Part shown: positions 1 to 64,000 of the stretch, in pieces | Numbering within the stretch: the first letter of the stretch is position 1 | Layout of the letters: each line of letters opens with the position of its first letter | NCBI GenBank assembly: GCA_951812325.1 | Contig: OX638294.1 | Span: forward strand, 1,138,527 to 1,202,526 | Reading direction: 5' to 3' | DNA length: 64,000 nucleotides | Source: an uncultured Thermoanaerobaculia bacterium | GTDB taxonomy: Bacteria; Acidobacteriota; Thermoanaerobaculia; Multivoradales; Multivoraceae | Notes under the pieces: generated by a model | What the model was told of the DNA's origin: nothing | Databases searched by the model: none | Seen by the model: only the letters and a program-made list of their open reading frames with translations | Made by a program: the position numbers and the translations under genes

Positions 1-27
1 GACTATCCGGTCCCGGCGTCCTTCCTG

Positions 28-807
28 TTGCCGGACGCCACACCGGACAACCTGGCGCCGGACCTGGACTGGCTCGAACCGCACTTCGTCACGCCTGGCG
101 GCGAGCGGCTCAAGATGATCATCCAGGCCTTCCTGGTCGAGTCGCGCGGCCTCAAGATCGTGGTCGACACCTGCGTCGGCAACGACAAGTTGCGCGGCCT
201 GCCGGCCTGGAACGAACTCGACGGTCCGTTCCTCGAGGAGATCCGGGACGCCGGTTTCCCCCGCGAACAGGTCGACCTCGTGGTCTGCACCCACCTGCAC
301 GTAGACCACGTGGGCTGGAACACGATGAAGGTCGACGGCGAGTGGACGCCCACGTTCCCCAACGCACGCTACGTGATGGCGCGCCCCGAGTTCGAGTACT
401 GGCGGGACGAGGGGGAGGCCAGCTGGGGCGACGTCTTCGGCGACTCGGTGGCGCCCGTGTTCGAGGCCGGCCTGGTCGACCTGGTCGACTGCAACCACCA
501 GATCAACCCCGAGCTCCAATTCTTCCCCACTCCGGGGCACACGCCGGGCCACTGCAGCATCGCCGTCTCCTCCCGCAGCGAGGAGGGCGTGATCTCGGGC
601 GACGTGATGCACCACCCCTGTCAGTGCGCTCACCCGGAGTGGTGCTCGATCGCCGACATCGACCGCGAGGCGGCGACCGCCGCGCGCCGCAGCTTCTGCG
701 AGAAGTTCAGCGACAGCGGCATCACGGTCGTGGGCACCCACTGGGCGTCGCCGACCGCGGTGCAGATCACAGCCCACGGCGACGTCTGGAGGACCCGGAT
801 TGAGTGA
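28..807 (+). CDS. Metallo-beta-lactamase-fold hydrolase (lactonase-like). The 5' end may lie just before the window
   Basis: The translation carries the HxHxDH zinc motif (THLHVDHVG) and downstream His/Asp residues typical of the MBL fold. It is a 259-aa ORF on the ORF track. Confidence 0.75.
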   Translation: MPDATPDNLAPDLDWLEPHFVTPGGERLKMIIQAFLVESRGLKIVVDTCVGNDKLRGLPAWNELDGPFLEEIRDAGFPREQVDLVVCTHLHVDHVGWNTMKVDGEWTPTFPNARYVMARPEFEYWRDEGEASWGDVFGDSVAPVFEAGLVDLVDCNHQINPELQFFPTPGHTPGHCSIAVSSRSEEGVISGDVMHHPCQCAHPEWCSIADIDREAATAARRSFCEKFSDSGITVVGTHWASPTAVQITAHGDVWRTRIE

Positions 808-930
808 GCCGCCTGCCGGCGGCCCACCGCCCCCCATCGGCTGGAGTTCACGGCCCCGTTCACGAGCACTTCCCGGTGGACCACTTCCTCGTGCGGCTCT
901 CGCGAGGGGACTCCGCTACACTCCCCTGCC

Positions 931-1413
931 GTGTTGAGCCGCGCCCGCAGATTCCCGGTTCCGGCCGCCGTCGTCGCGGCGGTCGCGCTTGGATCGTGCA
1001 CCGCCGAGGAGACCGGCCCCCCCTTTCGGGAGGTCGCTGGTACACGGCTGTTGATGGCGTCGGTCATGGAACCGGCCGCCGACCACCTCTGGGCTTCGGT
1101 CGGCTGGATCCTCACCGCCGAGGGCGAGGAGCATATTCGGCCGCGGACCGACGAGGAGTGGACGCTCGTGCGCAACTCCGCGGTCACGATCGCCGAGTCG
1201 GGCAATCTCCTGATGATGGACCGGCGAAAGATGGACGACGAGGACTGGGTCGCCTGGAGCCGGGACCTGATCGATGCCGGCGACGCCGCGATGCAGGCGG
1301 CCGACGCGCGCGATGTCCAGGGCGTGTTCGACACCGGCGAACAGGTCTACTTCGCCTGCGCCGGCTGCCACGCGCAGTATTGGGCCAACGATCCGAATCA
1401 GTTCCGGCAATAG
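931..1413 (+). CDS. Lipoprotein with a C-terminal CxxCH haem motif; resembles class II cytochrome c (cytochrome c'/c556-like)
   Basis: Signal peptide with a lipobox (AVALGSC). The mature part is about 135 aa with a single CAGCH motif close to the C-terminus (FACAGCHAQYW), the arrangement seen in four-helix-bundle class II cytochromes c. GTG start. Confidence 0.5.
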   Translation: MLSRARRFPVPAAVVAAVALGSCTAEETGPPFREVAGTRLLMASVMEPAADHLWASVGWILTAEGEEHIRPRTDEEWTLVRNSAVTIAESGNLLMMDRRKMDDEDWVAWSRDLIDAGDAAMQAADARDVQGVFDTGEQVYFACAGCHAQYWANDPNQFRQ

Positions 1414-1459
1414 GCGCCTCGCTGAAGGCCGCGCGGACAGGGCTCGGAGGAGGACCGGG

Positions 1460-3025
1460 TTGCAACGCGGGCTGATCCTCCTCCACCGCTGGCTGGGTAT
1501 CGCCGGCAACCTGCTGTTCGTCGTCTGGTTCGCGTCGGCGCTGGTCATGATCTATGCGCGGATGCCGGCGCTCGATTTCGGCGACCGGCTGAACCGGCTG
1601 TCGCCTCTCGACCTGGACGCGGTTCAGGTGGCGCCGGCGCAGGCCGCGTCCGCAGCCGGTCTGGATGCCGAGAGCCGGGAGGCGGTTCAGATCCGCCTCG
1701 GCATGGCCGGCGACCGGCCGATCTACCGGCTGCGCACGGCGACCGGCTGGACCGCGGTGTACGCGGACACGGGCAGCCCGATGCTGCAGCTCGCCGAGGG
1801 GCAGGCGACGGCCATCGCCGCGCAGTTCGTCGAGCAGCCAGCCGGCGGCGCGACGCCGACGCCGACCGTCTACGACCGACTCCTCTCCCGCCCCGACCAG
1901 TGGACGCTGCAGCTTCGGCCTCTGCTTCCCGCCCATCGGATCCGATCGGGCAGCGACGTGCTCTACGTCTCCGACCGCACCGCCGAGGTCGTGCTGGAGA
2001 CGAGTGCGACGTCCCGGTTCTGGGGCGCCGCCGGCGCCGTCTTCCACTGGCTCTACTTCACGCCGTTGCGATCGCACACCACGCTCTGGTACCAGCTCAT
2101 CGTCTGGGCCTCCGCCGCCGGCTGCGCACTGACCCTGTCGGGCCTCGCCGTCGGCCTGATGCGCCTGATCCGGCGGAATCGCTCGCCCTACTCCGGCATC
2201 ATGCGCTGGCATCACTACAGCGGCCTCGCCTTCGGCGCCGCGGCGTTCACCTGGCTGCTGAGCGGCGCCCTTTCGATGGATCCCTTCGGCTGGCACGCCG
2301 GGAGAACGACGAGCCAGGCCCAGCATGCCGCGGTCGCCGGTGGAGGCCTGCGGCTCGCCGACTTCGATCTTGCTTCGATCCGGCCCCGCCTGGAGTCGCT
2401 CTCCGAGTCGTTCCCGACGCGCGAGGTCGAGTTTCTCTCGTTCGACGGCGAGCCCCTGCTGCTCGCGTACCGCCCGCCGGAATCAGGCAGGAGCGGCGGC
2501 TACCGCGCCGGCTGCTGCGGCGGCGGTCCTGCTGCGTTTCTTGAAACCGTACAGCCGTTCAAGCACCGGCTCGTTACGCTCGGCGGCGGAAAAACGCGGC
2601 GCTTCGACCGCGACGAGCTGATCGCCGCGGCCACCGCGGCGATGCCCGGGGCGCAGGTCGTCGACGCGGACGAACTGTCCGAGTACGACGCCTACTACGG
2701 CGACCGCAGGCACGGCCGCGATCCGCTGCCGGTCCTCCGCATCCGCTTCGACGATCCGGAGCGCACATGGCTCTATCTCGACCCGGCGCTGGGCCGCATC
2801 GTCCACCGCGAACAGCGCCGGAGCCGACTCGACCGCTGGCTCTATCGGGGCCTGCACCGGCTCGACTTCCCGGGCTTCTACGACCGACGCCCGCTATGGG
2901 ATGTCGTCGTGATCGTTCTGCTGCTGGGCGGCCTGTTCTCCGCGGCCTCGTCCTTCGTCCCGGCGGCAAGACGCCTCAGGCGGCACGGAGCACGCCTGAG
3001 GCGCAAGCAGCTGCAGAAGAACTGA
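1460..3025 (+). CDS. PepSY-associated TM helix protein (PiuB-like)
   Basis: N-terminus LQRGLILLHRWLGIAGNLLFVVWFASALVMIY is the characteristic PepSY_TM signature. There are several hydrophobic helices and a large periplasmic region. The start is taken as the in-frame TTG about 1460, because the upstream part of the 583-aa ORF overlaps the preceding gene. Confidence 0.7.
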   Translation: MQRGLILLHRWLGIAGNLLFVVWFASALVMIYARMPALDFGDRLNRLSPLDLDAVQVAPAQAASAAGLDAESREAVQIRLGMAGDRPIYRLRTATGWTAVYADTGSPMLQLAEGQATAIAAQFVEQPAGGATPTPTVYDRLLSRPDQWTLQLRPLLPAHRIRSGSDVLYVSDRTAEVVLETSATSRFWGAAGAVFHWLYFTPLRSHTTLWYQLIVWASAAGCALTLSGLAVGLMRLIRRNRSPYSGIMRWHHYSGLAFGAAAFTWLLSGALSMDPFGWHAGRTTSQAQHAAVAGGGLRLADFDLASIRPRLESLSESFPTREVEFLSFDGEPLLLAYRPPESGRSGGYRAGCCGGGPAAFLETVQPFKHRLVTLGGGKTRRFDRDELIAAATAAMPGAQVVDADELSEYDAYYGDRRHGRDPLPVLRIRFDDPERTWLYLDPALGRIVHREQRRSRLDRWLYRGLHRLDFPGFYDRRPLWDVVVIVLLLGGLFSAASSFVPAARRLRRHGARLRRKQLQKN

Positions 3026-3223
3026 ATCCCTGAACGACGCGGTGTATCCGGGGTCGGAGAACTGGCCGCCTGAGGCGCAAGCAGCTACAAGGGAACTGAA
3101 TCCGGCTGCGTCACGGCGCGGACCGTGCGGCACCGGCCCCGGGAACGTGAGGATCGCACTCGCATTCCCGGAAGCCGCCGCTGCGCGCCGAGTGCCGGCC
3201 GGACGGCCGGCGCGCCCGGTGGT

Positions 3224-3664
3224 CTACCGGGGCGGTTCAGTCGGGTCGCGACCGTCGCGCGGGGCGCCGGTACCCGAGGAACCCATGAAGATCTTGCTGC
3301 CGTCCTCGAAGGTCACGTCACGGCCGTTCGCGCGGCGTGAGCGGTCCTTGCTCTGGTAGCCGTCCACGATGATCACCGTGCCGGCCTGGAGGTCGTCCCG
3401 GGAGAGGCCGCGGCGCAGGAGGGTGTTGGGCGTGCCGCCCTCGACCATCCAGACGTGCTCGGTGCCGTCTTCCTCGGTGTGCTTGATGTGAATCCAGGTG
3501 TGCGGATTGACCCACTCGACCTTGACGACCGGGCCCTTCAGCAGCAGCGGACGGTTGGGATCAAACTCGGCGCCGAACGCGTGGTGAGCTACCAGGGGCG
3601 CCGCCACCGCGATTGCCGCGACGACAAGGCCGACCCCCGTGATGATCATGGCTCGCTTACTCAT
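3224..3664 (-). CDS. Small secreted protein, DUF6152-like
   Basis: N-terminal signal peptide. Motifs HHAFGAEFDPNRP...KGPVVKVEWVNPH resemble the DUF6152 family. 146 aa. Confidence 0.55.
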   Translation of the reverse strand: MSKRAMIITGVGLVVAAIAVAAPLVAHHAFGAEFDPNRPLLLKGPVVKVEWVNPHTWIHIKHTEEDGTEHVWMVEGGTPNTLLRRGLSRDDLQAGTVIIVDGYQSKDRSRRANGRDVTFEDGSKIFMGSSGTGAPRDGRDPTEPPR

Positions 3665-3739
3665 GGACGTCTCTCACTCCTCTGTTTGTGTCAGTGGTTC
3701 GGTTCGGTCAACAGACTCTAGCAGGATCCGGGCGCGGCT

Positions 3740-4825
3740 CTACTCTCCGGAATCGCCCGTACTGGCGGCCTTGGCCAGGGCGTCCTCCTCCAGAAGGCGG
3801 GCGCCGCGCATGATGTTGCCGAGGGCGTAGTTGCCCTCGTGACAGGCGTACTCGTAAACGAGGGCGTCGCTGCGAGGCCAGGCGTACTCACCGCTCCAAG
3901 GCGCCGTCCACACGTTCGGATCCTCGACGGTGAACTCGTATCGCAGGTGATCCGGACCCATCGGAGTGAACCGCTCGACCACATGCAGGTCGCGGGTCGC
4001 CGAACGCAGAGCCGGCCGGTCGGCGAAGTTCGTCGTGTCGATGACGAGAGTGTCGCCTTCCCACCAGCCGATCGAATCGCCCATCCACCGGCGCTCCGGC
4101 GCCGGGGCATGCTCGCCGCCGATGCGGACGACGCGCGCGTCGTGGACCATCTCGACCAGGATCATCACGTGGTCCTCCGTCTGCACGATCCGCTTCAGGT
4201 TGTTGTAGAGGGCCGGCAGCATCGGCGGCCCGCCGGTCGAGCTGAAGCCCAGCAGGCAGCGCTCCGCCAGCGGTCGCAGTTCCGGATCGTCGTAGGGGCC
4301 CGGCCCCTCCCGCTCGAGCCACCAGGCCTCGCCCGTGTTGGCGCGGAAGAAGCCCCTCCGGGCGGCGAAACGTTCCCGGACAGCCTCGGTCACCGGCGGA
4401 TGACGGCCATTCTTCGGGTCGACGATGATCGAGGTGCGGAACCTGCCGTCAACCTCGAAGACATCCGTCCCCCGCTCGATCCAGAAAGCGTTGTAGCCAC
4501 CGACGTTGCCGGCGGCGCCCGGCGAACCGTCGCCGCCCTCGGGGGGCGCTTCGCGGTCGGGATCGCTGACCTGACCCGCCTCCTGCAGGCGCAGACGCTC
4601 CTGCTCGGCGATCTTGTCGGCTTCCTCCCGCGACAGGTACAGATTGTCGCCAAACGCCTGCGGACGCGCCAGCGGCGTCAGGGTGCCCACGTTGTAGTAG
4701 CCGGAGATGTCGGGCCGGCCGGACGGGGTCCGGGCAAGCTCCTCGTCGCCGGCGGCCACGGCAGGCGCGGCGAGTCCGACGACGGCAAGAAGAACAACAG
4801 CAACCTTGAGTCCGGATTCGCGCAT
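3740..4825 (-). CDS. Secreted protein of unknown function (paralogue family A, member 1)
   Basis: Signal peptide MRESGLKVAVVLLAVVGLAAPAVAAG. Motifs GWWEGDTLVIDTTNF, LRYEFTVEDP and YEYACHEGNY are shared with the ORFs at 4902-5828 and 31754-32752. ATG at 4825 is preferred over the upstream TTG at 4870. Confidence 0.6.
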   Translation of the reverse strand: MRESGLKVAVVLLAVVGLAAPAVAAGDEELARTPSGRPDISGYYNVGTLTPLARPQAFGDNLYLSREEADKIAEQERLRLQEAGQVSDPDREAPPEGGDGSPGAAGNVGGYNAFWIERGTDVFEVDGRFRTSIIVDPKNGRHPPVTEAVRERFAARRGFFRANTGEAWWLEREGPGPYDDPELRPLAERCLLGFSSTGGPPMLPALYNNLKRIVQTEDHVMILVEMVHDARVVRIGGEHAPAPERRWMGDSIGWWEGDTLVIDTTNFADRPALRSATRDLHVVERFTPMGPDHLRYEFTVEDPNVWTAPWSGEYAWPRSDALVYEYACHEGNYALGNIMRGARLLEEDALAKAASTGDSGE

Positions 4826-4901
4826 GCTTGACCTCGCTTTGGCCCGTTGGCGGAAGCGGCGCGACACCAAGGGGCGCGACTCCCGACAGGCGGCGCCGTT
4901 T

Positions 4902-5828
4902 CTAGTCGACCAGCTTCATCCGCGGCAGTGGATTGCGGCGGTACTCGCCGTACATCAGCTCCTCGACGAACTCGACGCACCGGAAGTCCATCAGGCGGGC
5001 GTTCGGCTCCATCCGCCGGTAGAGCGGCATCTCGATCGTCCACGGCTCGGTGTACGTCATCGGATCGGTGAGCGTCGCCTCGTAGTGGAGGTGGTTCGGG
5101 CCGGCAACCGTGAAGCGCTCCTCGACCTGCAACTGGTTGCTGTAGTGGTTGCCCGAGCGGTCGAGCCAGCCGCCGCAGCCGGGCATGTCTTCCGCGCGCT
5201 CGGCGCAGTCCTTGGCCAGCAGGCCGCTGACGTCCACGACCAGCGTGTCGCCATCCCAACGGCCGTAGGACGTGCCCATCCAGCTGTCGACCTGGGACGG
5301 CTTCGGATCTTCCATGTAGATGTCGCGGACCGCGCCGGCGTACTGGTAGGCGATGAAGACCGCGTTCTCGCTGTGGAAGATCTGGAACGGCTGCGGCATG
5401 TACGTCGCACGCGGCACGCCGGGCAGGTAGCAGAAGACTTCCTGGTCGCGGGTTGACCAGTTCGCCATGTTCTCCATCTTCTTCGCGGCTGCCGCGTCCG
5501 TGTACGGGATCTTCCCGCCGCCCTTGATCACGCCCATGCCCGGGGGCACCGAGCCAACCGCGCCGAAGTTGAGAACCTCGGCCGCGGGCAAGGGACCGTG
5601 CGGACCCTCGCGCAACTGCATCGCGGCGCGGGCCATGTGCAACTCGAGGTCGTAGTTCGCCTCGTTCAGGGCCTGCCAGATGCCGTTCAGATCGGGCTTG
5701 CCGTCCGAGAGCCGGTTCGGCTCGAAGTCTTGGGCCGCAAGCGGCGCCACCGCCACGGCGAGAACCGCGACCGCAGCCACGGCAGTTCGAGAAAACGCGC
5801 TAGTTCCCAGTTTCATGACGTTGGCCAT
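4902..5828 (-). CDS. Secreted protein of unknown function (paralogue family A, member 2)
   Basis: Signal peptide. GRWDGDTLVVDVSG and HLHYEATLTDP motifs are shared with the 3740 and 31754 proteins. 308 aa. Confidence 0.6.
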   Translation of the reverse strand: MANVMKLGTSAFSRTAVAAVAVLAVAVAPLAAQDFEPNRLSDGKPDLNGIWQALNEANYDLELHMARAAMQLREGPHGPLPAAEVLNFGAVGSVPPGMGVIKGGGKIPYTDAAAAKKMENMANWSTRDQEVFCYLPGVPRATYMPQPFQIFHSENAVFIAYQYAGAVRDIYMEDPKPSQVDSWMGTSYGRWDGDTLVVDVSGLLAKDCAERAEDMPGCGGWLDRSGNHYSNQLQVEERFTVAGPNHLHYEATLTDPMTYTEPWTIEMPLYRRMEPNARLMDFRCVEFVEELMYGEYRRNPLPRMKLVD

Positions 5829-5969
5829 ACTCCTCTTTCGGCGAAACGCCGAGTTGTCTGAACGGAAGGAAGGTGAACCCTGTCACCTTAGGCGCACGGG
5901 GTCAACCCCAAGCGGTCCGCCCTGCCACGGGCTGCCAGGGTGCGACGAGCGTAACGCACCCTGTCGGCC

Positions 5970-7736
5970 TCAGGGCAGCGCGAAGACGAACAGCGTGTTG
6001 TTCGAGCTCGGACGCAGTTCCGCCGTCAGCCGGCGGAACGTCGACGTCGAGCCGCCCTCGGCGCCGGTGCCGACGGCCACGTACTGCCTCCCGTCCACCG
6101 CGTAGCTGATCGGGAAGCCGGTCACCGAGGAGCCGATGTTGATCTCCCACAGCACCTCGCCCGTCTCCTGGTCCAGCGCCCAGAAGCGGCCGCCGACGTC
6201 GCCGCCGAAGACCAGGCCGCCGCCGGTCGCGGCGAGCGACATCGTCGCGGGCAACCGCTCGTGGAGCCAGAGCGTCTCACCGGTCTCGGCGGAGATCGCG
6301 TAGACCGTGCCGAGCAGTTCCTTCCCCGGCGCGAACTGCGTGTCGTTTACCAGGGCGTAGTGCATCGCGCCGCGGCCGACGCGCGTCGTCATCCGGGAGC
6401 AGAGGTTGCGGAGCGGGTAGTACATCGCGTTGGTCAGCGGACTGTAGGCGCCGGCCTCCCAGTCCTTGCCGCCGAGGAGCGAGGGGCAGATCAGGCGTTC
6501 CTGTTCCAGCTCGGTGAACACGACTTCCGGGTTCAGGGCGACGGCGCCGGTCTCGCCGTCGATCCGTTCGATCACGTTCTGCGGCACCGTCGGCCGCGCC
6601 CACAGGAACTCGCCGGTCTCGCGGTCGAGCGTGTAGACCAGGCCGGTCTTGCCCGGCACACCGGTCACGACCTTGCGCATCTCGCCCGCTTCGATCCGCG
6701 GATTCCGCCAGGCGACGGCCTCGGCGTCCGGCGCGACCGCCGTGTCGACGAGCAACCGCTCGAAGGGATGATCCAGATCCCAGTGGTCGTTCAGGTGCTG
6801 GTAGTACCAGCGCACGCTGCCGGACTCGATCTCCAGCGCCAGCGTCGAGTTGTGGTACAGGTGGGTCTTCTCGTTGCCGCCGATCAGGAACTTCGGCGCC
6901 GGCGAAGTGACCGACGTGCCGACGATGAGGAGTTGAAGATCCGGGTCGTAGCTCGGCGCCATCCAGGAACCGACGTGGTGGCGGTTCTCGAACGGCACGT
7001 CGCCCCAAGTCTCGTTTCCGGGCTCACCCGGTCCCGGAATCAGCGGACGGCGCCAGAGCTCCTCGCCCGTCGCCGCGTCGTGGGCGGCGATGAAACAGGC
7101 CTCGGGGCCCCGGTGCGGCCGGCAGCTGCGCCCCGAGATCACGCGGCCGGCGGCAATGATCGGCCCCGTCGAGTGCCTCGCCGGGTCCTCCTCGTAGTCG
7201 ACGATCCGGGTCTCCCAGACCAGTTCGCCGGTCACCGCGTCGAGCGCGTAGGCGTAGCCGTCGTTCGCCGTGTCGATGATCAGTCCCCCGTAGATCGCGA
7301 GACTGCGGTTGACCGTCTCCAGACCGCCCACCCAGGTCGCGATGTCGTCGGGGATCGGCCGCTTGTACTCCCACAGGAGATCGCCCGCAGCAGCGTCGAT
7401 CGCCTGGGTCACGCTGCTCGGATTCGGGTAGTACATGACGCCGTCGTAGACGAGCGGCGTCCCCTGCTGGCTCCCCTCCTCGAGACCGCGCGACCAAGCC
7501 AGGGTGAGGTCCGCCACGTTCTCCCGGTCGATCTGGTCGAGCGGGCTGTAGGCCCAGCCGTTCTGGGTACGACGCCAGTGGAGCCAGTCCGCGGGATCGG
7601 GCTCCTCCAGCATCGCGTCGGTGACGGGAACGAAGGAGTCGTCGGACTGGGCGCCGGCAGGCAGGCCGATGGCCAGCAGAAGCGCGGGGACCACGACGAT
7701 CCGCAGCGTCAACCGAAGGACGGGCTCTCGACTCAT
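5970..7736 (-). CDS. PQQ-dependent dehydrogenase (quinoprotein alcohol/sugar dehydrogenase family), periplasmic
   Basis: 588 aa with a signal peptide and beta-propeller repeat pattern (PLVYDGVMYY, W-repeat motifs). The family is recognisable from the translation. Confidence 0.8.
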   Translation of the reverse strand: MSREPVLRLTLRIVVVPALLLAIGLPAGAQSDDSFVPVTDAMLEEPDPADWLHWRRTQNGWAYSPLDQIDRENVADLTLAWSRGLEEGSQQGTPLVYDGVMYYPNPSSVTQAIDAAAGDLLWEYKRPIPDDIATWVGGLETVNRSLAIYGGLIIDTANDGYAYALDAVTGELVWETRIVDYEEDPARHSTGPIIAAGRVISGRSCRPHRGPEACFIAAHDAATGEELWRRPLIPGPGEPGNETWGDVPFENRHHVGSWMAPSYDPDLQLLIVGTSVTSPAPKFLIGGNEKTHLYHNSTLALEIESGSVRWYYQHLNDHWDLDHPFERLLVDTAVAPDAEAVAWRNPRIEAGEMRKVVTGVPGKTGLVYTLDRETGEFLWARPTVPQNVIERIDGETGAVALNPEVVFTELEQERLICPSLLGGKDWEAGAYSPLTNAMYYPLRNLCSRMTTRVGRGAMHYALVNDTQFAPGKELLGTVYAISAETGETLWLHERLPATMSLAATGGGLVFGGDVGGRFWALDQETGEVLWEINIGSSVTGFPISYAVDGRQYVAVGTGAEGGSTSTFRRLTAELRPSSNNTLFVFALP

Positions 7737-7873
7737 ACTCGGACTCCCAATTCCGTGCTCGACGCCCCGCCGCCCGATGGCGGCCGGGAGGTCGGCCCAC
7801 CCGATGCGCCAATTCAGGCTTCCTGCGCAGAGAGCGGCGAGCGTAGCGCAGGCAGCGGCGCTATCCTCGCGCG

Positions 7874-9124
7874 ATGCCTGCGACCGACAACGGCCGGATC
7901 GTGATCACCGGGCTCGGCGCCGTAACGCCGGTTGGCAATGACGTGACAACCTTCTGGCGGCGGATGAAGGCCGGGGACTCGGGCGCCGGCCCGATCACCG
8001 CGTTCGACACGGAGGCGTTCAACGTCAAGATCGCCTGCGAGGTACGCGACTTCGACCCAACCGAGTGGCTGGCCGGCAAGGCGGCGCGCAGGATCGCGCG
8101 CTCGACCCACTTCGCGGTGGCCTCGGCCAAGCAGGCGGTTGCCCACGCGGGGCTGGCAATCGACCCGGCCGTGGCGCATCGGCACGGCGTCGCTTTCAAC
8201 ACCGGGGGCGGGGGCGCGTCGAGCATGGAGAGCGGCACGCGCCGGCTCGTCGCGCGTGGTCCGCGGAAGGCGAACCCGTTTCTCGTCACCGACGTGATGC
8301 CGAACGCCGTCTCCTGCCTGATCTCGATCGAACTCGGCGTGACCGGGCCGACGACGACCTCCACCATGGCCTGCGCAAGCGGCAACTATGCCCTGCTCGA
8401 GGCCTACCGGCTGCTGCGCTCGGGCGAAGTCGACGCAGTGATCGCCGGCGGCACGGAGGCGGCCATCACGCCGCTGATCGTCGCGACCTTTTCGCGGCTC
8501 CAGGCTCTCTCCACCCGCAACGACGACCCGCCGGCAGCCAGCCGGCCGTTCGACGCCGACCGCGACGGCTTCGTCTTCGGCGAAGGCGCCGCCGCGTTCG
8601 TCGTCGAGACCGAGCGCCACGCGGAGAAGCGGGGCGCCCACGTCTACGCCGAGGTGCGCGGGGGCGCCGTGACCGCCGACGCGCATCACCTGACCGCTCC
8701 CCGCCCCGACGGCGCCGGCGCGGCGGCCGCGATGACGCGAGCCCTCGAATCGAGCAACACGGACCCCGGCGAGGTCGACGCGGTGTTCGCGCACGGTACG
8801 GCCACACCGCTCGGCGACGTCGCCGAAACCCTGGCGATCAAGGCGGCGATCGGCGACCGGGCCAAAGATGTCGCCGTGGCCGCCACGAAGTCCCAGGTCG
8901 GCCACATGCTGGGCGCCGCCGGCGCGGTATCGGCACTCGCCGCGGTCAAGACGATCGAGGAGGGCACGATCTGCCCGACGATCAACCTCGAGCAGCCCGA
9001 TCCGCAGTGCGACCTGGACTACGTGCCGAACCGGGCCCGTGCCCACCCCACCGGCGTCGCGCTCGTCAACGCCTTCGGCTTCGGCGGCCAGAACGTGGTC
9101 GTCGTCCTCGCCGACGCCAACTAA
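7874..9124 (+). CDS. fabF: Beta-ketoacyl-ACP synthase II
   Basis: 416 aa. Starts with the typical RIVITGLGAVTPVGN, has the active-site Cys in MACASGNYA, the HGTAT motif with catalytic His, and a GFGGQN C-terminus. Confidence 0.9.
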   Translation: MPATDNGRIVITGLGAVTPVGNDVTTFWRRMKAGDSGAGPITAFDTEAFNVKIACEVRDFDPTEWLAGKAARRIARSTHFAVASAKQAVAHAGLAIDPAVAHRHGVAFNTGGGGASSMESGTRRLVARGPRKANPFLVTDVMPNAVSCLISIELGVTGPTTTSTMACASGNYALLEAYRLLRSGEVDAVIAGGTEAAITPLIVATFSRLQALSTRNDDPPAASRPFDADRDGFVFGEGAAAFVVETERHAEKRGAHVYAEVRGGAVTADAHHLTAPRPDGAGAAAAMTRALESSNTDPGEVDAVFAHGTATPLGDVAETLAIKAAIGDRAKDVAVAATKSQVGHMLGAAGAVSALAAVKTIEEGTICPTINLEQPDPQCDLDYVPNRARAHPTGVALVNAFGFGGQNVVVVLADAN

Positions 9125-9128
9125 GCCC

Positions 9129-9305
9129 GCCTCGTGCCCAAACCGGGACTCCCCGGCGTCCTCGCCAGCGCGAAACCAGCCTCGTGCCCGGGCGCGCCGT
9201 CGTCCGCGCCAGCGCGAAACCAGCCTCGTGCCCGGGCGCGCCGCCTCCCTCGCCGGCGCCAACTAGCCAGCCTCGTGCCCAAACCGGGCGCCCCGGCGTG
9301 CCATC
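9129..9305. repeat. Four imperfect tandem repeats (about 44-50 bp) beginning GCCTCGTGCCC, in the fabF/SRPBCC convergent intergenic region
   Basis: Units start near 9129, 9179, 9223 and 9270, each GCCTCGTGCCC(A/G)..GCGCGAAACCA-like. Seen directly in the sequence. Confidence 0.7.
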
Positions 9306-9306
9306 C

Positions 9307-9390
9307 GTGCGCCCGCTGACGGGCGCACGGACTGGTTCGCGTGTGGCGCGGAACGCGCCACACGGGTTCTCGCCGGCATCCGGATGCCGC
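9307..9390. terminator. Cluster of three GC-rich hairpins between convergent genes (likely bidirectional terminators)
   Basis: GTGCGCCCG-CTGA-CGGGCGCAC; CGTGTGGCGCG-GAA-CGCGCCACACG (11-bp perfect stem); palindrome GGCATCCGGATGCC. Confidence 0.5.
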
Positions 9391-9409
9391 CCGACGCCAG
9401 AGCCCGAAC

Positions 9410-10081
9410 TCACTCGCGCGACAGCACTCGCTCCCGTACCGACGCCAGCACGCTCCGCAGCGCGCGGGGCGCCGCGTAGTCCACGATCCAGGCCGGGAGT
9501 CGGCCGCCAGGGTCGGTCAGCAGCCGGTAGACGACGACCGTCCGTTCGGGATTCAGCGGAATCAGCGTCCACGAGCCCTTGCTTTCCTGCACGTTCCCCG
9601 AACCCTCGACGTACGTCCAACGGGCCTGCCAGCCGGCGCCGGCGCCGGTCTCGACGGCCCCGGTATCCACGCGAACCGTGTAGCGCCGGTCGTCGACGGG
9701 AAACGGCATGTCCAGGATCTGCCGGTTCAGGTAGACGCCCGGCGAGACCGGCTCGACGTCGGACTCGAGAACCCGGGGCATGAACTCGTCGAAGTCCGCC
9801 GCCGCGTCGACCACGTCGCGGACCGCCGCCAGCGGCGCCTCGATCACGCCGATGCCGCAGCCCTCGGAAACGCGGCGACCCGCATCGCGTCTCGAAACGC
9901 GCCACTTCCCGACTGCCGGCAAGTCCCACGTCGAAGGACTGCCGCCGAGACGTTTCCGGGGCGCTGATTCGAAATCGAACTCGCACGGATCCATCCCCTG
10001 CGCTTGTGGGACCACCAGCACGAGACAGACCACGAGCGCGCCGGCCGCTCTCTCCATGACGTCGGACTCTACTGCTGCCAT
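9410..10081 (-). CDS. SRPBCC (START/polyketide-cyclase-like) lipid-binding domain protein
   Basis: 223 aa. It has a hydrophobic N-terminus and the helix-grip fold signature of the SRPBCC superfamily. Confidence 0.5.
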   Translation of the reverse strand: MAAVESDVMERAAGALVVCLVLVVPQAQGMDPCEFDFESAPRKRLGGSPSTWDLPAVGKWRVSRRDAGRRVSEGCGIGVIEAPLAAVRDVVDAAADFDEFMPRVLESDVEPVSPGVYLNRQILDMPFPVDDRRYTVRVDTGAVETGAGAGWQARWTYVEGSGNVQESKGSWTLIPLNPERTVVVYRLLTDPGGRLPAWIVDYAAPRALRSVLASVRERVLSRE

Positions 10082-10172
10082 CCCGGATTTGCGTCCCGTT
10101 CGTCAGCTCCTCCTGAACCCGCTGCACGCCGTCATACGAAGATCCGATCGATCGCGGTACCGTTGTACGGCC

Positions 10173-10379
10173 ATGACACAAGTGACTCTTTCGCCCAAGT
10201 ATCAGGTCGTCATTCCACTTGAGATCCGCACCGCTCTGCGACTCAAGCCAGGCCAGAAGATCCAGGCCATTCGTGTCGGCCGCTGCATCCAGCTGATCCC
10301 GGTCAAGCCGATGCGGGAGTACCAAGGCTTTCTACCCGGTATCGACACCGAAGTCGAGCGCGAACCGGACCGCCTGTGA
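10173..10379 (+). CDS. AbrB/MazE/SpoVT-type antitoxin-like DNA-binding protein (VapB-like)
   Basis: MTQVTLSPKYQVVIPLEIRTALRLKPGQKIQ is a classic swapped-hairpin AbrB-type N-terminus. 68 aa. Its stop overlaps a downstream GTG (GTGA). Confidence 0.6.
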   Translation: MTQVTLSPKYQVVIPLEIRTALRLKPGQKIQAIRVGRCIQLIPVKPMREYQGFLPGIDTEVEREPDRL

Positions 10380-10405
10380 ACGTCGTCGACTCGTCGGCCA
10401 GGTAG
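10376..10405 (+). pseudogene. Nine-codon remnant of a PIN-domain (VapC-like) toxin gene
   Basis: GTG overlaps the antitoxin stop and encodes VNVVDSSAR before a stop. The V-x-V-V-D-S-S-A start matches the conserved VapC N-terminus (MxxLDTSxxI). The rest of the gene is absent, and the convergent transporter gene ends at 10419. Confidence 0.35.
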
Positions 10406-10418
10406 CCCGCGACCGGTT

Positions 10419-11774
10419 TCACTCCGCCCTTCGCTCCGCCCGCAACCGCCCGAAGTACTCGAATGCGGCCGCCTTGACCTTCGGCGCCAGCAGCAGCGTC
10501 GCGATCAGGTTCGGCACCGCCATCAGGGCCAGGGCGGTGTCGATCAGGTTGATCACCATGCCGGCGCTCCACCAGGCGCCGACGAAGATGCCGACGAGGT
10601 AGAACCAGATGTAGAGCCCGGCGTGCCTGGCGCCGAAGAGGTAGGCGAAGCAGCGCTTGCCGTAGTACGAGTAGCTCACCATCGTCGAGATGGCGAAGAG
10701 CATCACGATCAGGACCAGCAGCGCGCGGCCCGGCGCGCCGAGCGCGCTCTGCACGGAGTCTGCGGTCAGCGACACGCCGCTGATCTCGCCGACGGTCTCC
10801 AGGCCGCTCGAGAGGATGACGAAGGCGGTGAGAGAGCAGACGACGATCGTGTCGATGAAGGGACCCAGCATCGCCACCAGGCCCTCGCGCACGGGTTCGT
10901 TCGTCTTCGCCGCGCCATGCGCGATCGGCGCGGTGCCCAACCCGGCCTCGTTCGAGAACGCCGCGCGGCGGACGCCGATCATCAACGCCTGCTGGAATCC
11001 GATCCCCATCGCGCCTCCGGCCGCGGCGGTGCCGGTGAACGCTTCGCGGAAGATGCGGCTGAACACCTCGACGGCCACGTCCGAGCGCACGAACAGGACG
11101 CAGAGCGCCATGCCCAGGTACAGCAGGCACATCGCCGGCACGAAACGCGCCGTCACCGCGCCGATCCGTTCCACGCCGCCGAACGCGACCAGCGCCACGA
11201 GGGCCACGCAGCCCACGCCGGCCAGAATCGGCTCGAGTCCGAACTGGGCCTCAAGCAGTTCCGCGACCTGGTTGCTCTGGAACATCGGCAGGCAGCCGAA
11301 CAGGCCGAAGGTACAGAACATGATCGCCAGCGGCCGGAACCTCTTTCCGAGGCCGAGCTCGATCGTGTACATCGGACCGCCCTGGAGGGCGCCCCGCTCG
11401 TCGCGGCCGCGGTAGATCTGGGACAGCGTGCAGGAACAGAACTTGGTCGCCATGCCGACCAGCGCGGCGACCCACATCCAGAACACGGCCCCGGCGCCGC
11501 CCTGGGTCACCGCGATCGCCACGCCGCCGATGTTGCCGACGCCGATGGTCGCCGCCAGCGCCGTCGACAGCGCCTGGAAATGGCTGATGTGACCCGGATC
11601 GTCCGGCGAGTCGTACTTCCCCAGCGTGACCGCGGCGGCGTGCCCCATGTGGAGCAGGGGCCGCAATCGCAGATAGACGCAGAAGAAGGCGCCCGAGCCG
11701 ATCAGCAGGATGACCAGGGGCATGCCCCAGGCGTACCCGACCGCCGCTTCCAGGAAGCTGTCTAGAGCCTGCAA
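10419..11774 (-). CDS. Alanine/glycine:cation symporter (AGCS family)
   Basis: 451 aa with multiple TM helices and AGCS family signatures (GVGNIGGVAIA..GGAGAVFWMW, SNEAGLGTAPIAHGAAKT). Confidence 0.85.
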   Translation of the reverse strand: MQALDSFLEAAVGYAWGMPLVILLIGSGAFFCVYLRLRPLLHMGHAAAVTLGKYDSPDDPGHISHFQALSTALAATIGVGNIGGVAIAVTQGGAGAVFWMWVAALVGMATKFCSCTLSQIYRGRDERGALQGGPMYTIELGLGKRFRPLAIMFCTFGLFGCLPMFQSNQVAELLEAQFGLEPILAGVGCVALVALVAFGGVERIGAVTARFVPAMCLLYLGMALCVLFVRSDVAVEVFSRIFREAFTGTAAAGGAMGIGFQQALMIGVRRAAFSNEAGLGTAPIAHGAAKTNEPVREGLVAMLGPFIDTIVVCSLTAFVILSSGLETVGEISGVSLTADSVQSALGAPGRALLVLIVMLFAISTMVSYSYYGKRCFAYLFGARHAGLYIWFYLVGIFVGAWWSAGMVINLIDTALALMAVPNLIATLLLAPKVKAAAFEYFGRLRAERRAE

Positions 11775-11819
11775 ACGATCACGTTCCGTTCACCGCCGGC
11801 CGCCCGGGTGGCGGCGGTC

Positions 11820-13358
11820 TCACTGCTCCACGACTTCCAGACTCACCGGATCGCGCACCGGCAGCATGGTAACCCTGCCTCCGAGCTTCGCCGCAACGTC
11901 CGCCATCGTCGCGCGACCGTCGCTGTCACCCGGCTCGATCGCATCCCAATCGCCGACGACCAGCATGACGAGCCGGTCGGGCGAGAGGTAGCGCTCCGCC
12001 ACCCGCTGCACGTCGGCCGGCGTCACCGCCTCGACGCTCTCCCGATACGTCCCCCAGTAGCTGTGCGGCCGGCCCAGAAACTCGTCCTGCGCGAATATCT
12101 CGGCCACGGCCAGGGCCGAGTCGAACTCGTTCGGGAAGGTCTCGATCGCGGCCGCCTTGACCGTCCGGAGCTCGTCGTCCGAAACCGGCTCGGCCCGGAT
12201 GCGGTCGATCTCCTCGAGCGCGATCTTCGCCGCCAGAGCCACCGTTTCGCTCTTCGACTGGAAGGTGACGCTGAGATTGTCCGGCCAGTAGTTGCCGATA
12301 CCGAAGCGGGAGTAAGCGCCGTAGGCCAAACCCTCGTCCGAGCGGATCCTCTTCATCAACCGGGTCGTGAAGCCGCCGTTGCCGAGGACACCGTCCATCA
12401 TCGCCAGAGCGAAGTGATCCGGGTCACTCCAGCCCTGGCGCTGCAACGTCCGGTGGCCGATCTGCACCCGGCCCTGCGGGACGTCCTGCCGGGCAACGTA
12501 GACCCCCGCAGCGGGCTCATGCCCCGCGGCCTGCGGCGGCCACGGCGCCTGTCGCCGCCCTTCGCCGCCGAAACGGTCGAGCAGCGCCGACAGCCGGGCG
12601 GCGAGTTGGTCGGCGTCGAAGTCGCCGGCCGCCGCGATGACCATGTGCGCCGGATGGACATGGCTGTTGTGGAACTCAGCGAGGTCCGGCTGCCCGATCG
12701 CCGAGAGCGAGGCCGCCGTGACGAACCGGGACTCGACGTGATCCCGCCCGTAGAGCAGCCACTGACCCTCCCTGCCCGCGACATCGATCGGATCGTCATT
12801 GCGCTGCTTCAGTTCCTCCAGCTCGTTCTGCTTCGCCAGGTCGAGTCGGTCGGCATCGAAGCGAGGTTCGCTGAGCATCGAGAAGAACAGGTCGAGACAC
12901 TCGTCGAGCACCGTGGTCAGGCAGTTCATCGACATCCGGGCGCTCGTGCTCCCGATGGAGGACGAGAAGTCCCCGGCTATCGCTTCCACCGCCTCGTCGA
13001 AGGCCTTCGCTTCGAGTTCGCCGGCGCCGCCGGTCCGCATCAGGGCGCCCGTGAGGCCGGCCAGCCCCGCCTGCTCCACCGGCTCCAGGTAGGCGCCGAT
13101 CCGCAGACGCACCGTGACGTCGACCAGGGGCAGCGAGCGGTCCTCCACCAGGTAGGCCGGAACGCCCCCCGCGAGCTCGCGCCGGTAGGAGTCGGCGCCG
13201 GGCAGCTCGAAGTCGAGCGGACCGTAGGTCAATCCGGTCGGGTGATCAACGATCCCGGCGCCGTTCTGGGCACTGCCGGGGGCGGTCAGCCCGATGAGGA
13301 GGGCCAGGACGAGGAGAGCAGGAAGGGAGAGAGTACCCGGTTGCCGGCGGCCGATCAT
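11820..13358 (-). CDS. M16 family peptidase, non-catalytic-type subunit (lacks HxxEH)
   Basis: 512 aa with a signal peptide and the M16 fold pattern (ICT_IPR insulinase-like) but no inverzincin motif. Its start overlaps the upstream M16 gene by 4 nt (ATGA). Confidence 0.75.
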   Translation of the reverse strand: MIGRRQPGTLSLPALLVLALLIGLTAPGSAQNGAGIVDHPTGLTYGPLDFELPGADSYRRELAGGVPAYLVEDRSLPLVDVTVRLRIGAYLEPVEQAGLAGLTGALMRTGGAGELEAKAFDEAVEAIAGDFSSSIGSTSARMSMNCLTTVLDECLDLFFSMLSEPRFDADRLDLAKQNELEELKQRNDDPIDVAGREGQWLLYGRDHVESRFVTAASLSAIGQPDLAEFHNSHVHPAHMVIAAAGDFDADQLAARLSALLDRFGGEGRRQAPWPPQAAGHEPAAGVYVARQDVPQGRVQIGHRTLQRQGWSDPDHFALAMMDGVLGNGGFTTRLMKRIRSDEGLAYGAYSRFGIGNYWPDNLSVTFQSKSETVALAAKIALEEIDRIRAEPVSDDELRTVKAAAIETFPNEFDSALAVAEIFAQDEFLGRPHSYWGTYRESVEAVTPADVQRVAERYLSPDRLVMLVVGDWDAIEPGDSDGRATMADVAAKLGGRVTMLPVRDPVSLEVVEQ

Positions 13359-15181
13359 TGCGCTTCTCCTTCGTCTTCCTGCAGTTCAGCGAGCCGTGCC
13401 TCTACCACACCCCGCATCCAGTCGAGCGCAGGCCGCATGTCTTCGGGCACCTGAGCCGCCTGGGCATCGATCTGCTGCAGAACCGCCTCCAGCTGGACCG
13501 GGTCCCCGAGCTCCCGGATCGCCGCCGCATCGGACATGAGAGCCGTCCGCATCTCCGGCGGCAGGGCCTGCAGCTCGGCGGGAATGTCCCGGGCCTCGGT
13601 GCCCGCCTTGCGGTAGTACAGGCTGACCAGCCGCTTCGACGGCTCGAAGTACTTCGCCGCCACCCGCTGCACGTCCTCGGCAGTGACCTGATTCGTACGC
13701 TCCGCGACCGTGTTCAGGTAGCGCCAGTCGCCCATCGAGTCCATGATCGCCAACTGGATCATCAGGAAGAACGGCTCCCGAAGTTGACGGTAGGTGTCGG
13801 CCGACACGCGGTTCCTGACCTTGGCCAACTCGTCTTCCGGAACCGGCTCGGCGATCAGGTTCGCGACGATCCCGTCCCAGGCGGCCAGCAGCTGCTCGGG
13901 TGTGGCGGCGCCCTTCGTCTCGGCGCGCAGATTGAAGACGCCCGCGTACTTCCTGGGTTCGTGGAACGCGCTGGCGCTGGACGCGATCTCGGCGCCCTCG
14001 ACCATCTCCTCGTACAGACGGCCGGTGCGGCCGTTGAGCACACCCGCGATCACGTCGAACGCATACCCGTCGGCGTGGCCGAACGGCGCCGCGTGGTAGC
14101 GAATCTGAAGTTGCGGCTGGCAGTCGCACTCCGCGGTGAGCCGCTTCTCGGCCAGCTGCTCGGCCTCAAGCGTCACGACATCCGGAACCTCCCGGGCACT
14201 CCGCTCCAATCGACCGAAGTAGCGTTCCGCGAGTTCCCTGACCTCGGCCGGATCGAAGTTGCCGACCAGAATCCCGGTCAGGTTGTTCGGCGCGTAGTAG
14301 GCGGCGAAGAACTCGTCCGCCTGCGCCTTGCTGATCACCTCCAGGTCGGACGCCCAGCCGCCGACCGGCCAATGGTACGGGTGTGACTGCCAGAACATGG
14401 CGTCCGCCTGCTCGTCGTAGCGGCCCGTGGGCGTCGACTCGATGCGCAGGCGCCTCTCCTCATGGACCACGTCCCGCTCGGCGTAGAACTCCCGGAACAC
14501 CGGATTCAGCAGCCGGTCCGACTCGAGCCAGAACCAGAGTTCCAGCCGGTTCGCCGGCAGCTGGTTGATGTAGACCGTGAAGTCGTTGCTGGTGAAGGCG
14601 TTGATGCTCGTGCCGCCGCCATCCGCGTAGACCTTGTCCAGTTCATCCTTGACCATGAGTTCCCGCTGCTCCTCCACGAGCTCCTGGAACTCCGCGCGCA
14701 GGGCGTTCAGGGTGTCGGTGCGGTGGGCCGGGTCGTAGGGGTCGTCGATTTCGCCGAGCCTGAAGCGGCGGCGCTGCTCCCGCAATTCGGCGCGGATCTT
14801 CTCCTGAACCGCCTCCTGCTCCGCAATGATCTCGAGATCCCGCTCGATGTCCTTCGTGCCGATCGTGTGCGTCCCCTTGAACATCATGTGCTCGAAGAAG
14901 TGGGCGAGGCCGGTGATTCCCGGCCGCTCGTTCGCCGAGCCCACGCGGGCCGCCCATGCCGCCGCGACCGTGGTCAGCTCCGGGCGCCTCACGAGCAGGA
15001 AGCGCATCCCGTTGTCGAGCTCGAACTCCTCGACCGGCACCGCCGCCGCCGTCGCGTCCTGCGCCGCGGCGGCGCTGTGCGGGACGAGCGGCAGGACGAG
15101 CGCGAGCGCCGCCGCCGCCGCGACGCGGGCAAACCCGGATCCGGCTCCGCTGTTGGACAAGCTGTTGGACAATCTGCTCAA
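13355..15181 (-). CDS. M16 family zinc peptidase (pitrilysin-like), catalytic subunit
   Basis: 608 aa. Signal peptide. HFFEHMMFKGT carries the inverted zinc-binding HxxEH motif. Confidence 0.85.
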   Translation of the reverse strand: MSRLSNSLSNSGAGSGFARVAAAAALALVLPLVPHSAAAAQDATAAAVPVEEFELDNGMRFLLVRRPELTTVAAAWAARVGSANERPGITGLAHFFEHMMFKGTHTIGTKDIERDLEIIAEQEAVQEKIRAELREQRRRFRLGEIDDPYDPAHRTDTLNALRAEFQELVEEQRELMVKDELDKVYADGGGTSINAFTSNDFTVYINQLPANRLELWFWLESDRLLNPVFREFYAERDVVHEERRLRIESTPTGRYDEQADAMFWQSHPYHWPVGGWASDLEVISKAQADEFFAAYYAPNNLTGILVGNFDPAEVRELAERYFGRLERSAREVPDVVTLEAEQLAEKRLTAECDCQPQLQIRYHAAPFGHADGYAFDVIAGVLNGRTGRLYEEMVEGAEIASSASAFHEPRKYAGVFNLRAETKGAATPEQLLAAWDGIVANLIAEPVPEDELAKVRNRVSADTYRQLREPFFLMIQLAIMDSMGDWRYLNTVAERTNQVTAEDVQRVAAKYFEPSKRLVSLYYRKAGTEARDIPAELQALPPEMRTALMSDAAAIRELGDPVQLEAVLQQIDAQAAQVPEDMRPALDWMRGVVEARLAELQEDEGEAQ

Positions 15182-15554
15182 GAACGATCCCTCCTGACTG
15201 TGGTTCCCAGGCGCCGCCGCGCCAGGGCGTCGGCGCGGCGCCGGGACACTCTACCGTTTCGACCCGCACAAGAGCAACGCCCAAGACCGTTCCGAAGTCG
15301 GACTTCGACGACCGAATTCAGGCCACCGCTCCGGAATCCACTCCAGAATCGGCGACTCCGTGCCGGTACCGTTCTCAAGGTCCGGGAATAACGACCTCCT
15401 GCCCGCTCCTGCCCGCCCTCGGCGCAATGCACTGGACGCAGGAACCGCCCTGACGGCAACGGCACGGAGGATCGACATCCGCCCCGCGCCCGCCGCAGCC
15501 GCGCAGGCCGACGCGCTTCTTCAGACGGCAGCGACACGGCAGCGTCACGGAAGG

Positions 15555-15582
15555 TTGACATCCGCCCGGCGTCCGTCTATTG
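15555..15582 (+). promoter_or_regulatory. Sigma70-like promoter of groESL (TTGACA-N16-TATTGT)
   Basis: TTGACA at about 15555-15560 and TATTGT at about 15577-15582, spaced 16 nt apart, immediately upstream of the CIRCE element. Confidence 0.55.
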
Positions 15583-15609
15583 TCAGCACTCGCGCGGGAG
15601 GAGTGCTAA
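15583..15609 (+). promoter_or_regulatory. CIRCE inverted repeat (HrcA operator)
   Basis: TCAGCACTC-N9-GAGTGCTAA versus the consensus TTAGCACTC-N9-GAGTGCTAA (one mismatch). It lies about 105 nt upstream of groES. Confidence 0.85.
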
Positions 15610-15715
15610 CAGCGACCGCCTGAGCGCCGGCGATGCCGGCATCCGCAGTTTCGCACAGCACCTCAACGCCCGCCGCGAAGAACACAGCCCACCGACAACC
15701 AACACAAGGAGGAGT

Positions 15716-16009
15716 TTGCTGGTGAGTGTACGTCCGCTTCATGACCGGGTTCTCGTCAAGAGGCTCGAAGAGGAGGAGCAGGTCCGGGGAGGCATCATCA
15801 TCCCTGACGCTGCGAAGGAGAAGCCGCAGGAGGCCGAGGTAGTCGCCGTCGGTCCCGGCAAGGTACAGGACAACGGCGAGCGTTCCGCGCTCGACGTCAG
15901 CATCGGTGACCGCGTACTGATCGGAAAGTACTCGGGCAGCGACATCAAGGTCGACGACGAAGACATGGTCATCCTGCGCGAGGACGAGATCCTCGCGGTC
16001 GTGGAATAG
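15716..16009 (+). CDS. groES: Co-chaperonin GroES
   Basis: 97 aa: [17 protein letters not shown]...[30 protein letters not shown] ribosome-binding site upstream. TTG/GTG start. Confidence 0.95.
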
Positions 16010-17677
<1,668 letters not shown>

Positions 17678-17740
17678 GCCCTTCAGCATGGGCGACCGGC
17701 CTTCCCGGTCGAGCGCCCATCCGGGTCCTGCCGGAACGAA

Positions 17741-17771
17741 TCAGGGCGGCCCTTCGGGGCCGCCCTTTTTC
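17741..17771 (+). terminator. Rho-independent terminator of groESL
   Basis: GGGCGGCCC-TTCG-GGGCCGCCC followed by TTTTT. Confidence 0.7.
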
Positions 17772-17951
17772 CTATGCCGGGAGCGTTTGCCATCCAGGAG
17801 CCTGCTCCGCACGGGTCGCCAGCGCGCAGCCGGCAAGCGCCGGGGCCGACCACGGCAGCCGGGCCGCTCTGCCCCCGCTCCGGTGTTCTGACGCTGGTAT
17901 CGTCCCCTCGATCCACTCGACCGTCCGTCGAGAAGAGAGGCAATCCGCCCC

Positions 17952-19025
17952 ATGTCATCGGCTCCACACGATCAACCCGTCTGGCTCTGGTGGAGCGGCG
18001 GCAAGGACTCGGCGTGGGCCCTGCACACGCTGCGGAACGATCCGGAGTGGGAAGTGCGCGGGCTCGTGACACATGTCAACCGGCACAACGGTCGGGTGGC
18101 CATGCATGGAGTGCATCGACACATGATCGAGCGACAGGCGGCCGCGGTCGGCCTGCCGCTCCATGTGATCGAGTTCGACTGGGCGGCGTCCCGGAACGAT
18201 CACGACGCCGCCATCGAGGAGGGCCTCCTGCGCTGGTGCCGGGGCGGCCGGAAGTTCGTCGCCTTCAGCGAGCTCCTTCCCGGCCGTGCCATGCGACGCC
18301 GTTCGGCGCTTGTCGGCCGCATCGGACTCCACGCCGTGTTCCCGCTGCTCGGCCGCGACCCGGCCGACCACGCCGCGGAGATCCTGGAGGCAGGTTTGAA
18401 GGCCAGGGTGTGTTCCGTCGAATCGGACCGCCTGCCTGCCTGCCACGCGGGTTGCCGCTTCGACGAGGACTTCGTGGGGTCGCTGCCGCGAGGCGTCGAC
18501 CCCTGCGGCGAGGACGGCGAGTTCCACACGTTCGTCGAATGGGCGCCCGGGTGGTCGTCGCGGATTCCGACCGACGCTGGCGCCAGAATCGAGTGCTACG
18601 GCTTCGGATTCGCGGAGATCGTGGAGTCCTCTCGGGCGCCGCGGAAGGAAGAAGACCGCCGCCCCGGGACCGGCAACGACCCCTTCGGCTACTACGCCCG
18701 GCTGAGGAGGGTCCGCGAGCACGTCGATCAACATCTCGACGAGCCTCTCGACCTGCACGCTCTCGCGCCCGTCGCGGCGATGAGTGCCGGGGGGTTCGGC
18801 AGGTTCTTCCGCAAGGCCACCGGCCAGTCGTTCCACGATTGGCTCAACGAGCGCCGCCTCGAGCGGGCCGCCGTCCTCATCGGCGACCACAACGAACCGA
18901 TCGGGCGAGTGGCGGAGACCGTCGGTTTCGGTTCTGAACGAACGTTCCGGAGGTTGTTCCAGGGGAGATTCGGCTGTACTCCCTCGCGGTTCCGATCTCA
19001 GGCACGGGATACAGAAGCGGGATAG
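17952..19025 (+). CDS. Fusion protein: N-terminal PP-loop ATP pyrophosphatase (Dph6/MJ0570/DUF71-like, SGGKDS) and C-terminal AraC-family HTH domain
   Basis: N-terminal part: WLWWSGGKDSAWAL (the SGGxDS PP-loop) and a GEFHTFV motif, as in diphthine-ammonia ligase-like N-type ATP pyrophosphatases. C-terminal part, about 100 aa: LHALAPVAAMSAGGFGRFFRKATGQSFHDWLNERRLERAAVLI..ETVGFGSERTFRRLFQGRFGCTPSRFR, a canonical AraC HTH. It is a single uninterrupted 357-aa ORF. Confidence 0.65.
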   Translation: MSSAPHDQPVWLWWSGGKDSAWALHTLRNDPEWEVRGLVTHVNRHNGRVAMHGVHRHMIERQAAAVGLPLHVIEFDWAASRNDHDAAIEEGLLRWCRGGRKFVAFSELLPGRAMRRRSALVGRIGLHAVFPLLGRDPADHAAEILEAGLKARVCSVESDRLPACHAGCRFDEDFVGSLPRGVDPCGEDGEFHTFVEWAPGWSSRIPTDAGARIECYGFGFAEIVESSRAPRKEEDRRPGTGNDPFGYYARLRRVREHVDQHLDEPLDLHALAPVAAMSAGGFGRFFRKATGQSFHDWLNERRLERAAVLIGDHNEPIGRVAETVGFGSERTFRRLFQGRFGCTPSRFRSQARDTEAG

Positions 19026-19110
19026 ACGCGCCAGGCAGCCGCTCCAGACGGGTGGCAGTCCGGGACCGCTCTCGCCTCGATTCGCGGGCTCTTGCCACGG
19101 GCTGCCTAAG

Positions 19111-21077
19111 CCGAAGTTCTTGAGCTTCTGCGGCCCCGTGATGGTCGATAGTCGTTGCCAGGCTTGGGTTTGCGGGTTGTTGGCCGGTCGTTCGGGGGCG
19201 CATATCGTAGCCATGTAAAAATGAGAGAAGAGGTAGACAGTCACGACGATCTAGAGTACAATGCGAAGCCATGTACATCGAGAGCATACGCAACCGGAAC
19301 TCGCCGCCTGCCGTCCTGCTTCGAGAGTCCTACCGCGAGCACGGCAAGGTCAAGAAGCGCACACTCGCCAACCTCTCCAAGTGGCCGGACCATCTCGTCG
19401 AGGGGCTGAGGACCCTCCTCAGGGGCGGCGTCGCACTGCCGTCTCTCGATGCCGCCTTCGACATCGTCCGCGCCAGACCGCATGGACACGTTGCCGCCAC
19501 GCTCGGCGCCGCCAGACGGGTCGGTATCGAGCCCTTGCTCGACCGGAGGCGGTCGAGACAACGCAGCCTCGCGACCGCGATGATCGCCGCGCGCATCCTC
19601 GATCCCCGGTCCAAACTCGCGACCGCGCGAGGACTCGCGTCCGAAACGATCACTTCGACCCTCGGTGAAGAACTCGGTGTCGAGGAGGCGTCGGCCAGCG
19701 AGCTCTACGAGGCGATGGACTGGCTGCTCAAGCGGCAACCGCGAATCGAGCGGCGCCTGGCCAAGCGCCACCTCGAGGAAGGAGCCCTGGTCCTCTGCGA
19801 CCTGACCTCGGTCTACTTCGAGGGCTCGTCCTGCGAGCTTGCCGTGCACGGGTACTCCAGAGACCGCAAACGGGGCAAGGTGCAGATCACCTTCGGCCTG
19901 CTCTGCAACCAGGACGGCTGCCCCGTGGGGGTCGAAGTCTTCTCGGGCAATACCGCGGACCCCTCGACAGTGGCCGCGCAGGTGCACAAGCTCAAGGAAC
20001 GCTTCTCGCTGGACCGGGTGGTCATGGTCGGCGACCGCGGCATGATCACCGATGCGCGCATCAGGGAGGACCTCGACCCCTCCGGACTCACGTGGATCAG
20101 CGCCTTGCGGGCGCCGGCGATCCGCTCCCTGGCCGAACAGGGCCACCTGCAGCTGTCTCTCTTCGACGAGAGAGGCCTCGCCGAGATCAGCGCTCCGGAG
20201 CTCTTCCCCTCAGAGCGGCTGATCGCGTGCAGGAACCCCCTGCTGGCCGACGAACGCGCCCGCAAGCGCCAGGAACTGCTCTCCTCCACCGAGGTCCAGC
20301 TCGAAGCCATCGTCAAGGCCACACGGCGCCAGAAGAACCCCTTGCGCGGCAAGGTCAAGATCGCCGCACGCGCCACGCGCGCCCTCGACCGCTTCAAGGT
20401 CGCAAAGCACTTCGAAACCGAGATCGAGGACGACAGCTTCAGCTATCGCCGCAATCAGGCACGCATCGACGAGGAAGCCGCACTCGACGGCTTCTACATC
20501 ATCCGCACCAACGTCCCCGAGGACCAACTGACCGCGGCCGATGCCGTGCGCTCCTACAAGAGCCTCAGCCGCGTCGAACGCGCCTTCAGGAGCCTGAAGA
20601 GCGTCGACCTCAAGGTGCGGCCCATCTACCATCGACTCGACGACCGGGTACGCGCCCATGTCTTCCTGTGCATGCTCGCCTACTACGTCGAGTGGCACAT
20701 GAGGCGCGCACTCGCACCCCTGCTCTTCGACGACGAAGACCACGACCACAACACCCGATCACCCGTCCTGCCCGCCCGCAGATCGGCCACCGCCATGGCC
20801 AAGGTCAACTCAAGGCGAACCACCCACGGATTCCCCGTACACAGCTTCCAGACACTCCTCGCCGACCTCGCCACGCTCACACGCAACCGGGTCCGAATCC
20901 AGCAAGCCGGCGACTCCACTGCCGATCTGCTGGCCACGCCAACACCTCTTCAGAACCAGGCCCTCAAACTCCTGGGCGTGAAACCCTGAGGACACGTACC
21001 CAGTAGGCTGCAACCCCAAATCGACGAAAAACCCCACCACTACAGGGGATTCCTCGATTCCGCGCCGAGAACTTCGG
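19111..21077 (+). mobile_element. IS1634-family (IS4 superfamily) insertion sequence, about 1.96 kb, with imperfect terminal inverted repeats and a target-site duplication
   Basis: Left end CCGAAGTTCTTGAGC and right end GCCGAGAACTTCGG (reverse complement CCGAAGTTCTCGGC) are flanked by a duplicated CCTAAG / GCCTAAGCC (6-9 bp; the exact boundary is ambiguous). The uninterrupted target GGCGGCCTAAGCCGGAATCAGGTCT is present in the paralogous locus at about 26310-26336. Confidence 0.8.
19271..20989 (+). CDS. IS1634-family DDE transposase
   Basis: 572 aa. MYIESIRNRNSPPAVLLRESYREHGKVKKRTLANLSKWPDHLVEGLR is the hallmark N-terminus of IS1634/IS1549-type transposases. The DDE region is downstream. Confidence 0.9.
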   Translation: MYIESIRNRNSPPAVLLRESYREHGKVKKRTLANLSKWPDHLVEGLRTLLRGGVALPSLDAAFDIVRARPHGHVAATLGAARRVGIEPLLDRRRSRQRSLATAMIAARILDPRSKLATARGLASETITSTLGEELGVEEASASELYEAMDWLLKRQPRIERRLAKRHLEEGALVLCDLTSVYFEGSSCELAVHGYSRDRKRGKVQITFGLLCNQDGCPVGVEVFSGNTADPSTVAAQVHKLKERFSLDRVVMVGDRGMITDARIREDLDPSGLTWISALRAPAIRSLAEQGHLQLSLFDERGLAEISAPELFPSERLIACRNPLLADERARKRQELLSSTEVQLEAIVKATRRQKNPLRGKVKIAARATRALDRFKVAKHFETEIEDDSFSYRRNQARIDEEAALDGFYIIRTNVPEDQLTAADAVRSYKSLSRVERAFRSLKSVDLKVRPIYHRLDDRVRAHVFLCMLAYYVEWHMRRALAPLLFDDEDHDHNTRSPVLPARRSATAMAKVNSRRTTHGFPVHSFQTLLADLATLTRNRVRIQQAGDSTADLLATPTPLQNQALKLLGVKP

Positions 21078-21089
21078 CCTAAGCCGGAA

Positions 21090-21914
21090 TCAGGTCTGGA
21101 CCATCGTCTCCAGGTAGACGCCCTCGAGATCCGCCTGATCCAGGGCCTCCCGATCCAGGATGCGCTCCATCCTGCCCTTGCGCATGATGCCGACCCGGTC
21201 GCAGAGACTCTGCGCCCGGAGCAGGTCGTGGGTGCAGATCAGGATCGCGGCGCCGTCGCAACGCATCCCGTCCAGCAGGGTCAAAAGGTCCGCTGCCGCC
21301 TTCGGATCGAGACCTGACGTGGGTTCGTCCAGGAGAATCGCGGGCGCGCTGCGAATCACCGCCACCGCCAGACCGACACGCTGACGCATGCCCTTCGAGA
21401 ACCGGTCGACGCGCCGATCAAGGACATCCTCGGCCAGCCCCACACGAAGAAGCGCCTCGCGAACGCGGTCCCTGGTCGGCGACACTCGCTGGCCCACCGC
21501 GCTGAAGAACTCCGCGTTCTGCACCGCGGTCAACGCCGGGTAGAGGGCCACGTTCTCGGGAATGAGGTCGAGGCGGCGCTTTGCTCTGCGAGGCTCGCGG
21601 GCGACCTCGATCCCGTCGATCAGGGCGCGGCCACCCGTGGGTCGGATGAAGTCGAGGAACATGTTGATCGTCGTCGTCTTGCCGGCGCCGTTCGGCCCCA
21701 TCATGCCGAGAATCTCTCCCGGCGCCACTTCGAAATCCACGCCGTCGACGGCAAGCGTGTCGAACAGCATCATCGGTACACGCTGCTCGTATGGAACGGA
21801 AACGATCGTCGGCTCCAGCAGCACGCCTTCCTGATGGCCGCGAACGGTCTTGAGGCTGACGATCGTGCCGACGGCAGCTCCGCCCGTCTCGCGGCGCGTC
21901 CTCCCGCTCACCAA
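21090..21914 (-). CDS. Chimeric ABC transporter ATP-binding protein (copy A). The ATPase lacks its native N-terminus and is fused to a fragment of the periplasmic-protein gene; possibly a pseudogene
   Basis: From AVDGVDFEVAPGEILGMMGPNGAGKTT to the C-terminus it is identical to the ATPase at 26337-27071. Residues about 17-50 (IVSLKTVRGHQEGVLLEPTIVSVPYEQRVPMMLFD) match an internal segment of the 27068-28606 protein. Walker A/B and the signature motifs are intact. Confidence 0.6.
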   Translation of the reverse strand: MVSGRTRRETGGAAVGTIVSLKTVRGHQEGVLLEPTIVSVPYEQRVPMMLFDTLAVDGVDFEVAPGEILGMMGPNGAGKTTTINMFLDFIRPTGGRALIDGIEVAREPRRAKRRLDLIPENVALYPALTAVQNAEFFSAVGQRVSPTRDRVREALLRVGLAEDVLDRRVDRFSKGMRQRVGLAVAVIRSAPAILLDEPTSGLDPKAAADLLTLLDGMRCDGAAILICTHDLLRAQSLCDRVGIMRKGRMERILDREALDQADLEGVYLETMVQT

Positions 21915-21935
21915 TCGCGAACCGGCCGCGGACGG

Positions 21936-23393
21936 TCATCGGCAGTCATAGCGCTGAAAGCGCAGGAAGGTGAACGCACCCGCCACGCCGACGAAGAGGA
22001 GCATCCACAGCTGGTCCTGAAGCGTCTGGGCCGCCAACTCCGCCGTGCTCGGCGGTCGCCAGACAAACCGGGGCATCTCGTCCGCGGGCGCCGGCACCTC
22101 CGAGTAGTCCAGCGTGCTCAGTGCTTGCAGCACGTACTCCTCGCCATCGTCGTCGGTCACAATGGCCTTGGCGCCGCTCCGGAACGCCGCCTCCCGGTGC
22201 AACTGGCGTTGGTTCAGCACGAAAGACGTGAACACCGGCTTGAACCCGGACAACTGGCGACGGAACTCCCTCCGCCCGGATGAGCCGGTAACCGCCAAGC
22301 GGTTCATCGCGCCGCGCACGAGAGTGTGGGGCGACAAAACGCCCCAACGATCGATCCACTCCTCCTGGGCGGCGAATTGCAGCAGATGCTGGCTGCGCAG
22401 CTCGGCATAACCCTCCTCCCTTTCCCGCAGGGCTGCTTCCTGGTCGACCCACATCTTCGACTCGAGATCCCGGATCCGGCGACGTTTCTCGGCGGAGGAA
22501 ATCTCTGGCGTGCGAACGATTTCCTGAAGCGGCATGGAGGAAACAGCCAGCCGCATTCGGTAGGCCTGCTGGTGAACGGAGATGTTCCGCTGGAACGTCA
22601 TCTCCGATTCGACCGGATGAAACACAGAGGCCAGAACAACGATGAGCCCCGGCACGGCCAAGGCCAGGAGCGACCATGCGCCGACCGCCCGCTGCAGAGC
22701 GGACTCGGGCATCGACGTACTCACCGAGGCCGCCATCCCGAGCAACACGTTGAAAAGCAGGAACACGACAAACTGCACCACGGCCAGGACCAGAACCAGC
22801 CCCTGCGAGGCAGTCGGAAGCAGACCACCGCCGATCACGGCAACCGCGAGTCCCGCGAGGACGCCGAGCACCAGGGATGCGGACACGACAAGGAAGCAAG
22901 CCAGCATCTTGCTCAGGATGAGTGGTACGCGCCCCGTTGGCCGACTCGCCAGGACCCGCAAGGTTCCGGCAGCCTTCTCCCCCGCCACCGCATCGAAACT
23001 CAGGGCTACCGCCATCAAGCTGTAGAAGAAGATGACGACCGCCGTCCAGTCAAGCGGTTCGGCGGCAAAGAGAAACGAGCGATCGGAAACCTCCGTCTCG
23101 AACACGTCGACGAGATGCGGACGAACGACTGCGGCTTCGCCCCACTGCTCCCTGGACCCGCCGCGCAGGAAACCCAGGGAAGGAGCCGGTCTGGGGACGA
23201 CGACCCGTTCCAGATTCGCGGTGCTCTCTGCCTTGTGCGCCAGCCGCGACCAACTGGAGCGCAGCTCCCGAACCTCGTCAAGGTGAATCAGCGTCGCGGC
23301 CACGATCAGCAGAGGACCGGCAACGAACAGCACCAAAAGCCGATAGCTGCGGAGGTACCTCGCGAGCTCCCAGCGAATCAGATGACCGAGCAC
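21936..23393 (-). CDS. ABC-2-type transporter permease with a large extramembrane domain (copy A, large permease; DUF3526-like)
   Basis: 485 aa, hydrophobic helices at both ends, paralogue of 28606-30060 (about 50% identity by eye). Tightly linked to the ATPase. Confidence 0.65.
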   Translation of the reverse strand: MLGHLIRWELARYLRSYRLLVLFVAGPLLIVAATLIHLDEVRELRSSWSRLAHKAESTANLERVVVPRPAPSLGFLRGGSREQWGEAAVVRPHLVDVFETEVSDRSFLFAAEPLDWTAVVIFFYSLMAVALSFDAVAGEKAAGTLRVLASRPTGRVPLILSKMLACFLVVSASLVLGVLAGLAVAVIGGGLLPTASQGLVLVLAVVQFVVFLLFNVLLGMAASVSTSMPESALQRAVGAWSLLALAVPGLIVVLASVFHPVESEMTFQRNISVHQQAYRMRLAVSSMPLQEIVRTPEISSAEKRRRIRDLESKMWVDQEAALREREEGYAELRSQHLLQFAAQEEWIDRWGVLSPHTLVRGAMNRLAVTGSSGRREFRRQLSGFKPVFTSFVLNQRQLHREAAFRSGAKAIVTDDDGEEYVLQALSTLDYSEVPAPADEMPRFVWRPPSTAELAAQTLQDQLWMLLFVGVAGAFTFLRFQRYDCR

Positions 23394-23419
23394 GCCCGCC
23401 TACCCGCCACCGCTTCGGC

Positions 23420-24676
23420 TCAGCAAACGTCCAGACGTTCAAGACCGACGCCAGCCGCGAGCAGCAGCGCGACGGTCCCGAAAGCGAGCGCTCCTGCCGG
23501 AAGGCTCGCCTGACGTAGGGAACTGCCGATGGAGACCGACTCGTGAACCGGCTCCGGCAAGCCCCCGATGTCGAGCGGCTCACCGTAAACCGACCGTTTC
23601 TCTCGCTCCGGGTAAAGAGCGAGTTTGCCGGCTTGCCAGGCAATGAAGGACCTCTCGGCCGAGTCGACCTGGCGCCGAAAGTGCTCGTGATCGGCGGGCG
23701 AGGTACCTGCCAGCACCTGACCGCCATCGAGAAAGGCGGTAAACGGCAGCAGCACCGCCAAGCGCCGGTAGTACCGATACGCCATAACCTGAATGTTCCG
23801 CCCCGCCATCGAGCGGTTCCGGTCCTCCTCAAGGTTCTCAACCCCGGCAACGACAGACGCCGACGCCACCGGAACGGTCGGCGCCAGCCGGGATGCCGCC
23901 CACCCGGCAAGCTGTGGGTAGAGCGCCGCAGAAAACGCCCACACCAGGACCCCCACCACGAGCGAGGTTTCCACCTGCCTGCAGACGACGGACAGCAGCA
24001 GAGAAAACGCCAGCCAGAAACAGCCGTAGAGCGCGACCAAGCCAAAGAAGAACCCTGCCCGCCACCACTCTTCCCCTTCCAGAGGCGGGCCGGCTCCGGT
24101 CGCCGCCCACACCAGAAAACCAAGCAACAACATCGAACACGGCAGGACCACGGTCAGCACGCCCCCGACGAACTCGCCCGTCAGCAGGGTCGACCGCGGC
24201 AGCCCTCTGGCCAGCTGCTGCTTGAGCGTGCCCTTCTCACGCTCGCCGTTGACCACCGCATGGCCGGCGACCAGGCATGAAAAGCCGAACACCAGCGCCA
24301 GCACCCACGCCAGATCCACGTTCAGGCGCCGCGCATCCTCCACCACCGGCCGATCCCGCCGCGTGATCCGAGGCTCACCAAACCGACCCGGAATCGCAGC
24401 CCTTGATCCCAACTGCTCTCCCACGCCTCGACTCAGGAGGCTGAGCACCGCCGGAGGCCGCTCCAGGCCAAGCTCGAGTTGCATGTAGACCTGAGCCCTC
24501 TCGAAAGACATCTGGCCGGCCAGACGGCTGGCCTCGAATAATCGAACCCGTTCCTGATAGTCGATCCAGGAAACCTGGACGGTTGCGCCAACCATCACGG
24601 CGCCAACGGCCCAAGTCCCCAAGAACCAACCGTTCTGCAGGCTCAGCCTGAGTCGCTTGAGCGCAACAATCCACAT
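23420..24676 (-). CDS. ABC-2-type transporter permease (copy A, second permease)
   Basis: 418 aa membrane protein, paralogue of 30067-31329 (MWIVALKRLRLSLQNGW.. versus MLRIALKRCRLSARSGW..). Confidence 0.65.
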   Translation of the reverse strand: MWIVALKRLRLSLQNGWFLGTWAVGAVMVGATVQVSWIDYQERVRLFEASRLAGQMSFERAQVYMQLELGLERPPAVLSLLSRGVGEQLGSRAAIPGRFGEPRITRRDRPVVEDARRLNVDLAWVLALVFGFSCLVAGHAVVNGEREKGTLKQQLARGLPRSTLLTGEFVGGVLTVVLPCSMLLLGFLVWAATGAGPPLEGEEWWRAGFFFGLVALYGCFWLAFSLLLSVVCRQVETSLVVGVLVWAFSAALYPQLAGWAASRLAPTVPVASASVVAGVENLEEDRNRSMAGRNIQVMAYRYYRRLAVLLPFTAFLDGGQVLAGTSPADHEHFRRQVDSAERSFIAWQAGKLALYPEREKRSVYGEPLDIGGLPEPVHESVSIGSSLRQASLPAGALAFGTVALLLAAGVGLERLDVC

Positions 24677-24767
24677 GGCCCTCAGTCCGCAGACGCCCCT
24701 CCCAAACCCCGGATCCCCAGCAACGGACCAAACTCGCAGGCTCTCTGGGGTTGACCCACTGAGTGGA

Positions 24768-25865
24768 CTACCGAATCCAGTCCGTCACCGGCGGAAGTTC
24801 TGCCCGCCAAAGCGACGAAAAACCAGTAAACCAAGCGACGCCATCCGCAACCGAGACGGATCCGAAACTGGCCTGGGCGCCGCGCTGCCTGAGAATCCCG
24901 AGCTGGCCTCCGGTCGGAGACAGAACGTACAACTCGCGGCCCCCTACAAGGCAGAAAACGAGGCCCGTCCGCGAGTCAACAGCCACACCCGTCAGCATGG
25001 GAAGCGCGTTGATTCCGTCGGTCGCCAGGTTCTCGGTGATCCAAGGCGTCCAGGCTTCCCGCTCTTGCATCGCCACGCCCATCAGGTCGCCAATAAGCCG
25101 ACCCCGAAGACGTGTCTGAAACTCAAGTTCCCCGTCAACCGAGTACCGAGAAACGACAGGAGCCGCCGTGAACGCTGCCACCAGGGCATCGGACGGCGCG
25201 ACCGCCATGACGACGCGGTTCAGTCGCACGGCGAAGCGCCGGTCTCGGCAGCGGCTGTGTTGATCGCAATCAGGATACACATCGCCCGGCCTCAGGAGTT
25301 CCCCGATCAGAAGTTGCCTGTCGCCGAGTGGCGAGTAGCGCACGATTACCGAACCTTGGCGAGGTTGATTCAGAAACATCCGGCCCTTTGAGTCAAGCGC
25401 AATCGAATAGCTGTGCCAAGCTTCGGCGTCGTCCGGCGTCGTTCCCTGCAAGACGGTGTCCAGAGAGCCACCGGTCCGAAGGGAATAGCCGTGGATGGAC
25501 ATCAGACCGGCGGTCGAAACCAATCGTACCGTATCCGCGCTTCCGACAGCGAAATCCATCGGAAAGCGCATCTCTCCCGGCCCCTGTCCGACGCGGCCGA
25601 GCTGCCGCTTGATCGCGCCAGATGCATCAAGATCAAGCAGGCGATGGTTCAATCGCTCCAGCAGGAGAAAACCATCATCATGAGGCGTCAGACGATAGGC
25701 GCCATTCACCGTCAGATCTTCAAAGACGCGAACCGGCTCAAAGGTTCCTTCCGGAACCTCTTCTGTTTCTTCTGACGCCGACGCAACCCTCGCCACAACA
25801 AACAGACAAAGTGACGCAAACGCCAAAAGAATGATGCGGCGCGCGCTACTGCCTGTGAGCATTTG
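24768..25865 (-). CDS. Secreted hypothetical protein (beta-propeller-like)
   Basis: Signal peptide MLTGSSARRIILLAFASLCLFVVARVASA chosen as the start, because the longer ORF start overlaps the upstream gene. No diagnostic motif. Confidence 0.45.
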   Translation of the reverse strand, partial: QMLTGSSARRIILLAFASLCLFVVARVASASEETEEVPEGTFEPVRVFEDLTVNGAYRLTPHDDGFLLLERLNHRLLDLDASGAIKRQLGRVGQGPGEMRFPMDFAVGSADTVRLVSTAGLMSIHGYSLRTGGSLDTVLQGTTPDDAEAWHSYSIALDSKGRMFLNQPRQGSVIVRYSPLGDRQLLIGELLRPGDVYPDCDQHSRCRDRRFAVRLNRVVMAVAPSDALVAAFTAAPVVSRYSVDGELEFQTRLRGRLIGDLMGVAMQEREAWTPWITENLATDGINALPMLTGVAVDSRTGLVFCLVGGRELYVLSPTGGQLGILRQRGAQASFGSVSVADGVAWFTGFSSLWRAELPPVTDWIR

Positions 25866-26163
25866 GCACCTCCAGTTCGTCTTCAATCGTCGACACCGCC
25901 TGCACCCGGCGGTGATACAGCAGAATCCCGAGACCTCCGCCGAACCCATGTTCAGCAGCCACATTCTGCCGGCCTTCGGAACTTTCAACTCTCCAGTCCG
26001 GCATCCGCTCGCCGTAAACCGCTACGGTCCCCGAAGGGCGCAGCATGTAGAACAACCAAGCGACGCTGACTAACGCACTCCCTACGACAAGCCCGCCGAC
26101 CAAGGACTCGCGCCAAGGGAACTTGTGACGGGGTCTGGCGTGGGGCATACGGTACTCAGCCAC
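25846..26163 (-). CDS. Small single-pass membrane protein, hypothetical
   Basis: 105 aa with one TM helix (LVGGLVVGSALVSVAWLFYML). Its stop overlaps the downstream start, suggesting translational coupling. Confidence 0.35.
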   Translation of the reverse strand: MAEYRMPHARPRHKFPWRESLVGGLVVGSALVSVAWLFYMLRPSGTVAVYGERMPDWRVESSEGRQNVAAEHGFGGGLGILLYHRRVQAVSTIEDELEVPNAHRQ

Positions 26164-26336
26164 TTGACTACAACGGTCGAGGAAGCCACGAGAAGGTCTG
26201 AGAAGAGAGTCTAGGGTCGGAGGCCTTCACCTGTCAAGTGCCAGAGCTGTCCAGCGTTCGGCGTTGCCCGGCTGCTGTTCGCTTCGTGACGAGGCCTCGA
26301 TTCGCGGACTCTTGCCGCGGGCGGCCTAAGCCGGAA

Positions 26337-27071
26337 TCAGGTCTCGACCATCGTCTCCAGGTAGACGCGCTCCAGATCCGCCTGATCCAGGGCCTCCCGA
26401 TCCAGGATGCGCTCCATCCTGCCCTTGCGCATGATGCCGACCCGGTCGCAGAGACTCTGCGCCCGGAGCAGGTCGTGGGTGCAGATCAGGATCGCGGCGC
26501 CGTCGCAACGCATCCCGTCCAGCAGGGTCAAAAGGTCCGCTGCCGCCTTCGGATCGAGACCTGACGTGGGTTCGTCCAGGAGAATCGCGGGCGCGCTGCG
26601 AATCACCGCGACCGCCAGACCGACACGCTGACGCATGCCCTTCGAGAACCGGTCGACGCGCCGATCAAGGACATCCTCGGCCAGCCCCACACGAAGAAGC
26701 GCCTCGCGAACGCGGTCCCTGGTCGGCGACACTCGCTGGCCCACCGCGCTGAAGAACTCCGCGTTCTGCACCGCGGTCAACGCCGGGTAGAGGGCCACGT
26801 TCTCGGGAATGAGGTCGAGGCGGCGCTTTGCTCTGCGAGGCTCGCGGGCGACCTCGATCCCGTCGATCAGGGCGCGGCCACCCGTGGGTCGGATGAAGTC
26901 GAGGAACATGTTGATCGTCGTCGTCTTGCCGGCGCCGTTCGGCCCCATCATGCCGAGAATCTCTCCCGGCGCCACTTCGAAATCCACGCCGTCGACGGCA
27001 AGCGTGCCGTCCTCGAACCTCTTCGTGAGTCCGATTGCCTTGATCACTGTCGACTCTCCAATGTGGGTCAG
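26337..27071 (-). CDS. ABC transporter ATP-binding protein (copy B, intact)
   Basis: IKAIGLTKRFEDGTLAVDGVDFEVAPGEILGMMGPNGAGKTT (Walker A), LSKGMRQRV signature, and ILLDEPTSGLD Walker B. The start is taken as the TTG/GTG just after the upstream gene's stop; the ORF track's longer start at 27152 overlaps that gene. Confidence 0.85.
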   Translation of the reverse strand: MTHIGESTVIKAIGLTKRFEDGTLAVDGVDFEVAPGEILGMMGPNGAGKTTTINMFLDFIRPTGGRALIDGIEVAREPRRAKRRLDLIPENVALYPALTAVQNAEFFSAVGQRVSPTRDRVREALLRVGLAEDVLDRRVDRFSKGMRQRVGLAVAVIRSAPAILLDEPTSGLDPKAAADLLTLLDGMRCDGAAILICTHDLLRAQSLCDRVGIMRKGRMERILDREALDQADLERVYLETMVET

Positions 27072-28606
27072 CGTCGGCTGAGGAGGATGCCGCCCCGGAT
27101 CAGCGCCGCGAGCAGCGCCACCACGGCAGCCAAAAGAAGCAACGCCAGCCACGGATTGCGGGCTGCCGTCACGTGAATGCGAACTGTCTTGGGATCGCTC
27201 TCCACCAGACGATCACCAGCCAGCGTGCCGACGACGATCGTCCCTTCGTAGTCCCCCAGGATCACGTCGGCGGGCGGCGCAAGCGTCACGTTGACCGCTT
27301 CGCCGGTGCCGGGGGCGAGCGCATCGAACAGCCGCGGTTCCGCTCCCACCCGCCAACCGAACGGCGCCTCGACAACGACTTCCACCTGCTCGAGATCCAG
27401 ACTGCCCGCATTGACGATCCTGACTTCGAACGAGCCGGTATCGCCGCGCAGAATCTCCTGGTAGAGGTTCGCCGCCTCGACCTCGAGCGCGGCGACACCG
27501 CGCGGAATGAGCTCCAGATCCAGCCTGCCCCCGCCTCCGGCCGCGTCACGGTCGGGCTCGAACAACACGGAGAACGGAATCGACGTGCCCGGCTGCACCG
27601 CAGCCGTCGGTCGACTCGGCAACGTCAGCGCCAGACGCAGACTGCGGCTGGTCACCCCCTCCGACAGGAACATCTGACTGAACGTCGCCTCGGTCTCGGG
27701 ATCAAAGAGCCGCGCCGCAACTTCGGGCGGAAGACCCTCAAGCCGCACTCCGTACGTCGCGTCATCGACGTCGAAGCGCTCCACCTCAAGGACGAACTCG
27801 GCCTCTTCACCCAGTTCAGCGTCCAGGGCAAGCTGAGCGGAACGCACGACCAAGGGTTCCTCGGCGCCGGATCGCTTGCCCAACAGGACCTGTCGATCGT
27901 GGGTCTGATGATTGTAGCGAAGCTCGACGAGCAACTCCTCGACATCGGCCAGAAGAAGTCCGAAGTCGACGGTGGTCGGTTCGTCGAACAGCATCATCGG
28001 TACACGCTGCTCGTATGGAACGGAAACGATCGTCGGCTCCAGCAGCACGCCTTCCCGATGACCGCGAACGGTCTTGAGGCTGACGATCACGTTCGATACG
28101 CCGGTCGGAAGCGGCAGGTCCAGCAAACCGCCCGACTGCTGCTCGACCACTTCCGCCTCGACGCCGGAGGACCAGCGCGCCACCAGCTCCAGTTCGACAC
28201 GGGCCTCGCCGTCGGGCCGCCTGTACTTCCGGGCCGCGCGCAGGACGACCTCGGGATCCGCCGCGATCATCTCCAGATAGGCTTGTGCCAGATCGAGATC
28301 CGCGAGCCTGAGCTGCGCTTTCTCCGTATCCAGCTCCGCCTCGGAGAGCAGCTCGTTCTCGAACAGCTCCTCGGCGCGACCGAGCTGCTTCTCGGCTTCC
28401 TCGTACCTGATCCGGGCAGCCGCGTACTCGAGGCCAAGCCGACCCGAAGCCTCCGTCTGACCAGGCGCCGGCCCCGCCGCCGCGACGATCAGGAGGGCGG
28501 TAGCGGCCAGGCCCGCGAAACCGTCCCGGCGCCGCCTGAACCTGGCGGGCCAGGCCGCCTGGGGCCTGGCGGTAGCGGCGGCCGTTCGATCAAGAGCGGC
28601 GGGCAT
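27068..28606 (-). CDS. Periplasmic protein with N-terminal coiled coil, beta-sandwich-like repeats and a C-terminal TM anchor (component of the transporter locus)
   Basis: About 512 aa from the MMPAALDR start. There is an N-terminal signal/TM segment, a coiled-coil stretch (EEAEKQLGRAEELFENELLSEAELDTEKAQLRLADLDLAQ), and a C-terminal hydrophobic helix (WLALLLLAAVVALLAALI). It is absent from copy A apart from the fused fragment. Confidence 0.55.
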   Translation of the reverse strand: MPAALDRTAAATARPQAAWPARFRRRRDGFAGLAATALLIVAAAGPAPGQTEASGRLGLEYAAARIRYEEAEKQLGRAEELFENELLSEAELDTEKAQLRLADLDLAQAYLEMIAADPEVVLRAARKYRRPDGEARVELELVARWSSGVEAEVVEQQSGGLLDLPLPTGVSNVIVSLKTVRGHREGVLLEPTIVSVPYEQRVPMMLFDEPTTVDFGLLLADVEELLVELRYNHQTHDRQVLLGKRSGAEEPLVVRSAQLALDAELGEEAEFVLEVERFDVDDATYGVRLEGLPPEVAARLFDPETEATFSQMFLSEGVTSRSLRLALTLPSRPTAAVQPGTSIPFSVLFEPDRDAAGGGGRLDLELIPRGVAALEVEAANLYQEILRGDTGSFEVRIVNAGSLDLEQVEVVVEAPFGWRVGAEPRLFDALAPGTGEAVNVTLAPPADVILGDYEGTIVVGTLAGDRLVESDPKTVRIHVTAARNPWLALLLLAAVVALLAALIRGGILLSRR

Positions 28607-30060
28607 CATCGGCAATCGTAGCTTGCGAAGCGCCGGGCGACCCATCCGGTTGCACCCGCCACGAAGAGCACCATCCATAGAACGTCTCCCACCGTCTGGT
28701 TCACCAGTTCTCCCGGCGATGGCCGGCGCCAGGCGAACCGCGGCCCCTCGCCGGGCCGTATCGGGAGCGCCGCGTAGGACAGGCCCGTGATCCCGCGCAG
28801 TCGGTATTCCTCGCCCTCCGCGTCCTGGATCAAGGCCATCGCCACGCCTTCGCCCGCTTCATCGCGTCGCTGTCGTCTCTGGTCGATCACGAACTCGGTG
28901 AAGGTCGGCTCGAACCGGTCGACCTGCCGCAGGAACTCCCTCTCGCCGCTCCACCCGGCAAAAGAAAGCCGATCCAGCGAGCGGCGCAGCAGACTGAACG
29001 GCGAGAGAGCGCTGAACTTCTCCGTCCATGTCCGTTGCGCCGCCGACTGGCGCAGATAGTCGCGACGCACTTCCGCCAGGGCTCGCTCCTGCTCCGCCAG
29101 GGCGGCTTCCTGATCCGCCATCATGTCGGCTTCGAGTGACGCGATCCGGGCACGCTTCTGAGCCGGCGAGAGGTCCTCCCTGTTCACGATCCCGGCGAGC
29201 GCCTCAGACGAGACCGAGAGCCGTTCCCGGAACTCCATGGACACGAGCCCGAAGTTCCGCTGCAGTTCGGCCTCCGATTCCAGCGGATGGAGCATCGAGC
29301 CCGCCACCGTGACGCCGGCCGGCACGACCAGCGCCAGAACCGTCCAGGCGCCCAAAGCCCTCTGCAGCGCGGCCGCCGGTCGAGCGACGCTGACCGATGC
29401 GGCCACTCCGAGCAGCACGTTGAACAGGAGAAACACGAGCACCAGCATGACCGCCAGGACAAGGTTCGGAGCTGTCTCGGCGGAAAGGGAGCCGCCCCCG
29501 TCAACCGCGACCACGGCAAGCGAGGCCACCGCACCGAGGACGAAGGAGAGGGCGACGACCAGGAAGCTGCCGGCGATCTTGCTCAGGATGAGCGACATGC
29601 GCCCGATCGGTCTGGCTGTCAACACCCGGAGGGTTCCCTGGGCCTTCTCGCCCGCCACCGCATCGTAGGTCAGAGCCACGGCCATCAGGCTGTATAGAAG
29701 GACGACGACAGCGGCCCAGTCGAGAGGCTGGGCGACGAAGACCCACGACCGCTCGGAAACACCCGGAATGACAGGCGCCGCCAGGTGGGGCCGCAAGACG
29801 GTTGCCTCCGTTCGATCGGCGCCGTCGGCCGAAACGAAACCCAGAGTCGGGTACGGCCGCGGCAGGAGGACCCAGTCCAGATTCGCGTCGCTCTCCGCAG
29901 ACCGGGCGAGACGCGAGTAGGCGGACACCTGCTCCCGCAGGTCGATCTGGTGGATCGTCGCGGCGACGACCATGCACAGGGGGCCCGCCACGACCGCCAG
30001 CAGCAGCCTGTAGCTCTTGAGATGGCGAGTCAGTTCGCCAAGAACCAGGACACGGAACAT
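28606..30060 (-). CDS. ABC-2-type transporter permease with a large extramembrane domain (copy B)
   Basis: 484 aa, paralogue of 21936-23393. Confidence 0.65.
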   Translation of the reverse strand: MFRVLVLGELTRHLKSYRLLLAVVAGPLCMVVAATIHQIDLREQVSAYSRLARSAESDANLDWVLLPRPYPTLGFVSADGADRTEATVLRPHLAAPVIPGVSERSWVFVAQPLDWAAVVVLLYSLMAVALTYDAVAGEKAQGTLRVLTARPIGRMSLILSKIAGSFLVVALSFVLGAVASLAVVAVDGGGSLSAETAPNLVLAVMLVLVFLLFNVLLGVAASVSVARPAAALQRALGAWTVLALVVPAGVTVAGSMLHPLESEAELQRNFGLVSMEFRERLSVSSEALAGIVNREDLSPAQKRARIASLEADMMADQEAALAEQERALAEVRRDYLRQSAAQRTWTEKFSALSPFSLLRRSLDRLSFAGWSGEREFLRQVDRFEPTFTEFVIDQRRQRRDEAGEGVAMALIQDAEGEEYRLRGITGLSYAALPIRPGEGPRFAWRRPSPGELVNQTVGDVLWMVLFVAGATGWVARRFASYDCR

Positions 30061-30066
30061 CGTTCT

Positions 30067-31329
30067 TCAGACCCCCGCCTCGGTCAGGTCCAGCTTCTCG
30101 AAGCCGATCACGCCGCCAACCAGCAGAAGGGTCGTGAAGAGCGAAAGCGCGCCAACCGGGAGTGCCGCGCCACGGAGCGAAGCTTCGACCGGGAGCGGAC
30201 GATACTCCGGCGCCGGCAGACCTCCGATGTCGAGAGCCTCCTGGCCGCTGTGCATCGTGTTCTCGCGCTCAGGGTAGCGCTCCAGTTTCTCCGCCTGCCA
30301 CGCGATGAATCTTCTCTCCACGTCGTCCACATCGGCGAGAAACGCGATGTGGTCATCAACGGATGTCGTGGCCACCAGCCGCGCAGCCTCCTGGAATGCG
30401 GTGACCGGGCCAAGCGAGGCCAACGTCCGGTACCGCATGTACTGCTCGGCCCGCACGTTGCGCCGGGTGCGAATCGCCGCACGCCGAGCGGCCACGTCCC
30501 GGTCGGCCGACGCTGCCGCGGCTTCCAGCGCAGGCGGCGCTGCGCGCGTAGCCGCCCAACCCGCCAGAGGCTGGTAGAGCGCGGCCGAGGACACCCAGAT
30601 CAGGATGCCGACCAGAAGCGACGTCTCCCGCTGCCTGAGGAAGACCGAGAGACACAGGGAAAGAGCCACCCAGAACGCGCCGTAGAGAGTCGCAAGGCCG
30701 AAGAACAGGAGAACCCGAAGCCACTCGCGACCGTCCAGCGAAGGACCAGCCGTGGCCGCCCAGGCCAGAAAGCCGAGGCAGAACAGCAGCAGCGGAATCG
30801 CCACGACGATCAGGCCGCCGAGGAACTCGCCAAGCAGCAGGTGCGGCCTCGGCAGACCGCTTCGGAGCTGGAGCTTGAGCGTACCGGCCCGTCGCTCGCC
30901 GTTGATCACGCCGTGACCGGCGAAGACGCCGGTGAAGCCGAGCACCAGCGCGAAGGTCCAAGCCAGATCCGCGTTCAGTCGCCGCGCCGCACCCGTTCGC
31001 GGCCGGTCGCGCCGCGCAAGCTCGGGCTCGCGATAGCGGCCCCTGATCCTCGCGCTCACGCCGAGATCCTCACCGACCCCTCGGCTGATCAGGCTCAGCG
31101 GCGTCGGCGGCCGCTCGAAACCGATCTCCACGCCGACGTACACCGTGGCGTCCTCCGCCTTCACCCGCTGAGCGATCCGGTTGCCTTCGAACAGATCAAC
31201 GCGCTCCCCGTAGCCGATCCACCCGACCCAGACCGTAGCCGCCGCCAGCGCAGCGCCCACGGCCCAGGCGCCAAGCAGCCAGCCGCTCCGGGCACTGAGA
31301 CGGCAGCGCTTCAGCGCGATTCTCAGCAT
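30067..31329 (-). CDS. ABC-2-type transporter permease (copy B, second permease)
   Basis: 420 aa, paralogue of 23420-24676. Confidence 0.65.
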   Translation of the reverse strand: MLRIALKRCRLSARSGWLLGAWAVGAALAAATVWVGWIGYGERVDLFEGNRIAQRVKAEDATVYVGVEIGFERPPTPLSLISRGVGEDLGVSARIRGRYREPELARRDRPRTGAARRLNADLAWTFALVLGFTGVFAGHGVINGERRAGTLKLQLRSGLPRPHLLLGEFLGGLIVVAIPLLLFCLGFLAWAATAGPSLDGREWLRVLLFFGLATLYGAFWVALSLCLSVFLRQRETSLLVGILIWVSSAALYQPLAGWAATRAAPPALEAAAASADRDVAARRAAIRTRRNVRAEQYMRYRTLASLGPVTAFQEAARLVATTSVDDHIAFLADVDDVERRFIAWQAEKLERYPERENTMHSGQEALDIGGLPAPEYRPLPVEASLRGAALPVGALSLFTTLLLVGGVIGFEKLDLTEAGV

Positions 31330-31753
31330 TCGCGTTCTTCCAGCAAGTCAGGGCGAAAGGCGCGATGGCCCTTTGGCGTCTCCTCCCTGGAGGTTGTCGT
31401 CAATGGAGGTGGATACAACCGCACACGGTTGGCTTTGCCTGGCGCCGCCGCCTTGCGAGCTGGCGAGTCCGCTGAATCGATCAGCGAGTCCGTCAGCGCG
31501 TTCCGCGTGTTGGGCATCGGTCACAAGAAACAGGCTAGCCGAGCGCCGCAGTCGGCAATAGGGCCCTCAGACGACCAAAACCGGACACCAGAGAACCAGA
31601 AACGGCCAATCCGGTACCCGGCGCCGGTTTGCTGGCCGAACCACCCGGACCGTTTCCGCCGCCGCGGCGCCGACCGTGACGCCCATCGCTCCGGGATGGA
31701 GCAAACCGAGAGTGGCGATGGTCAAGGGATCGCCTGTCGCCGTTCGGCCGGCG

Positions 31754-32752
31754 TCAGCCGCCCGACGTCCCCGCCGCCCTGGCGGCCGCCTCGGCTTCCG
31801 CGTCCTCCGCCCGGGCGCCGCGAAGCAGGTTCAACATGCCGTAGTTCCCCTCGTGGCAGGCGTACTCGAACATCGGCAACGGGTTCCTCGTCATCGGCAC
31901 GACGGCCGTCCACCGTCCGGTGAAGGACTCCGGATCGTCGATCGTGTACTCGTAGACGAGCCGGTCCTGCTCCACGCGGGTGAACCTCTCGGTCAGGCGC
32001 ATGTTCGGGCCCGAACCCCGGAAGCTCGTCTGGTCGGTGAAGTTCGTCGTCACGACGACCAGGGTGTCCCCTTCCCAGTGGCCTCGCGAGTCGCCCCGCC
32101 ACTGGCGGACGTCCTCGGGCAGCGGGGAGCGTCCGTCGAGCGGCACGATGCGCGAGTCGTGCACCATCTCGACCAGCAGCGCGACCGTCTCCTCGGTCTG
32201 GAAGATCTGGACGTTGTTGTTGTACGCACTCGGACTCATCGGCGGCCCGGCGTTGAAGCCCAGGATGCACCGTTCGGCGACGCCGCGGTCCTCGGGCCCG
32301 TGGGCGGGTCGGCGGCGCGCCGCGGTGCGCTCGGCAACCCGTTGCTTCGCCGCCTGGGTCAGCTCGGGAATCCGGCCGTCCGGCGGATCGACGACGAGCG
32401 ATGTGCGCCGATCCTCGGTCAGCTTGTCCCCGTAGTCCCACCAGAACTGGTTGTAGGCGTTCGCCACGTCCGCCTGAGCCGAGAGACCGTCCTCGGTGCG
32501 CCGGTCCTTGTTTCGCCGCGCCAGCGTCCGCTGCTCGAACTCCGCCGCCTCTTCGCCGCTGAACCGCTCCTGCTCGCCCAGCTCCTCCGGACGCTCGAGC
32601 GGCGTGATCGTCCGGAAGTCCCAGACCCCGCGCAGGTCGGGCGCGCCCCAGGGAGTGCGATCAAGCTCCGGCGCGCCTTGTTGCGCGGCGAGGGGAGTTC
32701 CAGCCAACACGACGATGGCGAACACTGCGATCGGCGTCTTGCGTTTGCCCAT
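31754..32752 (-). CDS. Secreted protein of unknown function (paralogue family A, member 3)
   Basis: Signal peptide. GHWEGDTLVVVTTNF, LVYEYTIDDP and FEYACHEGNY motifs are shared with 3740-4825. Confidence 0.6.
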   Translation of the reverse strand: MGKRKTPIAVFAIVVLAGTPLAAQQGAPELDRTPWGAPDLRGVWDFRTITPLERPEELGEQERFSGEEAAEFEQRTLARRNKDRRTEDGLSAQADVANAYNQFWWDYGDKLTEDRRTSLVVDPPDGRIPELTQAAKQRVAERTAARRRPAHGPEDRGVAERCILGFNAGPPMSPSAYNNNVQIFQTEETVALLVEMVHDSRIVPLDGRSPLPEDVRQWRGDSRGHWEGDTLVVVTTNFTDQTSFRGSGPNMRLTERFTRVEQDRLVYEYTIDDPESFTGRWTAVVPMTRNPLPMFEYACHEGNYGMLNLLRGARAEDAEAEAAARAAGTSGG

Positions 32753-32783
32753 GCGAGTCCCTCCCTCTTGGCCTGGCCCGAGT

Positions 32784-34160
32784 CTACCCGGCGGACGGCG
32801 GCTCGCCCGTCAGCAGGGACCGGTCCGGCGGCCGGCAGAACCAGATCGACGCCGCGCCCAGGACCGCCAGGGCAGCGAGGGTCCAGAGCGTGCCGGCATA
32901 GGAACCCGTTCGATCCGCCGCGGCGCCGGCCAGGGCCGGCCCGAGAGCGCCGATCACGCCGATCAGGGCGAGCCGGACGCCGGTCGTGCCGACGAACGCC
33001 GCCCGCCCGAAGAACCAGCCGAACACGACGACTTCACTCGTGTAGGCCGCGCCGTAGGCAGCGCCGATCACGACCACGCAGGAATACGCGACGACCGCGG
33101 AGGTCGCCGACACGAAGACCAACAGACCGACAGCGTTGACCAGCAGGGCCAGCGCGAGGACCCGCGTCGGCGCGATGAAGTCGCCCAGCGAGCCGCTCAG
33201 CCGGCCGAACAGACTGGCGCCCACCCGGAAGCCCAGGATGCTCGACACGGCCAACGTGGTGAAGCCGAGGTCTTCCAGATGGAGGCCGCCGTGAGCGGTT
33301 ACGACTCGCCACGGCACGGTGTTCGCCGCCGTCGCGAAGGTGGCGATCCAGAACTGGGGAGTGCGCAGAGCGCGCAGGACGGCGCCCTTCGGCGCCGACT
33401 TGTCGGCCGCTTCGCCGCGGCTCCCCACCGGCCGCGCCCCTGCCCGCCGACCCGGACCGCCAAAGTCGCCGGGTGCGCCGGCCATCTGGCCGGCTTCCGC
33501 GAAGGAATGCGCCGCATCCGGACCGCCGGCCTCGACCGGCGCCAGTCCGTCGCGACGCTGGCCGATGTCGCCAGGCTGGTTGCGGATGAAGAGCACGGCG
33601 ATCACCGCGACGAACAGCGAGATCCCGGCGACGATCTGCCAGCCGACCCGCCAGTCCCACGATTCAAGGACGAGCCCGGCCGCCGGCGACCACAGAAAGC
33701 CGACGATCGCGGCGCCGGTCAGGATGATCGCCGTCGCCCGCGCCCGATACCTGCGAAACCAGAACACCGGTATCGCCTGGGCGGGCAGCAGCGTCGAGAA
33801 ACCGATCCCGATGCCGCCGACGAGCGAGTAGCCGACGTAGAGCTCGGCCGCGCTCTCCGCCTGGCTCACCAGCCAGAAGCCGCTGGCGGCGCACAGCGCG
33901 CCCGCGGTCACCGTGGCCCGGATGCCCCAGCGGCGGATGACCGCCGCCGCAACCGGACTGACCAGGCCGTAGGCGAAGGTGAACGCCCCGAACATCTGGC
34001 CGATCTGCTGGCGGGTCAGCTCCAGATCGGCGATCAGCGAGGAGGCGAAGATGCCCAGGCCGTAGTAAGCCGGGGCGATTCCCAGGCCGTAGGTCACAAA
34101 ACCCACGGCGACCATCGGCCAGCCGTAGAACCTCCGCCCTGATCCGGGCGAAACGGTCAA
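32784..34160 (-). CDS. MFS transporter
   Basis: 458 aa with a 12-TM pattern and a cytoplasmic loop in the middle. Typical MFS organisation. Confidence 0.75.
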
Positions 34161-35197
34161 ACCGCCAGGTCCCCGGCCTGGCCGGCGCCGGCGGCGGGCG
34201 GCGAAGAATCAGGGTACAGGTGGCAGGCGACGCGGGCCGGGCCGACCGCCTCGAGCAGAGGCTCCACGCGATTGCAGTGGTCGAGCGCCTTCGAACAGCG
34301 CGGGTGGAAGCGGCAGCCGGACGGCGGGTTGCGGACGCTCGGCACTTCACCGGCGATCAGGTGGTGCGCCCTCGCCGCCTCGACCACCGGATCCGGCGTC
34401 GGTACGGAGGCCAGGAGCGCCTCGGTGTACGGATGCCTCGGCCGCTCGAACAGCTCGTCCCGCGTCGCGATCTCGACGATCCGACCGAGGTACATCACCC
34501 CGACCCGGTCGCTGATGTGGCGCACGACGGACAGGTCGTGGGCGATGAACAGGTAGGTGAGACCCAGCTTCGCCTGCAGGTCCATCAGCAGGTTGAGCAC
34601 CTGCGCCTGAATCGAGACGTCGAGCGCCGACACCGCCTCGTCGCAGATCAGCAGATCCGGCTCGAGCGCCAGAGCCCGGGCGATGCCGATCCGCTGGCGC
34701 TGGCCGCCCGAGAACTGGTGCGGGTAGCGGTTGGCCATCGACGGCAGCAGGCCGACCAGGTCGAGCAGTTCCGCGACCCGCTCCCGGAAGCGGCGGCGAC
34801 TCCCCGCCACGCGGTGGACCTTGAGCGGTTCGCCGACGATCTCCCGCACCCGCATCCGCGGATTGAGCGACCCGAACGGATCCTGGAAGACCATCTGCAT
34901 CCGCCGGCGAAGCGGCCGCAGCCGGCGCTGGCTGGCCTCCGAGATGTCCTCGCCGTCGAAGACGATGCGGCCGGCCGTCGGTTCCAGCATGCGCAGGATC
35001 GCCAGCGCCGTCGTCGACTTGCCGCAACCGCTCTCCCCCACCAGGCCGAAGGTCTCGCCGCGCCTGAGATCGAACGACACCCCGTCGACCGCCTTGACGG
35101 ATCCCGTCCGCCGCCGCATCAGCACCCCTTCGGTGACCGGGAAGTGGACCTTGAGATCCTCGACGCGAAGCAGCACCCGGTTGGCGGCTGAACTCAC
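34157..35197 (-). CDS. oppF: Oligopeptide/dipeptide ABC transporter ATP-binding protein OppF/DppF-like
   Basis: [14 protein letters not shown].., Walker [18 protein letters not shown], and a C-terminal oligopeptide-ABC domain (CRFHPRC). The start is the GTG that overlaps a TGA inside repeat copy 1. The ORF track's longer N-terminus (to 35689) is frame-incompatible junk. Confidence 0.8.
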
Positions 35198-35534
35198 GGC
35201 GCGGATTCCGCCTCGTAGCCGTAACAGGCCCAGGCCCGCGAGCCGGCGGCGGCTTCGAGCGACGGCGGCGCCGCCAGGCAGCGATCGTGCGTGTACGGAC
35301 AGCGCGGCGCGAAGGCGCATCCCGCGGGCAGCGCGGCGAGGTCCGGCGGTTGACCCTCGGCGGCTGAACTCACGGCGCGGATTCCCCCTCGTAGCCGTAA
35401 CAGGCCCAGGCCCGCGAGCCGGCGGCGGCTTCGAGCGACGGCGGCGCCGCCAGGCAGCGATCGTGCGTGTAGGGACAGCGCGGCGCGAAGGCGCACCCCG
35501 CGGGCAGCGCGGCGAGGTCGGGCGGTTGACCCTC
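35183..35534. repeat. Tandem direct duplication, 2 x 176 bp (about 97% identical), spanning the oppD 3' end and the oppF start junction
   Basis: GGCGGCTGAACTCACGGCGCGGATTCC... occurs at about 35183 and again at about 35359. The copies differ at only about 5 positions. Copy 2 holds the true oppD C-terminus. Copy 1 holds a duplicate 57-aa C-terminal fragment plus the oppF GTG start. Confidence 0.85.
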
Positions 35535-36362
35535 GATCGAGTCGAGGCGGCCGCCGCATTCACCCTCCAGGCGCGGCACGGAGCGAAGCAGCCCCTGGGT
35601 GTAGGGGTGGCGCGGGTCGGCATAGAGGGCCGCCGCGGGCCCGCTCTCCACGATCCGGCCGCCGTACATGACCGCCACCCGGTCGGCATAGCGGGCGACC
35701 ACGCCGAGGTCGTGGGTGATCAGGATGAGCGCCGAATCCGCCTCCCGGGTGCGCTCCTTGAGCAGTTCCAGGATCTGCGCCTGCACCGTCACGTCGAGCG
35801 CCGTCGTCGGCTCGTCGGCGATCAGCAGGCGCGGATGGCAGGCGAGCGCCATCGCGATCATCACCCGCTGGCGCATGCCGCCCGAGAACTGGTGGGGATA
35901 GTCGCCAAGCCGCTTCGCGGCATCGGGAATGGCCACCGACTCAAGGTGTTCCACCGCCTGTTCGAGCGCCTCCCTCCGGCTGAGCCCGCGGTGCAGTCTC
36001 AGCGGCTCGGCGACCTGCCGGCCGATCGTCAGCACCGGATTGAGCGAGGACATCGGCTCCTGGAAGATCATCGCGATGCGGTTGCCCCGCACCGACCGGA
36101 TGCCGGCATCGTCGAGCGCGAGAAGGTCCTGACCCTCGAACAGGATCCTGCCGTTCTCGATTTGTCCCGGGTCGGGAATCAGCCGCAGGATGGAGAGCGC
36201 CGACACGCTCTTGCCCGAGCCGCTTTCGCCGACGATCGCCAGCGTCTCGCCCGGCGCGACCTCGAGCGACAGCGACGTCACCGCCCTGACCTTCGGCCGG
36301 TTGCCGAACCCGCCGCGGAAGGTGACGTCCAGATTCTCGATCCGGAGCAGAGGTTCCGTCAC
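35370..36362 (-). CDS. oppD: Oligopeptide/dipeptide ABC transporter ATP-binding protein OppD/DppD-like
   Basis: [38 protein letters not shown]..; C-terminal CAFAPRCPY motif. Confidence 0.85.
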
Positions 36363-36398
36363 GACGGGTCAGCCGCCCTCACCGGAAGCAGGCCGCCA

Positions 36399-36479
36399 GG
36401 CAGCCCGTGGCAGAAGTCGCGCTGCATTCGAGCGGCCAAGCATCCCGCCCGGCATCGTTGCTCCTCGGTCGAACATGGC
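36399..36479. repeat. About 80-bp conserved element (copy 1), in the oppA-oppD intergenic spacer
   Basis: GGCAGCCCGTGGCAGAAGTCGCGCTGCATTCGAGCGGCCAAGCATCCCGCCCGGCATCGTTGCTCCTCGGTCGAACATGGC is nearly identical to 40444-40524. Confidence 0.8.
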
Positions 36480-36496
36480 CGGGCGCCCCGCCGCCA

Positions 36497-38356
36497 TCAG
36501 AAGCCCATCTCCCGCTTCAACTCCTGATCGATCCAGAGCCGCGCGTAAATCGGACCGGGACGCACCGCCCCGGCCCGCAGCTCGCCGCCGTAGTTCTTCA
36601 CCCACGGCCACCAGGCGGTGTAGAGGTAGGGCACGGGCAGCCACAGGTACGGGGCCTCGTCGAGCATCTCCTTCGTGATCTGCTTGACGATCCGCTGCCG
36701 TTCGACTTCGTCCCGAGTCAGGAACATCTCGTGGATCCGGCGGTCGAGTTCCGGGTCCGACCACATCGACGGATTCCAGGTCTGTCCGGTGACGAAGTTC
36801 TTGCGCAGCGTGGTCGTCGGATTCACGTGGCCGCTGCCCATCAGGTAGCCGGGCCCGTGGGTGCGGGTGGTCATCATGGACAGGTAGGCCGCGTACTCCA
36901 TCACCTCGATCTCGATCGTCACCCCGATCCGGTCCAGGTAGCTGGCCAGCAGCGGCGCCAGCTCCATCCGCATCGAGTTGTTGGCCGACACCTGCATCCT
37001 GAAGGTGAAGCCGTCGGGGTAGCCCGCCTCGGCGAGCAGGCGGCGCGCCTTCTCGGGCTTGTACTCGAACAGTTCCTGCACGGAAGGCGGCATCGCCTCG
37101 AGCGGCTCGAAGTAGCCCTCGAACGAGGGGTGCTGCGGATAGGCGAACAGCTCGGCGTTGCCGCCGAAGAACAGGTCGACGATCTCCCGCTGGTTCACCG
37201 CCAGGTTCATCGCCCGCCGCACTCTGACGTCGTCGAACGGCGCCTGGTCGACCCGCATGACCATGAAGGTGCCGCCGGTCGAGAGCCACCGTGACCAGCG
37301 CAGTTCAGGCGTCGTCTTCTTCAGATGATCGACGGCGATCCAGCGGATGTACTCGAGGATGTCCAGCTTCCCCGTGCGAATGGCCGTCAGGTAGGTCGCC
37401 TCGTCCTTGATCGTGCGGTACGTGAGTTCGTCGATGAAGGGGATCTCGTAACTCTCCCCGCCGATCGTCGTCCGATCCCAGTAGTCCGGCCGGCGGAGGT
37501 AGGTCTGCGAGTTGCCGGCAATGAACCGCTCCAGCGTGAAGGGACCGGAACCCGTCAGGTTGCGCCAGTCCTTCGGGTCCACGTCGCCAAGTTCGCGCGG
37601 CACGATGCCGGAGAAATAGCCGTAGCCGAACCGGTAGTCCCACTCGGCGTTGAACTCGCCGAACTCGAAGACGACCGTGTGGTCGTCGCGAGCCGCCACG
37701 CGGTCGATGTGGTCGAAGTAGGTCGGGATCGCCTTCGGACTGTCCCGCTGACGCTCGAAGCTGAAGACGACGTCGTGGGCGTCGAACTCGCGCGACTTCA
37801 TCACGCCTGGCTTGTCCGGGAACATGACGCCCCGCCGAAGCCGGATCGCCAGCGTCAACGGATCTTCCCATTCCCAGCTCTCGGCCAGCTCGCCGCGAAT
37901 CGTCTCGGCGGAAAGGTACGCCTCGGAAACGAAGCGCTGGTCACCGCCCCGGACCGCCGCCTGTTTAAGGTCGCCCACGAAGAGCTGCTCGTAGAGCATC
38001 CCCGTGTCGTGGTTCTGCTTCCAGTTCCAGTCCGTCGTGTCCCACGACAGCGCCGACAGCGTGACGTAGACCGTGCCGACGTTCAGTTCGCCGCCGTAGC
38101 GGGGCGGCTCCACCGGCGCCCGGCCCGACTCGAACGCCAGGTCGGCTCCCATGTCCGTGCCGCCGGGCGGCAACGCGGAACGGGCGGGGAGCGCTTCGCC
38201 GCACCCGCCGAGCAGGAGAGCCAGGGCTGCCGCGCAGAGCAGGGGAAGGGCGGCCCCGACCTCCCCGGCCAGCCCGACAACGCCCGAGGAGCGGGCGCGC
38301 CGGCAGCGCCGGTGGTGGGTTCCGATAGCCGCCGCGGCGGCGGAAAATCCCTGCAT
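36497..38356 (-). CDS. oppA: ABC transporter substrate-binding protein, family 5 (peptide/nickel/opine type)
   Basis: 619 aa. Lipoprotein-type signal (LLLGGCGE). SBP_bac_5 architecture. Confidence 0.8.
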   Translation of the reverse strand: MQGFSAAAAAIGTHHRRCRRARSSGVVGLAGEVGAALPLLCAAALALLLGGCGEALPARSALPPGGTDMGADLAFESGRAPVEPPRYGGELNVGTVYVTLSALSWDTTDWNWKQNHDTGMLYEQLFVGDLKQAAVRGGDQRFVSEAYLSAETIRGELAESWEWEDPLTLAIRLRRGVMFPDKPGVMKSREFDAHDVVFSFERQRDSPKAIPTYFDHIDRVAARDDHTVVFEFGEFNAEWDYRFGYGYFSGIVPRELGDVDPKDWRNLTGSGPFTLERFIAGNSQTYLRRPDYWDRTTIGGESYEIPFIDELTYRTIKDEATYLTAIRTGKLDILEYIRWIAVDHLKKTTPELRWSRWLSTGGTFMVMRVDQAPFDDVRVRRAMNLAVNQREIVDLFFGGNAELFAYPQHPSFEGYFEPLEAMPPSVQELFEYKPEKARRLLAEAGYPDGFTFRMQVSANNSMRMELAPLLASYLDRIGVTIEIEVMEYAAYLSMMTTRTHGPGYLMGSGHVNPTTTLRKNFVTGQTWNPSMWSDPELDRRIHEMFLTRDEVERQRIVKQITKEMLDEAPYLWLPVPYLYTAWWPWVKNYGGELRAGAVRPGPIYARLWIDQELKREMGF

Positions 38357-38360
38357 GACG

Positions 38361-39257
38361 TCAGGTTCCTCTCATTCGGGGGTCCAGCAGGTCGCGCAAC
38401 GCATCCCCGAAGACGTTTGCCGAGTAGACCACGACGGTAAGGCAGACGCCCGGCGCCAGCGCCAGCCACGGCCCCAGGTAAAGGTAGGTGCGGCCGTCGC
38501 CGCTCAGCATGCCGCCCCAGGTCGGCGCCGGCGGCGGCACGCCGAGACCCAGAAACGAAAGCGCCGCCTCCGACAGGATGACGGCGCCGACCCGGGTCGT
38601 GAACAGGACGATGACGACCGGCATCACGTTGGGCAGGATGTGACGACGCAGGATGTGGAAGGTTCCCGCGCCAATCGACTGGGCGGCGTGGGTGTAGACG
38701 TGCTCGCGCACCGAGGTCACCGCGCCGCGCACGATCCGCGATCCGGCGATGCCGTAGAGCAGCCCCAGGATGATGACGATCTGGATGATTCCCGGACCGA
38801 CCACGGACACGACGACAATCAGGAGCACGAGGTCCGGAAAGGTCATCCAGGCGTCCACCAAGCGCTGCGTCAGCATGTCGAACCAGCCGCCGAGGTAGCC
38901 CGACAGCACGCCGATCACGATCGACACGACGGTGGCCAGGGCGGCGGCGCAGAAGCCGACGATCATCGATAGCCGCGCGCCCATCAGGACCCGCGAGAAG
39001 AGGTCGCGGCCGAGGTGGTCCGTGCCGAGCAGGAACTGCGTGGACGGCGGCTCGAGCCGATGCGCCAGATCGGTCTCGTTGATGCCGTATGGCGCGAGCA
39101 CGCCGGCAAAGATCCCGCTCAGCAGGAAGATGACGAAGACGACGGCGCCGGCGGCGCCCAGCGGCTTGGTCCGGAACAGGCGGACGACAAAACGCCGCCA
39201 CCGCGACTCGCCCCGCCCCGGCAAAGGGTCGGTTCCGGCTGCGGCAACGGTGGTCAT
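38361..39257 (-). CDS. oppC: Oligopeptide ABC transporter permease OppC/DppC-like
   Basis: 298 aa with a BPD_transp_1 pattern and an N-terminal OppC-type extension. Confidence 0.85.
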   Translation of the reverse strand: MTTVAAAGTDPLPGRGESRWRRFVVRLFRTKPLGAAGAVVFVIFLLSGIFAGVLAPYGINETDLAHRLEPPSTQFLLGTDHLGRDLFSRVLMGARLSMIVGFCAAALATVVSIVIGVLSGYLGGWFDMLTQRLVDAWMTFPDLVLLIVVVSVVGPGIIQIVIILGLLYGIAGSRIVRGAVTSVREHVYTHAAQSIGAGTFHILRRHILPNVMPVVIVLFTTRVGAVILSEAALSFLGLGVPPPAPTWGGMLSGDGRTYLYLGPWLALAPGVCLTVVVYSANVFGDALRDLLDPRMRGT

Positions 39258-39264
39258 GCCGCGC

Positions 39265-40215
39265 TCATCCGTAGCGCACCTTCGGATCGAGCCAGCCGTA
39301 GCTCAGGTCGACCAGCAGGTTGATCAGGAGCACCGCGACGCCCACGACCAGGAAGACGCCCGAGATCACCGGGTAGTCCCGCTCGTAGACGCCCTCGAGC
39401 AACAGCAGCCCCATGCCGGGGATGACGAAGATCTGCTCCATCACGACGGCGCCGCCGATCAGCAGCGGCGCCTGCAGCCCGATCAACGTGACCACCGGAA
39501 TCAGCCCGTTCTTCAGCGCATGCCGGACGACGACCGCCCGCTCCCTCAGACCCTTGGCCCGCGCGGTGCGCACGTAGTCCTGACGCATCACCTCGAGCAT
39601 CATCGTCCGCGTCATCCGCATCGTGATCGCCGACATCGACAGTCCGAGCAGGATCGCCGGCACGATCAGGTGGGTCAGGTTGGCGACCGGGTCGACGAGA
39701 AACGGCGTGTACTCGAGTTCCGGCGCCCACCGCCACCAGACGGACGGAAAGACCATGACCAGGGTGCCTAGCCAGAACCCGGGGATGGCCAGCATGACGA
39801 GCGAGAACGACCGCGCCGCGTAGTCGAGAGTGGAGTCCTGCCGGGTGGCCGAGAAGATGCCGACCGGCACGGCGACGGACAACGCGACGACGAGTGCCAG
39901 GAACCCGAGTTCGAACGTCACCGGCAGCCGTTCCAGGATCTGCTCCGTCACCGGCGTGCTGCGCCAGAGCGACTGGCCGAGATCGCCCTGCAGCGCGCTG
40001 CCCGCCCAGCGAACGTACTGCGAGGCCATCGGCTGATCGAGCCCCATCGCCGCCTCGAGGGCCTCCCGATCGAGGGAGGTCGAGACGTCGTTCTGCGCCA
40101 GCATCAGATCGATCACGTCGCCGGGGATGACCCGCATCGAGACGAAGACGATCAGGCTGGCGAAGAACAGCGTCGGCGCCATTGCCAGCAGACGTCGCAG
40201 GATGTATGTCTTCAT
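39265..40215 (-). CDS. oppB: Oligopeptide ABC transporter permease OppB/DppB-like
   Basis: 316 aa: MKTYILRRLLAMAPTLFFASLIVFVSMRVIPGD is the typical OppB N-terminus. Confidence 0.85.
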   Translation of the reverse strand: MKTYILRRLLAMAPTLFFASLIVFVSMRVIPGDVIDLMLAQNDVSTSLDREALEAAMGLDQPMASQYVRWAGSALQGDLGQSLWRSTPVTEQILERLPVTFELGFLALVVALSVAVPVGIFSATRQDSTLDYAARSFSLVMLAIPGFWLGTLVMVFPSVWWRWAPELEYTPFLVDPVANLTHLIVPAILLGLSMSAITMRMTRTMMLEVMRQDYVRTARAKGLRERAVVVRHALKNGLIPVVTLIGLQAPLLIGGAVVMEQIFVIPGMGLLLLEGVYERDYPVISGVFLVVGVAVLLINLLVDLSYGWLDPKVRYG

Positions 40216-40443
40216 GTAAGGCGTCAGAGAATACAGGTGCGCGGAACCTGTCGGGGACGCCGGCGTCCCCGAAGGGCGACAGATGCCCGGTCAACCTCCG
40301 CCAACAGCGTGCTCGCCCATGCCCCAACTCCGCTTCGTCTCCGGCGCGCAGCCTCGCTGGGGGCCTTCTCCCGCGGGCGATGCGCCTGTCAACTCAAGGA
40401 CTCGGCCCCGACTTCGGAATGGCTCTGATCCTCAATGGCCCTG

Positions 40444-40524
40444 GCAGCCCGTGGCAGAAGTCGCGCTGCATTCGAGCGGCCATGCATCCCGCCCGGCATC
40501 GTTGCTCCTCGGTCGAACATGGCA
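40444..40524. repeat. About 80-bp conserved element (copy 2), in the divergent region between oppB and the Uma2 gene
   Basis: Same sequence as 36399-36479 with 1-2 mismatches. It is immediately followed by TATAAT and the ATG of the Uma2 gene. Confidence 0.8.
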
Positions 40525-40539
40525 GCGGCAGAACGTATA

Positions 40540-41583
40540 ATGACTCCGATGGTTGACCCCGCCCATTCCCCGGTTTCGTCGTCGCCGCATGAAGCGCGCA
40601 CCGACCCGGAGGCGACGCCCCTGGACCCGGCCGACTTTCCCGGCTGCAGGGCGATTCACATTCCGCGTAGCGAGATCGAGGACTACGAGGGACGCCTGGA
40701 GTACTGGGAGGCGCGCACGGAGACCGCGATGGTCGTGTGCGAGCCCACGACGCGCTTTCACGAGCAGCCTTCCCATCAGTTGGCTGGACTGACACGGCTG
40801 ATCGCCGCGTCCCGCGGATCGCTGATCCCGGCCTACGGAACGACCGATCTGGGCAAGTTCGACGACCAGGGCAGGTTCAGGGTGTTGATGCAGGCGGACC
40901 AGATTCTCTATCTCCACCCCTCACCCCCCGAGGAGTTGACGCCGCGGGTCGACGTGGACCGCGACGACCTCCCCGACGTGATCCTCGAAGTCGACTACTC
41001 CACCGACGTCCGCGTCCGCAAGCTGCCGCTCTACGAAGCCTGGGGCTTCCCCGAGGTCTGGGTCGACGTGCCCGACGCGCGCTATCCCCGTCGCCCCAGG
41101 TCCCGCCTGTCCGGCCTGACGATTCACCTGCTCGAAGACGGCCGCTTTCGGGAAGCCCGGAGCAGCCGCGCCTTCCCCGGCTGGACCGCTGAGGAGATCC
41201 ACCGGGCGCTCAACGAACATTCCACGTCACCGTCGACGGCCGCCGCGCTGCACCGCGTCGGCGCCGCCCTGGGCGCAGCCGAAGGCACCGGACCGGACGA
41301 CGATTCCTGGTTGCGGCGCCACCGCGAGGAAGGACACAACGAAGGCCTGAACCGGGGCCTGGAGCAGGGCCGTGCGCAGGGCCTGGAGCAGGGCCGAGCC
41401 GAAGCCCGGGCCAACACGGTCGCCGCTCTGCTGGAGGAACGGGGCATCCTGACCTCCACTGCCTTTCCGGAGCGGCTGGGGGAACTCGGACCGATCCCGG
41501 AACCCGACCTGATCCGCGCCGCTCTGAGGTGCGCCAGCGAAACGGAGTTCCTGGAGCTCTGCGCACGACGCAGGCCGAACTGA
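40540..41583 (+). CDS. Uma2-family (DUF820, PD-(D/E)xK-like) putative endonuclease with a repetitive C-terminal extension
   Basis: The core PDVILEVDYSTDVRVRKLPLYEAWGFPEVWVDVPD matches the Uma2 signature (PDLVIEVLSPS...Y...G..EYWIVD). The C-terminus has GLNRGLEQGRAQGLEQGRAEARA repeats. The ATG at about 40540 is preferred, because the longer ORF start lies inside the 80-bp repeat. Confidence 0.65.
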   Translation: MTPMVDPAHSPVSSSPHEARTDPEATPLDPADFPGCRAIHIPRSEIEDYEGRLEYWEARTETAMVVCEPTTRFHEQPSHQLAGLTRLIAASRGSLIPAYGTTDLGKFDDQGRFRVLMQADQILYLHPSPPEELTPRVDVDRDDLPDVILEVDYSTDVRVRKLPLYEAWGFPEVWVDVPDARYPRRPRSRLSGLTIHLLEDGRFREARSSRAFPGWTAEEIHRALNEHSTSPSTAAALHRVGAALGAAEGTGPDDDSWLRRHREEGHNEGLNRGLEQGRAQGLEQGRAEARANTVAALLEERGILTSTAFPERLGELGPIPEPDLIRAALRCASETEFLELCARRRPN

Positions 41584-41979
41584 CGCTCGCGGGTCGCCGC
41601 CCGCCCGGTGCGCCCGCGGCGCCGGCGAGCCGGGCAACGAGACTCAGGGGCGACGTGCCATTCGAGAAGCGGGCCCGCGTCGGCTCGTGGATGCCGCCGA
41701 GCCATGGCCCGGCTCCTTGGGCGCGGTCGGAAAGCACGAAGTCCACCGCCACGTTGCCCGACAGGAAACGGCGAACCTCCTCAAGTGTCTGATGCCCGTG
41801 GGTCTGGAGAGTCAAGGTCATTTTCCGATGATCCCCGATCCCACCCGGCTCACGCTTGTGTGTTCCACTTCAGGCCGAGGGAGGTTGATGTCAGGACGCT
41901 CACTTCTCGCTGGACAGCTCTGCCGACGCTACGGGGGCTGTTGGCTTGTATCCTGCATTCACTCCTTTCACCCTTTGCG

Positions 41980-44328
41980 ATGATGGCCAGAAACACCGAC
42001 AACCGGCGCCGACGGCGACGCCCGCAATGCGTTCGATCGGCAGCGCTGATTGCCAGCGTGCTCGGCTGCACCCTCTTCCTGCCCGCCGGAAAACCGGCAG
42101 GCGCCCAGGAACCCGTCGACCGGGAACAGCCCTCGACCGCGGCCACGGTCGATCCGATCGACGCGATCCCCGGCATCTGGATTCGCGACGAACGGCTGAG
42201 CGAGGACCCGATCGAGAAGCTGGAGGAGGCCTACGGCCAGACCTTCGGCGGCGGGCCGGGCCGGTCGCCGGGCGCGAACCCGGGCAGCGGACGCACCGGC
42301 AGCTTCGGCCGCGGCGGCCAGGGCGGTTTCGGCGGCGGCCGCGGCCGCGGCGGATTCGGCCGTGGCTCGGGCAGACAGCCGGGCGGCACGCAGGACGGCC
42401 CGTCGGGGATGCGCGAGATGGCGCGGGACCTCGCGGAGCGCCTGGACGTGCTGCTGATCCGCATCGACGACCCCCAGGTCCTCATCCGCAACGCGAAGCG
42501 CGAGGACCGCATTCTCTTCCTCGACGGCCGCGAAATCGCCGACGGTTTCGGCGGTCGCAGCCGTGCCCGCCTGCTCGGCGACTCGCTCGAAGTGGAGACG
42601 TCCTCCCAGGGGCGGCAGCGGATCGAGACCTTCTACCTGGAGGCGGACCGGCTCGTCCTCGTGACCGACCTGCAGGGAGGACGCTTCGCCGATCTCTCCT
42701 TTCGTACCGTCTACGAGCGTTCAGGCGACGCGCCGCCCCCACCGACGCCGGCGCCCACGACCGCGGCCCGGGCAAACGACGCCGCTCCAGGACCCGACGC
42801 AGACGTTTTCGCCGCCGAAGGGAGCGAGGTCGGCGTCCCTGCCGACTTCAACAGGGCGGACCACCTGCCGCCGGTCCGAGGCGCCGCAGAGCGAGGGACG
42901 GAACGCGCCGACACCTCTCGCAGCGCCCGGCCGGCGACGATCCGCATTCTGCCGCCCGAGAAGGGCCACCGGGAACTCCTGAGCGGCCGCGTCCTCATCC
43001 AGACCCTCACGATCGACCCGCAGATCGCCGTCGTCGAGTTTCTGATCGACGGCGAGCCGGCGGCCCGGGTCACGACGCCGCCGTTCGAGGCGCGGGTCCG
43101 CCTCGCCGATCCGCCCCGCGAGCAGACCATCGAGGCCAGGGCAACGAGTGCCCGCGGCGCCCGCGCGGGAGCCGACCGGATCGTTGTGAACCGCCTCGAT
43201 CCCCCGTTCGCGGTGCGCATCACCGGCATCACTCCTGATGAGACCGGCGGCCGGGCAACCGTCCGCGTGGAGGCCGGCATCTCGGTGCCGCGCTCCGAAA
43301 CGCTGGAACGCGTCGAGTTCTACCGCACGGAACGGCTGGCCGCTTCGTTCGACGATTTCGAGGGCGAGGCCGGGCCCAGCGGCGTGCGCTCGCTGGCGGC
43401 CGACGTGCCGACCGCCGGCGTGTCGTCCGAGGACTTCGTCCGCGTCGTGGCGCGCCTCGGCGACGGCCGCGAGCTCGAAGACGTCGAACTGCTCCAGGGC
43501 GCCGAGTTCAGCAGCGAGATCGACGTCCAGCTCGTCCAGCTCCAGGTTCTGGTCGTCGACCGCGGCGGCAACCCCGTTGCCGGCCTCGGGCCCGAGGACT
43601 TCGAAGTCCGGGAGGACGGTGAGCCGCGCCAGGTGGAGAACCTCTACGTCTCGGACGACGTGCCCCTTTCGCTCGGTCTTGCGATCGACTCCTCCGGCAG
43701 CATGGAGCCCATCTGGCGGCAGACGAACGCGATCGCAGCGGCGTTCTTCGACGGCGCGCTGACCTGGCGCGACCAGGCGTTCCTGGTCGATTTCGACTCC
43801 ACCCTGCGCCTCGTGCAGCCACTCACCGGGAGCAAGCCGCTGCTGGCCCGCGGCCTGGAACGGCTCTTCCCGCAGGGCAAGACCGCCCTTCACGACGCAA
43901 TCCTGTTCTCGCTGCTCCAGTACGGCGACGCGCCGGGCCGGCGCGCCCTGGTCGTCGTCACGGACGGCTACGACTCGAACAGCCGCTCCGACCCCACCCG
44001 GGCGATCGACTTCGGCAAGCGCCTCGGCGTCCCCGTCTACGTCGTCGCCATGCGCTCCGTCGGATTCGGCCCAACGACGATGGAGGACGCGAACCTCCGC
44101 AACACCATGCGGCTGATCACGGGGCCGACCGGCGGCCGCCTGTTCCAGATCGAGTCGATCGACCAGATGGCGCGCGTGTTCGACCACATCGAGAAGGAAC
44201 TCCGGCGGCAGTACGTGCTGACCTACTACAGCGAGCGCCCGTTCGGCGCCGCCGTGGAACCCGACGTGCGCGTGCAACGGAAGGGGCTCAAGGTACGGAG
44301 CGCCCTGCCGCTTGGGGCGATCGAGTAG
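41980..44328 (+). CDS. Secreted multidomain protein with a C-terminal von Willebrand factor A domain (paralogue 1)
   Basis: Signal peptide after MMARNTDNRRRRRRP. Gly/Arg-rich low-complexity segment. Central beta-sandwich-like repeats. C-terminal VWA with a DxSxS MIDAS motif (LAIDSSGSM) and VVVTDG. Confidence 0.7.
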   Translation: MMARNTDNRRRRRRPQCVRSAALIASVLGCTLFLPAGKPAGAQEPVDREQPSTAATVDPIDAIPGIWIRDERLSEDPIEKLEEAYGQTFGGGPGRSPGANPGSGRTGSFGRGGQGGFGGGRGRGGFGRGSGRQPGGTQDGPSGMREMARDLAERLDVLLIRIDDPQVLIRNAKREDRILFLDGREIADGFGGRSRARLLGDSLEVETSSQGRQRIETFYLEADRLVLVTDLQGGRFADLSFRTVYERSGDAPPPPTPAPTTAARANDAAPGPDADVFAAEGSEVGVPADFNRADHLPPVRGAAERGTERADTSRSARPATIRILPPEKGHRELLSGRVLIQTLTIDPQIAVVEFLIDGEPAARVTTPPFEARVRLADPPREQTIEARATSARGARAGADRIVVNRLDPPFAVRITGITPDETGGRATVRVEAGISVPRSETLERVEFYRTERLAASFDDFEGEAGPSGVRSLAADVPTAGVSSEDFVRVVARLGDGRELEDVELLQGAEFSSEIDVQLVQLQVLVVDRGGNPVAGLGPEDFEVREDGEPRQVENLYVSDDVPLSLGLAIDSSGSMEPIWRQTNAIAAAFFDGALTWRDQAFLVDFDSTLRLVQPLTGSKPLLARGLERLFPQGKTALHDAILFSLLQYGDAPGRRALVVVTDGYDSNSRSDPTRAIDFGKRLGVPVYVVAMRSVGFGPTTMEDANLRNTMRLITGPTGGRLFQIESIDQMARVFDHIEKELRRQYVLTYYSERPFGAAVEPDVRVQRKGLKVRSALPLGAIE

Positions 44329-44348
44329 CCGGCGGGGAGCGAACGCCC

Positions 44349-46559
44349 GTGACGGCCACAGCACGACTTCGACACGTTCACGACCATCATGGATGGCGGC
44401 GGCGGTTCGCGTCGCTCCCGGTGAGGGCCACAACACCACCTCGACACGTTCTCGCCGGACGGATCCGATTTGCCGCGCTTGTCCTCGCCCTGTGCTTCCC
44501 GACCCTGGATCCGGTCGGCGCCCAGGATCCTTCGATACCGGACAGGCTTGACATGCAACTACTCGAACGGCTTCTGGATCTCGAAAACGCCCGCGACCCC
44601 TCCGGTGTCGGACAGGCTCGATCGCAGCTGCTCGACCGGCTTGCCGATCTGGCCGGTCCCTGGATCAGGAACGAGCAGGCGAGTGAGGATCCGCGCCTCG
44701 AGGTCGAGCGAATGGGGCTCGCACCGGAGGACGCTTCGCCGACGGTCCACGAACTGGCGGAGGCCCTCGCCGACCGCTACGGCACGGTCATGATCCGGCT
44801 TTTCGAAGACGCCGTGGCGCTTCTCGACAGTCGCGGAGGCACGCGGGTCCTGTCCCTCGACGGCCGCCGGCATCCCCTCGGCCGCGGCGTCGGCGGGCGC
44901 GTTCTCGAGACCGAGGACAGACTGGCGATCAAGATGGTCGGCGCGGGTTGGCAACGTCTCGATGCCTTCTTCAAGCAGCAGGGCCGGCTCGTACGGACAA
45001 CCGAGCTCGTGGTCCGTTCGCAACCCTCGGTGAAGTTCCGCACGATCTACGACCGTCCGCAGGGCGATGCCGCCTCGGATCCGCGCCATGCCCGGTCTCG
45101 CGGCTCGGCCCCGTCGACCGCCCTCCGGATCGTGCCGCCGGACCGGAGGTTAGGCGAACGGCTGCGCGGCAGAGTCGAAATCCAGACCCTGATCATCGAT
45201 CCGCTGGTCGCTGAGGTGGAGTTCTTCCTCGACGGCAAACGGATCAGGCGAGCCAGGAGGCCGCCGTTCACGACCCGCATCGTCCTCGCCGACCCGCCTC
45301 GGGAACAGAGGCTCGAAGCTCTGGCCCGGGACCGGGAAGGCTCGTACCGCGGCAGCGACGAGATCGTCCTGAACCAGATCGACAGGCTGTTTGCCGTCCG
45401 CCTTGCGCAAATCCGGAGCGTGCAGGCGAACGGGGTTCCCGCGATCCGGGTTGCCGCCTCCGTTTCCCTGCCGGGCTCGGCGACGCTCCAGCGGGTCGAG
45501 TTCTACCGCAGCGAGCATCTCGTGGCGACACGGCACAGCTTCGACGGAGAAGGAACGCCCGGCACGGCCCGGACCGTTGCCGTCGAGGCGTTGATCGAGG
45601 AAGGACGGCCGGACGACTTCATCCGCGTCGTGGCCAGGCTCGCCGACGGCCGCGAGCGGGAAGACGCGAAACTCCTGCAGGGAAGCGAGATCGACATCCG
45701 GCTGGTTCAGTTTCAGGTGCTGGTGACCGACCACGACGGGAATCCCGCCGGCCGGCTCTCGCCGGAGCACTTCGCCATCCGGGAGCAGGGGATGGAGCCC
45801 CGGGCCGTCGACGTCCACACCGCCAGGGACGTTGGTCTCGTTCTGGGTCTGGCGATCGATTCGTCCGACAGCATGCTGCCTACGTGGGGCCGCCTGAAAC
45901 AGATCGCCCGCGGCTTCCTCCGCTCCACACTGACACCGGGCGACCGGGCCTTCCTCGTCGACTTCGACGACACCGTGAGCCTCGCGCAACCACTGACCGG
46001 AGACCGGCAGCTGCTGTCCGCGCGGCTCGACCGCCTGATTCCGTTCGGCGGCACGGCTCTGAACGACGGCCTGCTGTTCGCCCTGCTCCAGTACCGCCGG
46101 GAGCCCGGCCGCCGCGCTCTCATCGTCGTCACGGACGGCTTCGATGAGCACAGCCGCTCCCGGCCCCATCAGTCCACCGACCTGGCAAGGCGCCTGGGGC
46201 TACCGATCTACTTCATCGAACTCGATGCCGCGGCCGAATCCGCAGCGACGTCGATCGACGGTTTCGTTGCCGCCAACCCCACGTCAGGACGGCAACGGCG
46301 CCAGGCGCGGAAACGGCTCATCGAGATCAGCGAACAGACCGGCGGTCGCCTCTTCCACATCGCAGTCGACGCCGGCACGACCGGATGGACCGACCGCATC
46401 AGAGAGGTCTTCGATCTGATCGAAGCGGATCTGCGGCGCCAACACGTGCTGACGTACTACAGAACCGAGCCGCTCGGCACGCCGATCGAGCCGGAGATCC
46501 GGATGACCCGTCAAGATCTCAAGCTGCGGAGCGTCGTGCCTCTCGAAGCGATCCAGTAG
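44349..46559 (+). CDS. Secreted multidomain protein with a C-terminal von Willebrand factor A domain (paralogue 2)
   Basis: Same architecture. LAIDSSDSM and IVVTDG. The central region aligns with paralogue 1 (RVEIQTLIIDPLVAEVEFFLDGK.. versus RVLIQTLTIDPQIAVVEFLIDGE..). Confidence 0.7.
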   Translation: MTATARLRHVHDHHGWRRRFASLPVRATTPPRHVLAGRIRFAALVLALCFPTLDPVGAQDPSIPDRLDMQLLERLLDLENARDPSGVGQARSQLLDRLADLAGPWIRNEQASEDPRLEVERMGLAPEDASPTVHELAEALADRYGTVMIRLFEDAVALLDSRGGTRVLSLDGRRHPLGRGVGGRVLETEDRLAIKMVGAGWQRLDAFFKQQGRLVRTTELVVRSQPSVKFRTIYDRPQGDAASDPRHARSRGSAPSTALRIVPPDRRLGERLRGRVEIQTLIIDPLVAEVEFFLDGKRIRRARRPPFTTRIVLADPPREQRLEALARDREGSYRGSDEIVLNQIDRLFAVRLAQIRSVQANGVPAIRVAASVSLPGSATLQRVEFYRSEHLVATRHSFDGEGTPGTARTVAVEALIEEGRPDDFIRVVARLADGREREDAKLLQGSEIDIRLVQFQVLVTDHDGNPAGRLSPEHFAIREQGMEPRAVDVHTARDVGLVLGLAIDSSDSMLPTWGRLKQIARGFLRSTLTPGDRAFLVDFDDTVSLAQPLTGDRQLLSARLDRLIPFGGTALNDGLLFALLQYRREPGRRALIVVTDGFDEHSRSRPHQSTDLARRLGLPIYFIELDAAAESAATSIDGFVAANPTSGRQRRQARKRLIEISEQTGGRLFHIAVDAGTTGWTDRIREVFDLIEADLRRQHVLTYYRTEPLGTPIEPEIRMTRQDLKLRSVVPLEAIQ

Positions 46560-46764
46560 CAGATGCTCGCGTTCTTCACCTTCTGGTTGCTCATGTCGAT
46601 CGCGTTCCTGGTCCTGATCATGGTCGACCAGGTGCGCGACCTCCGGCCGCCAAAGGACCGGAAGACACGGTGGTCCTGGCCGAGCCGAATCAGGAAACCG
46701 CAGAAGATGCGGCGTGGCGGAAGCGCCATCGACAGACAAGCGTCAGCAACAGGAAACAGATCGA

Positions 46765-48897
46765 ATGGCCCGGAGTGATGGGAAGAACACCGCGATGCGC
46801 TTGAGCCGGTCCGTAGCCGTCGAACGTCACGAGGAGCCGGGACTTGGAGTCGTCGGCGCGATCTGGATCGACAATCCGCCGGTCAACGCTCTGAGCCAGC
46901 ACGTGCGCGAGGGCCTCGCGGCGGCGGTGCCGGCAGTAGCCGACGATCCCGAGATGCAGGCCGCCGTGATCGTCTGCCGCGGCCGGACCTTCATCGCCGG
47001 CGCCGACATCCGCGAGTTCGGCAAGCCGCGGTTGCCCCCGGACACGAACGAAGTCCGTCGGATGATCGAGAAGTCACCCAAGCCGTTCGTCGCCGCAATC
47101 CACGGAACCGCGCTGGGCGGCGGACTGGAGATGGCGATGGCCTGCCACTTCCGGGTCGCCGACGCCAACGCACGGCTCGGCCTGCCCGAGGTCAAGCTCG
47201 GCATCCTGCCGGGCGGCGGCGGCACCCAGCGCCTGCCCCGCCTGGTCGGCGTACCGCGAGCGCTCGAGATGGTCACGAGCGGAGAACACATCACCGCAGC
47301 CGAAGCGCTGGACCTGGGCCTGATCGACGGCGTCGTCGATCGCCTCGCAAACACGAGTCCGGCTGTCGGCGCGTTCCGTTTCGCGCTCCGCGCCGTGGCC
47401 GAGGGCCGCGGCCTTCCCCGGGTCCGCGACATCGAGAGCCACCGCGCCGCCGTGCGGGAGAACCCGGGGATCTTCAGCGACTTCCGCCGCCGGATCGCCC
47501 GCAGGATCCGCGGGTTCAACGCTCCCGAGGTTTGCATCCAGTGCATCGAGGCGGCGGCCGAACTGCCGTTCGACGAGGGCCTCCTGCGGGAAGCGGAGCT
47601 GTCGCGGCAACTCCACGCGGACCCGCAGTCGCGGGCCCAGCGCTACTACTTCTTCGCCGAGCGAGCGGCGCGCAAGATCCCCGACGTTCCTGCGGACACG
47701 CCGGTTCGGGAGGTTGCCAGGGTCGGCGTCCTCGGCGCCGGCACGATGGGCGGCGGCATCTCGATGGCCTTCGCCAACGCCGGCCTGCAGGTTCAGATCG
47801 TCGAGCAGAGCCGCGAGGCGCTCGACCGGGGTCTCGCCACCGTGCGGCGCAACTACGACCGCAGCGCCTCCCGCGGACGCTTCACCCAGGAACAGGTCGA
47901 GGAGCGGATGGGCCTTCTTGCGGGCGGCACGGACCGGGACGCGCTCGCCGAATGCGACCTGGTGATCGAGGCCGTGTTCGAGGACATGGAGCTGAAGAAG
48001 AAGGTGTTCGCGGGACTCGACCGGATCGTCAGACCGGGCGCGTTGCTGGCAACGAACACGTCGTACCTCGACGTGAACGAGATCGCCGGCGAGACAAAAC
48101 GGCCCGAGGACGTCGTGGGCATGCACTTCTTCAGCCCCGCCAACGTGATGAAGCTGGTCGAAGTCGTTCGCGGCGAGAAGTCCGCGCCGGACGCGATCGC
48201 GACCGCCATGTCGATCTCCCGAACGATCGGCAAGGTTCCGGTTCCGGTCGGCGTCTGCCACGGCTTCGTCGGCAACAGGATGCTCTTCCAGCGCCGACTG
48301 CAGGCGGACCGCCTCGTGCTCGAGGGAGCGCTGCCCTGGGACATCGACCGCGTGCTCTACGACTTCGGCATGCCGATGGGGCCGTTCCGGATGAGCGATC
48401 TGGCAGGACTCGACGTGGGCTGGAACGCGGCGACATCGTCGTCCAGCACGTTGCGCGAGATGCTCTGCGAGCGCGACCGGCGGGGCCGGAAGACGGGCCG
48501 CGGCTACTACGTCCACGACTCGGCGACACGAGCCGCGGCGCCCGACCCGGAGGTGCTGGACCTCGCCCGGGAACTGGCCGAGCGGCTCGGCATCGAACAG
48601 CGCGAGATCGACGACGAGGAGATCCTGAACCGCTGCCTGCTCTCCTCCGTCAACGAAGGAGCGAAGATCCTCGAAGAGGGCATCGCGCTGCGCGCCAGCG
48701 ACATCGACGTCATCTGGATCAACGGCTACGGCTGGCCCGTCTACCGAGGCGGCCCCATGTTCTGGGCCGACGAGTTCGGCCTCGACAAGATCACGGGCAT
48801 CCTCGACGACTACGCCGCCCGCTTCGACCCCGACCAGTGGCGGGCTGCGCCGTTGCTCCGGGAAACCGCCGCTGACGGCGGCCGGCTCAGCGGCTAG
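46765..48897 (+). CDS. fadJ: Fatty-acid oxidation complex alpha subunit: enoyl-CoA hydratase plus 3-hydroxyacyl-CoA dehydrogenase (FadJ/FadB-like)
   Basis: N-terminal crotonase fold (GGGLEMAMACHFRVA) and a central NAD-binding motif GVLGAGTMGGGISMAFANAG. The start is uncertain among GTG 46714, ATG 46765 and ATG 46795. Confidence 0.85.
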   Translation: MARSDGKNTAMRLSRSVAVERHEEPGLGVVGAIWIDNPPVNALSQHVREGLAAAVPAVADDPEMQAAVIVCRGRTFIAGADIREFGKPRLPPDTNEVRRMIEKSPKPFVAAIHGTALGGGLEMAMACHFRVADANARLGLPEVKLGILPGGGGTQRLPRLVGVPRALEMVTSGEHITAAEALDLGLIDGVVDRLANTSPAVGAFRFALRAVAEGRGLPRVRDIESHRAAVRENPGIFSDFRRRIARRIRGFNAPEVCIQCIEAAAELPFDEGLLREAELSRQLHADPQSRAQRYYFFAERAARKIPDVPADTPVREVARVGVLGAGTMGGGISMAFANAGLQVQIVEQSREALDRGLATVRRNYDRSASRGRFTQEQVEERMGLLAGGTDRDALAECDLVIEAVFEDMELKKKVFAGLDRIVRPGALLATNTSYLDVNEIAGETKRPEDVVGMHFFSPANVMKLVEVVRGEKSAPDAIATAMSISRTIGKVPVPVGVCHGFVGNRMLFQRRLQADRLVLEGALPWDIDRVLYDFGMPMGPFRMSDLAGLDVGWNAATSSSSTLREMLCERDRRGRKTGRGYYVHDSATRAAAPDPEVLDLARELAERLGIEQREIDDEEILNRCLLSSVNEGAKILEEGIALRASDIDVIWINGYGWPVYRGGPMFWADEFGLDKITGILDDYAARFDPDQWRAAPLLRETAADGGRLSG

Positions 48898-49304
48898 CCG
48901 GGAGGGGCCGACGTGTCCCTGCGGCGGTTCGCGGTCGCCGTCCGCGGTTGTTGCGCTCCAGGAAGAGGGCGAAGCGGCCGTTGCCGGAGCCGAGATCGAC
49001 GACGCGCAGCAGGCAGGCCGTGAGCCCTGCCGCGGCGCCATCCCGGCCATCCACCCGGGCGCCGGGTACGGTCAAAGTGACCGGCATGGCGGCGGTAGAA
49101 GTCCAGCTTGATCTGGCAGAGGGCGGCCTGGGTTGACGTGTCCATCCGGAAGAGATCGGGGCCGGCAAGCCATGGCTTGCCTGGCATCTGGCGGCGCCGG
49201 TGGCGCCGGGGTGTGGGACGCACCCGGACGGCGACGGTCCGTTGCCGGACCGCCGCCGCATGCGGCTGGCTCGTCCTCAGGAGTTCCGGGGACGAGCCGG
49301 ATCG

Positions 49305-52067
49305 CTATTCCTCGGCCTGCCGGCGCAGGTGGGGCACGATGCCGATGAGCCGTGCGACGTGGTGCTCGAACAGCGTGCCGTCGTCCGCCTCGTCCGCGTC
49401 CACGCCGACCGGGACCGCCGCCGCGGGGCCGTCCAGCAGGTCTCTGCAGACCAGCGGCGCGACGGCCGCGTTCCGCGGGCCGTCGACCCAGTACCAGCCG
49501 CCCGGCCTGGCGCCCTGGACGGACACCTCGCTGGCGATCGGATTGCCGGCGGCGTCGGTGCAGGAGTTGCTGTCCTCGCGCAGCAGCTGGACGACCAGGC
49601 CGTCATCGTTCGCCTGCAGCGTCTGCGTCGTGGTCTCGCCGCTGCAGGTGGTCCGCCACTCGACGGACTCGCCGTCGGTCGGCTTGACGACGATGCCGCC
49701 GGCGCCCCGCCAGTACGGTTTGACGTACTCGCTGCAGACCCCGTCATCGGGCTTCGGCAGGTGCGGCACGATGCCGATCAGCCGTGCGACCTCGTGTTCG
49801 AAGAACGTGCCGTTGTCCGTCACCTCCGTCTCCACGCCGGCGGGAATCGTCGCCACGGCGCCGCCCAGGTCGACTTCGGAGACCAGCGGCGCGACGGCGG
49901 CGTTCCGCGGGCCGTCGATCCAGTACCAGCCGCCGGGCTCGATGTCCGTGACCGACACCTCGCTGCGGACGGCATTCCCGTCATCGTCCGTGCACGCGCC
50001 CCGGCGCACCAGCTGGACGATCAGGCCGTCGTCGTTGGCATACAGCGTCTCCGTCGTGCGGGCGCCGCGGCAGGACATCCGGAACTTCACGGAAAGGCCG
50101 TTGGCCGGCTTGACGACGATGCCGCCGGTGCCCCGGAAGTACGGCGCCACGAACCGGTTGGGATCAAGCGGCTCCGGTTCCGGTTCGGGATCGGGGTCCG
50201 AGTCGGGATCGGAGTCGGGATCGGAGTCGGGATCGGGGTCGGGTTCCGGGGGAGGGGGACAATCGGGCGCCGGAGCCACGTCGTTGATCGTGGCCTCGGC
50301 GATCCACTTGTAGCTCCAGAGTACGTCGACCGGGCTCTTTACTTCGCTGCCGTCGGGGGTGACGTCGACCGAGTATGACTCCGTGGCCTCGACGCTGAAC
50401 GTCTCCGACCCTTCGTTGGCGCAGTCGGTGCGGGCGGCCAGCTCAATCGTCCCCGTTGTCGAGGTGAGGGAACTGCCAATCGACCCAAGCCTCACGGTGG
50501 CCGAGGTCGTGGCGGCGTAGTCTTCACTCGTGGCCGTGCCTTCCTCGGTGGCGTAGACCACCTCCAGAGGAGGCGCCCCGCTGATCTGGGGGAAAACCGA
50601 GTAGCTCACGTCGAAGCTCAGATCCGTCCCTTCGTCCCCCTGCGCGTCGTCGACGCCAAGACACGAGTAGACGCTCAGGTCGCCGTTGTTCCGCCGCGTC
50701 GTCGTGGCGGACGGCAGGTTCCCCGTGAGACTCGTCTCGCACAGGGACAGATGCTGCAGGTTGGTCAGGGTGCCGAGGCTGGAGGGAATGGCGCCGGTAA
50801 AGCCGTTCGACCCGAGGAGGAGGTGCGTGATGCCCGTGGCGGCGGTCGCGTTGTTGATGTTCCCGGTCATCTTGTTGCCGCGGAGGTTGAGCACCCTCAT
50901 GCCGGTGCTGGTGATGCTGGGGATGCCCCCGGTCAAGCTGTTGAAATGGGCCGAGATCTCTTGCAGGTTGTTGCCGGTTGGCAGGGCCGGGATGGCCCCT
51001 GTCAACTTGTTGTCGTTGACGACGAGCTGCTTCAGTTTCACTAGGGTGGACAGGGCGGGGATTTCCCCGGTCAGGTTGTTGCCGACGCCTCTCCCGTCGA
51101 ATCGGAAGTTGTTGCCCACATTGAGACGCTCCAGTCTCACGAGGGCGGACAGATCGGGGATTCCCCCGGTCAGGTTGTTGTCGTTGAGATCGACCTCCCT
51201 CAGGAAGATGATGCCGTTCAACGGCGGGATGCTCCCGGTGAACTTGTTCCTGCCGAGAGCGAGCCACGTCAGGCTGCTGACGTTGGTAATCGCTCCGATC
51301 TCCCCGGTCAGCGCGTTTCTGCTGAGATCGAGTGTCGCCAGGTCGTGGAGGCCGCTGGGATTGGGGAACTCCCCGGTCAGCTCGTTGTCGTTGAGAAGCA
51401 CATGGATCAGGGCGGTGAGGCCGCTCAACGACGGGATGGACCCGGTCAGCTCGTTGTTGTCGAGAAAGATACGCTCCAGGCTGGTCAGGGCGCTCAGATT
51501 CGGGATTTCCCCGGTCAGGGCGTTCCCACTGAGCCTGAGGTACGTCAGATTGGTCAGGTTGCTGAACGATGCGGGGATTCCCCCGGTGAACTTGTTTCTC
51601 CGGAGGTCGAGGTGCGTCAGGTTGGTCAGCGCGCCCACCCACGCCGGGATCGGCCCGGGGGTGAGGTTGTTGTAGGTGAGCCGGAGATACGTGAGTGCGT
51701 CGAGGGCGCTCAGATCGGGGAGCGTCCCCGTAATGTTGTAGCCAGGGCCGAGCGTGAGCCGGGTGACGCGGCTCCTTTCGCCGTTCATGCCGATCGATTG
51801 CCACCGATGCATGCCCCTGTTGCGCGCCCAGTTCAGGCTCGTGTTGTCGCCCGAGCCGAGAGTCAGCGCGGCCTTGAAGGCCAGCAGGGCGGTGCAGTCG
51901 GCAGCCAGCATGTCCCGCTTGGCGTTGCTCAGAGTCCTGCTCCCCACGGCCCCAATGACGGCTACGTCGCCCCTCACGCAGGTTGGCGACGTCTGGGCGT
52001 GGGACGCGCCGCCGAACAGGCCGAGCGCCAGCGCCAGGACGAGGACCTTGAGCACCAGACCCGGCAC
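49305..52067 (-). CDS. Secreted leucine-rich-repeat protein (plant-specific-type LRRs) with two tandem C-terminal repeat domains and an Asp/Pro-rich linker
   Basis: 920 aa. Signal peptide. About 17 repeats of 24 residues, LxxLxxLxLxxNxLTGxIPxxL (for example LTNLTYLRLSGNALTGEIPNLSAL). Linker PEPDPDPDSDPDSDPDSDPDPEPEPEP. Two roughly 140-aa C-terminal repeats (YFRGTGGIVVKP... and YWRGAGGIVVKP...). Confidence 0.8.
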   Translation of the reverse strand: MPGLVLKVLVLALALGLFGGASHAQTSPTCVRGDVAVIGAVGSRTLSNAKRDMLAADCTALLAFKAALTLGSGDNTSLNWARNRGMHRWQSIGMNGERSRVTRLTLGPGYNITGTLPDLSALDALTYLRLTYNNLTPGPIPAWVGALTNLTHLDLRRNKFTGGIPASFSNLTNLTYLRLSGNALTGEIPNLSALTSLERIFLDNNELTGSIPSLSGLTALIHVLLNDNELTGEFPNPSGLHDLATLDLSRNALTGEIGAITNVSSLTWLALGRNKFTGSIPPLNGIIFLREVDLNDNNLTGGIPDLSALVRLERLNVGNNFRFDGRGVGNNLTGEIPALSTLVKLKQLVVNDNKLTGAIPALPTGNNLQEISAHFNSLTGGIPSITSTGMRVLNLRGNKMTGNINNATAATGITHLLLGSNGFTGAIPSSLGTLTNLQHLSLCETSLTGNLPSATTTRRNNGDLSVYSCLGVDDAQGDEGTDLSFDVSYSVFPQISGAPPLEVVYATEEGTATSEDYAATTSATVRLGSIGSSLTSTTGTIELAARTDCANEGSETFSVEATESYSVDVTPDGSEVKSPVDVLWSYKWIAEATINDVAPAPDCPPPPEPDPDPDSDPDSDPDSDPDPEPEPEPLDPNRFVAPYFRGTGGIVVKPANGLSVKFRMSCRGARTTETLYANDDGLIVQLVRRGACTDDDGNAVRSEVSVTDIEPGGWYWIDGPRNAAVAPLVSEVDLGGAVATIPAGVETEVTDNGTFFEHEVARLIGIVPHLPKPDDGVCSEYVKPYWRGAGGIVVKPTDGESVEWRTTCSGETTTQTLQANDDGLVVQLLREDSNSCTDAAGNPIASEVSVQGARPGGWYWVDGPRNAAVAPLVCRDLLDGPAAAVPVGVDADEADDGTLFEHHVARLIGIVPHLRRQAEE
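49335..50170. repeat. Intragenic tandem duplication, 2 x about 420 bp (about 75% identical), encoding the two C-terminal repeat domains of the LRR protein
   Basis: GCAGGTGGGGCACGATGCCGATGAGCCGTGCGAC... at about 49335 and GGCAGGTGCGGCACGATGCCGATCAGCCGTGCGAC... at about 49755. Confidence 0.7.
50170..50265. repeat. 12-bp microsatellite-like repeat (GGGATCGGAGTC)n encoding the (DPDS)n linker
   Basis: GGGATCGGGGTCCGAGTCGGGATCGGAGTCGGGATCGGAGTCGGGATCGGGGTCGGGTTCCGG. Confidence 0.7.
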
Positions 52068-52155
52068 GTGGGCCGACTGCCGGAACCGACGCTCAAGGAG
52101 CGTGAGAAGCGTTCGGCGACGATCAACTCCGGCAGCCTGTGGTGAAAGTCGTCCT

Positions 52156-52172
52156 TGGGGGGGGGGGGGGGG
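52156..52172. repeat. Homopolymeric G17 tract (C17 on the minus strand) about 90 bp upstream of the LRR-protein gene start
   Basis: TCCTTGGGGGGGGGGGGGGGGGCGGGGGAGG: 17 consecutive G, then C, then 5 G. This is extreme even for a 70% GC genome. Confidence 0.7.
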
Positions 52173-52536
52173 CGGGGGAGGACGACGAGGCCGGGATTCG
52201 ATCTGGAGCTTGATCCATCACGCTCTCCTTGAAGGCAGGTACTCGAAGGCAGGTAGTCGTGGCGCCAGGATGGCCGGTGATCCGCAGGGTCACCTTCTCG
52301 CCGCCGCGGTTGGGGAGCTGGCTGGCTGGCTGCGAGCAGAGGAACGAGCGACGCCGCTCTTCAGGCAGGGGGAGTTTAGCTTGTCTTCGTCCAAACGCAG
52401 AAGTGCTTGATTTTGCTGGGCTAACGCCAGGCGGCGGCGCGCGACGCTCGCTCCGAGGCCGCCGGGACCCCACTCCCCTCAGGTGGCCCTGCGCGGGCGA
52501 CGAACCCGGTCCGGACCTCGCTGCTACTGTTCGTCG

Positions 52537-54534
52537 ATGCTCAGCCAGAGGTGTTGTCGGGTGAGGTGGCTGCCGGTCGGGCTTGCGCTGGCGGTCGGCG
52601 GCGCGGCTTTGGCCCAGGAGCCTCTGGACACGGACTGGCCGGTGACCACGGGCAACAACGCGAGTCAGCGGTACGCGCCGCTTGAGCAGATCGATCGGGA
52701 CAACTTCGGGGAGCTCGAGGTCGCCTGGCGATGGTCGTCGCCGGACAACGAGTTGATGACCGGGGATGGCGCAACGGGCGGGCGGCGCATGACGCCGCGA
52801 AACCACGAGGCGATTCCGATCAAGGTGGGCGACCGGCTCTACGTGACGACCGGCTACGGGCAGATCGCGGCGATCGATATCGAGCGGGGGAAGAGCTCCT
52901 GGACCTACGATCCGAAGGCCTACGTTCACGGCCGGCCGACGAACCTCGGCTTCACCCACCGGGGCGCCTCGTACTGGAAGGACCCGGACCTGCCCGGCGA
53001 AGGCGGCCGGCTGGTGTGGGCTGGAGGCGACTCCTTCCTGCGGGCGGTCGACACGCTGAGCGGCGAACCGATCGCGTCGTTCGGAGACGGCGGCGCCGTG
53101 GACCTCACCCTCGGTCTGCACCGGGAGGTGTCGCGCCGGGTCTACAGCGTGAGTTCGCCGGTCACGCTGTGCCGCGACGTGGCGATCGTCGGTTCTTCGA
53201 TCTCGGACGGTCCGCGCGCGCCGGAGGCGCCGCCTGGGGACGTGCGCGGATTCGACGTCCGCACCGGGGAGCAGCTCTGGACCTTCCACTCCGTCCCGCA
53301 GGAGGGGGAACCCGGGCGCGATACGTGGGAGAACGGTTCGTGGAAGGTCAGCGGCAACACGAACGTATGGACCCTGATGAGTGCGGACCCGGGGCTCGGC
53401 CTCGCCTACCTGCCGTTCGGAACGCCGACCAACGACTGGTACGGCGGGCATCGCCTCGGCGACAACCTCTACGCCGAGTCGCTCGTCGCGGTCGACTGCG
53501 AGACCGGTGAGCGGCGCTGGCACTTCCAGACGGTCCACCACGGCCTGTGGGACTACGACCTGCCGACGCCGGCGATCATCGGCGACATCGAGGTCGAGGG
53601 CCGGTCGATCCGCGCGGCGATGCAGCTCTCCAAGCAGGGCTTCCTCTACGTCTTCGACGCCCGCACCGGCGAAGACGTCTGGCCGATCCTGGAGCGCGAA
53701 GTGCCGCAGACCGGCATTGTCGGCGAGCGGACATCGCCGACGCAGCCCTTCCCCACCAGGCCGCCGGCCTTCGAACGCCAGGGCATCGGCCCGGACGATC
53801 TGATCGACTTCACGCCGGAACTCCGCGCCGAGGCGATGGCGATTCTCTCCCGGTACCAGTACGGCCCGATGTTCACGCCGCCCACGGAACGCGGCACGTT
53901 CCTGATGCCCGGCTACGGCGGCGGCGCGAGCTGGCCCGGCGGCGCGTTCGACCCGGAGGCCGGCATGCTCTACGTGCCGTCCTTCACCTGGCCCGTGGTC
54001 AACACGCTGCGCAAGCCGGACCCGAGCCGGTCGTCCTTCGACTACGTCGGCCGCATCAACAGCGATGTCCGCGGGCCCCGCGACCTGCCCCTGGTCAAGC
54101 CGCCCTACTCCCGGATCACCGCCTACGAGATGAACCGCGGCGAGATCGCCTGGACCGTGCCCCTGGGCTACGGCCCGCGGCGCCATCCGGACCTGGCCGC
54201 GCTCGACCTGCCGCCGCTCGGTTCGGGCGCCCGCGGCCACGTCGTGGCGACGAAGACGCTCCTGTTCGTGACCGCCGGCCGGTCGCTCGCCTTCCGCGGG
54301 ATCGACCGGGAGGCCACGGCCGAGGGCGCGGTACGCGACGACTGGCGGGTCGAGACGCCGGCGCTGCGGGCGTTCGACAAGGCGACGGGGGAACTCGTTG
54401 GCGAAATCGAGCTGCCGGCGCACACCGACGGCAGTCCGATCACCTTCCTGCATCGCGGCCGGCAATACCTGGTGTTCGCGCTCGGCGGACGCGGCGCGCC
54501 GTTCGAGCTGATCGCCTACCGGCTTCCGGCCTGA
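52537..54534 (+). CDS. PQQ-dependent dehydrogenase (quinoprotein, glucose/alcohol dehydrogenase-like), periplasmic
   Basis: Signal peptide MLSQRCCRVRWLPVGLALAVGGAALAQEP. Repeated W-containing propeller motifs (WAGGDSFLRAVD, WTFHSV.., WHFQTVHHGLWDYD). Confidence 0.8.
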   Translation: MLSQRCCRVRWLPVGLALAVGGAALAQEPLDTDWPVTTGNNASQRYAPLEQIDRDNFGELEVAWRWSSPDNELMTGDGATGGRRMTPRNHEAIPIKVGDRLYVTTGYGQIAAIDIERGKSSWTYDPKAYVHGRPTNLGFTHRGASYWKDPDLPGEGGRLVWAGGDSFLRAVDTLSGEPIASFGDGGAVDLTLGLHREVSRRVYSVSSPVTLCRDVAIVGSSISDGPRAPEAPPGDVRGFDVRTGEQLWTFHSVPQEGEPGRDTWENGSWKVSGNTNVWTLMSADPGLGLAYLPFGTPTNDWYGGHRLGDNLYAESLVAVDCETGERRWHFQTVHHGLWDYDLPTPAIIGDIEVEGRSIRAAMQLSKQGFLYVFDARTGEDVWPILEREVPQTGIVGERTSPTQPFPTRPPAFERQGIGPDDLIDFTPELRAEAMAILSRYQYGPMFTPPTERGTFLMPGYGGGASWPGGAFDPEAGMLYVPSFTWPVVNTLRKPDPSRSSFDYVGRINSDVRGPRDLPLVKPPYSRITAYEMNRGEIAWTVPLGYGPRRHPDLAALDLPPLGSGARGHVVATKTLLFVTAGRSLAFRGIDREATAEGAVRDDWRVETPALRAFDKATGELVGEIELPAHTDGSPITFLHRGRQYLVFALGGRGAPFELIAYRLPA

Positions 54535-54767
54535 CCCGTTCAGGCGTCCTGGCCACCGCTCCGGGCACACCGCATCCCGGCCAGCGAGACCGAAGAGAAG
54601 CACGAGGAGAAACAGGATGAGAACGACGGCGCCTGCACGCGGGACGCGACCTGCTCCGTCCACGTGCCGATGCCGGACGGCGTCGGCATATCGCCGTCGA
54701 CAGATCCGCTTGCATGGCGCCCGCAGGACCTCGTCGGCACCGAGGCCGCGGCGTTCCGCGACTGGGT

Positions 54768-55550
54768 CTACGAGACTCCGTCCGACCCGTTCATCACCAG
54801 CGTCCACAATCGACAGGCAGCAGCGCCGTTTGTACCGCCAGCATCGCAGGCGCCAGCATCGCAGGTGATCGCGTAGCAGCCGACCAGGGTTGCCGCTACG
54901 CCAGCATCGCGGTCGATCGTCGCACGCAGCCGCAGGTCTCCGCTGCGCTTTGTGCCCTTCGCGCCGTCCCGCCGCTTGAGTTCGACATCCGAAAACCCGA
55001 GCACACGGCGGTGGACTGGAAACAGCGCCTTGTACGCGCTCTCCTTGGCCGAGAACGCGAGCGTGAACATCTCCTCCCTGGTCAGGCCGCCGTTCTCGCC
55101 GCAACGGAGTTCCAGTTCCCGATCGGTCAACACCCGCGGTCCGAGACGCGAAGCCTGATCCGCCGAAACGACTCGTTCCACGTCGACGCCGAGGCCCCGG
55201 CAGCGGTGCGCGGCCACGACCGCCGCGAAGCCGAAGCCGGCGCCGTGGGAAATCGAGCCGACCACGCCTTCCGGCCACAGCGGGACATCGTCGTCGTCCG
55301 CGGCGACATCGCCCTCGGCAACGGCGGTCCCCAACAGGTCCGACAGCGCGCGCGCCGCGCTGATGCGACCCGCCAGATACTCGCGGCGACGCTTCTCGAT
55401 GGCGCCTTCCAGGGAAGCAGGCAGAGCGATCCCCAGGCGCTCCGCCTCGGCGCCGAGGTCCTCGAGCCGGCCGATCCGCTGCGCCGCCGTGCTGATGTGG
55501 CGAGGAAGGTGGCGCGCCAGGCCGGGAGGAACTCCGTTGGCGGCTTTCAC
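54768..55550 (-). CDS. Sfp/EntD-type 4'-phosphopantetheinyl transferase
   Basis: PLWPEGVVGSISHGAGF and FSAKESAYKAL motifs. The GTG start at about 55550 overlaps the upstream stop; the ORF track's longer N-terminus overlaps the DCC gene. Confidence 0.65.
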   Translation of the reverse strand: MKAANGVPPGLARHLPRHISTAAQRIGRLEDLGAEAERLGIALPASLEGAIEKRRREYLAGRISAARALSDLLGTAVAEGDVAADDDDVPLWPEGVVGSISHGAGFGFAAVVAAHRCRGLGVDVERVVSADQASRLGPRVLTDRELELRCGENGGLTREEMFTLAFSAKESAYKALFPVHRRVLGFSDVELKRRDGAKGTKRSGDLRLRATIDRDAGVAATLVGCYAITCDAGACDAGGTNGAAACRLWTLVMNGSDGVS

Positions 55551-56023
55551 GCCAGGAAGTAGCGCCGCTGCTCCGGCGTCGGCGCCGGGCACTCGGCAAG
55601 CCGCCGTCCGACGCGCCGGCGATTCTTCGCCACCTGCCTGTAGCCCCAGTCCAGGATCGCCCGGGGCGCCATCCACGGCAGCAACGCCAGCCATCGCTCG
55701 GGCCCGCGCAGCCGGGACGCGAGCCAGATCACCGCCTCGCTGCGCACACGGATTCTGCCTGCCGGATCGGCCGGCAAACCGCCCCGGTCCGGATCGTCAG
55801 CGGGCGGACTCTGGATCACCATGCTGTCGACTCCGGCCAGATCGGGGCGCAGATCGACCAGGCGTCTGAACAGCTCGCTGCTCTGCGGCGCGAAGCGGAC
55901 TCCCGATGGCACACCCTGCGCCAGGCACCGCGCCACCGACCAGTTGCAGAGCGCGCAGTCGCCGTCGTAGTAGACGATGGCCCTGGCGGGCCAAGGCTCG
56001 TGACCCCTGTCCATCAGCCTCAT
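55547..56023 (-). CDS. DCC1-like thiol-disulfide oxidoreductase family protein (DUF393)
   Basis: IVYYDGDCALCNWSV is the DUF393 signature. Confidence 0.7.
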   Translation of the reverse strand: MRLMDRGHEPWPARAIVYYDGDCALCNWSVARCLAQGVPSGVRFAPQSSELFRRLVDLRPDLAGVDSMVIQSPPADDPDRGGLPADPAGRIRVRSEAVIWLASRLRGPERWLALLPWMAPRAILDWGYRQVAKNRRRVGRRLAECPAPTPEQRRYFLA

Positions 56024-56120
56024 TCTACGGTCGCCGCGCCACTCGACCCGCTGACGACATGGCGGCAGTCCGGGCGCGTCGAACGGCGCCAGGCGGAAGG
56101 CCAGCGTTCCCGGGCGGCCG

Positions 56121-56657
56121 CTACCTGTTGGCCGCCTCGTCGAGGACCCGCAGAAACGCCGCGCCGTTCATCAGTTGCGGTGAGCCGTCCACCATCTCCA
56201 TGCGCTCGACGTACGACGCCGTCCGGCCATCGGCGCTGTACATCACCAGGGTCGGATAGCCGCGCACTCCCAGTCGCTGGCCCAGCTGGCTCTCGCGGCC
56301 GCCCGACTCCGGGTTGAGGCGCACCGCGAGCACCGCATCAAGGTAGCTGTCGACCTCCGCGTCCGTGAGCAGCTCACGCTCGAACTGCCGGCAGTACGGG
56401 CACCAGTCCGTGTAGATGTAGAGGAACAGCGGCAGGTTGTCGCGCTGTTGCACGTCCAGCGCCTCTTCCAGACCGGCAGCCCCCTCGTACCAACCCTCGA
56501 AGTCCGGGCGGTTGGGCGAGTCGGCCCCGGCCGGGAGCGTGTACGCCAGAAGCGCCGCGAAACCGGACATGAGGAGAACCGCCGTTCCCGCCAGACCAGC
56601 TCGCGGACCCCACCGCCGCATGCCGGGACAACATCTCATGGTGTCCGAGAGTATCAC
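56121..56657 (-). CDS. Thioredoxin-fold protein (TlpA/thioredoxin-like), membrane-anchored or secreted
   Basis: N-terminal hydrophobic segment. WCPYC active-site motif in LFLYIYTDWCPYCRQFE. Confidence 0.7.
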   Translation of the reverse strand: MILSDTMRCCPGMRRWGPRAGLAGTAVLLMSGFAALLAYTLPAGADSPNRPDFEGWYEGAAGLEEALDVQQRDNLPLFLYIYTDWCPYCRQFERELLTDAEVDSYLDAVLAVRLNPESGGRESQLGQRLGVRGYPTLVMYSADGRTASYVERMEMVDGSPQLMNGAAFLRVLDEAANR

Positions 56658-56790
56658 CCGGCCTCACGCTCAACGCTCGCCGAACCTCGGGCGGCAGCCG
56701 CTGCCTGGCGCGCCTGCGGCCGCTGCGGCGGAACCACCCCGGCGCCGATCGGGAGCGACTCGCGGGACCGCAACTCCGTTCACGATCATC

Positions 56791-58476
56791 TCAGGATCGG
56801 ATGACACGGGCCGCGCCAGGGTTCGTGGACGGCCCCGGCAGCAGCGGCGCCGCCCTGCCCATCGCCTTCTCGGCGGCCTCCACGAGCCGGTCCAGACCCG
56901 CCCGCGTGTGCGCGCTGACGGCGACCGCATCGAGTCGCTCCGCCAGCAGGCGGGCACGTTCCGCGGTCACGAGATCGCACTTGTTCAAGACGACCAGCAG
57001 CGGCTTGGAGCCGAGCGACAGCTCCTCGAGCAGCCCGTCCACCGCTTCCGCCTTGGTGCGCCACGCCGGATCGGAACCATCGACGACGTGGAGCAGCAGG
57101 TCCGCGTCGTCGAGTTCCTCCAGGGTGGCCCGGAACGCCCGCACCAGGTCCGGCGGCAGCTCGGCAAGGAAGCCGACCGTGTCGGTGATCACCACCTCGC
57201 CCTCCCTCGGAAAACGAATCCGCCGACTGGTCGGGTCCAGGGTCACGAAGAGCTGCGAGGCGGTCTTCACCGAACTCCGGGTCAGCGCGTTGAGGAGCGT
57301 GCTCTTGCCCGCGTTCGTGTAGCCGACCAGCGACAGCACCGGCACCCGCCGGTCGCGCCGCCGGCTGCGCGCCACGTCCCGCTGTCGCGAAAGACGCTCG
57401 ACCTGCTTCTCGAGCTTGCGGATCCGGTCGCGAATGCGACGGCGGCCCACCTCGAGCACCGTTTCCCCCGGCCCCCGGCCGCCGATGCCTCCGGTCAGCC
57501 GGGACAGTCCCTGGTCCTTCTCGGTCAGCCGCGGCAGGGAGTAGCGCAGTTGGGCCAGCTCGACCTGCAGCTTGCCGTCCCGCGAGCGCGCACGCTGCGC
57601 GAACACGTCCAGAATCAGTTGGGTGCGGTCGATCGCCTTGAGGCCGGTCGCGTCCTCGAACGCCCGAGCCTGCGCGGGCTTCAGGTCGATGTCGAAGATC
57701 GCGACCTCGGCGCCCGCGCGCATGCTCTGAAGCACGATCTCGGTCAGCTTGCCCCGACCCACCACGGTCCGCGGATGAATGCGGGAACGGCGCTGACGCA
57801 TCACGCCCGCAACCTCGACGCCGGCCGAGCGCACGAGATCGACCGTCTCGCGGAAGTGGCCGTCGTCCGGTCTGACGCCGATCACGAGGGCGCATTCGCT
57901 CTCCGCTTCCCGTCCGCCGCGCTGGCGGCCCATCTCCCGCTCGACCGCCCGGATGGTCGCCGCGAAGTCAAGTTCCAGCTCGTGGACCCGCGGCGCGTCG
58001 ACACGAAGAAAGTGCGTGGTCCCGGCGCTGCCGTCCATCGGCGGCTCGGGCGCCAGCCAGGCCACTTCGATACCGCCCGCGGCGCCGTCCTCGAGAGCCT
58101 GAACCACCGCGACCATGTCCAGGCGAAGCAACGCGAGGTCGTTGAGGTCGTCGGCGCTCAGACTCTCGCCGCGCAGATGGGTATGGACGAGACGCAGGCG
58201 CCGAAAGCGGCCTGGGCCTCCCCGCAGGCGTCCGATATCCGGAATCTCCAGTTGCCCGGCATCGCCGACAATCACCTTGCTCACCGCGCCGTCGCGGCTC
58301 AGCAGCACGCCGACCTGACGTCCGATGTCACGCGACAGGGAGCAGAGATGACGGGCCAGCTCGGTCGAGACCACCTGGTCCGGGCGGACCTTCCGCCGGT
58401 AGGTGCGCTCGAGAGCGCCGCGCTGCGCGGCCTTGAGTCCGCGAATGTCGCCGTGAAGCGGTCTCATTCGGGCCAA
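56791..58476 (-). CDS. hflX: GTPase HflX with an N-terminal extension
   Basis: [15 protein letters not shown] (G1), DTVGF (G3), NKCD (G4), and HflX N-domain motifs. 561 aa. Confidence 0.85.
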
Positions 58477-58557
58477 CCGTCGGTTCCAGTGTTTTCCAAT
58501 AGAGAAATGAGCGTGGAGCGGCGACGGTAGAGAGGCTTCAATCCGGTTCGGTTCAGG

Positions 58558-59796
58558 TTGGTTTCCGGAAGCGGCAGACGGCTCCGTACCGTCTGCCGCC
58601 TAAGGGTAGCGCGCTGGGCACTGGGGCGGGGTCCTCGTAGCGCGGCACCGCAGTCGTGGAGCTGGCGGCTGTGGCGATGGATGGCATCGGAGCTGGCGCG
58701 TCAGCTGCGACTCCGACTTCCCGGTCATCTTCATCAGGTATGCCCGGATCGAGCCCTTGTCGCGCCGCGGAAGCGCGCGGTAACGGAACTTGACCAGCGT
58801 CTCGACGATGAACGAGTAAAGCCGAAACGCGGCCAGGGTTCCGGGGAGCCGCCCGACGTTCTCCACGCCCACCCCGACCGCGATTCGGATGAGCCGTACT
58901 GGGTCGCGGCTTCGTACGCCTTCAGGCCGGATGGTACGGTGCGTAGCTCAGAACGCATAGGCAAGGCGCGAGCCAGCGCCCTGGCCGAGTGGCTCACGCG
59001 GCCGGCGCCGGAGAGATTTCAGTCAGTGTCCGAGGACACGCCTTGGACGGAACTGGGCTGTGAGATCAGCGTCGAAGAAGCGGCATCGATCCGCGAACTA
59101 ATGCGCCTCCGGCAGCGAACAGTGTTTCCTCCCGGAGACTTTCGAGGTTGGACGGCGGCTTCGGATGCCGTCGTGCTGGGGGCAATGACGGGCTTCGTTC
59201 CGGGATTCGACCAGGAAGGCAGGCCGAACACGCTGGTTTTCCTGAGAGACGCCGAGCATCTATACCCGTCGCGAAAGTACTCGTACTCCGTGAAGTACGT
59301 CATCCTTCCCTACGCCCGTTTCTTTGCTGCAGGCCGGGTGTTCTGCGCACCGGCCGCCACTCATCAGGAATACTACCCGAAGGTCGGGGACCGTCTGTTG
59401 ATAGCTGCGGATGCGCCGGCCGACCGCGCCGGCGAAGCGTTGACCGTCATGAGCATGAGTCGGGTGGTCCAGGTGGAAGACGATGGCGTCCTGAAGACCT
59501 ACGGGCGGTCGGATTTCTATCCTGTGGCCTTCGCGCCGGATTTTCCAGAGACGTTGGACGCGGCGAGAGCGCGTGCCTGGGATGTCTGGCGGGATGGTTT
59601 CGTGGACTTGGCGGACACGTTGGGTCATGAAGAGTTCACCAAGCTATGGAGGGGCGTGAAGGGCAGTGCCGCCGAAGCTGTCCGCTCCGGTTGCTTCGTG
59701 ATCGGAGTTCTTCCTGATGCGAGCGGTTGGACACTGTCCACCTCCTGTCCGCCACCGGCGCCGCCACCGGCAGAAGAGAGCGAGGCTTCATCGTGA
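58558..59796 (+). CDS. Hypothetical protein, true start uncertain
   Basis: 412-aa ORF with no recognisable motif. Its first 100 codons overlap an opposite-strand 90-aa ORF (58600-58872) of similar plausibility. It ends PPPAPPPAEESEASS. Confidence 0.3.
   Translation: MVSGSGRRLRTVCRLRVARWALGRGPRSAAPQSWSWRLWRWMASELARQLRLRLPGHLHQVCPDRALVAPRKRAVTELDQRLDDERVKPKRGQGSGEPPDVLHAHPDRDSDEPYWVAASYAFRPDGTVRSSERIGKARASALAEWLTRPAPERFQSVSEDTPWTELGCEISVEEAASIRELMRLRQRTVFPPGDFRGWTAASDAVVLGAMTGFVPGFDQEGRPNTLVFLRDAEHLYPSRKYSYSVKYVILPYARFFAAGRVFCAPAATHQEYYPKVGDRLLIAADAPADRAGEALTVMSMSRVVQVEDDGVLKTYGRSDFYPVAFAPDFPETLDAARARAWDVWRDGFVDLADTLGHEEFTKLWRGVKGSAAEAVRSGCFVIGVLPDASGWTLSTSCPPPAPPPAEESEASS
58571..58599. other. 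Perfect 11-bp stem hairpin (GCGGCAGACGG-N7-CCGTCTGCCGC)
   Basis: Seen directly in the sequence. It lies between hflX and the hypothetical region, with no U-tract. Confidence 0.5.
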
Positions 59797-60193
59797 AGCG
59801 GATCGCAGCTGTCACCCTGGTTGCCTCGTTTGCCGTGGCAAGCGGTGCATACGGACAGGCAAATTGCACCCGCACGCTTAGTGCTGGAGTGGCCGGACAC
59901 GCGCCCCTCAATTCCGGCGGCTTCGGCCCGACGCTGCATCACCCGGCGCGCCGTGCTGGCGTCTATCGCCGTCCGCGCCGAAGCGGCGGACGCTGACCTG
60001 CGAGAAGTCCAACTACAGAAGCCCACCGAAGCCGGAAAGGCTGGCCCGCGAGAGCGACGCCAGGCGGTATGCACTGGCGCGAGGTCCCGGCGCCGCTGAA
60101 ATCCGGCCCGTTCCCTGTCGCATGAATGCCAGGACCCGCAACGCTCGCGCCCTCAAGCTGGCGCGCTACGCTCGTTCAAGGGGTCTCCAGGTC

Positions 60194-60898
60194 TCAGGGC
60201 GCCGGCACCGGGAAGCGGCGGATCGTCACGTCGAGCTGAGCGCTGCTGCGGAACGACGGCTCGAAGCGCCCCCCTCCGGAGCCGCCGAAGGTCCCGGACG
60301 CCGGCCCCGGGCCCGAGCCGCTCGCAGGCTGCCTGCCTCCCGGACCAACCGGCGTTCCCGCCTGGACCGCGCCACGCCTCCCTGAAGTCGGGCTCGACGA
60401 TGGCTGCGGCGACCCCGCGGGAACCCCGACCACCCCGCCGGAGCCGAGCGTGCGACGACGAAGGTCGTCGCGCGTGAACACCTGGGGCTCTCCCCCGGTA
60501 CGGCGGTCGGACGCGGGTTCCGCCCGTTCGTCCCGCGCACTGGCGGTGACCGGAGCTTCGGCTGTGGCCGGACGGACCGTCGGCTCCTGGAACGCGTTGC
60601 CGTCGGGAACTGCCGGGACCGTCGACCGGTTCACCCGCCGGGAGCTGTGCCGGTCCACCGTGACGGGCCTCGCGGCCTCGCCCGGTTCGACCTTGCCGGC
60701 ATCGTCTTCAGGGACTTTCTCCGCCGCCGCGGCCTCTTCGCGGCGCGGCGCCGTCTCCGGGACGCGCGCCGGCAGCAGCAGGCCGCTGATGCGGCGCGGC
60801 TCCGAATAGGTCCTCGGCGGCAGGGCCTCGACGCGCGTCCGGTCGGCCCGCAGCAGAATCTCGGTGGCGTACCGGTTCACGAGGAAGTGAGGGTTCAC
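60194..60898 (-). CDS. Hypothetical Pro/Gly/Ala-rich protein; possibly a truncated or frameshifted gene
   Basis: The ORF begins at an internal GTG. The frame continues upstream (AVEHYTRAVGLDSRLAFGD...) to a stop, while a +1 frame (60708-61112) carries the only upstream ATG. The C-terminal half is low-complexity. Confidence 0.25.
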   Translation of the reverse strand: MNPHFLVNRYATEILLRADRTRVEALPPRTYSEPRRISGLLLPARVPETAPRREEAAAAEKVPEDDAGKVEPGEAARPVTVDRHSSRRVNRSTVPAVPDGNAFQEPTVRPATAEAPVTASARDERAEPASDRRTGGEPQVFTRDDLRRRTLGSGGVVGVPAGSPQPSSSPTSGRRGAVQAGTPVGPGGRQPASGSGPGPASGTFGGSGGGRFEPSFRSSAQLDVTIRRFPVPAP

Positions 60899-61112
60899 GT
60901 CGCCGAAGGCCAGACGTGAATCCAGACCGACGGCGCGCGTGTAGTGCTCGACCGCCGTCCCGGCGTCGCCGCGGTACCGGCGACCTGGGCTCCGAGGCCG
61001 GCGCCGCCGAAGGGCGCCGCCGCCGCCCCGGGCAGAAGCAGGCAGAGGGCGAGAGCAGCCGCTCTCGAGAGTGTCTTGCAGGCGTCAGGGCTGTTCTCGG
61101 TCGCAAAGTCAA

Positions 61113-61477
61113 GAAACTGCTATGGTTGCCGCCACGGCGGCGACGCTGGCCCCGGTTGGCGCGCGCCGCGCACTCGACAGTACGAGTCAGCGCTTGGCTT
61201 CAGCCTTTGTCCTCTGAACAGTCCGTCCATCGCGAGACGATTCACGTCGTCCCGGAGCCGTCCAGGCTGCCCGCGATGCACTCAGGCCATGCCAGCCCGC
61301 CGCCTGCAATGACGATCCGGTTCTTCAAGCTTCTCGCGCAGGTGGAACTGCAGCGAACGCGGGGCAGCCGCCCGGCGGATTCCGTTCACGGAATCCCGCC
61401 GTGGCCCGGCGCCCGCGCAACCGGAAGCGTCCCACCCGATTCAACCGGCGGCGCACTCGCCGCCACCCGGAGATTTT
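61113..61477 (+). promoter_or_regulatory. Long (about 360 nt) structured 5' leader of rne
   Basis: It includes the hairpin GGCGGATTCCG-TTCAC-GGAATCCCGCC at about 61376-61403. Proteobacterial rne leaders have comparable length and autoregulatory hairpins. Confidence 0.45.
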
Positions 61478-63712
61478 GTGACCCGAAGAATGCTCATCAA
61501 CGCGCAGAGCTCGACCGAGCTCCGCATCGCCATCGCCAACGACTCGGTACTTGAAGACCTCAAGGTCGACATCGCCGAACGCGGCCTGACCCGCGGCAAC
61601 ATCTACTACGGCAGGATCACGAACATCGAGCCGAGCCTGAACGCCGCCTTCATCGACTACGGCGCTCCCAAGCACGGTTTCCTCGCCATTCAGGACGTGG
61701 TGCCGGACGCCTACTACCAGGCGGTCGCGAAGTCGAAGCGGCCGAGGATCGAGGACGTGCTCGTCCGCGGCCGCCCGATCGTGGTTCAGGTCACCCGGGA
61801 GCCCGAGGGCAACAAGGGCGCCGCCCTGACCACGAACCTGAGTCTCGCCGGCCGCTACCTGGTTCTCACACCCTTCGACAAGACCTGCGGCGTCTCCCGC
61901 AAGGTCGACACGGAGGAGGTCCGGCTCAAACTGAAGGCGATGGCGGAGTCGCTGCCGGTCCCGGACGGCGGCGGCGTGATCGTGCGCACCAATGCCCACG
62001 GCCAGACCAAGACGGCCCTGAGCCGGGACATGAACGCGCTGCTGCGCCTGTGGAAGCGCATTTCCCGCGATGCCCGCGATTCGAAGGGCACGAAGCTGCT
62101 CTACAGCGACCAGGACATCGTGCTCCAGGGACTGCGGGACTACCTGGACAAGTCGATCCAGGAGGTCTGGGTCGACGAGGACACCGCCCATGGGCGAGCC
62201 GAACAGTACATGCGCGCCTTCATGCCGCGCAGCAAGACCTCCCTCAACCGCTACACGGGCCGCCGGCCGCTCTTCTCGGTCTACGACCTCGAACCGCAGA
62301 TCGAGAACATCTTCGAACGCCGGGCCGACCTGCCCTCGGGCGGCTCGATCGTGATCGATCCGACCGAAGCCCTCACCGCCATCGACGTCAACTCGGGACG
62401 CTCGATGAAGGGATCGAACCAGGAGGAGACCGCGGCGAACACGAACGTCGAGGCCGCGGCGGAGGTCGGCCGGCAACTCCGGCTGCGCGACATCGGCGGC
62501 CTGATCGTCGTCGATTTCATCGACATGCGAAGCCCTCGCAACCGGCGCAAGGTCGAGAAGGCGATGAAGGACGCGATGAAGGCGGACAAGGCGCGCTTCA
62601 GCGTCAGCCGCATCAGCGCCAACGGACTGCTCGAGATCAACCGCCAGCGAATCCACCAGGCGCTGCAGTTGCGCACCCACGGCGACTGTCCCAAATGCGC
62701 CGGTACCGGGCGCGTCGCCAGCCCTGACCTCGTCGCCCTGCGCCTGCTGCGCAACATCGAGTCCCATGGCGCCGCCGGCTACATGCGGGGCGTGCAGATT
62801 GCCGTGCAACCCGAGCTGGCCGACTTCGTCCAGAACCGCCATCGTCAGGCGCTCGTCAACCTGGCCGGCGAGTTCGATCTCGAGATCGAGATTTCGGGGC
62901 GTCCGCACATGGAGGGCGGTGAGCCGGACATCAGCTGGATTGCGCGTGACCTGGCCGACGTGAAGAAGAGGGAGAAGGAAGAGGCCAAGGAGAAGAAGCT
63001 CGAGCAGGAAATGCTGGCCACGCCCTCGATCGGGGATACCGACGACGAAACCGCCGAGGCCGAGGTTGAGGCCGAGGCCGAGGCTGAGGTCGAGGTCGAC
63101 GCCGAGGCCGGTGACGGCCCGGCGGAGAGCGCACCGAAGCGACGACGCCGGCGCGGCGGACGACGGCGACGCCCCGCAGCGGCCCGCAAGACGAAGGCGA
63201 CGGAGGAAGCCCAGGGCGAGGACGGCGCCGCCGGACAGGACGTCAAGGCCAGGCCGGCAAAGCAGAGCGGCAGGGCCGCAGCCAAGGGAGGAGCGGCGAA
63301 AAGGAGCGCCGCCCCCGCCAAGGCGAAGCCGGCAAGGAAGAGTGCTCAGGCCCCTGCCAGGGCGAAGCCGGCAAAGAAGGGTGCCCAGACCCCCGCCAGG
63401 GCGAAGCCGGCGAAGAAGGGTGCCCAGACCCCCGCCAGGGCGAAGCCGGCGAAGAAGAGCGCCAGGGCCCCTGCCAAGGCCGCCAAGGCGAAGAAGACCG
63501 CCGGCACGGAAGCCATCAGGGTGCCAGGCATCGACACTCCTCCGGCGGACGCCGCGGCAGGCGGCAACGGCAAGGGCCACGATGCAGCCGCGGCAGGCGG
63601 CAACGGCGCACCGCGTCCGACCAAGCGGCGGCGGCGCAGGCGCAGACGGCCCCGCCGGTCGCAGGGCGCGGCGGCAAGCGGCGAGTCCCCGCCGGCTGTG
63701 ACAACCCCCTGA
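61478..63712 (+). CDS. rne: Ribonuclease E (RNase E/G family) with a Lys/Ala/Pro-rich repetitive C-terminal scaffold region
   Basis: VTRRMLINAQSSTELRIAIANDSVLEDLKVDIAERGLTRGNIYYGRITNIEPSLNAAFIDYG (S1 domain), the catalytic DNase-I-like region, and the Zn-link CPKCAGTGRV. The tail has AKPAKKGAQTPAR x3 repeats and Arg-rich segments. Confidence 0.9.
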   Translation: MTRRMLINAQSSTELRIAIANDSVLEDLKVDIAERGLTRGNIYYGRITNIEPSLNAAFIDYGAPKHGFLAIQDVVPDAYYQAVAKSKRPRIEDVLVRGRPIVVQVTREPEGNKGAALTTNLSLAGRYLVLTPFDKTCGVSRKVDTEEVRLKLKAMAESLPVPDGGGVIVRTNAHGQTKTALSRDMNALLRLWKRISRDARDSKGTKLLYSDQDIVLQGLRDYLDKSIQEVWVDEDTAHGRAEQYMRAFMPRSKTSLNRYTGRRPLFSVYDLEPQIENIFERRADLPSGGSIVIDPTEALTAIDVNSGRSMKGSNQEETAANTNVEAAAEVGRQLRLRDIGGLIVVDFIDMRSPRNRRKVEKAMKDAMKADKARFSVSRISANGLLEINRQRIHQALQLRTHGDCPKCAGTGRVASPDLVALRLLRNIESHGAAGYMRGVQIAVQPELADFVQNRHRQALVNLAGEFDLEIEISGRPHMEGGEPDISWIARDLADVKKREKEEAKEKKLEQEMLATPSIGDTDDETAEAEVEAEAEAEVEVDAEAGDGPAESAPKRRRRRGGRRRRPAAARKTKATEEAQGEDGAAGQDVKARPAKQSGRAAAKGGAAKRSAAPAKAKPARKSAQAPARAKPAKKGAQTPARAKPAKKGAQTPARAKPAKKSARAPAKAAKAKKTAGTEAIRVPGIDTPPADAAAGGNGKGHDAAAAGGNGAPRPTKRRRRRRRRPRRSQGAAASGESPPAVTTP

Positions 63713-64000
63713 CCGGCCCGCAGCTGTTTCGCAGCAGTCGAGGCTCGGTGTGTGTCCGGTCGCGTCGCGAGGCGCTGGCGGCGGCCCCGGCCTCCCTGCC
63801 TTCCGGGCGGCGCCACTCGATCGACGGCACCCTCGACAACTGACTTCGGAAGCCTCCGCTGCCAGGTCCGGGTCGAGACCTCGCTGGACGAGGACGGTCC
63901 GGTACCGAATCAGCGGGTGACGTCTTCCCTTCCGAGTCCGCGGTTCCGTACAATCGCGCTCCATCATCCCGGCCAGGGGCTCACCCCGCACCGGTGGAGC

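Follow-up and report, generated by a model that had tools for sequence, protein, structure and literature searches.

Members of a large, unnamed family of predicted periplasmic barrel proteins in an uncultured Thermoanaerobaculia bacterium and their conserved gene cassette with DUF6152

Three genes, named here A, B and C, in a 64,000-nucleotide stretch of DNA (the window) from an uncultured Thermoanaerobaculia bacterium encode members of a very large, unnamed family of proteins which, as judged from their sequences, are Sec-exported and periplasmic. The conserved unit around two of them is the gene order B, A, DUF6152, and not the combination of the paralogues with the adjoining PQQ-dependent dehydrogenase (PQQ-DH). 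Co-occurrence shows a genetic coupling of this cassette with a cytochrome c'-like protein and with one of three membrane proteins. It is tentatively proposed, at somewhat less than even probability, that the cassette constitutes a redox module which handles a ligand or a metal in the periplasm. The features of the window on which the analysis is based are the following:

931-1413, plus strand, cytochrome c'-like protein, 160 aa, C-terminal haem-binding motif CAGCH
1460-3025, plus strand, PepSY_TM-type membrane protein (start approximate, taken from a 71% identical orthologue)
3224-3664, minus strand, DUF6152 protein, 146 aa, Pfam PF19649
3740-4825, minus strand, protein A, 361 aa from ATG, cassette-type member of the family
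4902-5828, minus strand, protein B, 308 aa, short, divergent paralogue of A
5970-7736, minus strand, PQQ-dependent dehydrogenase, 588 aa, soluble periplasmic, alcohol/sorbose dehydrogenase type
31754-32752, minus strand, protein C, 332 aa, solo A-type paralogue

The three paralogues and their family

The original prediction had placed three paralogous open reading frames in the window, and these positions were confirmed; all three frames lie on the minus strand. The length of A is backed by homologue P0001, which also has 361 aa, at a coverage of 100%. A and C are 41% identical across 358 residues, that is, over their full length (E 2e-76), A and B are 30% identical across 139 C-terminal residues (E 5e-16), and B and C match with an E value of about 1e-11. 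Given these identities and E values, the similarity represents homology and not chance, and the three are indeed paralogues, with B as a distant one. No further paralogues were found in the window. C is encoded between a gene for an MFS transporter and genes for ABC-2 permeases, and its exact protein sequence has no record in public assemblies. The signal peptides proposed for all three could be read off the sequence directly and are of the Sec type, with a basic n-region, a hydrophobic core of 12-18 residues and an AxA-like cleavage site; no lipobox is present in these N-termini.

Three motifs had been ascribed to all the paralogues, which is only partly correct. The first, W-(E/D)-GDTLV-(V/I)-D, is found in A, B and C (WWEGDTLVID, RWDGDTLVVD and HWEGDTLVVV), except that in C, the last of these, the final residue is V and not D. 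The second is present in A (LRYEFTVEDP) and C (LVYEYTIDDP), while B reads LHYEATLTDP, with T instead of E/D. The third, YE(Y)ACHEGNY, is again found in A and C (FEYACHEGNY in the latter); B lacks CHEGNY and at that site reads MDFRCVEFVEELMYGEY, in which the Cys and the Glu alone are retained. In addition, B retains PDLxG, both Cys, R, W, ER and the GDTLV barrel core, and has no E-M-x-H-D. C keeps E-M-V-H-D-x-R and lacks the Gly-rich loop, which is represented in A by GAAGNVGG, a motif characteristic of cassette-type A proteins.

At least about 8,000 significant relatives were obtained for A and likewise for B, and a profile search returned 24,474 clusters at 50% identity (E <= 1e-3). Nevertheless, the earlier statement that these proteins fit no named family holds. 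A, B and C matched no family in Pfam or NCBIfam at E <= 0.1, a scan of 21 family members at E <= 1 gave three unrelated chance matches and nothing else, and none of the 240 homologues listed in the A and B searches carries a precomputed Pfam domain. Sequence searches of the PDB, with single proteins as well as with profiles, gave no credible match. DUF1329 (LolA-like, lipoprotein-sorting-like) had been named as the family whose match in profile searches would count against the original prediction; it resembles the present family in being exported, of unknown function and found in Gram-negative bacteria, and its identity with it was rejected, as neither A, B and C nor the 21 members matched it, even at E <= 1. 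No paper was found in the literature on the motifs ACHEGN and WEGDTLVV. The cluster members of 10 diverse family representatives are environmental sequences throughout, and the family is plentiful in marine and soil Acidobacteriota and Gammaproteobacteria, sponge and coral symbionts among them. One apparent fusion, P0010 (505 aa), was discarded, since it contains an internal duplicated segment and is probably an assembly artefact.

Fold and conserved residues

Structure prediction, which had been suggested as a check, was run on A with AlphaFold2 and gave a calycin-type barrel (pLDDT 80, pTM 0.78), with eight strands at residues 210-318. In this layout the signal peptide is followed by an irregular N-terminal half, which in the family opens with the PDLxG motif, by the C-terminal calycin-like barrel and by a helix beginning at C328-H329-E330. 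The modelled barrel is antiparallel and up-and-down and superposes on known members of the calycin superfamily, which is defined by such barrels of 8-10 strands; the C-terminal domain of the family is thus modelled as an eight-stranded barrel of calycin type. The known calycin barrels used for comparison were the fatty-acid-binding proteins, the lipocalins and nitrobindin/THAP4. In contrast to these, the family matches none of the calycin families of Pfam at the level of sequence profiles, adds about 200 irregular N-terminal residues, two invariant Cys and a conserved set of polar and charged residues, is exported to the periplasm, and has an OB-fold protein as its partner in a cassette.

The two Cys are invariant in every subtype, including those without the His of CHEGNY, and would probably form a disulfide joining the N-terminal half to the post-barrel helix, the putative pair in A being C190 and C328. 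The His and its partners E225, H228, D229 and N332 are conserved in the A type only, and in B H228, D229 and H329 are lost. The proposal of a metal or cofactor site at Cys-His-Glu is therefore weak, since the motif Cys, invariant even where the His is missing, is more likely one half of a structural disulfide, and the His set is confined to one subtype. No CxxCH occurs in A, B or C, whose sole Cys-His is C328-H329 (in A and C), and for this reason they were rejected as c-type cytochromes; they were rejected as cupredoxins because the model is a calycin barrel and the Cys is invariant in B and in short forms without the His.

In 137 diverse representatives, a conserved polar set could be defined (R54, R130, R189, Y207, N208, Q215, E225, H228, R231, E284, Y296, E325, H329, E330, N332 and R343), which is shared by A-type members (A and C) and most of which is lost in B-type members. 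From conservation, this set reads as a candidate pocket, for binding or for catalysis, that would accept a single shared group of polar or anionic character, although the conserved Arg and Glu, which are about equal in number, could make structural salt bridges instead.

The cassette and its partners

The A/B tandem lies, as originally described, between the DUF6152 gene and the PQQ-DH gene, with intergenic gaps of 141 bp (PQQ-DH/B), 76 bp (B/A) and 75 bp (A/DUF6152). That the DUF6152 gene belongs with the paralogues proved correct: among 116 A-type genes in 82 loci, 27 are found in B-A-DUF6152, 6 in B-A and 3 in A-DUF6152. The other 80 are solo, like C, and one 20-kb locus holds up to about ten fragments. 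In the loci examined, B-type genes lie beside A and/or directly upstream of DUF6152, and one protein, P0257, has two B-type domains in a single chain, which fits a working unit of two barrels. The full cassette occurs in Acidobacteriota, Gammaproteobacteria and Gemmatimonadota. A shorter variant, with a short-form barrel gene and then DUF6152, is found in cultured Sphingobium (sp. TomTYG65) and Novosphingobium (N. humi), where it adjoins DUF6644; a cytochrome c'-like protein is also present at the Novosphingobium locus. A scan of positions 2900-8000 was uninformative, giving one promoter-like site, inside gene A, and no terminators.

The DUF6152 protein matches PF19649 with 99.4 bits (E 1.3e-28; cut-off 27 bits), and this domain is carried by all of its 120 best homologues, which show 70-95% identity and include Acidobacteriota, Gemmatimonadota and Pseudomonadales. 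The protein is exported and has an OB fold in the model. Its predicted mature N-terminus is His-His (A/HH, with the slash at the cleavage site), and A/HH[AS]F, PH and E75 are invariant down to 29% identity. A small periplasmic protein of a 2026 preprint on lanthanide-binding PQQ enzymes was considered as a possible DUF6152 and rejected, as it has no conserved domain. No paper was found on DUF6152 or on DUF6644; the latter bears a faint resemblance to DUF2214 (E 0.0027).

The original prediction overlooked that the barrel genes are tied most closely to DUF6152, to the CxxCH protein of cytochrome c'-like type and to a membrane protein, and not to the PQQ-DH. In fact, the cytochrome c'-like protein was found at 16 of 35 DUF6152 loci and at none of 47 other loci (p about 1e-7), with CxxCH in 18/18 members of its cluster; the protein of the window has a lipobox-like LGSC within its signal sequence. 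Three alternative membrane partners, DUF6644 (9 of the 35 loci), PepSY_TM (5) and HupE/UreJ_2 (3), are likewise absent from the 47 other loci. The PepSY_TM match in the window is weak (E 3.9e-4, below the Pfam cut-off), and orthologues of this protein come after the cassette in five loci. Neither a cytochrome nor a membrane partner was seen at 19 of the 35 DUF6152 loci, some of which are on short contigs.

Proposed function

In view of the coupling to the cytochrome and the membrane protein, the most likely task of the cassette would be to handle, in the periplasm, a small ligand, a metal or a metal chelate, a role inferred from genetic context and conserved residues. B and A may act as a pair, possibly as a heterodimer, and the barrels would bind the ligand, to or from which the membrane protein and the cytochrome would carry electrons. 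DUF6152 would take the metal, for which the N-terminal His-His, H55 and E75 are the putative binding site. The PQQ-DH, as an optional neighbour, may use or feed the module. Counting against such a module, the many solo A-type genes fit catabolic helpers with substrate specificity better than they fit a metal system.

Two known types of system invite comparison. CopC/CopD and YcnI/YcnJ are copper-uptake pairs, and they offer an analogy only, in that DUF6152, with its predicted mature His-His N-terminus, is encoded beside a small multi-helix membrane protein. CopC, however, is a cupredoxin-like sandwich, whereas DUF6152 models as an OB fold and its metal binding is putative; there is no sequence relationship, and the cassette also has extra parts, namely a c-type cytochrome and the two barrels. 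Ferric siderophores in the periplasm receive electrons from inner-membrane reductases of the PepSY_TM type such as FoxB; in the cassette, PepSY_TM is only one of three alternative membrane partners. In the MAG loci, genes for a siderophore receptor or for siderophore biosynthesis were absent next to the cassette, and the ranking of conserved neighbours contained no cluster of TonB-dependent receptors.

It is rather unlikely that B, A, DUF6152, the cytochrome and the membrane partner form an undescribed system for acquiring or reducing a metal, be it copper, nickel, iron or a lanthanide. In such a system, the calycin barrels would hold a metal chelate, electrons would come from the cytochrome and the ion would pass to the His-His OB-fold protein, while the solo A-type paralogues would serve periplasmic metallo- or quinoenzymes, for instance by loading metal or cofactor.

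Alternative explanations

The calycin fold, the many paralogues per locus with mixed neighbours (PQQ-DH, sulfatase, short-chain dehydrogenase, acyl-CoA enzymes) and the three unrelated protein types fused to A-type domains would all suit lipocalin-like periplasmic carriers, with each paralogue binding a hydrophobic or poorly soluble substrate of its own and delivering it to a periplasmic enzyme close by, such as a PQQ-DH, a sulfatase or a hydrolase. This explanation is doubtful: the same roughly 20 polar residues are kept by paralogues at <=50% identity, which argues for one chemistry or ligand group and not for many hydrophobic cargos, and DUF6152, the cytochrome and the membrane partners are left unexplained.

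The A-type proteins might instead be stand-alone periplasmic enzymes that use a calycin barrel as scaffold and work without a cofactor or with one metal ion, and B their non-catalytic partner. The conservation of E225, H228, (D229), R231, E284, Y296, H329, E330 and N332 in the 137 representatives, together with the loss of H228, D229 and H329 from B, speaks for this reading. Even so, the idea is somewhat improbable, since neither sequence nor active site matches known enzymes, the conserved charges may be structural, and no constant neighbour suggests a substrate.

The original prediction had suggested, as one of two possibilities, a link with the quinoproteins. The PQQ-DH of the window, directly upstream of B, matches Pfam PQQ with 193.7 bits (E 7.7e-57), and its closest structure is PDB 4cvb (E 7e-125 over residues 27-588). 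Against TIGR03075, the methanol/ethanol subfamily, it scores 323.8 bits, below the cut-off of 480, and it is therefore a relative of this subfamily and not a member.

Part of the proposed link stands. The order PQQ-DH, B, A, DUF6152 recurs in a Pseudomonadales (gammaproteobacterial) MAG and in Holophagales relatives, and an extra A-type gene comes right after the PQQ-DH in the closest relatives. When co-occurrence was checked, as had been suggested, in 80 loci centred on relatives of this dehydrogenase, an A-type gene lay no more than 300 bp from the central PQQ-DH 17 times. By a rough estimate, A-type genes fill about 12% of the flanking slots and make up about 4-5% of the genes 3-6 kb away. 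Moreover, in P0330 a linker of some 6 residues, and no signal peptide, separates a PQQ-DH from an A-type domain, and for this reason it looks like a true fusion; PQQ-DH is the commonest enzyme family around A-type genes, and the five conserved Arg would fit a tricarboxylate such as PQQ.

Seen from the A-type genes, however, the association weakens: a PQQ-DH lies within 5 kb of 7 of the 36 cassette-type and 15 of the 80 other A-type genes (about 19% of the 116), its density near them is flat with distance, and the cassette is also found without a PQQ-DH within 10 kb. Further fusions link A-type domains with a squalene-hopene-cyclase-like repeat protein and with a DUF3089 hydrolase-like protein, and sulfatases, too, directly adjoin A-type genes. 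The known quinoprotein accessories (MxaJ/XoxJ and cytochrome cL/XoxG) resemble A, B and C in being periplasmic and beside a PQQ-DH, as here and in some relatives. Neither the periplasmic-binding-protein fold of XoxJ nor the CxxCH haem site of XoxG is present in A, B and C. Homology to Pfam or NCBIfam families was not detected either, the modelled fold is a calycin barrel and not a cupredoxin, and most members of the barrel family are not beside a PQQ-DH. The link of the PQQ-DH to the cassette appears real but optional, and the enzyme is no defining part of it. It is decidedly unlikely that A, B and C are devoted to PQQ dehydrogenases as accessory proteins or redox partners, whether as electron acceptors, as chaperones for PQQ or metal insertion or as substrate feeders.

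Implications

Its size of about 24,000 clusters (50% identity) places the family among the larger parts of protein 'dark matter'; no Pfam or NCBIfam model, solved structure or paper was found for it. The analysis gives it three handles: a fold, a conserved set of genetic partners, and subtypes, A-type members having the conserved polar set and B-type members and short forms lacking it. Since cultured sphingomonads carry the variant cassette, experiments are possible. If the quinoprotein link were true, a missing helper would be named for many uncharacterised PQQ dehydrogenases; if the metal/redox reading were true, the cassette would represent a new periplasmic pathway, with roles for DUF6152 and DUF6644.

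A very large exported family without a name

Together with the separate paralogue C, the locus around the tandem paralogues A and B is organised as follows:

931-1413, plus: cytochrome c'-like protein with CAGCH and a lipobox-like LGSC
about 1460-3025, plus: PepSY_TM-type membrane protein, following the cytochrome gene
3224-3664, minus: DUF6152 protein (ORF)
3740-4825, minus: A (ORF), 361 aa counted from the ATG
4902-5828, minus: B (ORF), 308 aa
5970-7736, minus: PQQ dehydrogenase, first gene of the order PQQ dehydrogenase, B, A, DUF6152
31754-32752: C, 332 aa, 26 kb from the cassette, flanked by genes for an MFS transporter and for ABC-2 permeases

The tandem pair thus lies beside a PQQ dehydrogenase, with DUF6152 adjacent, as the original prediction had it, and the intergenic gaps along this order are 141, 76 and 75 bp. 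An alternative TTG start of A, 45 bp upstream, found no support from homologues. A, B and C are homologous: A and C share 41% identity across 358 residues (E 2e-76), A and B 30% across the C-terminal 139 residues (E 5e-16), and B matches C at E about 1e-11, while tblastn of the three against the whole window gave no further copy. All three had been credited with a signal peptide and three common motifs. The N-termini do all read as Sec type, without a lipobox, and the motifs W-(E/D)-GDTLV-(V/I)-D and (L/H)-x-YE-(F/Y/A)-T-(V/I/L)-(E/D)-DP occur throughout, with small deviations in B and C. Nevertheless, the observation was only partly confirmed, since the third motif, YE(Y)ACHEGNY, is restricted to A and C; at this position B has FRCVEF, retaining the Cys and Glu alone.

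Searches of A, B and C against Pfam-A and NCBIfam returned zero matches at E <= 0.1, a scan of 21 family members at E <= 1 yielded chance matches and nothing else, and sequence and profile searches of the PDB gave no credible match, so that the proteins indeed fall into no named family. The family is very large: at least about 8,000 significant relatives were retrieved with A as query and at least about 8,000 with B, and a profile search with both types reached 24,474 clusters (50% identity) at E <= 1e-3 and 12,812 at E <= 1e-10. Among the matches listed, the source-named relatives of A and B are all "hypothetical protein" and none carries a Pfam domain. No description of the family, its subtypes or the cassette was found in the databases and literature searched.

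All 80 genome-scan loci come from MAGs or other uncultured genomes. The fetched loci cover Acidobacteriota (Vicinamibacteria, Thermoanaerobaculia, Holophagales, Bryobacterales, Terriglobia), Gammaproteobacteria (Pseudomonadales, Ca. Multivoraceae, Ca. Azotimanducaceae, Pseudohongiella), Gemmatimonadota and one Limisphaerales genome. The nearest relatives of the window are acidobacterial MAGs and, judged by their names, several related MAGs would be sponge or coral metagenome bins. The window also holds a DDE transposase gene (19271-20989, plus; DDE_Tnp_1 E 7e-14), which suggests an insertion sequence in the region, and a large leucine-rich-repeat protein (49305-52067, minus); an ankyrin/Sel1-repeat protein is encoded in a related gammaproteobacterial locus (L001, 14012-15982). 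Eukaryote-like repeat proteins of these kinds are typical of sponge and coral symbionts.

Predicted fold and conserved residues

The fold was predicted with AlphaFold2, A being modelled on an alignment of 111 sequences (pLDDT 80, pTM 0.78). In the model, the N-terminal half is irregular with a few helices; eight consecutive strands then span residues 210-318, where pLDDT mostly exceeds 90, and C328 opens a long helix.

Structure comparison of the A model (score)
Oplophorus luciferase subunit: 9.5
Retinol-binding protein (FABP family): 9.4
Other FABP-family and FABP-fold proteins: 9.0-7.3
Nitrobindin / THAP4: 7.2
Lipocalins: about 6

Foldseek against the PDB was concordant (FABPs at E about 4e-3), and in these comparisons the N-terminal 200 residues found no structural match. 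The likeness to FABP, nitrobindin and lipocalin proteins is at fold level only; the A-type proteins may also be a generic lipocalin-like carrier. The fold is already known, and the novelty lies in an exported calycin-barrel family with a new set of partners.

Among 137 representatives of at most 50% pairwise identity, the following A-type positions are kept in 80-99%: G36, P38, D39 and G42 (the PDLxG motif); R54, R130, S132, P137, G140, P143, E182, R189 and C190; Y207, N208, Q215, E225, H228 and R231; W247, G249, S251, G253, W255 and GDTLV; E284, Y296 and D302; E325, A327-C328-H329-E330-G331-N332 and R343. A and C both belong to this type. B-type proteins and the still shorter sphingomonad forms retain only PDLxG, both Cys, R231, W255, E284-R285, P303, W310 and R318. 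Since the two Cys are invariant with or without the His, and the protein is exported, they most likely pair in a structural disulfide instead of serving as cofactor ligands. The Cys-His-Glu metal or cofactor site originally envisaged is accordingly less likely as regards the Cys; H329 survives as part of an A-type-specific set (E225, H228, D229, H329, N332 and several Arg) which, from its conservation, is the strongest candidate for a site of binding or catalysis. The same polar set could instead be a salt-bridge network fixing the N-terminal half onto the barrel. An A-type protein may likewise be a stand-alone enzyme.

A conserved three-gene cassette

In a survey of 80 loci (one genome per species), L001 and the window, where ORFs were classed by HMMs, 116 A-type genes were found.

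Arrangement of A-type genes
B, A, DUF6152, on one strand in that order: 27
B, A only: 6
A, DUF6152 only: 3
Solo, like C: 80

The order of the three cassette genes is thus conserved, and adjacent locus tags show it also in Pseudomonadales MAGs and one Gemmatimonadota contig; at two loci (L011 and L022) B is followed directly by DUF6152. A Gly-rich motif, G[AS][AS]GN[VI]G, marks 28/34 cassette-type A proteins versus 10/78 solo ones, A having GAAGNVGG and C lacking it. In one public protein (P0257) two B-type domains form a single polypeptide, which fits a barrel pair as the working unit. The closest relatives (L086, L087, L004 and L082) carry an additional A-type gene between the PQQ dehydrogenase and B (7791-8888 in L087), with the altered motifs YEFACQEGNY and EWMHWAR. 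According to the DNA alignment, exactly that 1.1 kb is absent from the window (junction 5937-5944), which therefore has a derived array of two paralogues instead of three.

Coupling to a cytochrome and a membrane protein

ORFs from all 82 loci were clustered and then searched with HMMs, comparing 35 loci with DUF6152 and 47 without. Both a c-type cytochrome and a membrane protein proved to be statistically coupled to the cassette.

Partner genes (DUF6152 loci versus others)
Cytochrome c'-like protein, about 160 aa: 16/35 versus 0/47, Fisher p about 1e-7
DUF6644 membrane protein, usually two copies: 9/35 versus 0/47, Fisher p 2e-4
PepSY_TM: 5/35 versus 0/47, Fisher p 0.012
HupE/UreJ_2 with a 171-aa protein: 3/35 versus 0/47

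The cytochrome cluster has a C-terminal CxxCH in 18/18 members, a weak match to Pfam Cytochrom_C_2 and, in the window and L001 copies, a lipobox-like signal; its gene is present at every locus carrying DUF6644 or PepSY_TM. The window is of the PepSY_TM type, its cytochrome and PepSY_TM genes being convergent with the cassette. The raw ORF list shows an overlap of about 140 nt between these two, since it starts the PepSY_TM ORF too early. Variant cassettes occur in sphingomonads: on a Novosphingobium humi plasmid (L167), a short barrel protein precedes DUF6152, with two DUF6644 genes and a cytochrome c'-like gene on the opposite strand, and on a Sphingobium sp. TomTYG65 replicon (L166), two barrel-DUF6152 pairs adjoin two DUF6644 genes and TonB-dependent receptor(s).

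An optional link to quinoproteins

The PQQ dehydrogenase beside the cassette is soluble and of the alcohol/sorbose dehydrogenase type (4cvb, E 7e-125), with W-D-L-D where the 4cvb enzyme has W-D-S-E; an Asp two residues past the catalytic Asp is a marker of lanthanide-dependent quinoproteins. In NCBIfam the "acido-empty-quinoprotein" model ranks second for this enzyme, at a score well below the model cut-off. A second PQQ dehydrogenase, longer and of a different subtype (52483-54534, plus; 683 aa, Pfam PQQ E 6e-176), has no member of the A/B/C family adjacent.

The A-type proteins may be dedicated quinoprotein partners. The gene order of the window is identical in a gammaproteobacterium. In 80 metagenomic loci centred on relatives of this PQQ dehydrogenase (63-95% identical), 17 cases of an A-type gene within 300 bp of the dehydrogenase were counted, A-type genes taking, by rough estimate, some 12% of the flanking slots versus about 4-5% of genes 3-6 kb off. 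Moreover, in P0330 a PQQ dehydrogenase is fused to an A-type domain that begins at its own mature N-terminus and lacks a signal peptide, the linker being about 6 residues long. Nevertheless, several results speak against exclusivity. The complete cassette comes after the dehydrogenase only in the two nearest relatives among those 80 loci; only 7/36 cassette-type and 15/80 other A-type genes have a PQQ dehydrogenase within 5 kb; dehydrogenase gene density around A-type genes is flat with distance; and the cassette is found without any PQQ dehydrogenase within 10 kb. Furthermore, the other fusions join A-type domains to a squalene-hopene-cyclase-like repeat protein and a DUF3089 hydrolase-like protein, the fused domains of the whole set (P0330, P0251, P0287) lacking signal peptides, and sulfatases directly adjoin solo A-type genes in four loci. 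The predicted link therefore stands as an optional neighbourhood and not as an exclusive one.

Both families are expanded and interspersed within the same genomes, and in the dehydrogenase-centred metagenomic loci L088-L165 they appear to have expanded together. Relatives of this PQQ dehydrogenase are often encoded there in tandem arrays of two or three genes, with A-type genes interspersed.

Proposed function of the cassette

DUF6152 is clearly more conserved than its neighbours, its best 120 homologues (Acidobacteriota, Gemmatimonadota and Pseudomonadales included) being 70-95% identical to the window protein, compared with about 60-70% for the best matches of A and B. There are 71 invariant columns among 57 sequences. 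The signal peptide ends in V-x-A, followed by His-His as the predicted mature N-terminus, and A|HH[AS]F..FD, P54-H55, W72 and E75 are invariant even in sphingomonad members of 29% identity; in close homologues, H59 and the C-terminal tail GSSGTGAPRDGRDPTEPPR, predicted to be unstructured, are almost invariant. An N-terminal His beside further invariant His residues and carboxylates suggests a candidate metal site of the "histidine brace" kind.

As a tentative proposal, held at somewhat below even chances as a whole, the cassette would be a redox module handling a metal or metal chelate. B and A would function as a pair, the A-type polar set forming a pocket in which a polar or anionic group binds; DUF6152 would hold a metal at its N-terminal His-His; and the cytochrome and membrane partner would carry electrons, and perhaps an ion, between the membrane and the periplasmic proteins. 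This module is favoured because, of the three alternative membrane partners, two come from families linked to metal handling: PepSY_TM proteins to the reduction of ferric siderophores, HupE/UreJ proteins to the uptake of nickel or cobalt. The preferred reading of the solo A-type paralogues, C included, is that they act beside periplasmic enzymes, as helpers or as enzymes themselves. That the family belongs to a genuinely new periplasmic pathway for metals seems unlikely, though worth considering, and the cultured sphingomonads with their variant cassettes (L166, L167) offer a route to experiments.

Follow-up and report, generated by a model that had tools for sequence, protein, structure and literature searches.

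How did an antitoxin-like gene come to be followed by a reading frame of only nine codons that starts like a toxin gene, and why is the antitoxin gene still there? These questions are raised by positions 10173-10405 of the window, the 64,000-nucleotide stretch of DNA from an uncultured Thermoanaerobaculia bacterium that we analysed (coordinates given without a locus name refer to it). A preliminary description had read the site as a decayed type II toxin–antitoxin (TA) module in which the antitoxin has been kept. Synteny, the anatomy of the deletion and full-length vapC genes in relatives support this reading, and no result speaks against decay: the locus is very probably a dead vapBC module, whose toxin was lost by an in-frame deletion and whose vapB is left as a remnant. 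The vapB open reading frame (ORF) is intact, and 'kept' is true of its present state.

An intact AbrB-type antitoxin gene

The orphan vapB gene (10173-10379, plus strand) starts with an ATG at 10173, comprises 68 codons encoding MTQVTLSPKYQVVIPLEIRTALRLKPGQKIQAIRVGRCIQLIPVKPMREYQGFLPGIDTEVEREPDRL and ends with a TGA at 10377-10379. Its product passes the curated cut-offs of both family models of the AbrB/MazE/SpoVT superfamily, with 28.3 bits against PF04014 (MazE_antitoxin; cut-off 24.7) and 32.9 bits against TIGR01439 (AbrB; cut-off 28.3). We found 550 homologues (E ≤ 1e-3), nearly all of exactly 68 aa, and those that carry a name are AbrB, MazE or SpoVT proteins. A single-sequence phmmer search of VapB against the PDB gave no meaningful match, while a profile built from 41 homologues matched the solved AbrB-family proteins 2L66 and 5ITJ (E = 2e-4).

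The AbrB/MazE/SpoVT fold is a swapped-hairpin, or looped-hinge-helix, fold of β-β-α-β-β topology that forms an obligate dimer. An AF2 monomer model of VapB (pLDDT 68.8) contains a helix at residues 16-21 and strands at residues 30-35 and 38-43, which form a hairpin (30-43). The top Foldseek match of this model in the PDB is AbrB-N 1YFB (TM 0.52/0.64), with an E-value of 0.04 or weaker. Other fold matches are Sso7c4, SpoVT, MazE and the VapB chains of the Shigella, Caulobacter and F-plasmid VapBC (E 0.04-2). The weakness of these E-values reflects the model, which represents one 68-residue subunit of an expected dimer at a pLDDT of 69. Judged by its sequence, the 68-aa protein is an AbrB/MazE-type antitoxin (VapB), and the two family models together with the profile search confirm the identity first proposed for it.

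The nine-codon frame joins the start of vapC to its end

The stub ORF (10376-10405) opens with a GTG (10376-10378), encodes VNVVDSSAR in nine codons and closes with a TAG (10403-10405). Direct reading of the sequence bears out the reported overlap of this GTG with the stop of the 68-aa gene. The 22-mer GTGAACGTCGTCGACTCGTCGG (10376-10397) is found without mismatch where vapC starts in 17 fetched loci; it has no second match in the window at up to three mismatches, and none in 100 shuffles. The suggested alignment to the 5′ end of vapC genes holds for 10376-10398 (plus strand), a segment that is the same as full-length vapC starts and covers codons 1-7 (VNVVDSS) and the first base or bases of codon 8. 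The stub was thus correctly recognized as the VapC N-terminus, although the family motif is VVDSS(A/G)W and not the (V/L)DTS context that had been cited.

The preliminary description had further supposed that only this N-terminus is left. Most of the toxin is indeed missing, but the last codon and the native stop are also present. Alignment to ...TTCCCCAGGTAG, with which vapC of L004 ends, and to the equivalents in L002, L001 and L080 identifies the 3′ part of the stub (10399-10405, plus strand) as the end of a Pro codon, the final codon (Arg123) and the native TAG; the closing 7-8 bases (CAGGTAG) belong to the original vapC 3′ end with its stop. The stub therefore combines codons 1-7 of vapC with a hybrid codon, the final codon and the original stop. 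Because its 3′ end and stop codon are vapC's own, it arose by an internal in-frame deletion, and we rejected the alternative of an N-terminal fragment closed by a new stop, since CAGGTAG is the native end of the gene.

Relative to the 372-nt vapC of L002, the deletion removes 342 nt (114 codons) in frame. At its junction, which lies at 10397-10399, the left side (TCGTCGG(C)/GTGG...) and the right side (...TTCC(C)/CAGGTAG) share ~1 nt (C) of microhomology. On this alignment, the stub is a vapC remnant, an in-frame fusion of the toxin start to its stop. Among the acidic PIN residues, D5, E41, D91 and the C-terminal D-x-DF, it keeps D5 alone, the first catalytic Asp and one of four catalytic positions. 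Of the features that mark a functional VapBC module, the antitoxin-first order with overlapping genes is present (GTGA, 10376-10379, as in at least 20 relatives); an adjacent PIN toxin with its conserved acidic residues is absent, nine codons being all that stands in its place.

The next gene is agcS (10419-11774, minus strand), a Na+/alanine symporter gene (PF01235, E = 7e-125; TIGR00835, 439.6 bits) whose stop codon occupies 10419-10421. It converges on the stub just past the end of the latter, as originally noted, but at 13 nt (10406-10418) rather than 14 bp. The spacer between the vapC and agcS stops has the same length in intact loci, including L002, where vapC ends at 4575 and agcS begins at 4589. 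The reverse strand over vapB and the stub holds only mechanical ORFs, typical of DNA of ~68% G+C, and an Rfam scan of 9000-10600 at E ≤ 1 matched no family.

Relatives carry intact vapBC at the same site

We collected loci from assemblies and GTDB species representatives, with record titles naming Candidatus Multivorans, Thermoanaerobaculia and Acidobacteriota MAGs. The gene order of the window is found in 21 distinct loci: a START/polyketide-cyclase-like gene (minus strand), vapB, vapC where it is present, and agcS (minus strand). Full-length vapC, encoding 123-142 aa and sharing the GTGA overlap, is found in 18 of the 21; the other three, including the window, are decayed. The search for complete vapBC in related genomes that had been proposed for this locus thus returned a PIN-domain vapC at exactly the same site with the same overlap. 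With an intact vapB in the TA context of its relatives and a disrupted vapC, the locus in the window has the make-up of a degraded TA locus with an orphan antitoxin.

The vapC product of the relatives is a PIN-domain protein (PF01850, 61.8 bits). Among solved structures, the VapC chain 7by2_B comes closest to L002 VapC (E = 1e-5 over residues 41-118), and E41, D91 and the C-terminal DF motif align between L002 VapC and 7BY2. We considered L080, for which the gene caller gives a 78-aa PIN protein, as a further decayed allele and rejected it, as translation gives an intact 123-aa vapC. L004, L012 and L013 carry a 57-nt insertion right after the GTGA overlap (for example, L004 4225-4281), with which VapC is annotated at 142 aa; the codon at the overlapping, putative vapC start is CTG in L013.

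The family extends well beyond this site. Homologous copies with 56-66% identity occur in at least 10 phyla, some MAGs contain two copies (L014 and L022; L028 and L029), and Multivorans genomes also hold non-syntenic copies (L010, L018-L021 and L025). No related vapC was found elsewhere in the 64-kb window (tblastn, best E = 0.23).

Other decayed alleles

The second decayed allele, L001/L079, comes from the same species as the window, with flanks that are 97.5-99.6% identical and a VapB that is 100% identical. Its vapC has lost 222 nt, also in frame but over a different stretch, and 49 aa of the product remain. The L001 deletion falls within the one in the window, and microhomology at the L001 junction is not cleanly resolvable in the alignment. 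The two deletions are distinct events, which could be nested or independent; exchange with an intact donor by homologous recombination could not convert the L001 allele into the window allele. If the deletions are independent, both would be in frame by chance in ~1/9 of cases, and we do not treat this as significant.

The third allele, L024 (Candidatus Multivoraceae), has its vapC broken after codon 8 (VNVIDSSV) by ~630 bp of DNA of lower G+C content (L024 3230-3860), which contains a gene for a 154-aa GFA-family protein (glutathione-dependent formaldehyde-activating; PF04828, 77.7 bits). The 3′ vapC remnant of L024 is also internally deleted. In all three toxin-loss alleles, the window, L001/L079 and L024, vapB is intact.

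A divergent block begins at the deletion junction

Alignment of the window to L079 by BLASTN gave 97.5-99.6% identity on both sides and 85.1-85.4% over 10402-15264. The divergent block (10399-15264; ~4.9 kb, ~85% identical to L079, where its counterpart is 10350-15396) comprises agcS, its first gene, and two M16 peptidase genes. Identity steps from 99.1% to 85.4% at 10398/10402. The upstream flank, covering KAS, START and vapB, has 9 mismatches in 1030 nt, and identity returns to 98-99% past 15544. The left end of the block lies somewhere in 10399-10445, at the vapC deletion junction to within less than 50 nt, and on the right the block ends between genes, upstream of groES (15265-15543).

Between L079 and the sister species L006, identity is 94% in the block and 95% in the KAS gene. 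The block of the window has 84.6% identity to L006 and ~90% to its best match among the fetched loci (L002). Because the L079 block, unlike that of the window, matches L006 at a KAS-like identity, we infer that the L079 block is the native version and that the window strain carries an import from a diverged Multivorans lineage. No donor of the block was found among the fetched loci, and the junction 27-mer had 0 matches in JGI metagenome contigs. The wider region is a mosaic among species; L081, for example, is 95.6% identical to the window in KAS and 80.7% in vapB.

Since the deletion junction and the left boundary of this tract fall at the same place, the deletion was most probably made by, or carried in with, inter-lineage recombination, a link that draws on the coincidence of position. 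The import may have finished with an illegitimate join inside vapC. Alternatively, the donor may already have had the nine-codon allele, in which case the crossover would have used the ~35-nt invariant sequence spanning the vapB 3′ and vapC 5′ ends.

The window and L079 also differ outside this block. The gene for a PQQ-dependent dehydrogenase at 5970-7736 is replaced in L079 (6562-7670) by DUF6978 and DUF1828 genes, with only ~150 nt of similarity to the PQQ gene remaining (80% identity). The KAS/START spacer, which is ~200 bases longer in the window than in L079, contains a 44-bp tandem repeat (9153-9280; 2.8 copies, 86% matches). Downstream of groEL, ~17770-18910 and ~19114-21076 have no L079 counterpart and lie between segments that are 97.5-99.6% identical; as aligned, they are strain-specific insertions or deletions.

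A conserved block upstream of vapB

A 40-nt block at 10133-10172 (plus strand), a putative promoter/operator, keeps both its place and its sequence upstream of vapB across ~24 close loci, both syntenic and non-syntenic, and is intact in the window. It consists of a cATACGA box (10133-10139), five variable bases (N5), the 10-bp palindrome CGATCGATCG (10145-10154; core ATCGAT at 10147-10152), the palindrome CGGTACCG (10155-10162), TT and GTACGG (10165-10170), all on the plus strand. The short palindromes were read by eye from an alignment of the upstream regions. In other phyla, too, ATCGAT boxes stand upstream of the homologues, often paired around a recognizable TTGACA/TATAAT promoter and beside the Shine–Dalgarno (SD) sequence; they are likely to be the operator. 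Scans of 9950-10500 for a sigma-70 consensus, terminators and inverted repeats found nothing. The sole difference between the window and L001 upstream of vapB is an A-to-G change inside the cATACGA box (L001 3964, corresponding to window 10136).

The Multivorans copies show no SD-like sequence before the vapB ATG (...GTACGGCC-ATG; window 10155-10172), and in other phyla a GGAGG precedes the start of the homologues by 5-8 nt. Translation of vapB may therefore begin on a leaderless transcript or at a non-SD start. Operator binding is known for AbrB-type VapB, for example, that of Shigella and Caulobacter, and the toxin is established as a co-repressor in VapBC and other type II systems. With its upstream block in place, VapB of the window is probably expressed and autorepressing, without a toxin to control.

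Substitutions and constraint in vapB

Between the window and relatives with intact toxin, the pairwise dN/dS of vapB is 0.10-0.16, with a median of 0.19 among intact pairs; the values mostly reflect the history of the gene before toxin loss. The only comparison that postdates the loss, between the window and L001, shows 2 synonymous and 0 non-synonymous differences, which weakly favours constraint and is too few for a selection test.

Two substitutions fall at nearly invariant sites of VapB: E40Q (10290-10292), where E is present in 106 of 120 homologue clusters, and R51Q (10323-10325), where R is present in 101 of 120. Together, they could indicate relaxed constraint or a changed function. 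E40Q is also present in L024, which lost its toxin independently, but it occurs too in L084, where the downstream ORF is open over at least 106 aa, which weakens it as a marker of toxin loss. We rejected the segment RVGRCIQL of the window, in place of RLGETIEL, as a sign of decay, as RVGRCIEL is normal in the toxin-intact L005-L010; E40Q and R51Q are the only unusual changes.

Probable toxin-first decay and the fate of vapB

The ancestral operon encodes a 68-aa AbrB-type antitoxin and autorepressor followed by a 123-aa PIN-domain RNase toxin, with the GTG of the toxin overlapping the antitoxin stop; it still stands at the START/vapB/vapC/agcS site in most Candidatus Multivorans relatives. In the window lineage, a single 342-nt in-frame deletion with essentially no microhomology joined vapC codon 7/8 to codon 122/123. 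The resulting nine-codon ORF keeps the native start and stop, D5 alone and none of the PIN fold. VapB most likely continues to be made and to bind its own operator, with no toxin to neutralize or to act as co-repressor, and its self-repression is probably weaker in the absence of the latter.

Deletion of the toxin gene with the antitoxin left in place is a common way for TA modules to die. Since a cell that lost the antitoxin first would be left with a free toxin, viable decay is expected to begin with the toxin and to pass through an orphan antitoxin. We therefore regard vapB in the window as most likely a recent, effectively neutral remnant.

Whether vapB is instead held by selection is the main point on which other explanations differ. 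An orphan VapB could serve in anti-addiction, cross-neutralizing VapC toxins of the same family that are encoded elsewhere or on mobile elements, without the cost of a toxin of its own. The family is highly mobile and often multicopy, as its spread across phyla, the MAGs with two copies and the non-syntenic Multivorans copies attest; the putative promoter/operator block has been retained; and anti-addiction is an established concept for chromosomal ccdA and has been proposed for orphan antitoxins (PMC7354431, PMC7192599). The window itself, however, offers no related vapC to neutralize, and R51Q alters a nearly invariant Arg of the presumed toxin-binding tail, which argues against maintained toxin binding. 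The survival of vapB in every decayed allele and the lack of non-synonymous change between the toxin-less conspecific strains are in line with selection, but an antitoxin is expected to outlast its toxin in each case without any selection, because its prior loss is lethal, and the statistical power is negligible. On balance, we consider this explanation unlikely. A broader version would have recurrent toxin loss, seen as 3 independent alleles among 21 loci with two of them within one species, be selectively favoured, the E40Q/R51Q VapB being a toxin-free immunity factor against the highly mobile VapC family of the surrounding community or a rewired regulator, and the invariant sequence across the vapB 3′ and vapC 5′ ends being a homology anchor and recombination breakpoint; taken as a whole, it is improbable.

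Domestication of VapB as a transcription factor for host genes, such as the divergent START/polyketide-cyclase-like gene, appears very improbable. AbrB-fold proteins are general transition-state regulators, the operator-like palindromes sit in the intergenic region shared with the START gene, whose start is ~90-115 nt upstream of vapB, this arrangement is conserved across the genus and E40Q is common to two toxin-less lineages. The palindromes, however, travel with vapB into non-syntenic and cross-phylum copies and are therefore probably the module's own operator, and E40Q is also found alongside the apparently intact toxin of L084. That VNVVDSSAR is a coincidental match in a spacer, or that the deletion is an assembly artefact, is scarcely credible. 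Nothing counts for coincidence, which is refuted by the 22 nt that agree exactly with the start of vapC in 17 loci, together with the native 3′ end and the preserved spacer; a conspecific strain from an independent assembly carries a different deletion in the same gene, and an in-frame deletion of 342 nt is atypical of sequencing error.

The reading of vapB as a remnant of toxin-first decay has a practical consequence: in annotations, the locus is properly called an orphan AbrB/VapB-type antitoxin with a vapC pseudogene remnant rather than a working TA system. It offers an example of TA decay resolved to the base, in which the toxin went first while its start and stop codons and the distance to the next gene stayed as they were. 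The position of the junction at the edge of a recombinant tract is a small hint that conserved TA genes can serve as breakpoints between diverged genomes.

Comparison with known toxin–antitoxin systems

The fold matches of the VapB model include Shigella flexneri/sonnei VapBC, or MvpAT (3TND/6SD6), E. coli F-plasmid VapBC (9H6A) and Caulobacter crescentus VapBC1 (5L6L). Like these AbrB-type VapBC systems, the module has an antitoxin of ~68 aa, in which a predicted DNA-binding domain of the AbrB/SpoVT swapped-hairpin type at the N-terminus precedes a C-terminal tail, a vapB that in relatives overlaps a PIN-domain vapC, and palindromes upstream. Unlike them, the toxin of the window is cut to nine codons, and the similarity of its VapB to solved VapB proteins is too low for phmmer. 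The likeness to the Klebsiella VapC (7BY2/7BY3, 'Ribonuclease VapC') concerns the full toxin of the relatives only, as the window keeps D5 alone. The chromosomal ccdAB of Erwinia chrysanthemi/Dickeya is comparable in that a chromosomal antitoxin may neutralize a homologous incoming toxin; it differs in belonging to the CcdA/CcdB family, in retaining its toxin and in that neutralization has been shown experimentally.

A literature search on 'Candidatus Multivorans' found no paper. Orphan antitoxins from degraded TA loci are already well known, and the locus will not surprise a TA specialist: 2253 orphan antitoxins have been described in the Klebsiella pneumoniae complex, orphans that stem from degraded TA pairs and share their genetic context being common (PMC7192599), and the orphan VapB of M. 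tuberculosis has been reviewed (PMC7354431). Anti-addiction and a new regulatory role are the standard hypotheses for such antitoxins and have seldom been tested (PMC7192599, PMC7354431). The same hypotheses, and that of a mere remnant, apply to the VapB described here. Unlike the orphans of K. pneumoniae and M. tuberculosis, it belongs to an uncultured Candidatus Multivorans host, and its decay step is resolved to the base and tied in position to the boundary of a recombination tract.

Follow-up and report, generated by a model that had tools for sequence, protein, structure and literature searches.

A predicted AraC/XylS-family regulator with a DUF71 PP-loop ATP pyrophosphatase-fold N-terminal domain from uncultured Acidobacteriota

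The 64,000-nucleotide stretch of DNA analyzed here (hereafter the window) carries a gene whose product joins a PP-loop ATP pyrophosphatase fold to an AraC-type DNA-binding domain (Table 1). The gene is preceded by a putative Shine-Dalgarno (SD) sequence, GAGAGG, located 11-17 nt 5′ of the start codon. The N-terminal domain matches Pfam family PF01902 (Diphthami_syn_2) over profile positions 6-212 of 219, scoring 82.7 bits against a cut-off of 23.2 (E = 3.7e-23). It has the two-subdomain fold of this family, and its SGGKDS sequence agrees with the SGGxDS motif of PP-loop ATP pyrophosphatases. The C-terminal domain of ~100 amino acids includes the two HTH motifs by which AraC/XylS regulators are recognized, as evident from matches to HTH_18 (PF12833, aa 271-349; 68.6 bits against a cut-off of 33.6) and HTH_AraC (PF00165; 45.7 bits against 26.6). 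When compared by sequence with solved structures, aa 12-219 match the N-type ATP pyrophosphatase PF0828 (3rjz, E = 2.4e-12) and aa ~250-350 match the DNA-binding domains of SoxS, MarA and AraC.

An AlphaFold2 model of the full-length protein (mean pLDDT 91.5) displays two well-folded domains separated by a disordered linker at aa 231-240, with seven helices modelled in the DNA-binding domain at a pLDDT of ~95. Foldseek comparisons place the N-terminal fold with PH1257/PF0828 (2d13, 3rk1; TM to target ~0.8, E = 2e-13) and the C-terminal fold with AraC-type DNA-binding domains (3oio, 3mkl, SoxS; TM to target 0.8-0.87), and they returned no solved structure spanning both domains. The preliminary description of this DNA had reported the two domains in one continuous reading frame, along with SGGKDS and GEFHTFV motifs, and had proposed a domain search and a full-length AlphaFold model as checks. 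Pfam, the solved-structure matches and AlphaFold2 bear out this architecture. Both halves exceed their Pfam cut-offs, which upholds the PP-loop assignment, and the two motifs are present exactly as described, the second within GEDGEFHT followed by FVEW. We conclude from the sequence and the predicted fold that this is a real, intact, single gene for a one-component transcription regulator of the AraC/XylS family whose input half has an enzyme fold.

A scan from the groEL terminator to the start codon revealed no sigma-70 promoter. Downstream of the gene lies an IS1634-family element with terminal inverted repeats AAGTTCT/AGAACTT and a 9-bp target duplication, CCTAAGCCG, at 19105-19113 and 21078-21086. 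In orthologs the corresponding position is occupied by a convergent c17(MFS)-c8-c14 block, of which c14 points toward the 3′ end of the fusion gene from the opposite direction; an ABC-ATPase gene (c2) follows on the far side of the block. The ABC locus of the window was therefore rejected as a conserved downstream target.

Table 1. Features of the fusion gene and its surroundings (positions in the window).
Feature	Position	Strand	Remarks
Strong intrinsic terminator of groEL	17743..17766	+	10-bp stem and T-run; isolates the fusion gene from groESL transcription
Proximal upstream region	17857..17951	+	…CTGACGCTGGTATCGTC…ACCGTCCGTCGAGAA…SD; conserved with orthologs; homology to the ancestral intergenic region begins here
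DUF71/PP-loop–AraC fusion regulator, complete ORF	17952..19025	+	357 aa and stop; ATG start
Diphthami_syn_2 (DUF71, PP-loop ATP pyrophosphatase fold) N-domain, aa 13-221	17988..18614	+	Pfam, Foldseek
PP-loop SGGKDS, aa 15-20	17994..18011	+	Canonical in the window copy
C-subdomain signature GEDGEFHT, aa 186-193	18507..18530	+	His192 equals PF0828 position 188; non-Dph6 signature
Interdomain linker, aa ~226-243	18627..18680	+	Low complexity; length varies among homologs; pLDDT <50 at aa 231-240
AraC/XylS-type DNA-binding domain, two HTH motifs, aa ~250-352	18699..19007	+	Pfam, solved structures, Foldseek
IS1634-family insertion sequence	19114..21077	+	Transposase 19271-20989
ABC-2 type operon	26337..31329	-	DrrA-like ATPase, two ABC2_membrane permeases, NPCBM_assoc protein
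Candidate operator, CGG[AC]CA-N15-CGG[AC]CA	31582..31608	+	Sole exact occurrence within the window; situated 12.5 kb 3′ of the fusion gene
c14 remnant, DUF1932/NAD-binding dehydrogenase gene	31621..31725	-	First 35 codons

The architecture is not unique to the window. A database search for the same fusion, also proposed in the preliminary description, recovered more than 100 clusters, with the same continuous arrangement in the great majority of the 120 clusters listed at 90% identity and fused open reading frames at ~75 loci in ~35 species-level genomes. Among 1.84 billion proteins, only ~12 representatives at 50% identity span both domains. Judging from the sequences recovered, the family occurs only in Ca. 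Multivoradales/Thermoanaerobaculia (Acidobacteriota), where a genome may hold up to ~7 paralogs. All family genomes are uncultured MAGs; many of the bin names suggest sponge or coral hosts. The suggestion that the architecture is undescribed holds for the literature searched, in which no description was found and searches by lineage name likewise gave no relevant result. However, it does not mark an isolated oddity, but rather a lineage-restricted, multi-paralog family that databases already label automatically (e.g. ‘diphthamide synthase/AraC-like DNA-binding protein’ at JGI).

The fused N-terminal domains form one cluster in 99 of 100 bootstraps with zero nearest-neighbour class mismatches, in a test made by UPGMA and nearest-neighbour comparison that is less rigorous than a maximum-likelihood tree. 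Apparently, a single fusion event was followed by expansion into several paralogs per genome. Both halves of the protein are under purifying selection, with dN/dS values relative to 8 orthologs of 0.22-0.32 for the N-terminal domain and 0.11-0.21 for the DNA-binding domain. Of the DNA-reading helices in the latter, helix 3 (SAGGFGRFFRKA) differs between paralog groups, whereas helix 6 (SERTFRRLF) is nearly invariant. One paralog group is found directly downstream of trpEGDCBA, and others adjoin VWA (TIGR03436), CarboxypepD_reg, sulfatase-like, gamma-glutamyltranspeptidase-like, beta-lactamase-like or ApaH-like genes, several of these identities having been assigned by eye from sequence. Beyond secreted proteins, these gene neighbourhoods revealed no common theme that would hint at a ligand.

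The GEFHT motif had been taken as typical of diphthine-ammonia ligase, and this assignment does not hold. Dph6 proper carries Glu at position 188 within the motif EGGE/DxE188, whereas the bacterial/second-archaeal DUF71-B12 clade is marked by His188 (PMC3541065). The window copy reads GEDGEFH192T and thus lacks the catalytic Glu of Dph6, and it fails the NCBIfam Dph6 equivalog TIGR03679 (53.3 bits against a cut-off of 197.3). Furthermore, diphthamide and EF-2 are absent from bacteria (PMC3541065), and the host of the fusion gene is a bacterium of the Acidobacteriota. By these sequence features, the N-terminal domain is not of the Dph6 type and carries the His188 signature of the bacterial DUF71-B12/TIGR00290 clade. 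The match to the signature of that clade, ENGE(F/Y)H188, includes the His, but the window copy reads EDGEFH; the position equivalent to G189 varies among D, G and N across the fused clade. The nearest stand-alone relatives read GENGEFHT.

Each residue lining the ATP phosphates of PF0828 (S12, G13, G14, K15, D16, H48 and T189) has an equivalent in the window copy (S15, G16, G17, K18, D19, H52 and T193). The ATP-site residues are thus intact in this copy; PP-loop ATP pyrophosphatases bind ATP and hydrolyse it to AMP and PPi. In a comparison of 117 fused and 93 stand-alone proteins, the residues conserved in both sets were W14, G17, K18, D19, H52, Q62, A63, P131, G167, D183, G186, E190, F191 and H192. 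E190, H192 and T193 show little or no variation across paralog groups, and 99% of the proteins retain H52. Other positions set the fused clade apart from stand-alone proteins: Y84, L110 and G189 are conserved in the stand-alone enzymes and relaxed in the fusions, and H140, C154, E196, W197 and W201 are conserved only in the fusions. Pocket positions differ between the two. Of 115 fused proteins aligned, 100 have a canonical-like PP-loop. The Asp or Gly of the loop is replaced in the remaining 15, which are concentrated in one paralog group; among trp-adjacent proteins, the Asp has become Glu, Asn or Gly in 10 of 23. Degenerate loops in some paralogs read TGDNEA, NGDKDA or SGGKGS. In the orthogroup to which the window copy belongs, the loop is canonical in 10 of 11 members, this copy included, and the eleventh (L002) is unaligned over the loop.

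A candidate for the DNA target of these proteins was first spotted in an alignment of ortholog upstream regions. It is a tandem direct repeat, CGG[AC]CA-N15-CGG[AC]CA, with a periodicity of 21 bp, which is strongly and specifically associated with the flanks of family genes. The repeat unit is bipartite (CGG[AC]CA-N8-C), with an extra conserved C at +14. As measured in the same loci from which the pattern was derived, many of which are not independent because they are orthologous, the repeat has a density of 0.92 per kb within 400 bp 5′ of family genes versus 0.029 per kb in the remainder of these loci (~30-fold), and of 0.20 per kb in intergenic versus 0.0125 per kb in coding DNA. An unbiased 6-mer test gave only ~3-fold enrichment of the half-site. 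A histogram of half-site spacings was the more discriminating control, with a peak at 21 bp (61 pairs versus a mean of 6.8 at other spacings) and a harmonic at 41-42 bp. Exact sites lie near 9 of the 11 members of group 1, all 4 members of group 3 and 11 of the 24 members of the trp group; 35 of the 62 family genes lack one in their vicinity. These patterns make the 21-bp direct repeat a candidate operator for the fusion family, and it could also be bound by some other regulator.

The fusion gene in the window has no exact repeat upstream of itself. Rather, the sole copy (Table 1) resides in DNA that corresponds by homology to the upstream region of the orthologs, and it now precedes the second ABC-2 operon by 253 bp. 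From these homologies we infer that a rearrangement involving the IS1634 element has parted the fusion gene from its ancestral operator in this genome. The preliminary description had viewed the proximity of the insertion sequence and the transporter locus as a hint of regulation. This adjacency is specific to the genome and arises from the rearrangement, and therefore by itself is no evidence for control. What endures is that regulation of a transporter is plausible, because the candidate operator falls in the upstream region of the ABC-2 operon and makes that operon a possible target, which could still be controlled in trans by the fusion protein.

Two readings that had been offered for this protein, a recruited sensor and a bifunctional enzyme-regulator, remain the live ones. 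We consider it probable that the protein is an AraC/XylS regulator in which the usual ligand-binding and dimerisation module has been replaced by a DUF71 domain of the His188 clade that acts as the signal input. In such an arrangement, the DNA-binding domain would engage the repeats in the manner of AraC at araI1-I2, each 21-bp unit being occupied by a single two-HTH domain, and binding would bring about autoregulation and control of adjacent genes, mostly those for secreted proteins or transporters. Occupancy of the pocket, probably by ATP and a carboxylate metabolite, may alter dimerisation or free the DNA-binding domain. Regulation probably does not require catalysis, given that many proteins of one paralog group have lost the catalytic Asp to substitution, and this loss favours a sensor role.

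The near-complete retention of catalytic residues in most paralogs, including the window copy, would fit an active enzyme equally well. A bifunctional protein resembling BirA, in which a fully active ATP-dependent ligase or amidase acts on a carboxylate metabolite and the enzyme-bound acyl-adenylate or the availability of substrate switches DNA binding, such that one protein would carry out a metabolic step and also control it, is thus a possible alternative, if a somewhat unlikely one. It accords with the intact SGGKDS, H52 and E190-F191-H192-T193 of the window copy and of the aligned members of its orthogroup, and with family-wide conserved residues that are as well preserved as in stand-alone enzymes. 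Other bacterial fusions pair DUF71 with the enzymes GNAT, 4′-phosphopantetheinyl transferase and DUF2284, which suggests that the domain normally is catalytic. However, the PP-loop replacements noted above show that the family tolerates loss of catalysis, the relaxation at Y84, L110 and G189 points in the same direction, and the presence of several paralogs per genome is commoner among regulators than among housekeeping enzymes. A more specific proposal is that the DUF71 domain adenylates a carboxylate metabolite and that the bound acyl-adenylate, or joint occupancy by ATP and substrate, serves as the co-regulator of an adenylation-coupled AraC-family switch. We judge this version rather unlikely.

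A role as a corrinoid-responsive regulator, in which the domain would keep the corrinoid-related specificity proposed for the DUF71-B12 clade and the controlled genes would respond to cobamide precursors, seems quite unlikely. The fusion does have the His188 signature in common with this clade, and its nearest stand-alone relatives (41-47% identity, with SSGKDS and GENGEFHT) adjoin genes for Peripla_BP_2 (BtuF-like) proteins and for a TonB-dependent receptor. However, an Rfam search of the window and 5 representative loci revealed no cobalamin riboswitch or other Rfam family. Moreover, the annotated representatives of recurrent neighbour clusters (~20 run through Pfam) include no btu, cbi or cob genes, and the clustering with btuCDF/cbiB that is characteristic of DUF71-B12 was not seen among annotated neighbours at the window, ortholog or paralog loci. 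A link to B12 was rejected for this lack of support. The fused-clade-specific pocket residues also depart from the stand-alone clade, and a single ligand would hardly be expected for a family with several members in each genome.

It is very unlikely that the DUF71 domain is a pseudoenzyme scaffold, serving as a dimerisation module without small-molecule input in a constitutive AraC-type activator or repressor. The degenerate PP-loops of some paralogs would be compatible with this role, but a pure scaffold would not need the strongly conserved pocket residues E190, H192, T193 and H52, nor is it expected from the ω values of the N-terminal domain. An assembly or sequencing artefact that joins two genes, for which we found nothing in favour except that the rearranged flanks in this genome leave a nearby assembly error possible, is vanishingly improbable and was rejected given the identical protein on two independent assemblies (contigs of 4.63 Mb and 45.9 kb), the continuous fused frames with linkers of variable length in ~35 other genomes, the architecture shared across clusters and loci, and the dN/dS values.

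The function of bacterial DUF71 (COG2102) has been an open question since its separation from Dph6 in 2012. With the domain wired to a DNA-binding output and a candidate operator at hand, this question becomes one for a reporter assay, and a ligand that switches the fusion regulator would point to the substrate of this DUF71 clade as a whole. With this family, a PP-loop ATPase fold joins the enzyme folds that have been taken up as input modules by AraC regulators. The family also represents a regulatory expansion particular to Ca. Multivoradales, which are uncultured Acidobacteria, and includes a paralog group in which the catalytic Asp is in the course of loss. If an adenylation-coupled switch were to prove true, these proteins would represent a BirA-like family of enzyme-regulators made from unrelated parts, and, with every paralog having an operator of its own, they would offer a genetic read-out for the substrate class of the His188 DUF71 clade. 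Should the operator or ligand predictions fail, the fusion would be merely another among many AraC domain architectures.

The fusion protein can be compared with several known systems. It has the fold, the PP-loop, H52 and the GE-x-GE(F/Y)H-T motif with His188 in common with stand-alone DUF71-B12/TIGR00290 proteins (de Crécy-Lagard et al. 2012, PMC3541065), which are its nearest relatives at 35-47% identity. Those proteins of 220-240 aa often are encoded beside genes for BtuF-like proteins or TonB receptors, whereas the annotated neighbours of the fused clade show no B12 context. Dph6 (PF0828, yeast YLR143W) likewise has the Diphthami_syn_2 fold and ATP-binding residues, but it carries Glu188 where the fusion has His, and only the latter includes a DNA-binding domain. 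With AraC/XylS regulators such as AraC, MarA, SoxS and Rob, the fusion has the two-HTH C-terminal domain in common, and its candidate operator resembles araI1-I2, where AraC binds tandem direct repeats with a 21-bp periodicity. The N-terminal module of these regulators is a cupin or AraC_binding domain, in contrast to the PP-loop ATP pyrophosphatase fold described here.

Enzyme folds have been recruited by other AraC-family regulators, including the GATase1/DJ-1-like proteins FtrA, GbdR and CdhR, as well as Ada. The fusion follows the same logic, with an enzyme fold in place of a cupin as the input domain, and the best NCBIfam match of its DNA-binding domain is FtrA. However, the recruited fold is a different one, and the family mostly keeps its catalytic motifs. 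BirA and NadR join an adenylate-forming or nucleotidyl-transferring enzyme to an HTH domain, and in BirA the acyl-adenylate is the corepressor. As combinations of an enzyme with an HTH domain, these proteins are possible mechanistic analogues of the fusion, which is known here from its sequence, but the class II aaRS-like domain and winged HTH of BirA are unrelated to a PP-loop domain linked to an AraC-type DNA-binding domain.

The fusion gene occupies one open reading frame whose third-position GC is high, as in other genes of the window. The preliminary description had proposed this architecture from its motifs and suggested that it be examined by domain searches, structure prediction and a search for the same fusion elsewhere, and each of these bears it out. 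Pfam detects both domains, and the SGGKDS and GEFHT motifs lie where they had been placed (see table). A PDB sequence search matches aa 12-219 to PF0828, an 'N-type ATP pyrophosphatase', and aa ~250-350 to the DNA-binding domains of SoxS, MarA and AraC. An AlphaFold2 model computed from a 46-sequence family alignment (mean pLDDT 91.5) has two compact domains joined by a linker that is disordered at aa 231-240, with a mutual domain orientation that is uncertain given a pTM of 0.66. Matched separately with Foldseek, the N-terminal half resembles PH1257/PF0828 (TM to target ~0.8) and the C-terminal half AraC-type DNA-binding domains (0.8-0.87), and no solved structure covering both domains was found. 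The C-terminal half is therefore a genuine member of the AraC/XylS domain family.

An assembly or frameshift artefact can be rejected, as evident from an identical protein on two assemblies, the wide occurrence of the fusion (more than 100 90%-identity clusters share the continuous architecture, with linkers of varying length), and low dN/dS values against eight orthologs (enzyme half 0.22-0.32, DNA-binding half 0.11-0.21). When one genome per species was scanned, 266 related loci emerged, and of the 80 best about 75, from ~35 MAGs, carry the fusion; genes in the fetched loci were called with a custom GC3-based caller, whose errors include starts set too far out and antisense ORFs (neighbour cluster c26 is an example).

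Every fused member is from an Acidobacteriota MAG, with the label Ca. Multivorans, Ca. Multivoraceae or Thermoanaerobaculia or one of the older labels Holophagales and Vicinamibacteraceae, and the bin names of many suggest sponge or coral hosts. Several paralogs per genome are present (OZ220688.1 has seven loci, two of them partial). Only ~12 of 1.84 billion 50%-identity representatives span both domains, and the other matches at E ≤ 1e-30 (113 in all) are mostly stand-alone DUF71 proteins. When N-domains alone are clustered by UPGMA, a method short of a rigorous phylogeny, the 117 fused sequences group together, apart from 90 stand-alone ones (99/100 bootstraps, zero nearest-neighbour mismatches), which points to a probable single fusion event and later duplication. 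Other bacterial DUF71 fusions carry enzymes, and it is unusual for this fold to be joined to a DNA-binding domain. Among other undescribed examples (P0153, P0155, P0175, P0199, P0207, P0228, P0245, P0271) are GNAT acetyltransferases, N- or C-terminal and in several clusters, 4'-phosphopantetheinyl transferase, DUF2284 and a tandem DUF71 duplication.

The GEFHT motif had been called typical of diphthine-ammonia ligase, and here the opposite holds. In the only comparative study of the DUF71 family, the Dph6 signature is EGGE/DxE188, and ENGE(F/Y)H188 marks the clade to which every bacterial sequence belongs, which is of unknown function with a tentative link to B12 salvage (PMC3541065). The window protein has His (H192) at the position of PF0828 residue 188, and fails the NCBIfam Dph6 equivalog model (53 vs 197 bits). 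Its nearest non-fused relatives are 'TIGR00290 family' proteins of 220-236 aa with SSGKDS and GENGEFHT motifs (41-47% identity). Two of these adjoin BtuF-like Peripla_BP_2 genes, one locus also having a TonB-dependent receptor gene, a context that matches the published DUF71-B12 context (PMC3541065). No B12 genes occur among the annotated neighbours of fused genes, and no Rfam family (tRNA, riboswitch, including cobalamin, or sRNA) reaches its gathering score in 149 kb comprising window 1-64000 and related loci L003, L009, L014, L024 and L016. The input half is a PF01902 member, not Dph6, and only loosely 'DUF71-B12'. The closest stand-alone DUF71 gene, on a metagenomic contig, shares a 17-nt overlap with a 46-aa ORF that matches MerR-type HTH models, with a BtuF-like Peripla_BP_2 gene 1.5 kb off; this ORF may be what is left of a regulator beside the enzyme gene, or a mis-called one.

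The ATP pocket bears on whether this half serves as an enzyme or as a sensor. Residues lining the ATP phosphates in PF0828 are S12, G13, G14, K15, D16, H48 and T189 (PMC3541065), and the window equivalents (S15, G16, G17, K18, D19, H52, T193) are all present. Position by position, the fused clade keeps nearly every residue conserved in stand-alone proteins, with Y84, L110 and G189 relaxed, and has a conserved set of its own that includes H140, C154, E196, W197 and W201. Of the 115 fused proteins that align here, 100 have a canonical-like PP-loop; in the other 15, Asp or Gly is replaced (e.g. SGGKES, SGGKNS, SGGKGS, SGGKSS, SGGKAS, TGDNEA, NGDKDA), and among the loci studied the Asp is gone in 10/23 members of the trp-adjacent paralog group. 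In our reading, the pocket would be needed throughout the family, and therefore a ligand would be bound, while catalysis appears dispensable in at least part of the family, which favours a sensor role. The PP-loop is canonical in 10/11 members of the window's own orthogroup (the eleventh is unaligned), and the window copy could itself be catalytically active, which is compatible with the favoured sensor role.

In many genomes, members of the largest paralog group immediately follow a complete trpE-G-D-C-B-A operon and share its orientation (L014, L015, L018, L021, L022, L030, L037, L040, L041, L058, L059, L072; around 1-8000). Next come genes for secreted VWA/CarboxypepD_reg proteins, for an EamA transporter and for an ECF sigma/anti-sigma pair; the assignments of trp, EamA and sigma-pair genes rest on visual inspection of the sequences.

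Upstream regions of the orthologs align in a conserved block with two GAAyCGGACAAsAG units 21 bp apart, and in one sub-branch both units shift jointly to CGGCCA. The resulting candidate operator, CGG[AC]CA-N15-CGG[AC]CA, also occurs beside other paralog groups with unrelated neighbours, at ~-86 to -73 in group 3, at ~-280 in the trp group, and 55-260 bp past the stop codon in other members. Its density per kb is 0.92 in the 400 bp upstream of family genes, 0.25 in the 400 bp downstream, 0.015 within them and 0.029 in the remainder of the loci (0.20 intergenic and 0.0125 coding overall), the loci in these and the family counts being phylogenetically non-independent. As a control for post-hoc pattern choice, a histogram of half-site start-to-start distances peaks at 21 bp (61 pairs), with shoulders at 20 bp (31) and 22 bp (13), a harmonic at 41-42 bp and a mean of 6.8 at other distances; an unbiased 6-mer test gives only modest support for the half-site. 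A further C is conserved at +14 of each unit in 54/62 unique sites, which makes the ~21-bp unit bipartite, the form that an AraC-type domain with two HTHs would be expected to recognise. The repeat is, by inference, a binding site of the fusion proteins. No exact site lies near 35/62 family genes, which diverged specificity could explain, since recognition helix 3 is not the same in all paralog groups (helix 6 hardly varies). Other site-flanked genes are the recurrent neighbours c1 (TIGR03436 VWA protein), c3 (CarboxypepD_reg protein), c30 (which looks sulfatase-like), and c69 and c74 (no function assigned). Triple tandem units with a 21-bp period, distant from fusion genes, stand upstream of c1, c74, c183 and c316 and are possible additional targets of the family.

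In orthologous loci the order is M16 peptidases, groES-groEL, one or two variable opposite-strand genes, operator, fusion gene, and a convergent block of c17 (MFS), c8 (secreted) and c14 (DUF1932 NAD-binding dehydrogenase), with a c2 ABC-ATPase beyond c17. In the window, the fusion gene begins only 185 bp past the groEL terminator, and two related ABC-2 transporter gene sets lie downstream of an IS1634-family element. The ancestral intergenic region was split between operator and proximal region, because homology begins at ~-95 of the fusion gene and the distal part, with the only exact operator in 64 kb, is now elsewhere. Abutting this displaced region is a remnant of c14, a gene that is intact in L006, L008, L009, L010 and L035 and was destroyed by rearrangement in the window genome. 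Relative to ortholog L007, which has ABC-related genes upstream, the ABC block plus operator and the fusion gene are swapped. The proposal that the fusion protein regulates the transporter therefore gains nothing from adjacency, the neighbourhood being rearranged, whereas regulation in trans is plausible, with 253 bp between the operator, upstream, and the first gene of the second ABC-2 operon.

The c8 secreted family has no Pfam or NCBIfam match, and in every orthologous locus one copy is conserved as the fusion gene's downstream neighbour; the window has two paralogs (~41% identity). The IS1634-family element is inserted into the sequence that flanks an ABC ATPase gene on its 3' side, and the sole sigma-70-like promoter match in the scanned stretch lies just 5' of its transposase gene. 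Parts of the two ABC-2 sets are 98-99% identical and the rest is far more diverged, a pattern that gene conversion or partial duplication in the recent past may explain.

Features of the fusion protein, the window and related loci
Feature	Position	Detail
Fusion gene	17952-19025(+)	357 aa
Diphthami_syn_2 (PF01902, formerly DUF71/ATP_bind_4)	aa 13-221	Pfam, 82.7 bits vs cut-off 23.2
HTH_18 + HTH_AraC	aa 271-349	Pfam
SGGKDS	aa 15-20	PP-loop
GEDGEFHTFVEW	aa 186-197	contains GEFHT
groEL terminator	17743-17766	
IS1634-family element	19114-21077	
Transposase	19271-20989	329 bits to NF033559
Terminal inverted repeats		AAGTTCT/AGAACTT
Target duplication	19105-19113 and 21078-21086	CCTAAGCCG, 9 bp
Sigma-70-like promoter match	19234-19262	
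Uninterrupted paralogous flank	26294-26345	
ABC-2 matching stretch	21075-21374 vs 26322-26621	300 nt, 98-99% identical
ABC-2 matching stretch	21759-21864 vs 27983-28088	106 nt, 98-99% identical
ABC-2 further matching stretch	19074-19113 vs 26294-26333	
First gene, second ABC-2 operon	30067-31329(-)	
Displaced distal upstream region	31,45x-31,615	
Candidate operator	31582-31608	
c14 remnant	31621-31725(-)	first 35 codons, 74% identical
c8 paralogs	31754-32752(-) and 3740-4870(-)	
Triple-unit CGG[AC]CA sites	L007:4452-4499, L016:11308-11355, L035:10245-10292, L044:5269-5316, L004:7847-7894	
Closest stand-alone DUF71 gene and 46-aa ORF	L080:7001-7835	metagenomic contig

In line with the earlier suggestion that the architecture had not been described, we found no description in searchable papers of the PP-loop/DUF71-AraC family, its lineage-specific expansion or the candidate operator. 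The 2012 DUF71 study lists AsnB-type and RidA fusions, none with regulators (PMC3541065). Database labels of the fusion proteins are automatic only ('helix-turn-helix domain-containing protein' or a COG pair). The family is of value mainly as a way to learn what bacterial DUF71 proteins do. The underlying principle is not new, because enzyme folds have been recruited as input domains of AraC regulators in GATase1-like FtrA/GbdR and in Ada, and BirA and NadR are bifunctional enzyme-HTH proteins. The fusion protein resembles the former in having an enzyme fold as its input domain, and the latter in uniting an enzyme fold and an HTH in one protein.

Follow-up and report, generated by a model that had tools for sequence, protein, structure and literature searches.

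What lies between the two convergent genes near 20 kb of this 64,000-nucleotide stretch (the window), how did it get there, and can it still move? An earlier note, made from the sequence alone, had proposed an IS1634-family insertion sequence (IS) at about 19111-21077, placed beside one copy of a duplicated transporter locus and judged to be recent and probably active. We found a complete IS1634-family IS at 19111-21077 on the forward strand, 1967 bp long, and we hold with high confidence that this interval is one complete copy of a multi-copy element inserted in CCTAAG between genes.

The ends of the element are sharply defined. Its terminal inverted repeats, CCGAAGTTCT (19111-19120) and AGAACTTCGG (21068-21077), are complementary at all 10 positions. 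Extension to the left repeat CCGAAGTTCTTG (19111-19122, forward strand) and the right repeat (21066-21077, reverse strand; CGAGAACTTCGG in forward-strand letters) gives 11 of 12 paired positions with no pairing further in, in agreement with the imperfect repeats described earlier. The sequence CCGAAGTT stands at both ends and has C as its first base and TT as bases 7-8, and the terminus CCGAAGTTC is kept in ~60 related elements of other genomes. Abutting the two ends are the direct repeats that the note had reported, perfect 6-bp copies of CCTAAG (19105-19110 and 21078-21083), a sequence that fits the pattern N-Y-T-A-R-N. Two further copies of the IS, L082 and L083, occur at unrelated loci of the same metagenome assembly. 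Each is exactly 1967 bp long and 99.7% identical to the window element, starts and stops at the same bases and diverges from it completely outside those 1967 bp. Because L082 and L083 share these ends and carry 6-bp duplications of their own (GATAGC and GCTAGT), the ends are fixed and a longer, 9-bp repeat is excluded. The candidate 9-bp duplication 'GCCTAAGCC' was rejected on the strength of these two copies and 42 relatives, all with 6 bp and termini CC...GG; its appearance is a coincidence, since the IS starts with CC and ends with G and so mimics G-CCTAAG-CC. The GC content of the IS (65-67%) equals that of its surroundings and is uninformative on foreign origin.

The insertion site is a non-coding gap between convergent genes for an AraC-type regulator (ending at 19025) and an ABC-2 ATPase (ending at 21090). 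The IS sits 12 bp beyond the ATPase stop codon, in the 3′ flank of transporter copy 1 as the note had placed it, and interrupts no gene. A paralogous, uninterrupted ('empty') site is present at 26294-26366, with a single CCTAAG at 26325-26330. When the IS and one CCTAAG are removed, 19030-19110 joined to 21084-21140 aligns gap-free to this site, in accord with the comparison to L082 and L083; with both CCTAAG copies left in, the alignment needs a 6-nt gap. The proposal that the empty site survives at about 26.3 kb, separated from the occupied one by the IS plus 6 bp only, was thus borne out. The left flank (19074-19110) differs from its paralogous counterpart (26294-26330) by 3 mismatches in 37 bp, and the right flank is 99.3% identical over 685 bp. 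We also considered whether the insertion had disrupted a terminator and obtained no support for this: the paralogous 3′ flank folds like shuffled sequence (z = -0.26) and a terminator scan was empty at the site.

The paralogous locus records what the target looked like, and the note had taken it to date the insertion as well. The window holds two tandem ABC-2 operons that are 68-71% identical, save for one 99% patch that spans the ATPase gene with its 3′ flank as well as a fragment of 106 bp from a neighbouring gene. The description of a duplicated transporter locus is to be qualified accordingly. Both ATPase genes lie on the reverse strand and match Pfam ABC_tran. Copy 2 (26337-27152) has a canonical N-terminus, and copy 1 (21090-21914) is an in-frame chimera: its residues 17-52 derive from copy 2's NEW3-domain gene, being an in-frame match (34/36 identical) to residues 197-232 of the protein encoded by 27068-28678, with 973 bp missing relative to copy 2. 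Differences between the IS flanks and the paralog are unevenly spread. Six of eight fall within ~50 bp of the insertion, where divergence is ~7%, compared with 0.3% farther in; across the patch, the 86 bp closest to the site contain 6 of them and the other 636 bp contain 2 (Fisher p = 0.006 for left flank versus right patch). This clustering beside the IS, together with the isolated 99% patch, would be expected if gene conversion between the transporter copies after the arrival of the IS had produced the likeness to 26294-26366, in which case the paralog would say nothing about age. We regard such a history as somewhat unlikely, given that a conversion tract that crossed the site once the IS was in place would have removed or duplicated it. 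Such a history would in any case bear on the dating argument only, as L082, L083 and the clade consensus independently establish the target, the 6-bp duplication and the ends. Because the differences cluster near the IS, we read the paralog as showing the target sequence, not the insertion date. Of the claim that the insertion is recent, the reconstructed pre-insertion target survives; the date itself finds weak support in the paralog, and the insertion is common to two assemblies, an identical IS occupying the same position in a second, near-identical assembly (L001).

A simple insertion into existing DNA is also the reading we prefer over one in which the IS forms the edge of a larger mobile unit, either a composite transposon or an IS-bounded island. 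The IS does stand at the left border of a ~12.6-kb block (~19.0-31.6 kb) that holds both ABC-2 operons and is missing from L084 and L086, the two closest genomes available. Both have a DUF1932 gene after the regulator gene, and their sequence then matches the window from 31640 onward, leaving 12.6 kb without counterpart. Moreover, IS1634-family elements can form composite transposons such as Tn6097 (PMC3281130). Nevertheless, the single IS is directly bounded by its own perfect 6-bp duplication, both flanks are continuous with the paralogous site, which is the signature of simple insertion, and self-BLAST found no second copy or solo end within the window. Neither an end remnant near 31.6 kb nor a matching 6-bp repeat around the entire 12.6-kb block was observed, which also speaks against a larger unit. 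With comparison genomes that are only ~80-88% identical, many different histories of gain or loss could explain the block. We consider a larger unit very improbable. Near-matches to the IS end sequence do exceed expectation in the window (10 versus 1.8), the true left end at 19111 being one of them. One lies at 6882-6896 inside a long open reading frame (ORF) and two others in the paralogous ATPase genes; we take these three to be coding-sequence look-alikes.

The IS has a single ORF, the transposase gene at 19271-20989 (forward strand), and coding-type GC3 (0.83) appears in one frame only. Its product has the full length of 572 aa that the note had given, and the family it had named is the right one: residues 28-571 align to positions 2-482 of the 483-position NCBIfam model NF033559 (IS1634 family) at 329.1 bits against a cutoff of 100, and Pfam DDE_Tnp_1 matches as well. 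Relatives ~69-70% identical to the transposase carry the NCBI name 'IS1634 family transposase', and the nearest protein cluster beyond its own is 83% identical. A sequence search of the PDB with the transposase returned no matching chain. The catalytic triad consists of D177 (LCDLTS), D255 (GDRGM) and E436 (RVERAF); these residues and L432 are invariant among 50 distinct relatives.

Every IS1634-family trait that could be tested is present in the window element. The family is characterized by one ORF in an element of 1500-2000 bp, a terminal consensus C-----YT, direct repeats of 5-6 bp, an unusually long interval from the second D (N3) to the E (C1), and an incomplete YREK motif from which the arginine is usually absent (PMC2266710). 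Here, one ORF occupies 1967 bp, the terminal consensus is found at both ends, and the repeats measure 6 bp, as they do in L082, L083 and 42 of 59 relatives. The D255-E436 spacer is 181 aa, and L432 replaces the YREK arginine within the motif Y429-K-S-L432-S-R-V-E436-x6-K443. The IS4 family in the strict sense has a complete YREK and duplicates 8-13 bp (PMC2266710). Its members (IS50/Tn5, IS10) resemble the window element in the related DDE fold (Pfam DDE_Tnp_1) and in the Y...E...K part of the C1 motif; the window element differs in L432, its 6-bp duplication and its 181-aa spacer, and it scored 20.9 bits with NF033592 against a cutoff of 115, so we rejected this placement. The IS5 family was rejected as well (NF033580, 16.7 bits against a cutoff of 110). 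IS5 prefers the tetranucleotide YTAR (CTAG, CTAA, TTAG) and duplicates 4 bp; a preference for YTAR is the sole IS5-like trait of the window element, whose 6-bp duplication is centred on YTAR. We class the element as a new but ordinary member of an established family.

Comparison with characterized relatives sets this membership in context. The founding members, IS1634 of Mycoplasma mycoides and IS1549 of Mycobacterium smegmatis, are placed by De Palmenaer et al. 2008 in the same transposase family and generate long, variable direct repeats of 8-514 bp (PMC2266710), whereas the window element and its clade duplicate a fixed 6 bp. ISPfe2 of Paracoccus ferrooxidans is an IS1634-family element that was captured experimentally on trap plasmids and transposes with 6-bp repeats (PMC3281130). 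Like the window element, ISPfe2 has one transposase ORF, short inverted repeats (13 of 13 matching positions, compared with 10-12 in the window element) and a length of 1884 bp (versus 1967 bp). It differs in forming the composite transposon Tn6097, whereas the window has a single copy. No target consensus for ISPfe2 is given in the passages of PMC3281130 consulted. In Acidiphilium sp. PM, an IS1634-family element (WP_007423974) rose from one to three copies in culture, and its transposase binds the beta sliding clamp, with a motif Q-x-x-hydrophobic-hydrophobic near the C-terminus (PMC4549789). The window protein offers two candidate clamp motifs, predicted from its sequence: LQNQALKLL, an instance of a conserved C-terminal LQxxA[LF]xLL, and QLSLF at residues 294-298. 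Unlike the Acidiphilium motif, the perfect consensus QLSLF is internal rather than C-terminal. Most relatives keep QLS[LIV]F, and Spirochaetia relatives have VAPSLF or VAQTMF in its place.

The non-coding margins of the IS contain conserved motifs. A promoter scan of 18900-21300 gave one promoter-like match, a sigma-70-type TAGACA-17 nt-TACAAT at 19234-19262 (forward strand), which ends 8 nt before the ATG. Both hexamers hold their position in most of 13 compared relatives, the first as TTGACA or TAGACA and the second as TACNAT. This spacing implies a leaderless or near-leaderless transposase mRNA, and the predicted, conserved promoter probably drives a leaderless transcript. A left subterminal box, GTAGCCATGTA (19207-19217, forward strand; consensus GTAsCCATGTA), is conserved in 10 of 11 aligned relatives and degenerate in the Spirochaetia element L060. 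A right box, GTACCCAGTA (20996-21005), lies shortly downstream of the stop codon and has the orientation of the left one; it is present in 9 of 11 relatives, with a one-base variant in L057 and a degenerate form in L060. The non-coding sequence around both boxes is not conserved. A structure in the 5′ region of the RNA that might mask the start codon in read-through transcripts was rejected: RNAalifold, applied to 11 relatives, returned -0.86 kcal/mol and showed no covariation.

Other copies, which the note had suggested seeking in the genome, inform the question of mobility. Besides the two copies recovered as DNA, six near-identical transposase variants are on record, 99.5-100% identical in amino acid sequence and all full length (572 aa). 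At least four (P0001-P0004) lie on one 4,634,923-bp contig; P0005 and P0006 are confined to separate contigs of the same metagenome. From sequence, we judge that the element is probably still mobile, because its ORF is intact, the catalytic residues are conserved, the ends are identical in three copies, the duplications are perfect and the copies have diverged by 0.3%. That same ~0.3% divergence indicates that the last burst was not very recent. L082 and L083 each differ from the window copy at 6 nt in 1967, and with ~6-7 differences per copy none is a brand-new daughter. This would also suit a relic that is structurally intact but fixed and no longer mobile, either silenced or residing in a host lineage that no longer supports transposition. 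Such a relic would likewise account for the insertion shared by two assemblies and for the result that no empty allele turned up: an exact-pattern scan of JGI metagenomes for the orthologous empty site found 0 matches, and the sole other assembly with the locus (L001) also carries the IS. A JGI metagenome scan for the IS itself found 0 matches as well. We nonetheless think a relic unlikely. All six variants are full length, with 1-3 substitutions that lie away from D177, D255 and E436; the terminal 25 nt are the same, and the duplications perfect, in all three copies recovered as DNA; and the confinement of P0005 and P0006 to separate contigs suggests differences between co-existing strains. 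By analogy with its family, it would be a DDE, IS4-related element that is moved by its transposase through a 6-bp staggered cut.

The target sequence itself is the element's sole unusual trait, a strict preference for the rare N-Y-T-A-R-N. Perfect 6-bp duplications flank 42 of 59 relatives, and over 45 insertions of the clade, central TA is found in 44 and YTAR in 43, giving N-Y-T-A-R-N as consensus. The transposase probably selects a hexamer centred on YTAR and cleaves its strands 6 nt apart. YTAR is about six-fold depleted in the window (25 sites; a first-order Markov model predicts 150 and base composition 403). Stop-to-stop ORFs leave 17% of the window uncovered, and that portion contains at least 13 of the 25 sites. 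By crude gene calls, namely stop-to-stop ORFs filtered by GC3, 26 of 44 insertions of relatives are intergenic and 9 lie no more than 7 nt from a predicted stop codon; in 8 of those 9 the stop codon itself is hit and is restored by the duplication. Another five are >100 nt from both ORF ends, and the other four lie 11-59 nt inside the upstream end of an ORF. Because YTAR is strongly depleted in this GC-rich genome and most of its sites are non-coding, the choice of target may in itself direct insertions to the ends of genes. The intergenic bias could, however, partly or wholly reflect selection against gene-disrupting insertions rather than target choice. We propose only tentatively, at somewhat less than an even chance, that this IS1634 subclade is a sequence-specific integrator on a palindrome-centred N-Y-T-A-R-N, a hexamer that would be about six-fold depleted and mostly non-coding in the GC-rich hosts, landing between genes or exactly on TAG/TAA stops. 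The boxes GTAsCCATGTA and GTACCCAGTA, together with the internal beta-clamp consensus QLSLF, might be participants in such targeting. In the papers searched, we found no description of it for the IS1634 family. If true, regeneration of the stop codon by the 6-bp duplication would amount to a built-in 'safe landing'.

Nothing about the element challenges current understanding of insertion sequences. It provides a cleanly delimited new IS for annotation, useful for repeat masking and for tracing strain differences in metagenome-assembled genomes (MAGs). Members of the clade occur in MAGs labelled Candidatus Multivorans (Acidobacteriota), Longimicrobiales, Spirochaetia and Alphaproteobacteria, and since they are abundant, often with 5-12 copies per genome, the clade is a likely driver of rearrangement in its hosts. 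The NYTARN rule adds modestly to this by predicting where these elements can land, and it may explain why most copies spare genes.

The insertion sequence (IS) spans 1967 bp and encodes a 572-aa transposase on the forward strand (19271-20989). Its terminal inverted repeats, CCGAAGTTCT on the left (19111-19120) and the exact complement AGAACTTCGG on the right (21068-21077), match at 10 of 10 positions, or 11 of 12 when extended, with no matching further in. Directly outside both ends lies the target duplication CCTAAG (19105-19110 and 21078-21083). The open reading frame, inverted repeats and flanking direct repeats described in the earlier note are all present. Because the IS begins with CC and ends with G in the target context G-CCTAAG-CC, a 9-10-bp repeat could also be read from the window alone. 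Two further copies at unrelated loci of the same metagenome assembly (L082 and L083; ENA assembly ERZ18545498) decide the matter. The two align with the window over exactly 19111-21077, at a length of 1967 bp and with 6 differences apiece. Their flanks bear no relation to the window, and the 6-bp duplications found there are GATAGC and GCTAGT. Since independent copies share exactly these ends, the IS occupies 19111-21077 with a 6-bp duplication; the longer reading is ruled out, and the 6-9 bp originally proposed narrows to its lower value.

Family assignment was straightforward. The transposase scored 329 bits against the NCBIfam IS1634-family model (cutoff 100) and 16-21 bits, far under the cutoffs, against the IS4, IS5 and IS982 models; its Pfam match is DDE_Tnp_1. 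Traits of the IS1634 family are a length of 1500-2000 bp, ends of the form C-----YT, 5-6-bp repeats, a YREK motif without its R and long N3-C1 spacers (De Palmenaer et al. 2008, PMC2266710). We found all of them: length (1967 bp), ends (CCGAAGTT), repeat (6 bp), the motif Y429-x2-L432-x3-E436-x6-K443, which lacks the R, and a D255-E436 separation of 181 aa. The earlier family call is thereby upheld. Across 50 distinct relatives, D177, D255, L432 and E436 are invariant. Unlike the founding members IS1634 and IS1549, with their long, variable repeats (PMC2266710), the IS here has none of these. A closer analogue is ISPfe2 from Paracoccus, an IS1634-family element that is mobile by experiment and makes 6-bp repeats (PMC3281130).

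Joining 19030-19110 to 21084-21140, which removes the IS and one CCTAAG, yielded a sequence that aligns gap-free to 26294-26366, the uninterrupted paralogous site beside a second ABC-2 transporter operon; retaining both CCTAAG copies required a 6-nt gap. The alignment of flanks to paralog anticipated in the earlier note is thus interrupted solely by the IS and its duplication. Self-BLAST paired 19074-19113 with 26294-26333 (37/40 identical) and 21075-21762 with 26322-27009 (99.3% identity). Within this 99% patch, differences crowd the IS site, with 6 in the nearest 86 bp and 2 in the other 636 bp. Judged from these alignments, the paralog is a reliable record of the target sequence before insertion but a poor guide to when the IS arrived.

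The IS sits between convergent genes, a regulator in which a diphthamide-synthase-like domain is joined to an AraC-type HTH (17952-19025, forward strand) and the ATPase gene of the first ABC-2 operon (21090-21914, reverse strand). Describing this neighbourhood as a duplicated transporter locus was accurate as to two tandem operons (21078-24676 versus 26325-31350), but their permease genes are just 68-71% identical, whereas identity rises to 99.3% over the ATPase gene with its 3' flank. Such a patch points to recent gene conversion or partial re-duplication. The copy-1 ATPase reading frame is an in-frame chimera (21759-21914 compared with 27983-28088): its residues 17-52 correspond to residues 197-232 of the copy-2 NEW3-domain protein (27068-28678) at 34 of 36 positions, with 98% identity in DNA. 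Copy 1 lacks 973 bp of copy 2 (27010-27982), and its ATPase is without its own N-terminal strand (VIKAIGLTKRFEDG in copy 2) and start codon. Because of this chimera, the missing 973 bp and the lost strand, the patch must derive from a copy-2-type arrangement, with the deletion later or arising together with it.

In the two closest genomes found with the regulator (82-83% aa identity; L084 and L086), the order M16 peptidases-groES-groEL-regulator is kept; next come a DUF1932 gene and, beyond it, sequence matching the window from 31640 onward. The ~12.6-kb block at about 19010-31640 has no counterpart there; it contains a beta-propeller gene besides the IS and the two ABC-2 operons. A composite transposon was considered and rejected, since the IS is bounded by a duplication of its own and self-BLAST found no second IS copy in the 64-kb window. 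Our reading is a simple insertion on the border of a lineage-specific block. Self-BLAST also recovered an 84-bp repeat pair (97.6%; 36396-36479 and 40440-40523), a ~1.1-kb pair (66%; 42973-44047 and 45156-46218), a ~390-bp tandem pair (78%; 49325-50144) and clustered short tandem repeats (51029-51629). An oligopeptide ABC-ATPase region contains a 177-bp tandem duplication (97.7%; 35183-35535) of a stretch that is single-copy in L084.

The insertion is common to at least two near-identical genomes, since a second assembly contig (L001), covering 13339-24025 at 99.5% identity, carries the same IS without a single difference. Window and contig differ at 53 positions, 45 of them within ~1.3 kb over groES/groEL (15.5-17.0 kb; 15500-16999) and a handful in the remaining ~9 kb, a cluster that has the look of recombination within the chaperonin genes.

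Other copies, as the earlier note expected, exist. A cluster look-up returned six transposase variants at 99.5-100% identity; two of these are the copies known as DNA, and four lie on one 4,634,923-bp contig, probably the chromosome from which the window comes. Continued mobility is plausible because the copies are only ~0.3% divergent and have intact ORFs, perfect duplications and, in the three known as DNA, identical termini. Scanning species-representative genomes yielded 227 transposase relatives, none identical to the window copy, so that these representatives do not include the source genome. The best 80 of the 227 share 60-75% aa identity and reside, often in many copies per genome, in MAGs labelled Candidatus Multivorans (Acidobacteriota, Thermoanaerobaculia), Longimicrobiales, Solibacteraceae, Spirochaetia and Alphaproteobacteria. 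Many transposase relatives lie on contigs of the element's own length; protein matches P0034, P0038, P0047, P0048, P0084, P0098 and P0106 come from contigs of 1965-1968 bp. Assemblers probably collapse multi-copy ISs into such stand-alone contigs, which indirectly points to several copies of clade elements in many samples.

The sole sigma-70-like promoter predicted in 18900-21300, TAGACA-17-TACAAT (19234-19262), ends 8 nt before the transposase ATG. Most of 13 relatives keep the two hexamers, at the same distance from the ATG, amid unconserved adjacent sequence; the mRNA may accordingly be leaderless or almost so. A search for conserved RNA structure in the IS 5' region found none. Near the left end lies the box GTAGCCATGTA (GTAsCCATGTA; 19207-19217) and near the right end, in the same orientation, GTACCCAGTA (20996-21005); both are kept in nearly all aligned relatives, degenerate in a Spirochaetia relative (L060), and flanked by unconserved non-coding sequence. 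The transposase contains an exact beta-clamp consensus, QLSLF (residues 294-298; 20150-20164), which most relatives keep in the form QLS[LIV]F but which is replaced in Spirochaetia elements. It also has a conserved C-terminal LQxxA[LF]xLL (residues 560-568; 20948-20974). Clamp binding through a C-terminal motif is documented in other IS1634-family transposases (PMC4549789), and for this transposase it is a candidate activity.

We located both termini (CCGAAGTTC...GAACTTCGG) in 59 relative loci, with elements of 1920-1993 bp, and 42 of these have a perfect 6-bp duplication. Adding those of L082, L083 and the window makes 45 duplications, whose consensus is N-Y-T-A-R-N (Y at position 2 in 43, T at 3 and A at 4 in 44, R at 5 in all 45). 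The 17 imperfect pairs keep NYTARN on each side, a pattern that would be expected from exchange between copies. YTAR sites (CTAG, CTAA, TTAG, TTAA) number 25 in the window, against 150 expected from a first-order Markov model and 403 from base composition, and at least 13 of the 25 fall in the 17% outside stop-to-stop ORFs. TA dinucleotides number 620 across the window, against 1612 expected.

By a crude GC3-based gene call on reconstructed empty sites, 26 of 44 insertions are intergenic. Nine are no more than 7 nt from a predicted stop codon; in eight of these the stop itself is hit, and the duplication preserves it. Five are more than 100 nt from either predicted ORF end. The other four fall inside a stop-to-stop ORF, 11-59 nt from its upstream end, and, given that position, probably precede the true start codon. 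The IS in the window, 12 bp past the ATPase stop codon, agrees with this pattern. Counter-selection of disruptive insertions may contribute to this bias, and its effect is inseparable here from target choice. The IS is a new but ordinary IS1634-family member, correctly and well observed in the first place, and its sole mildly novel aspect is the clear six-base target rule.
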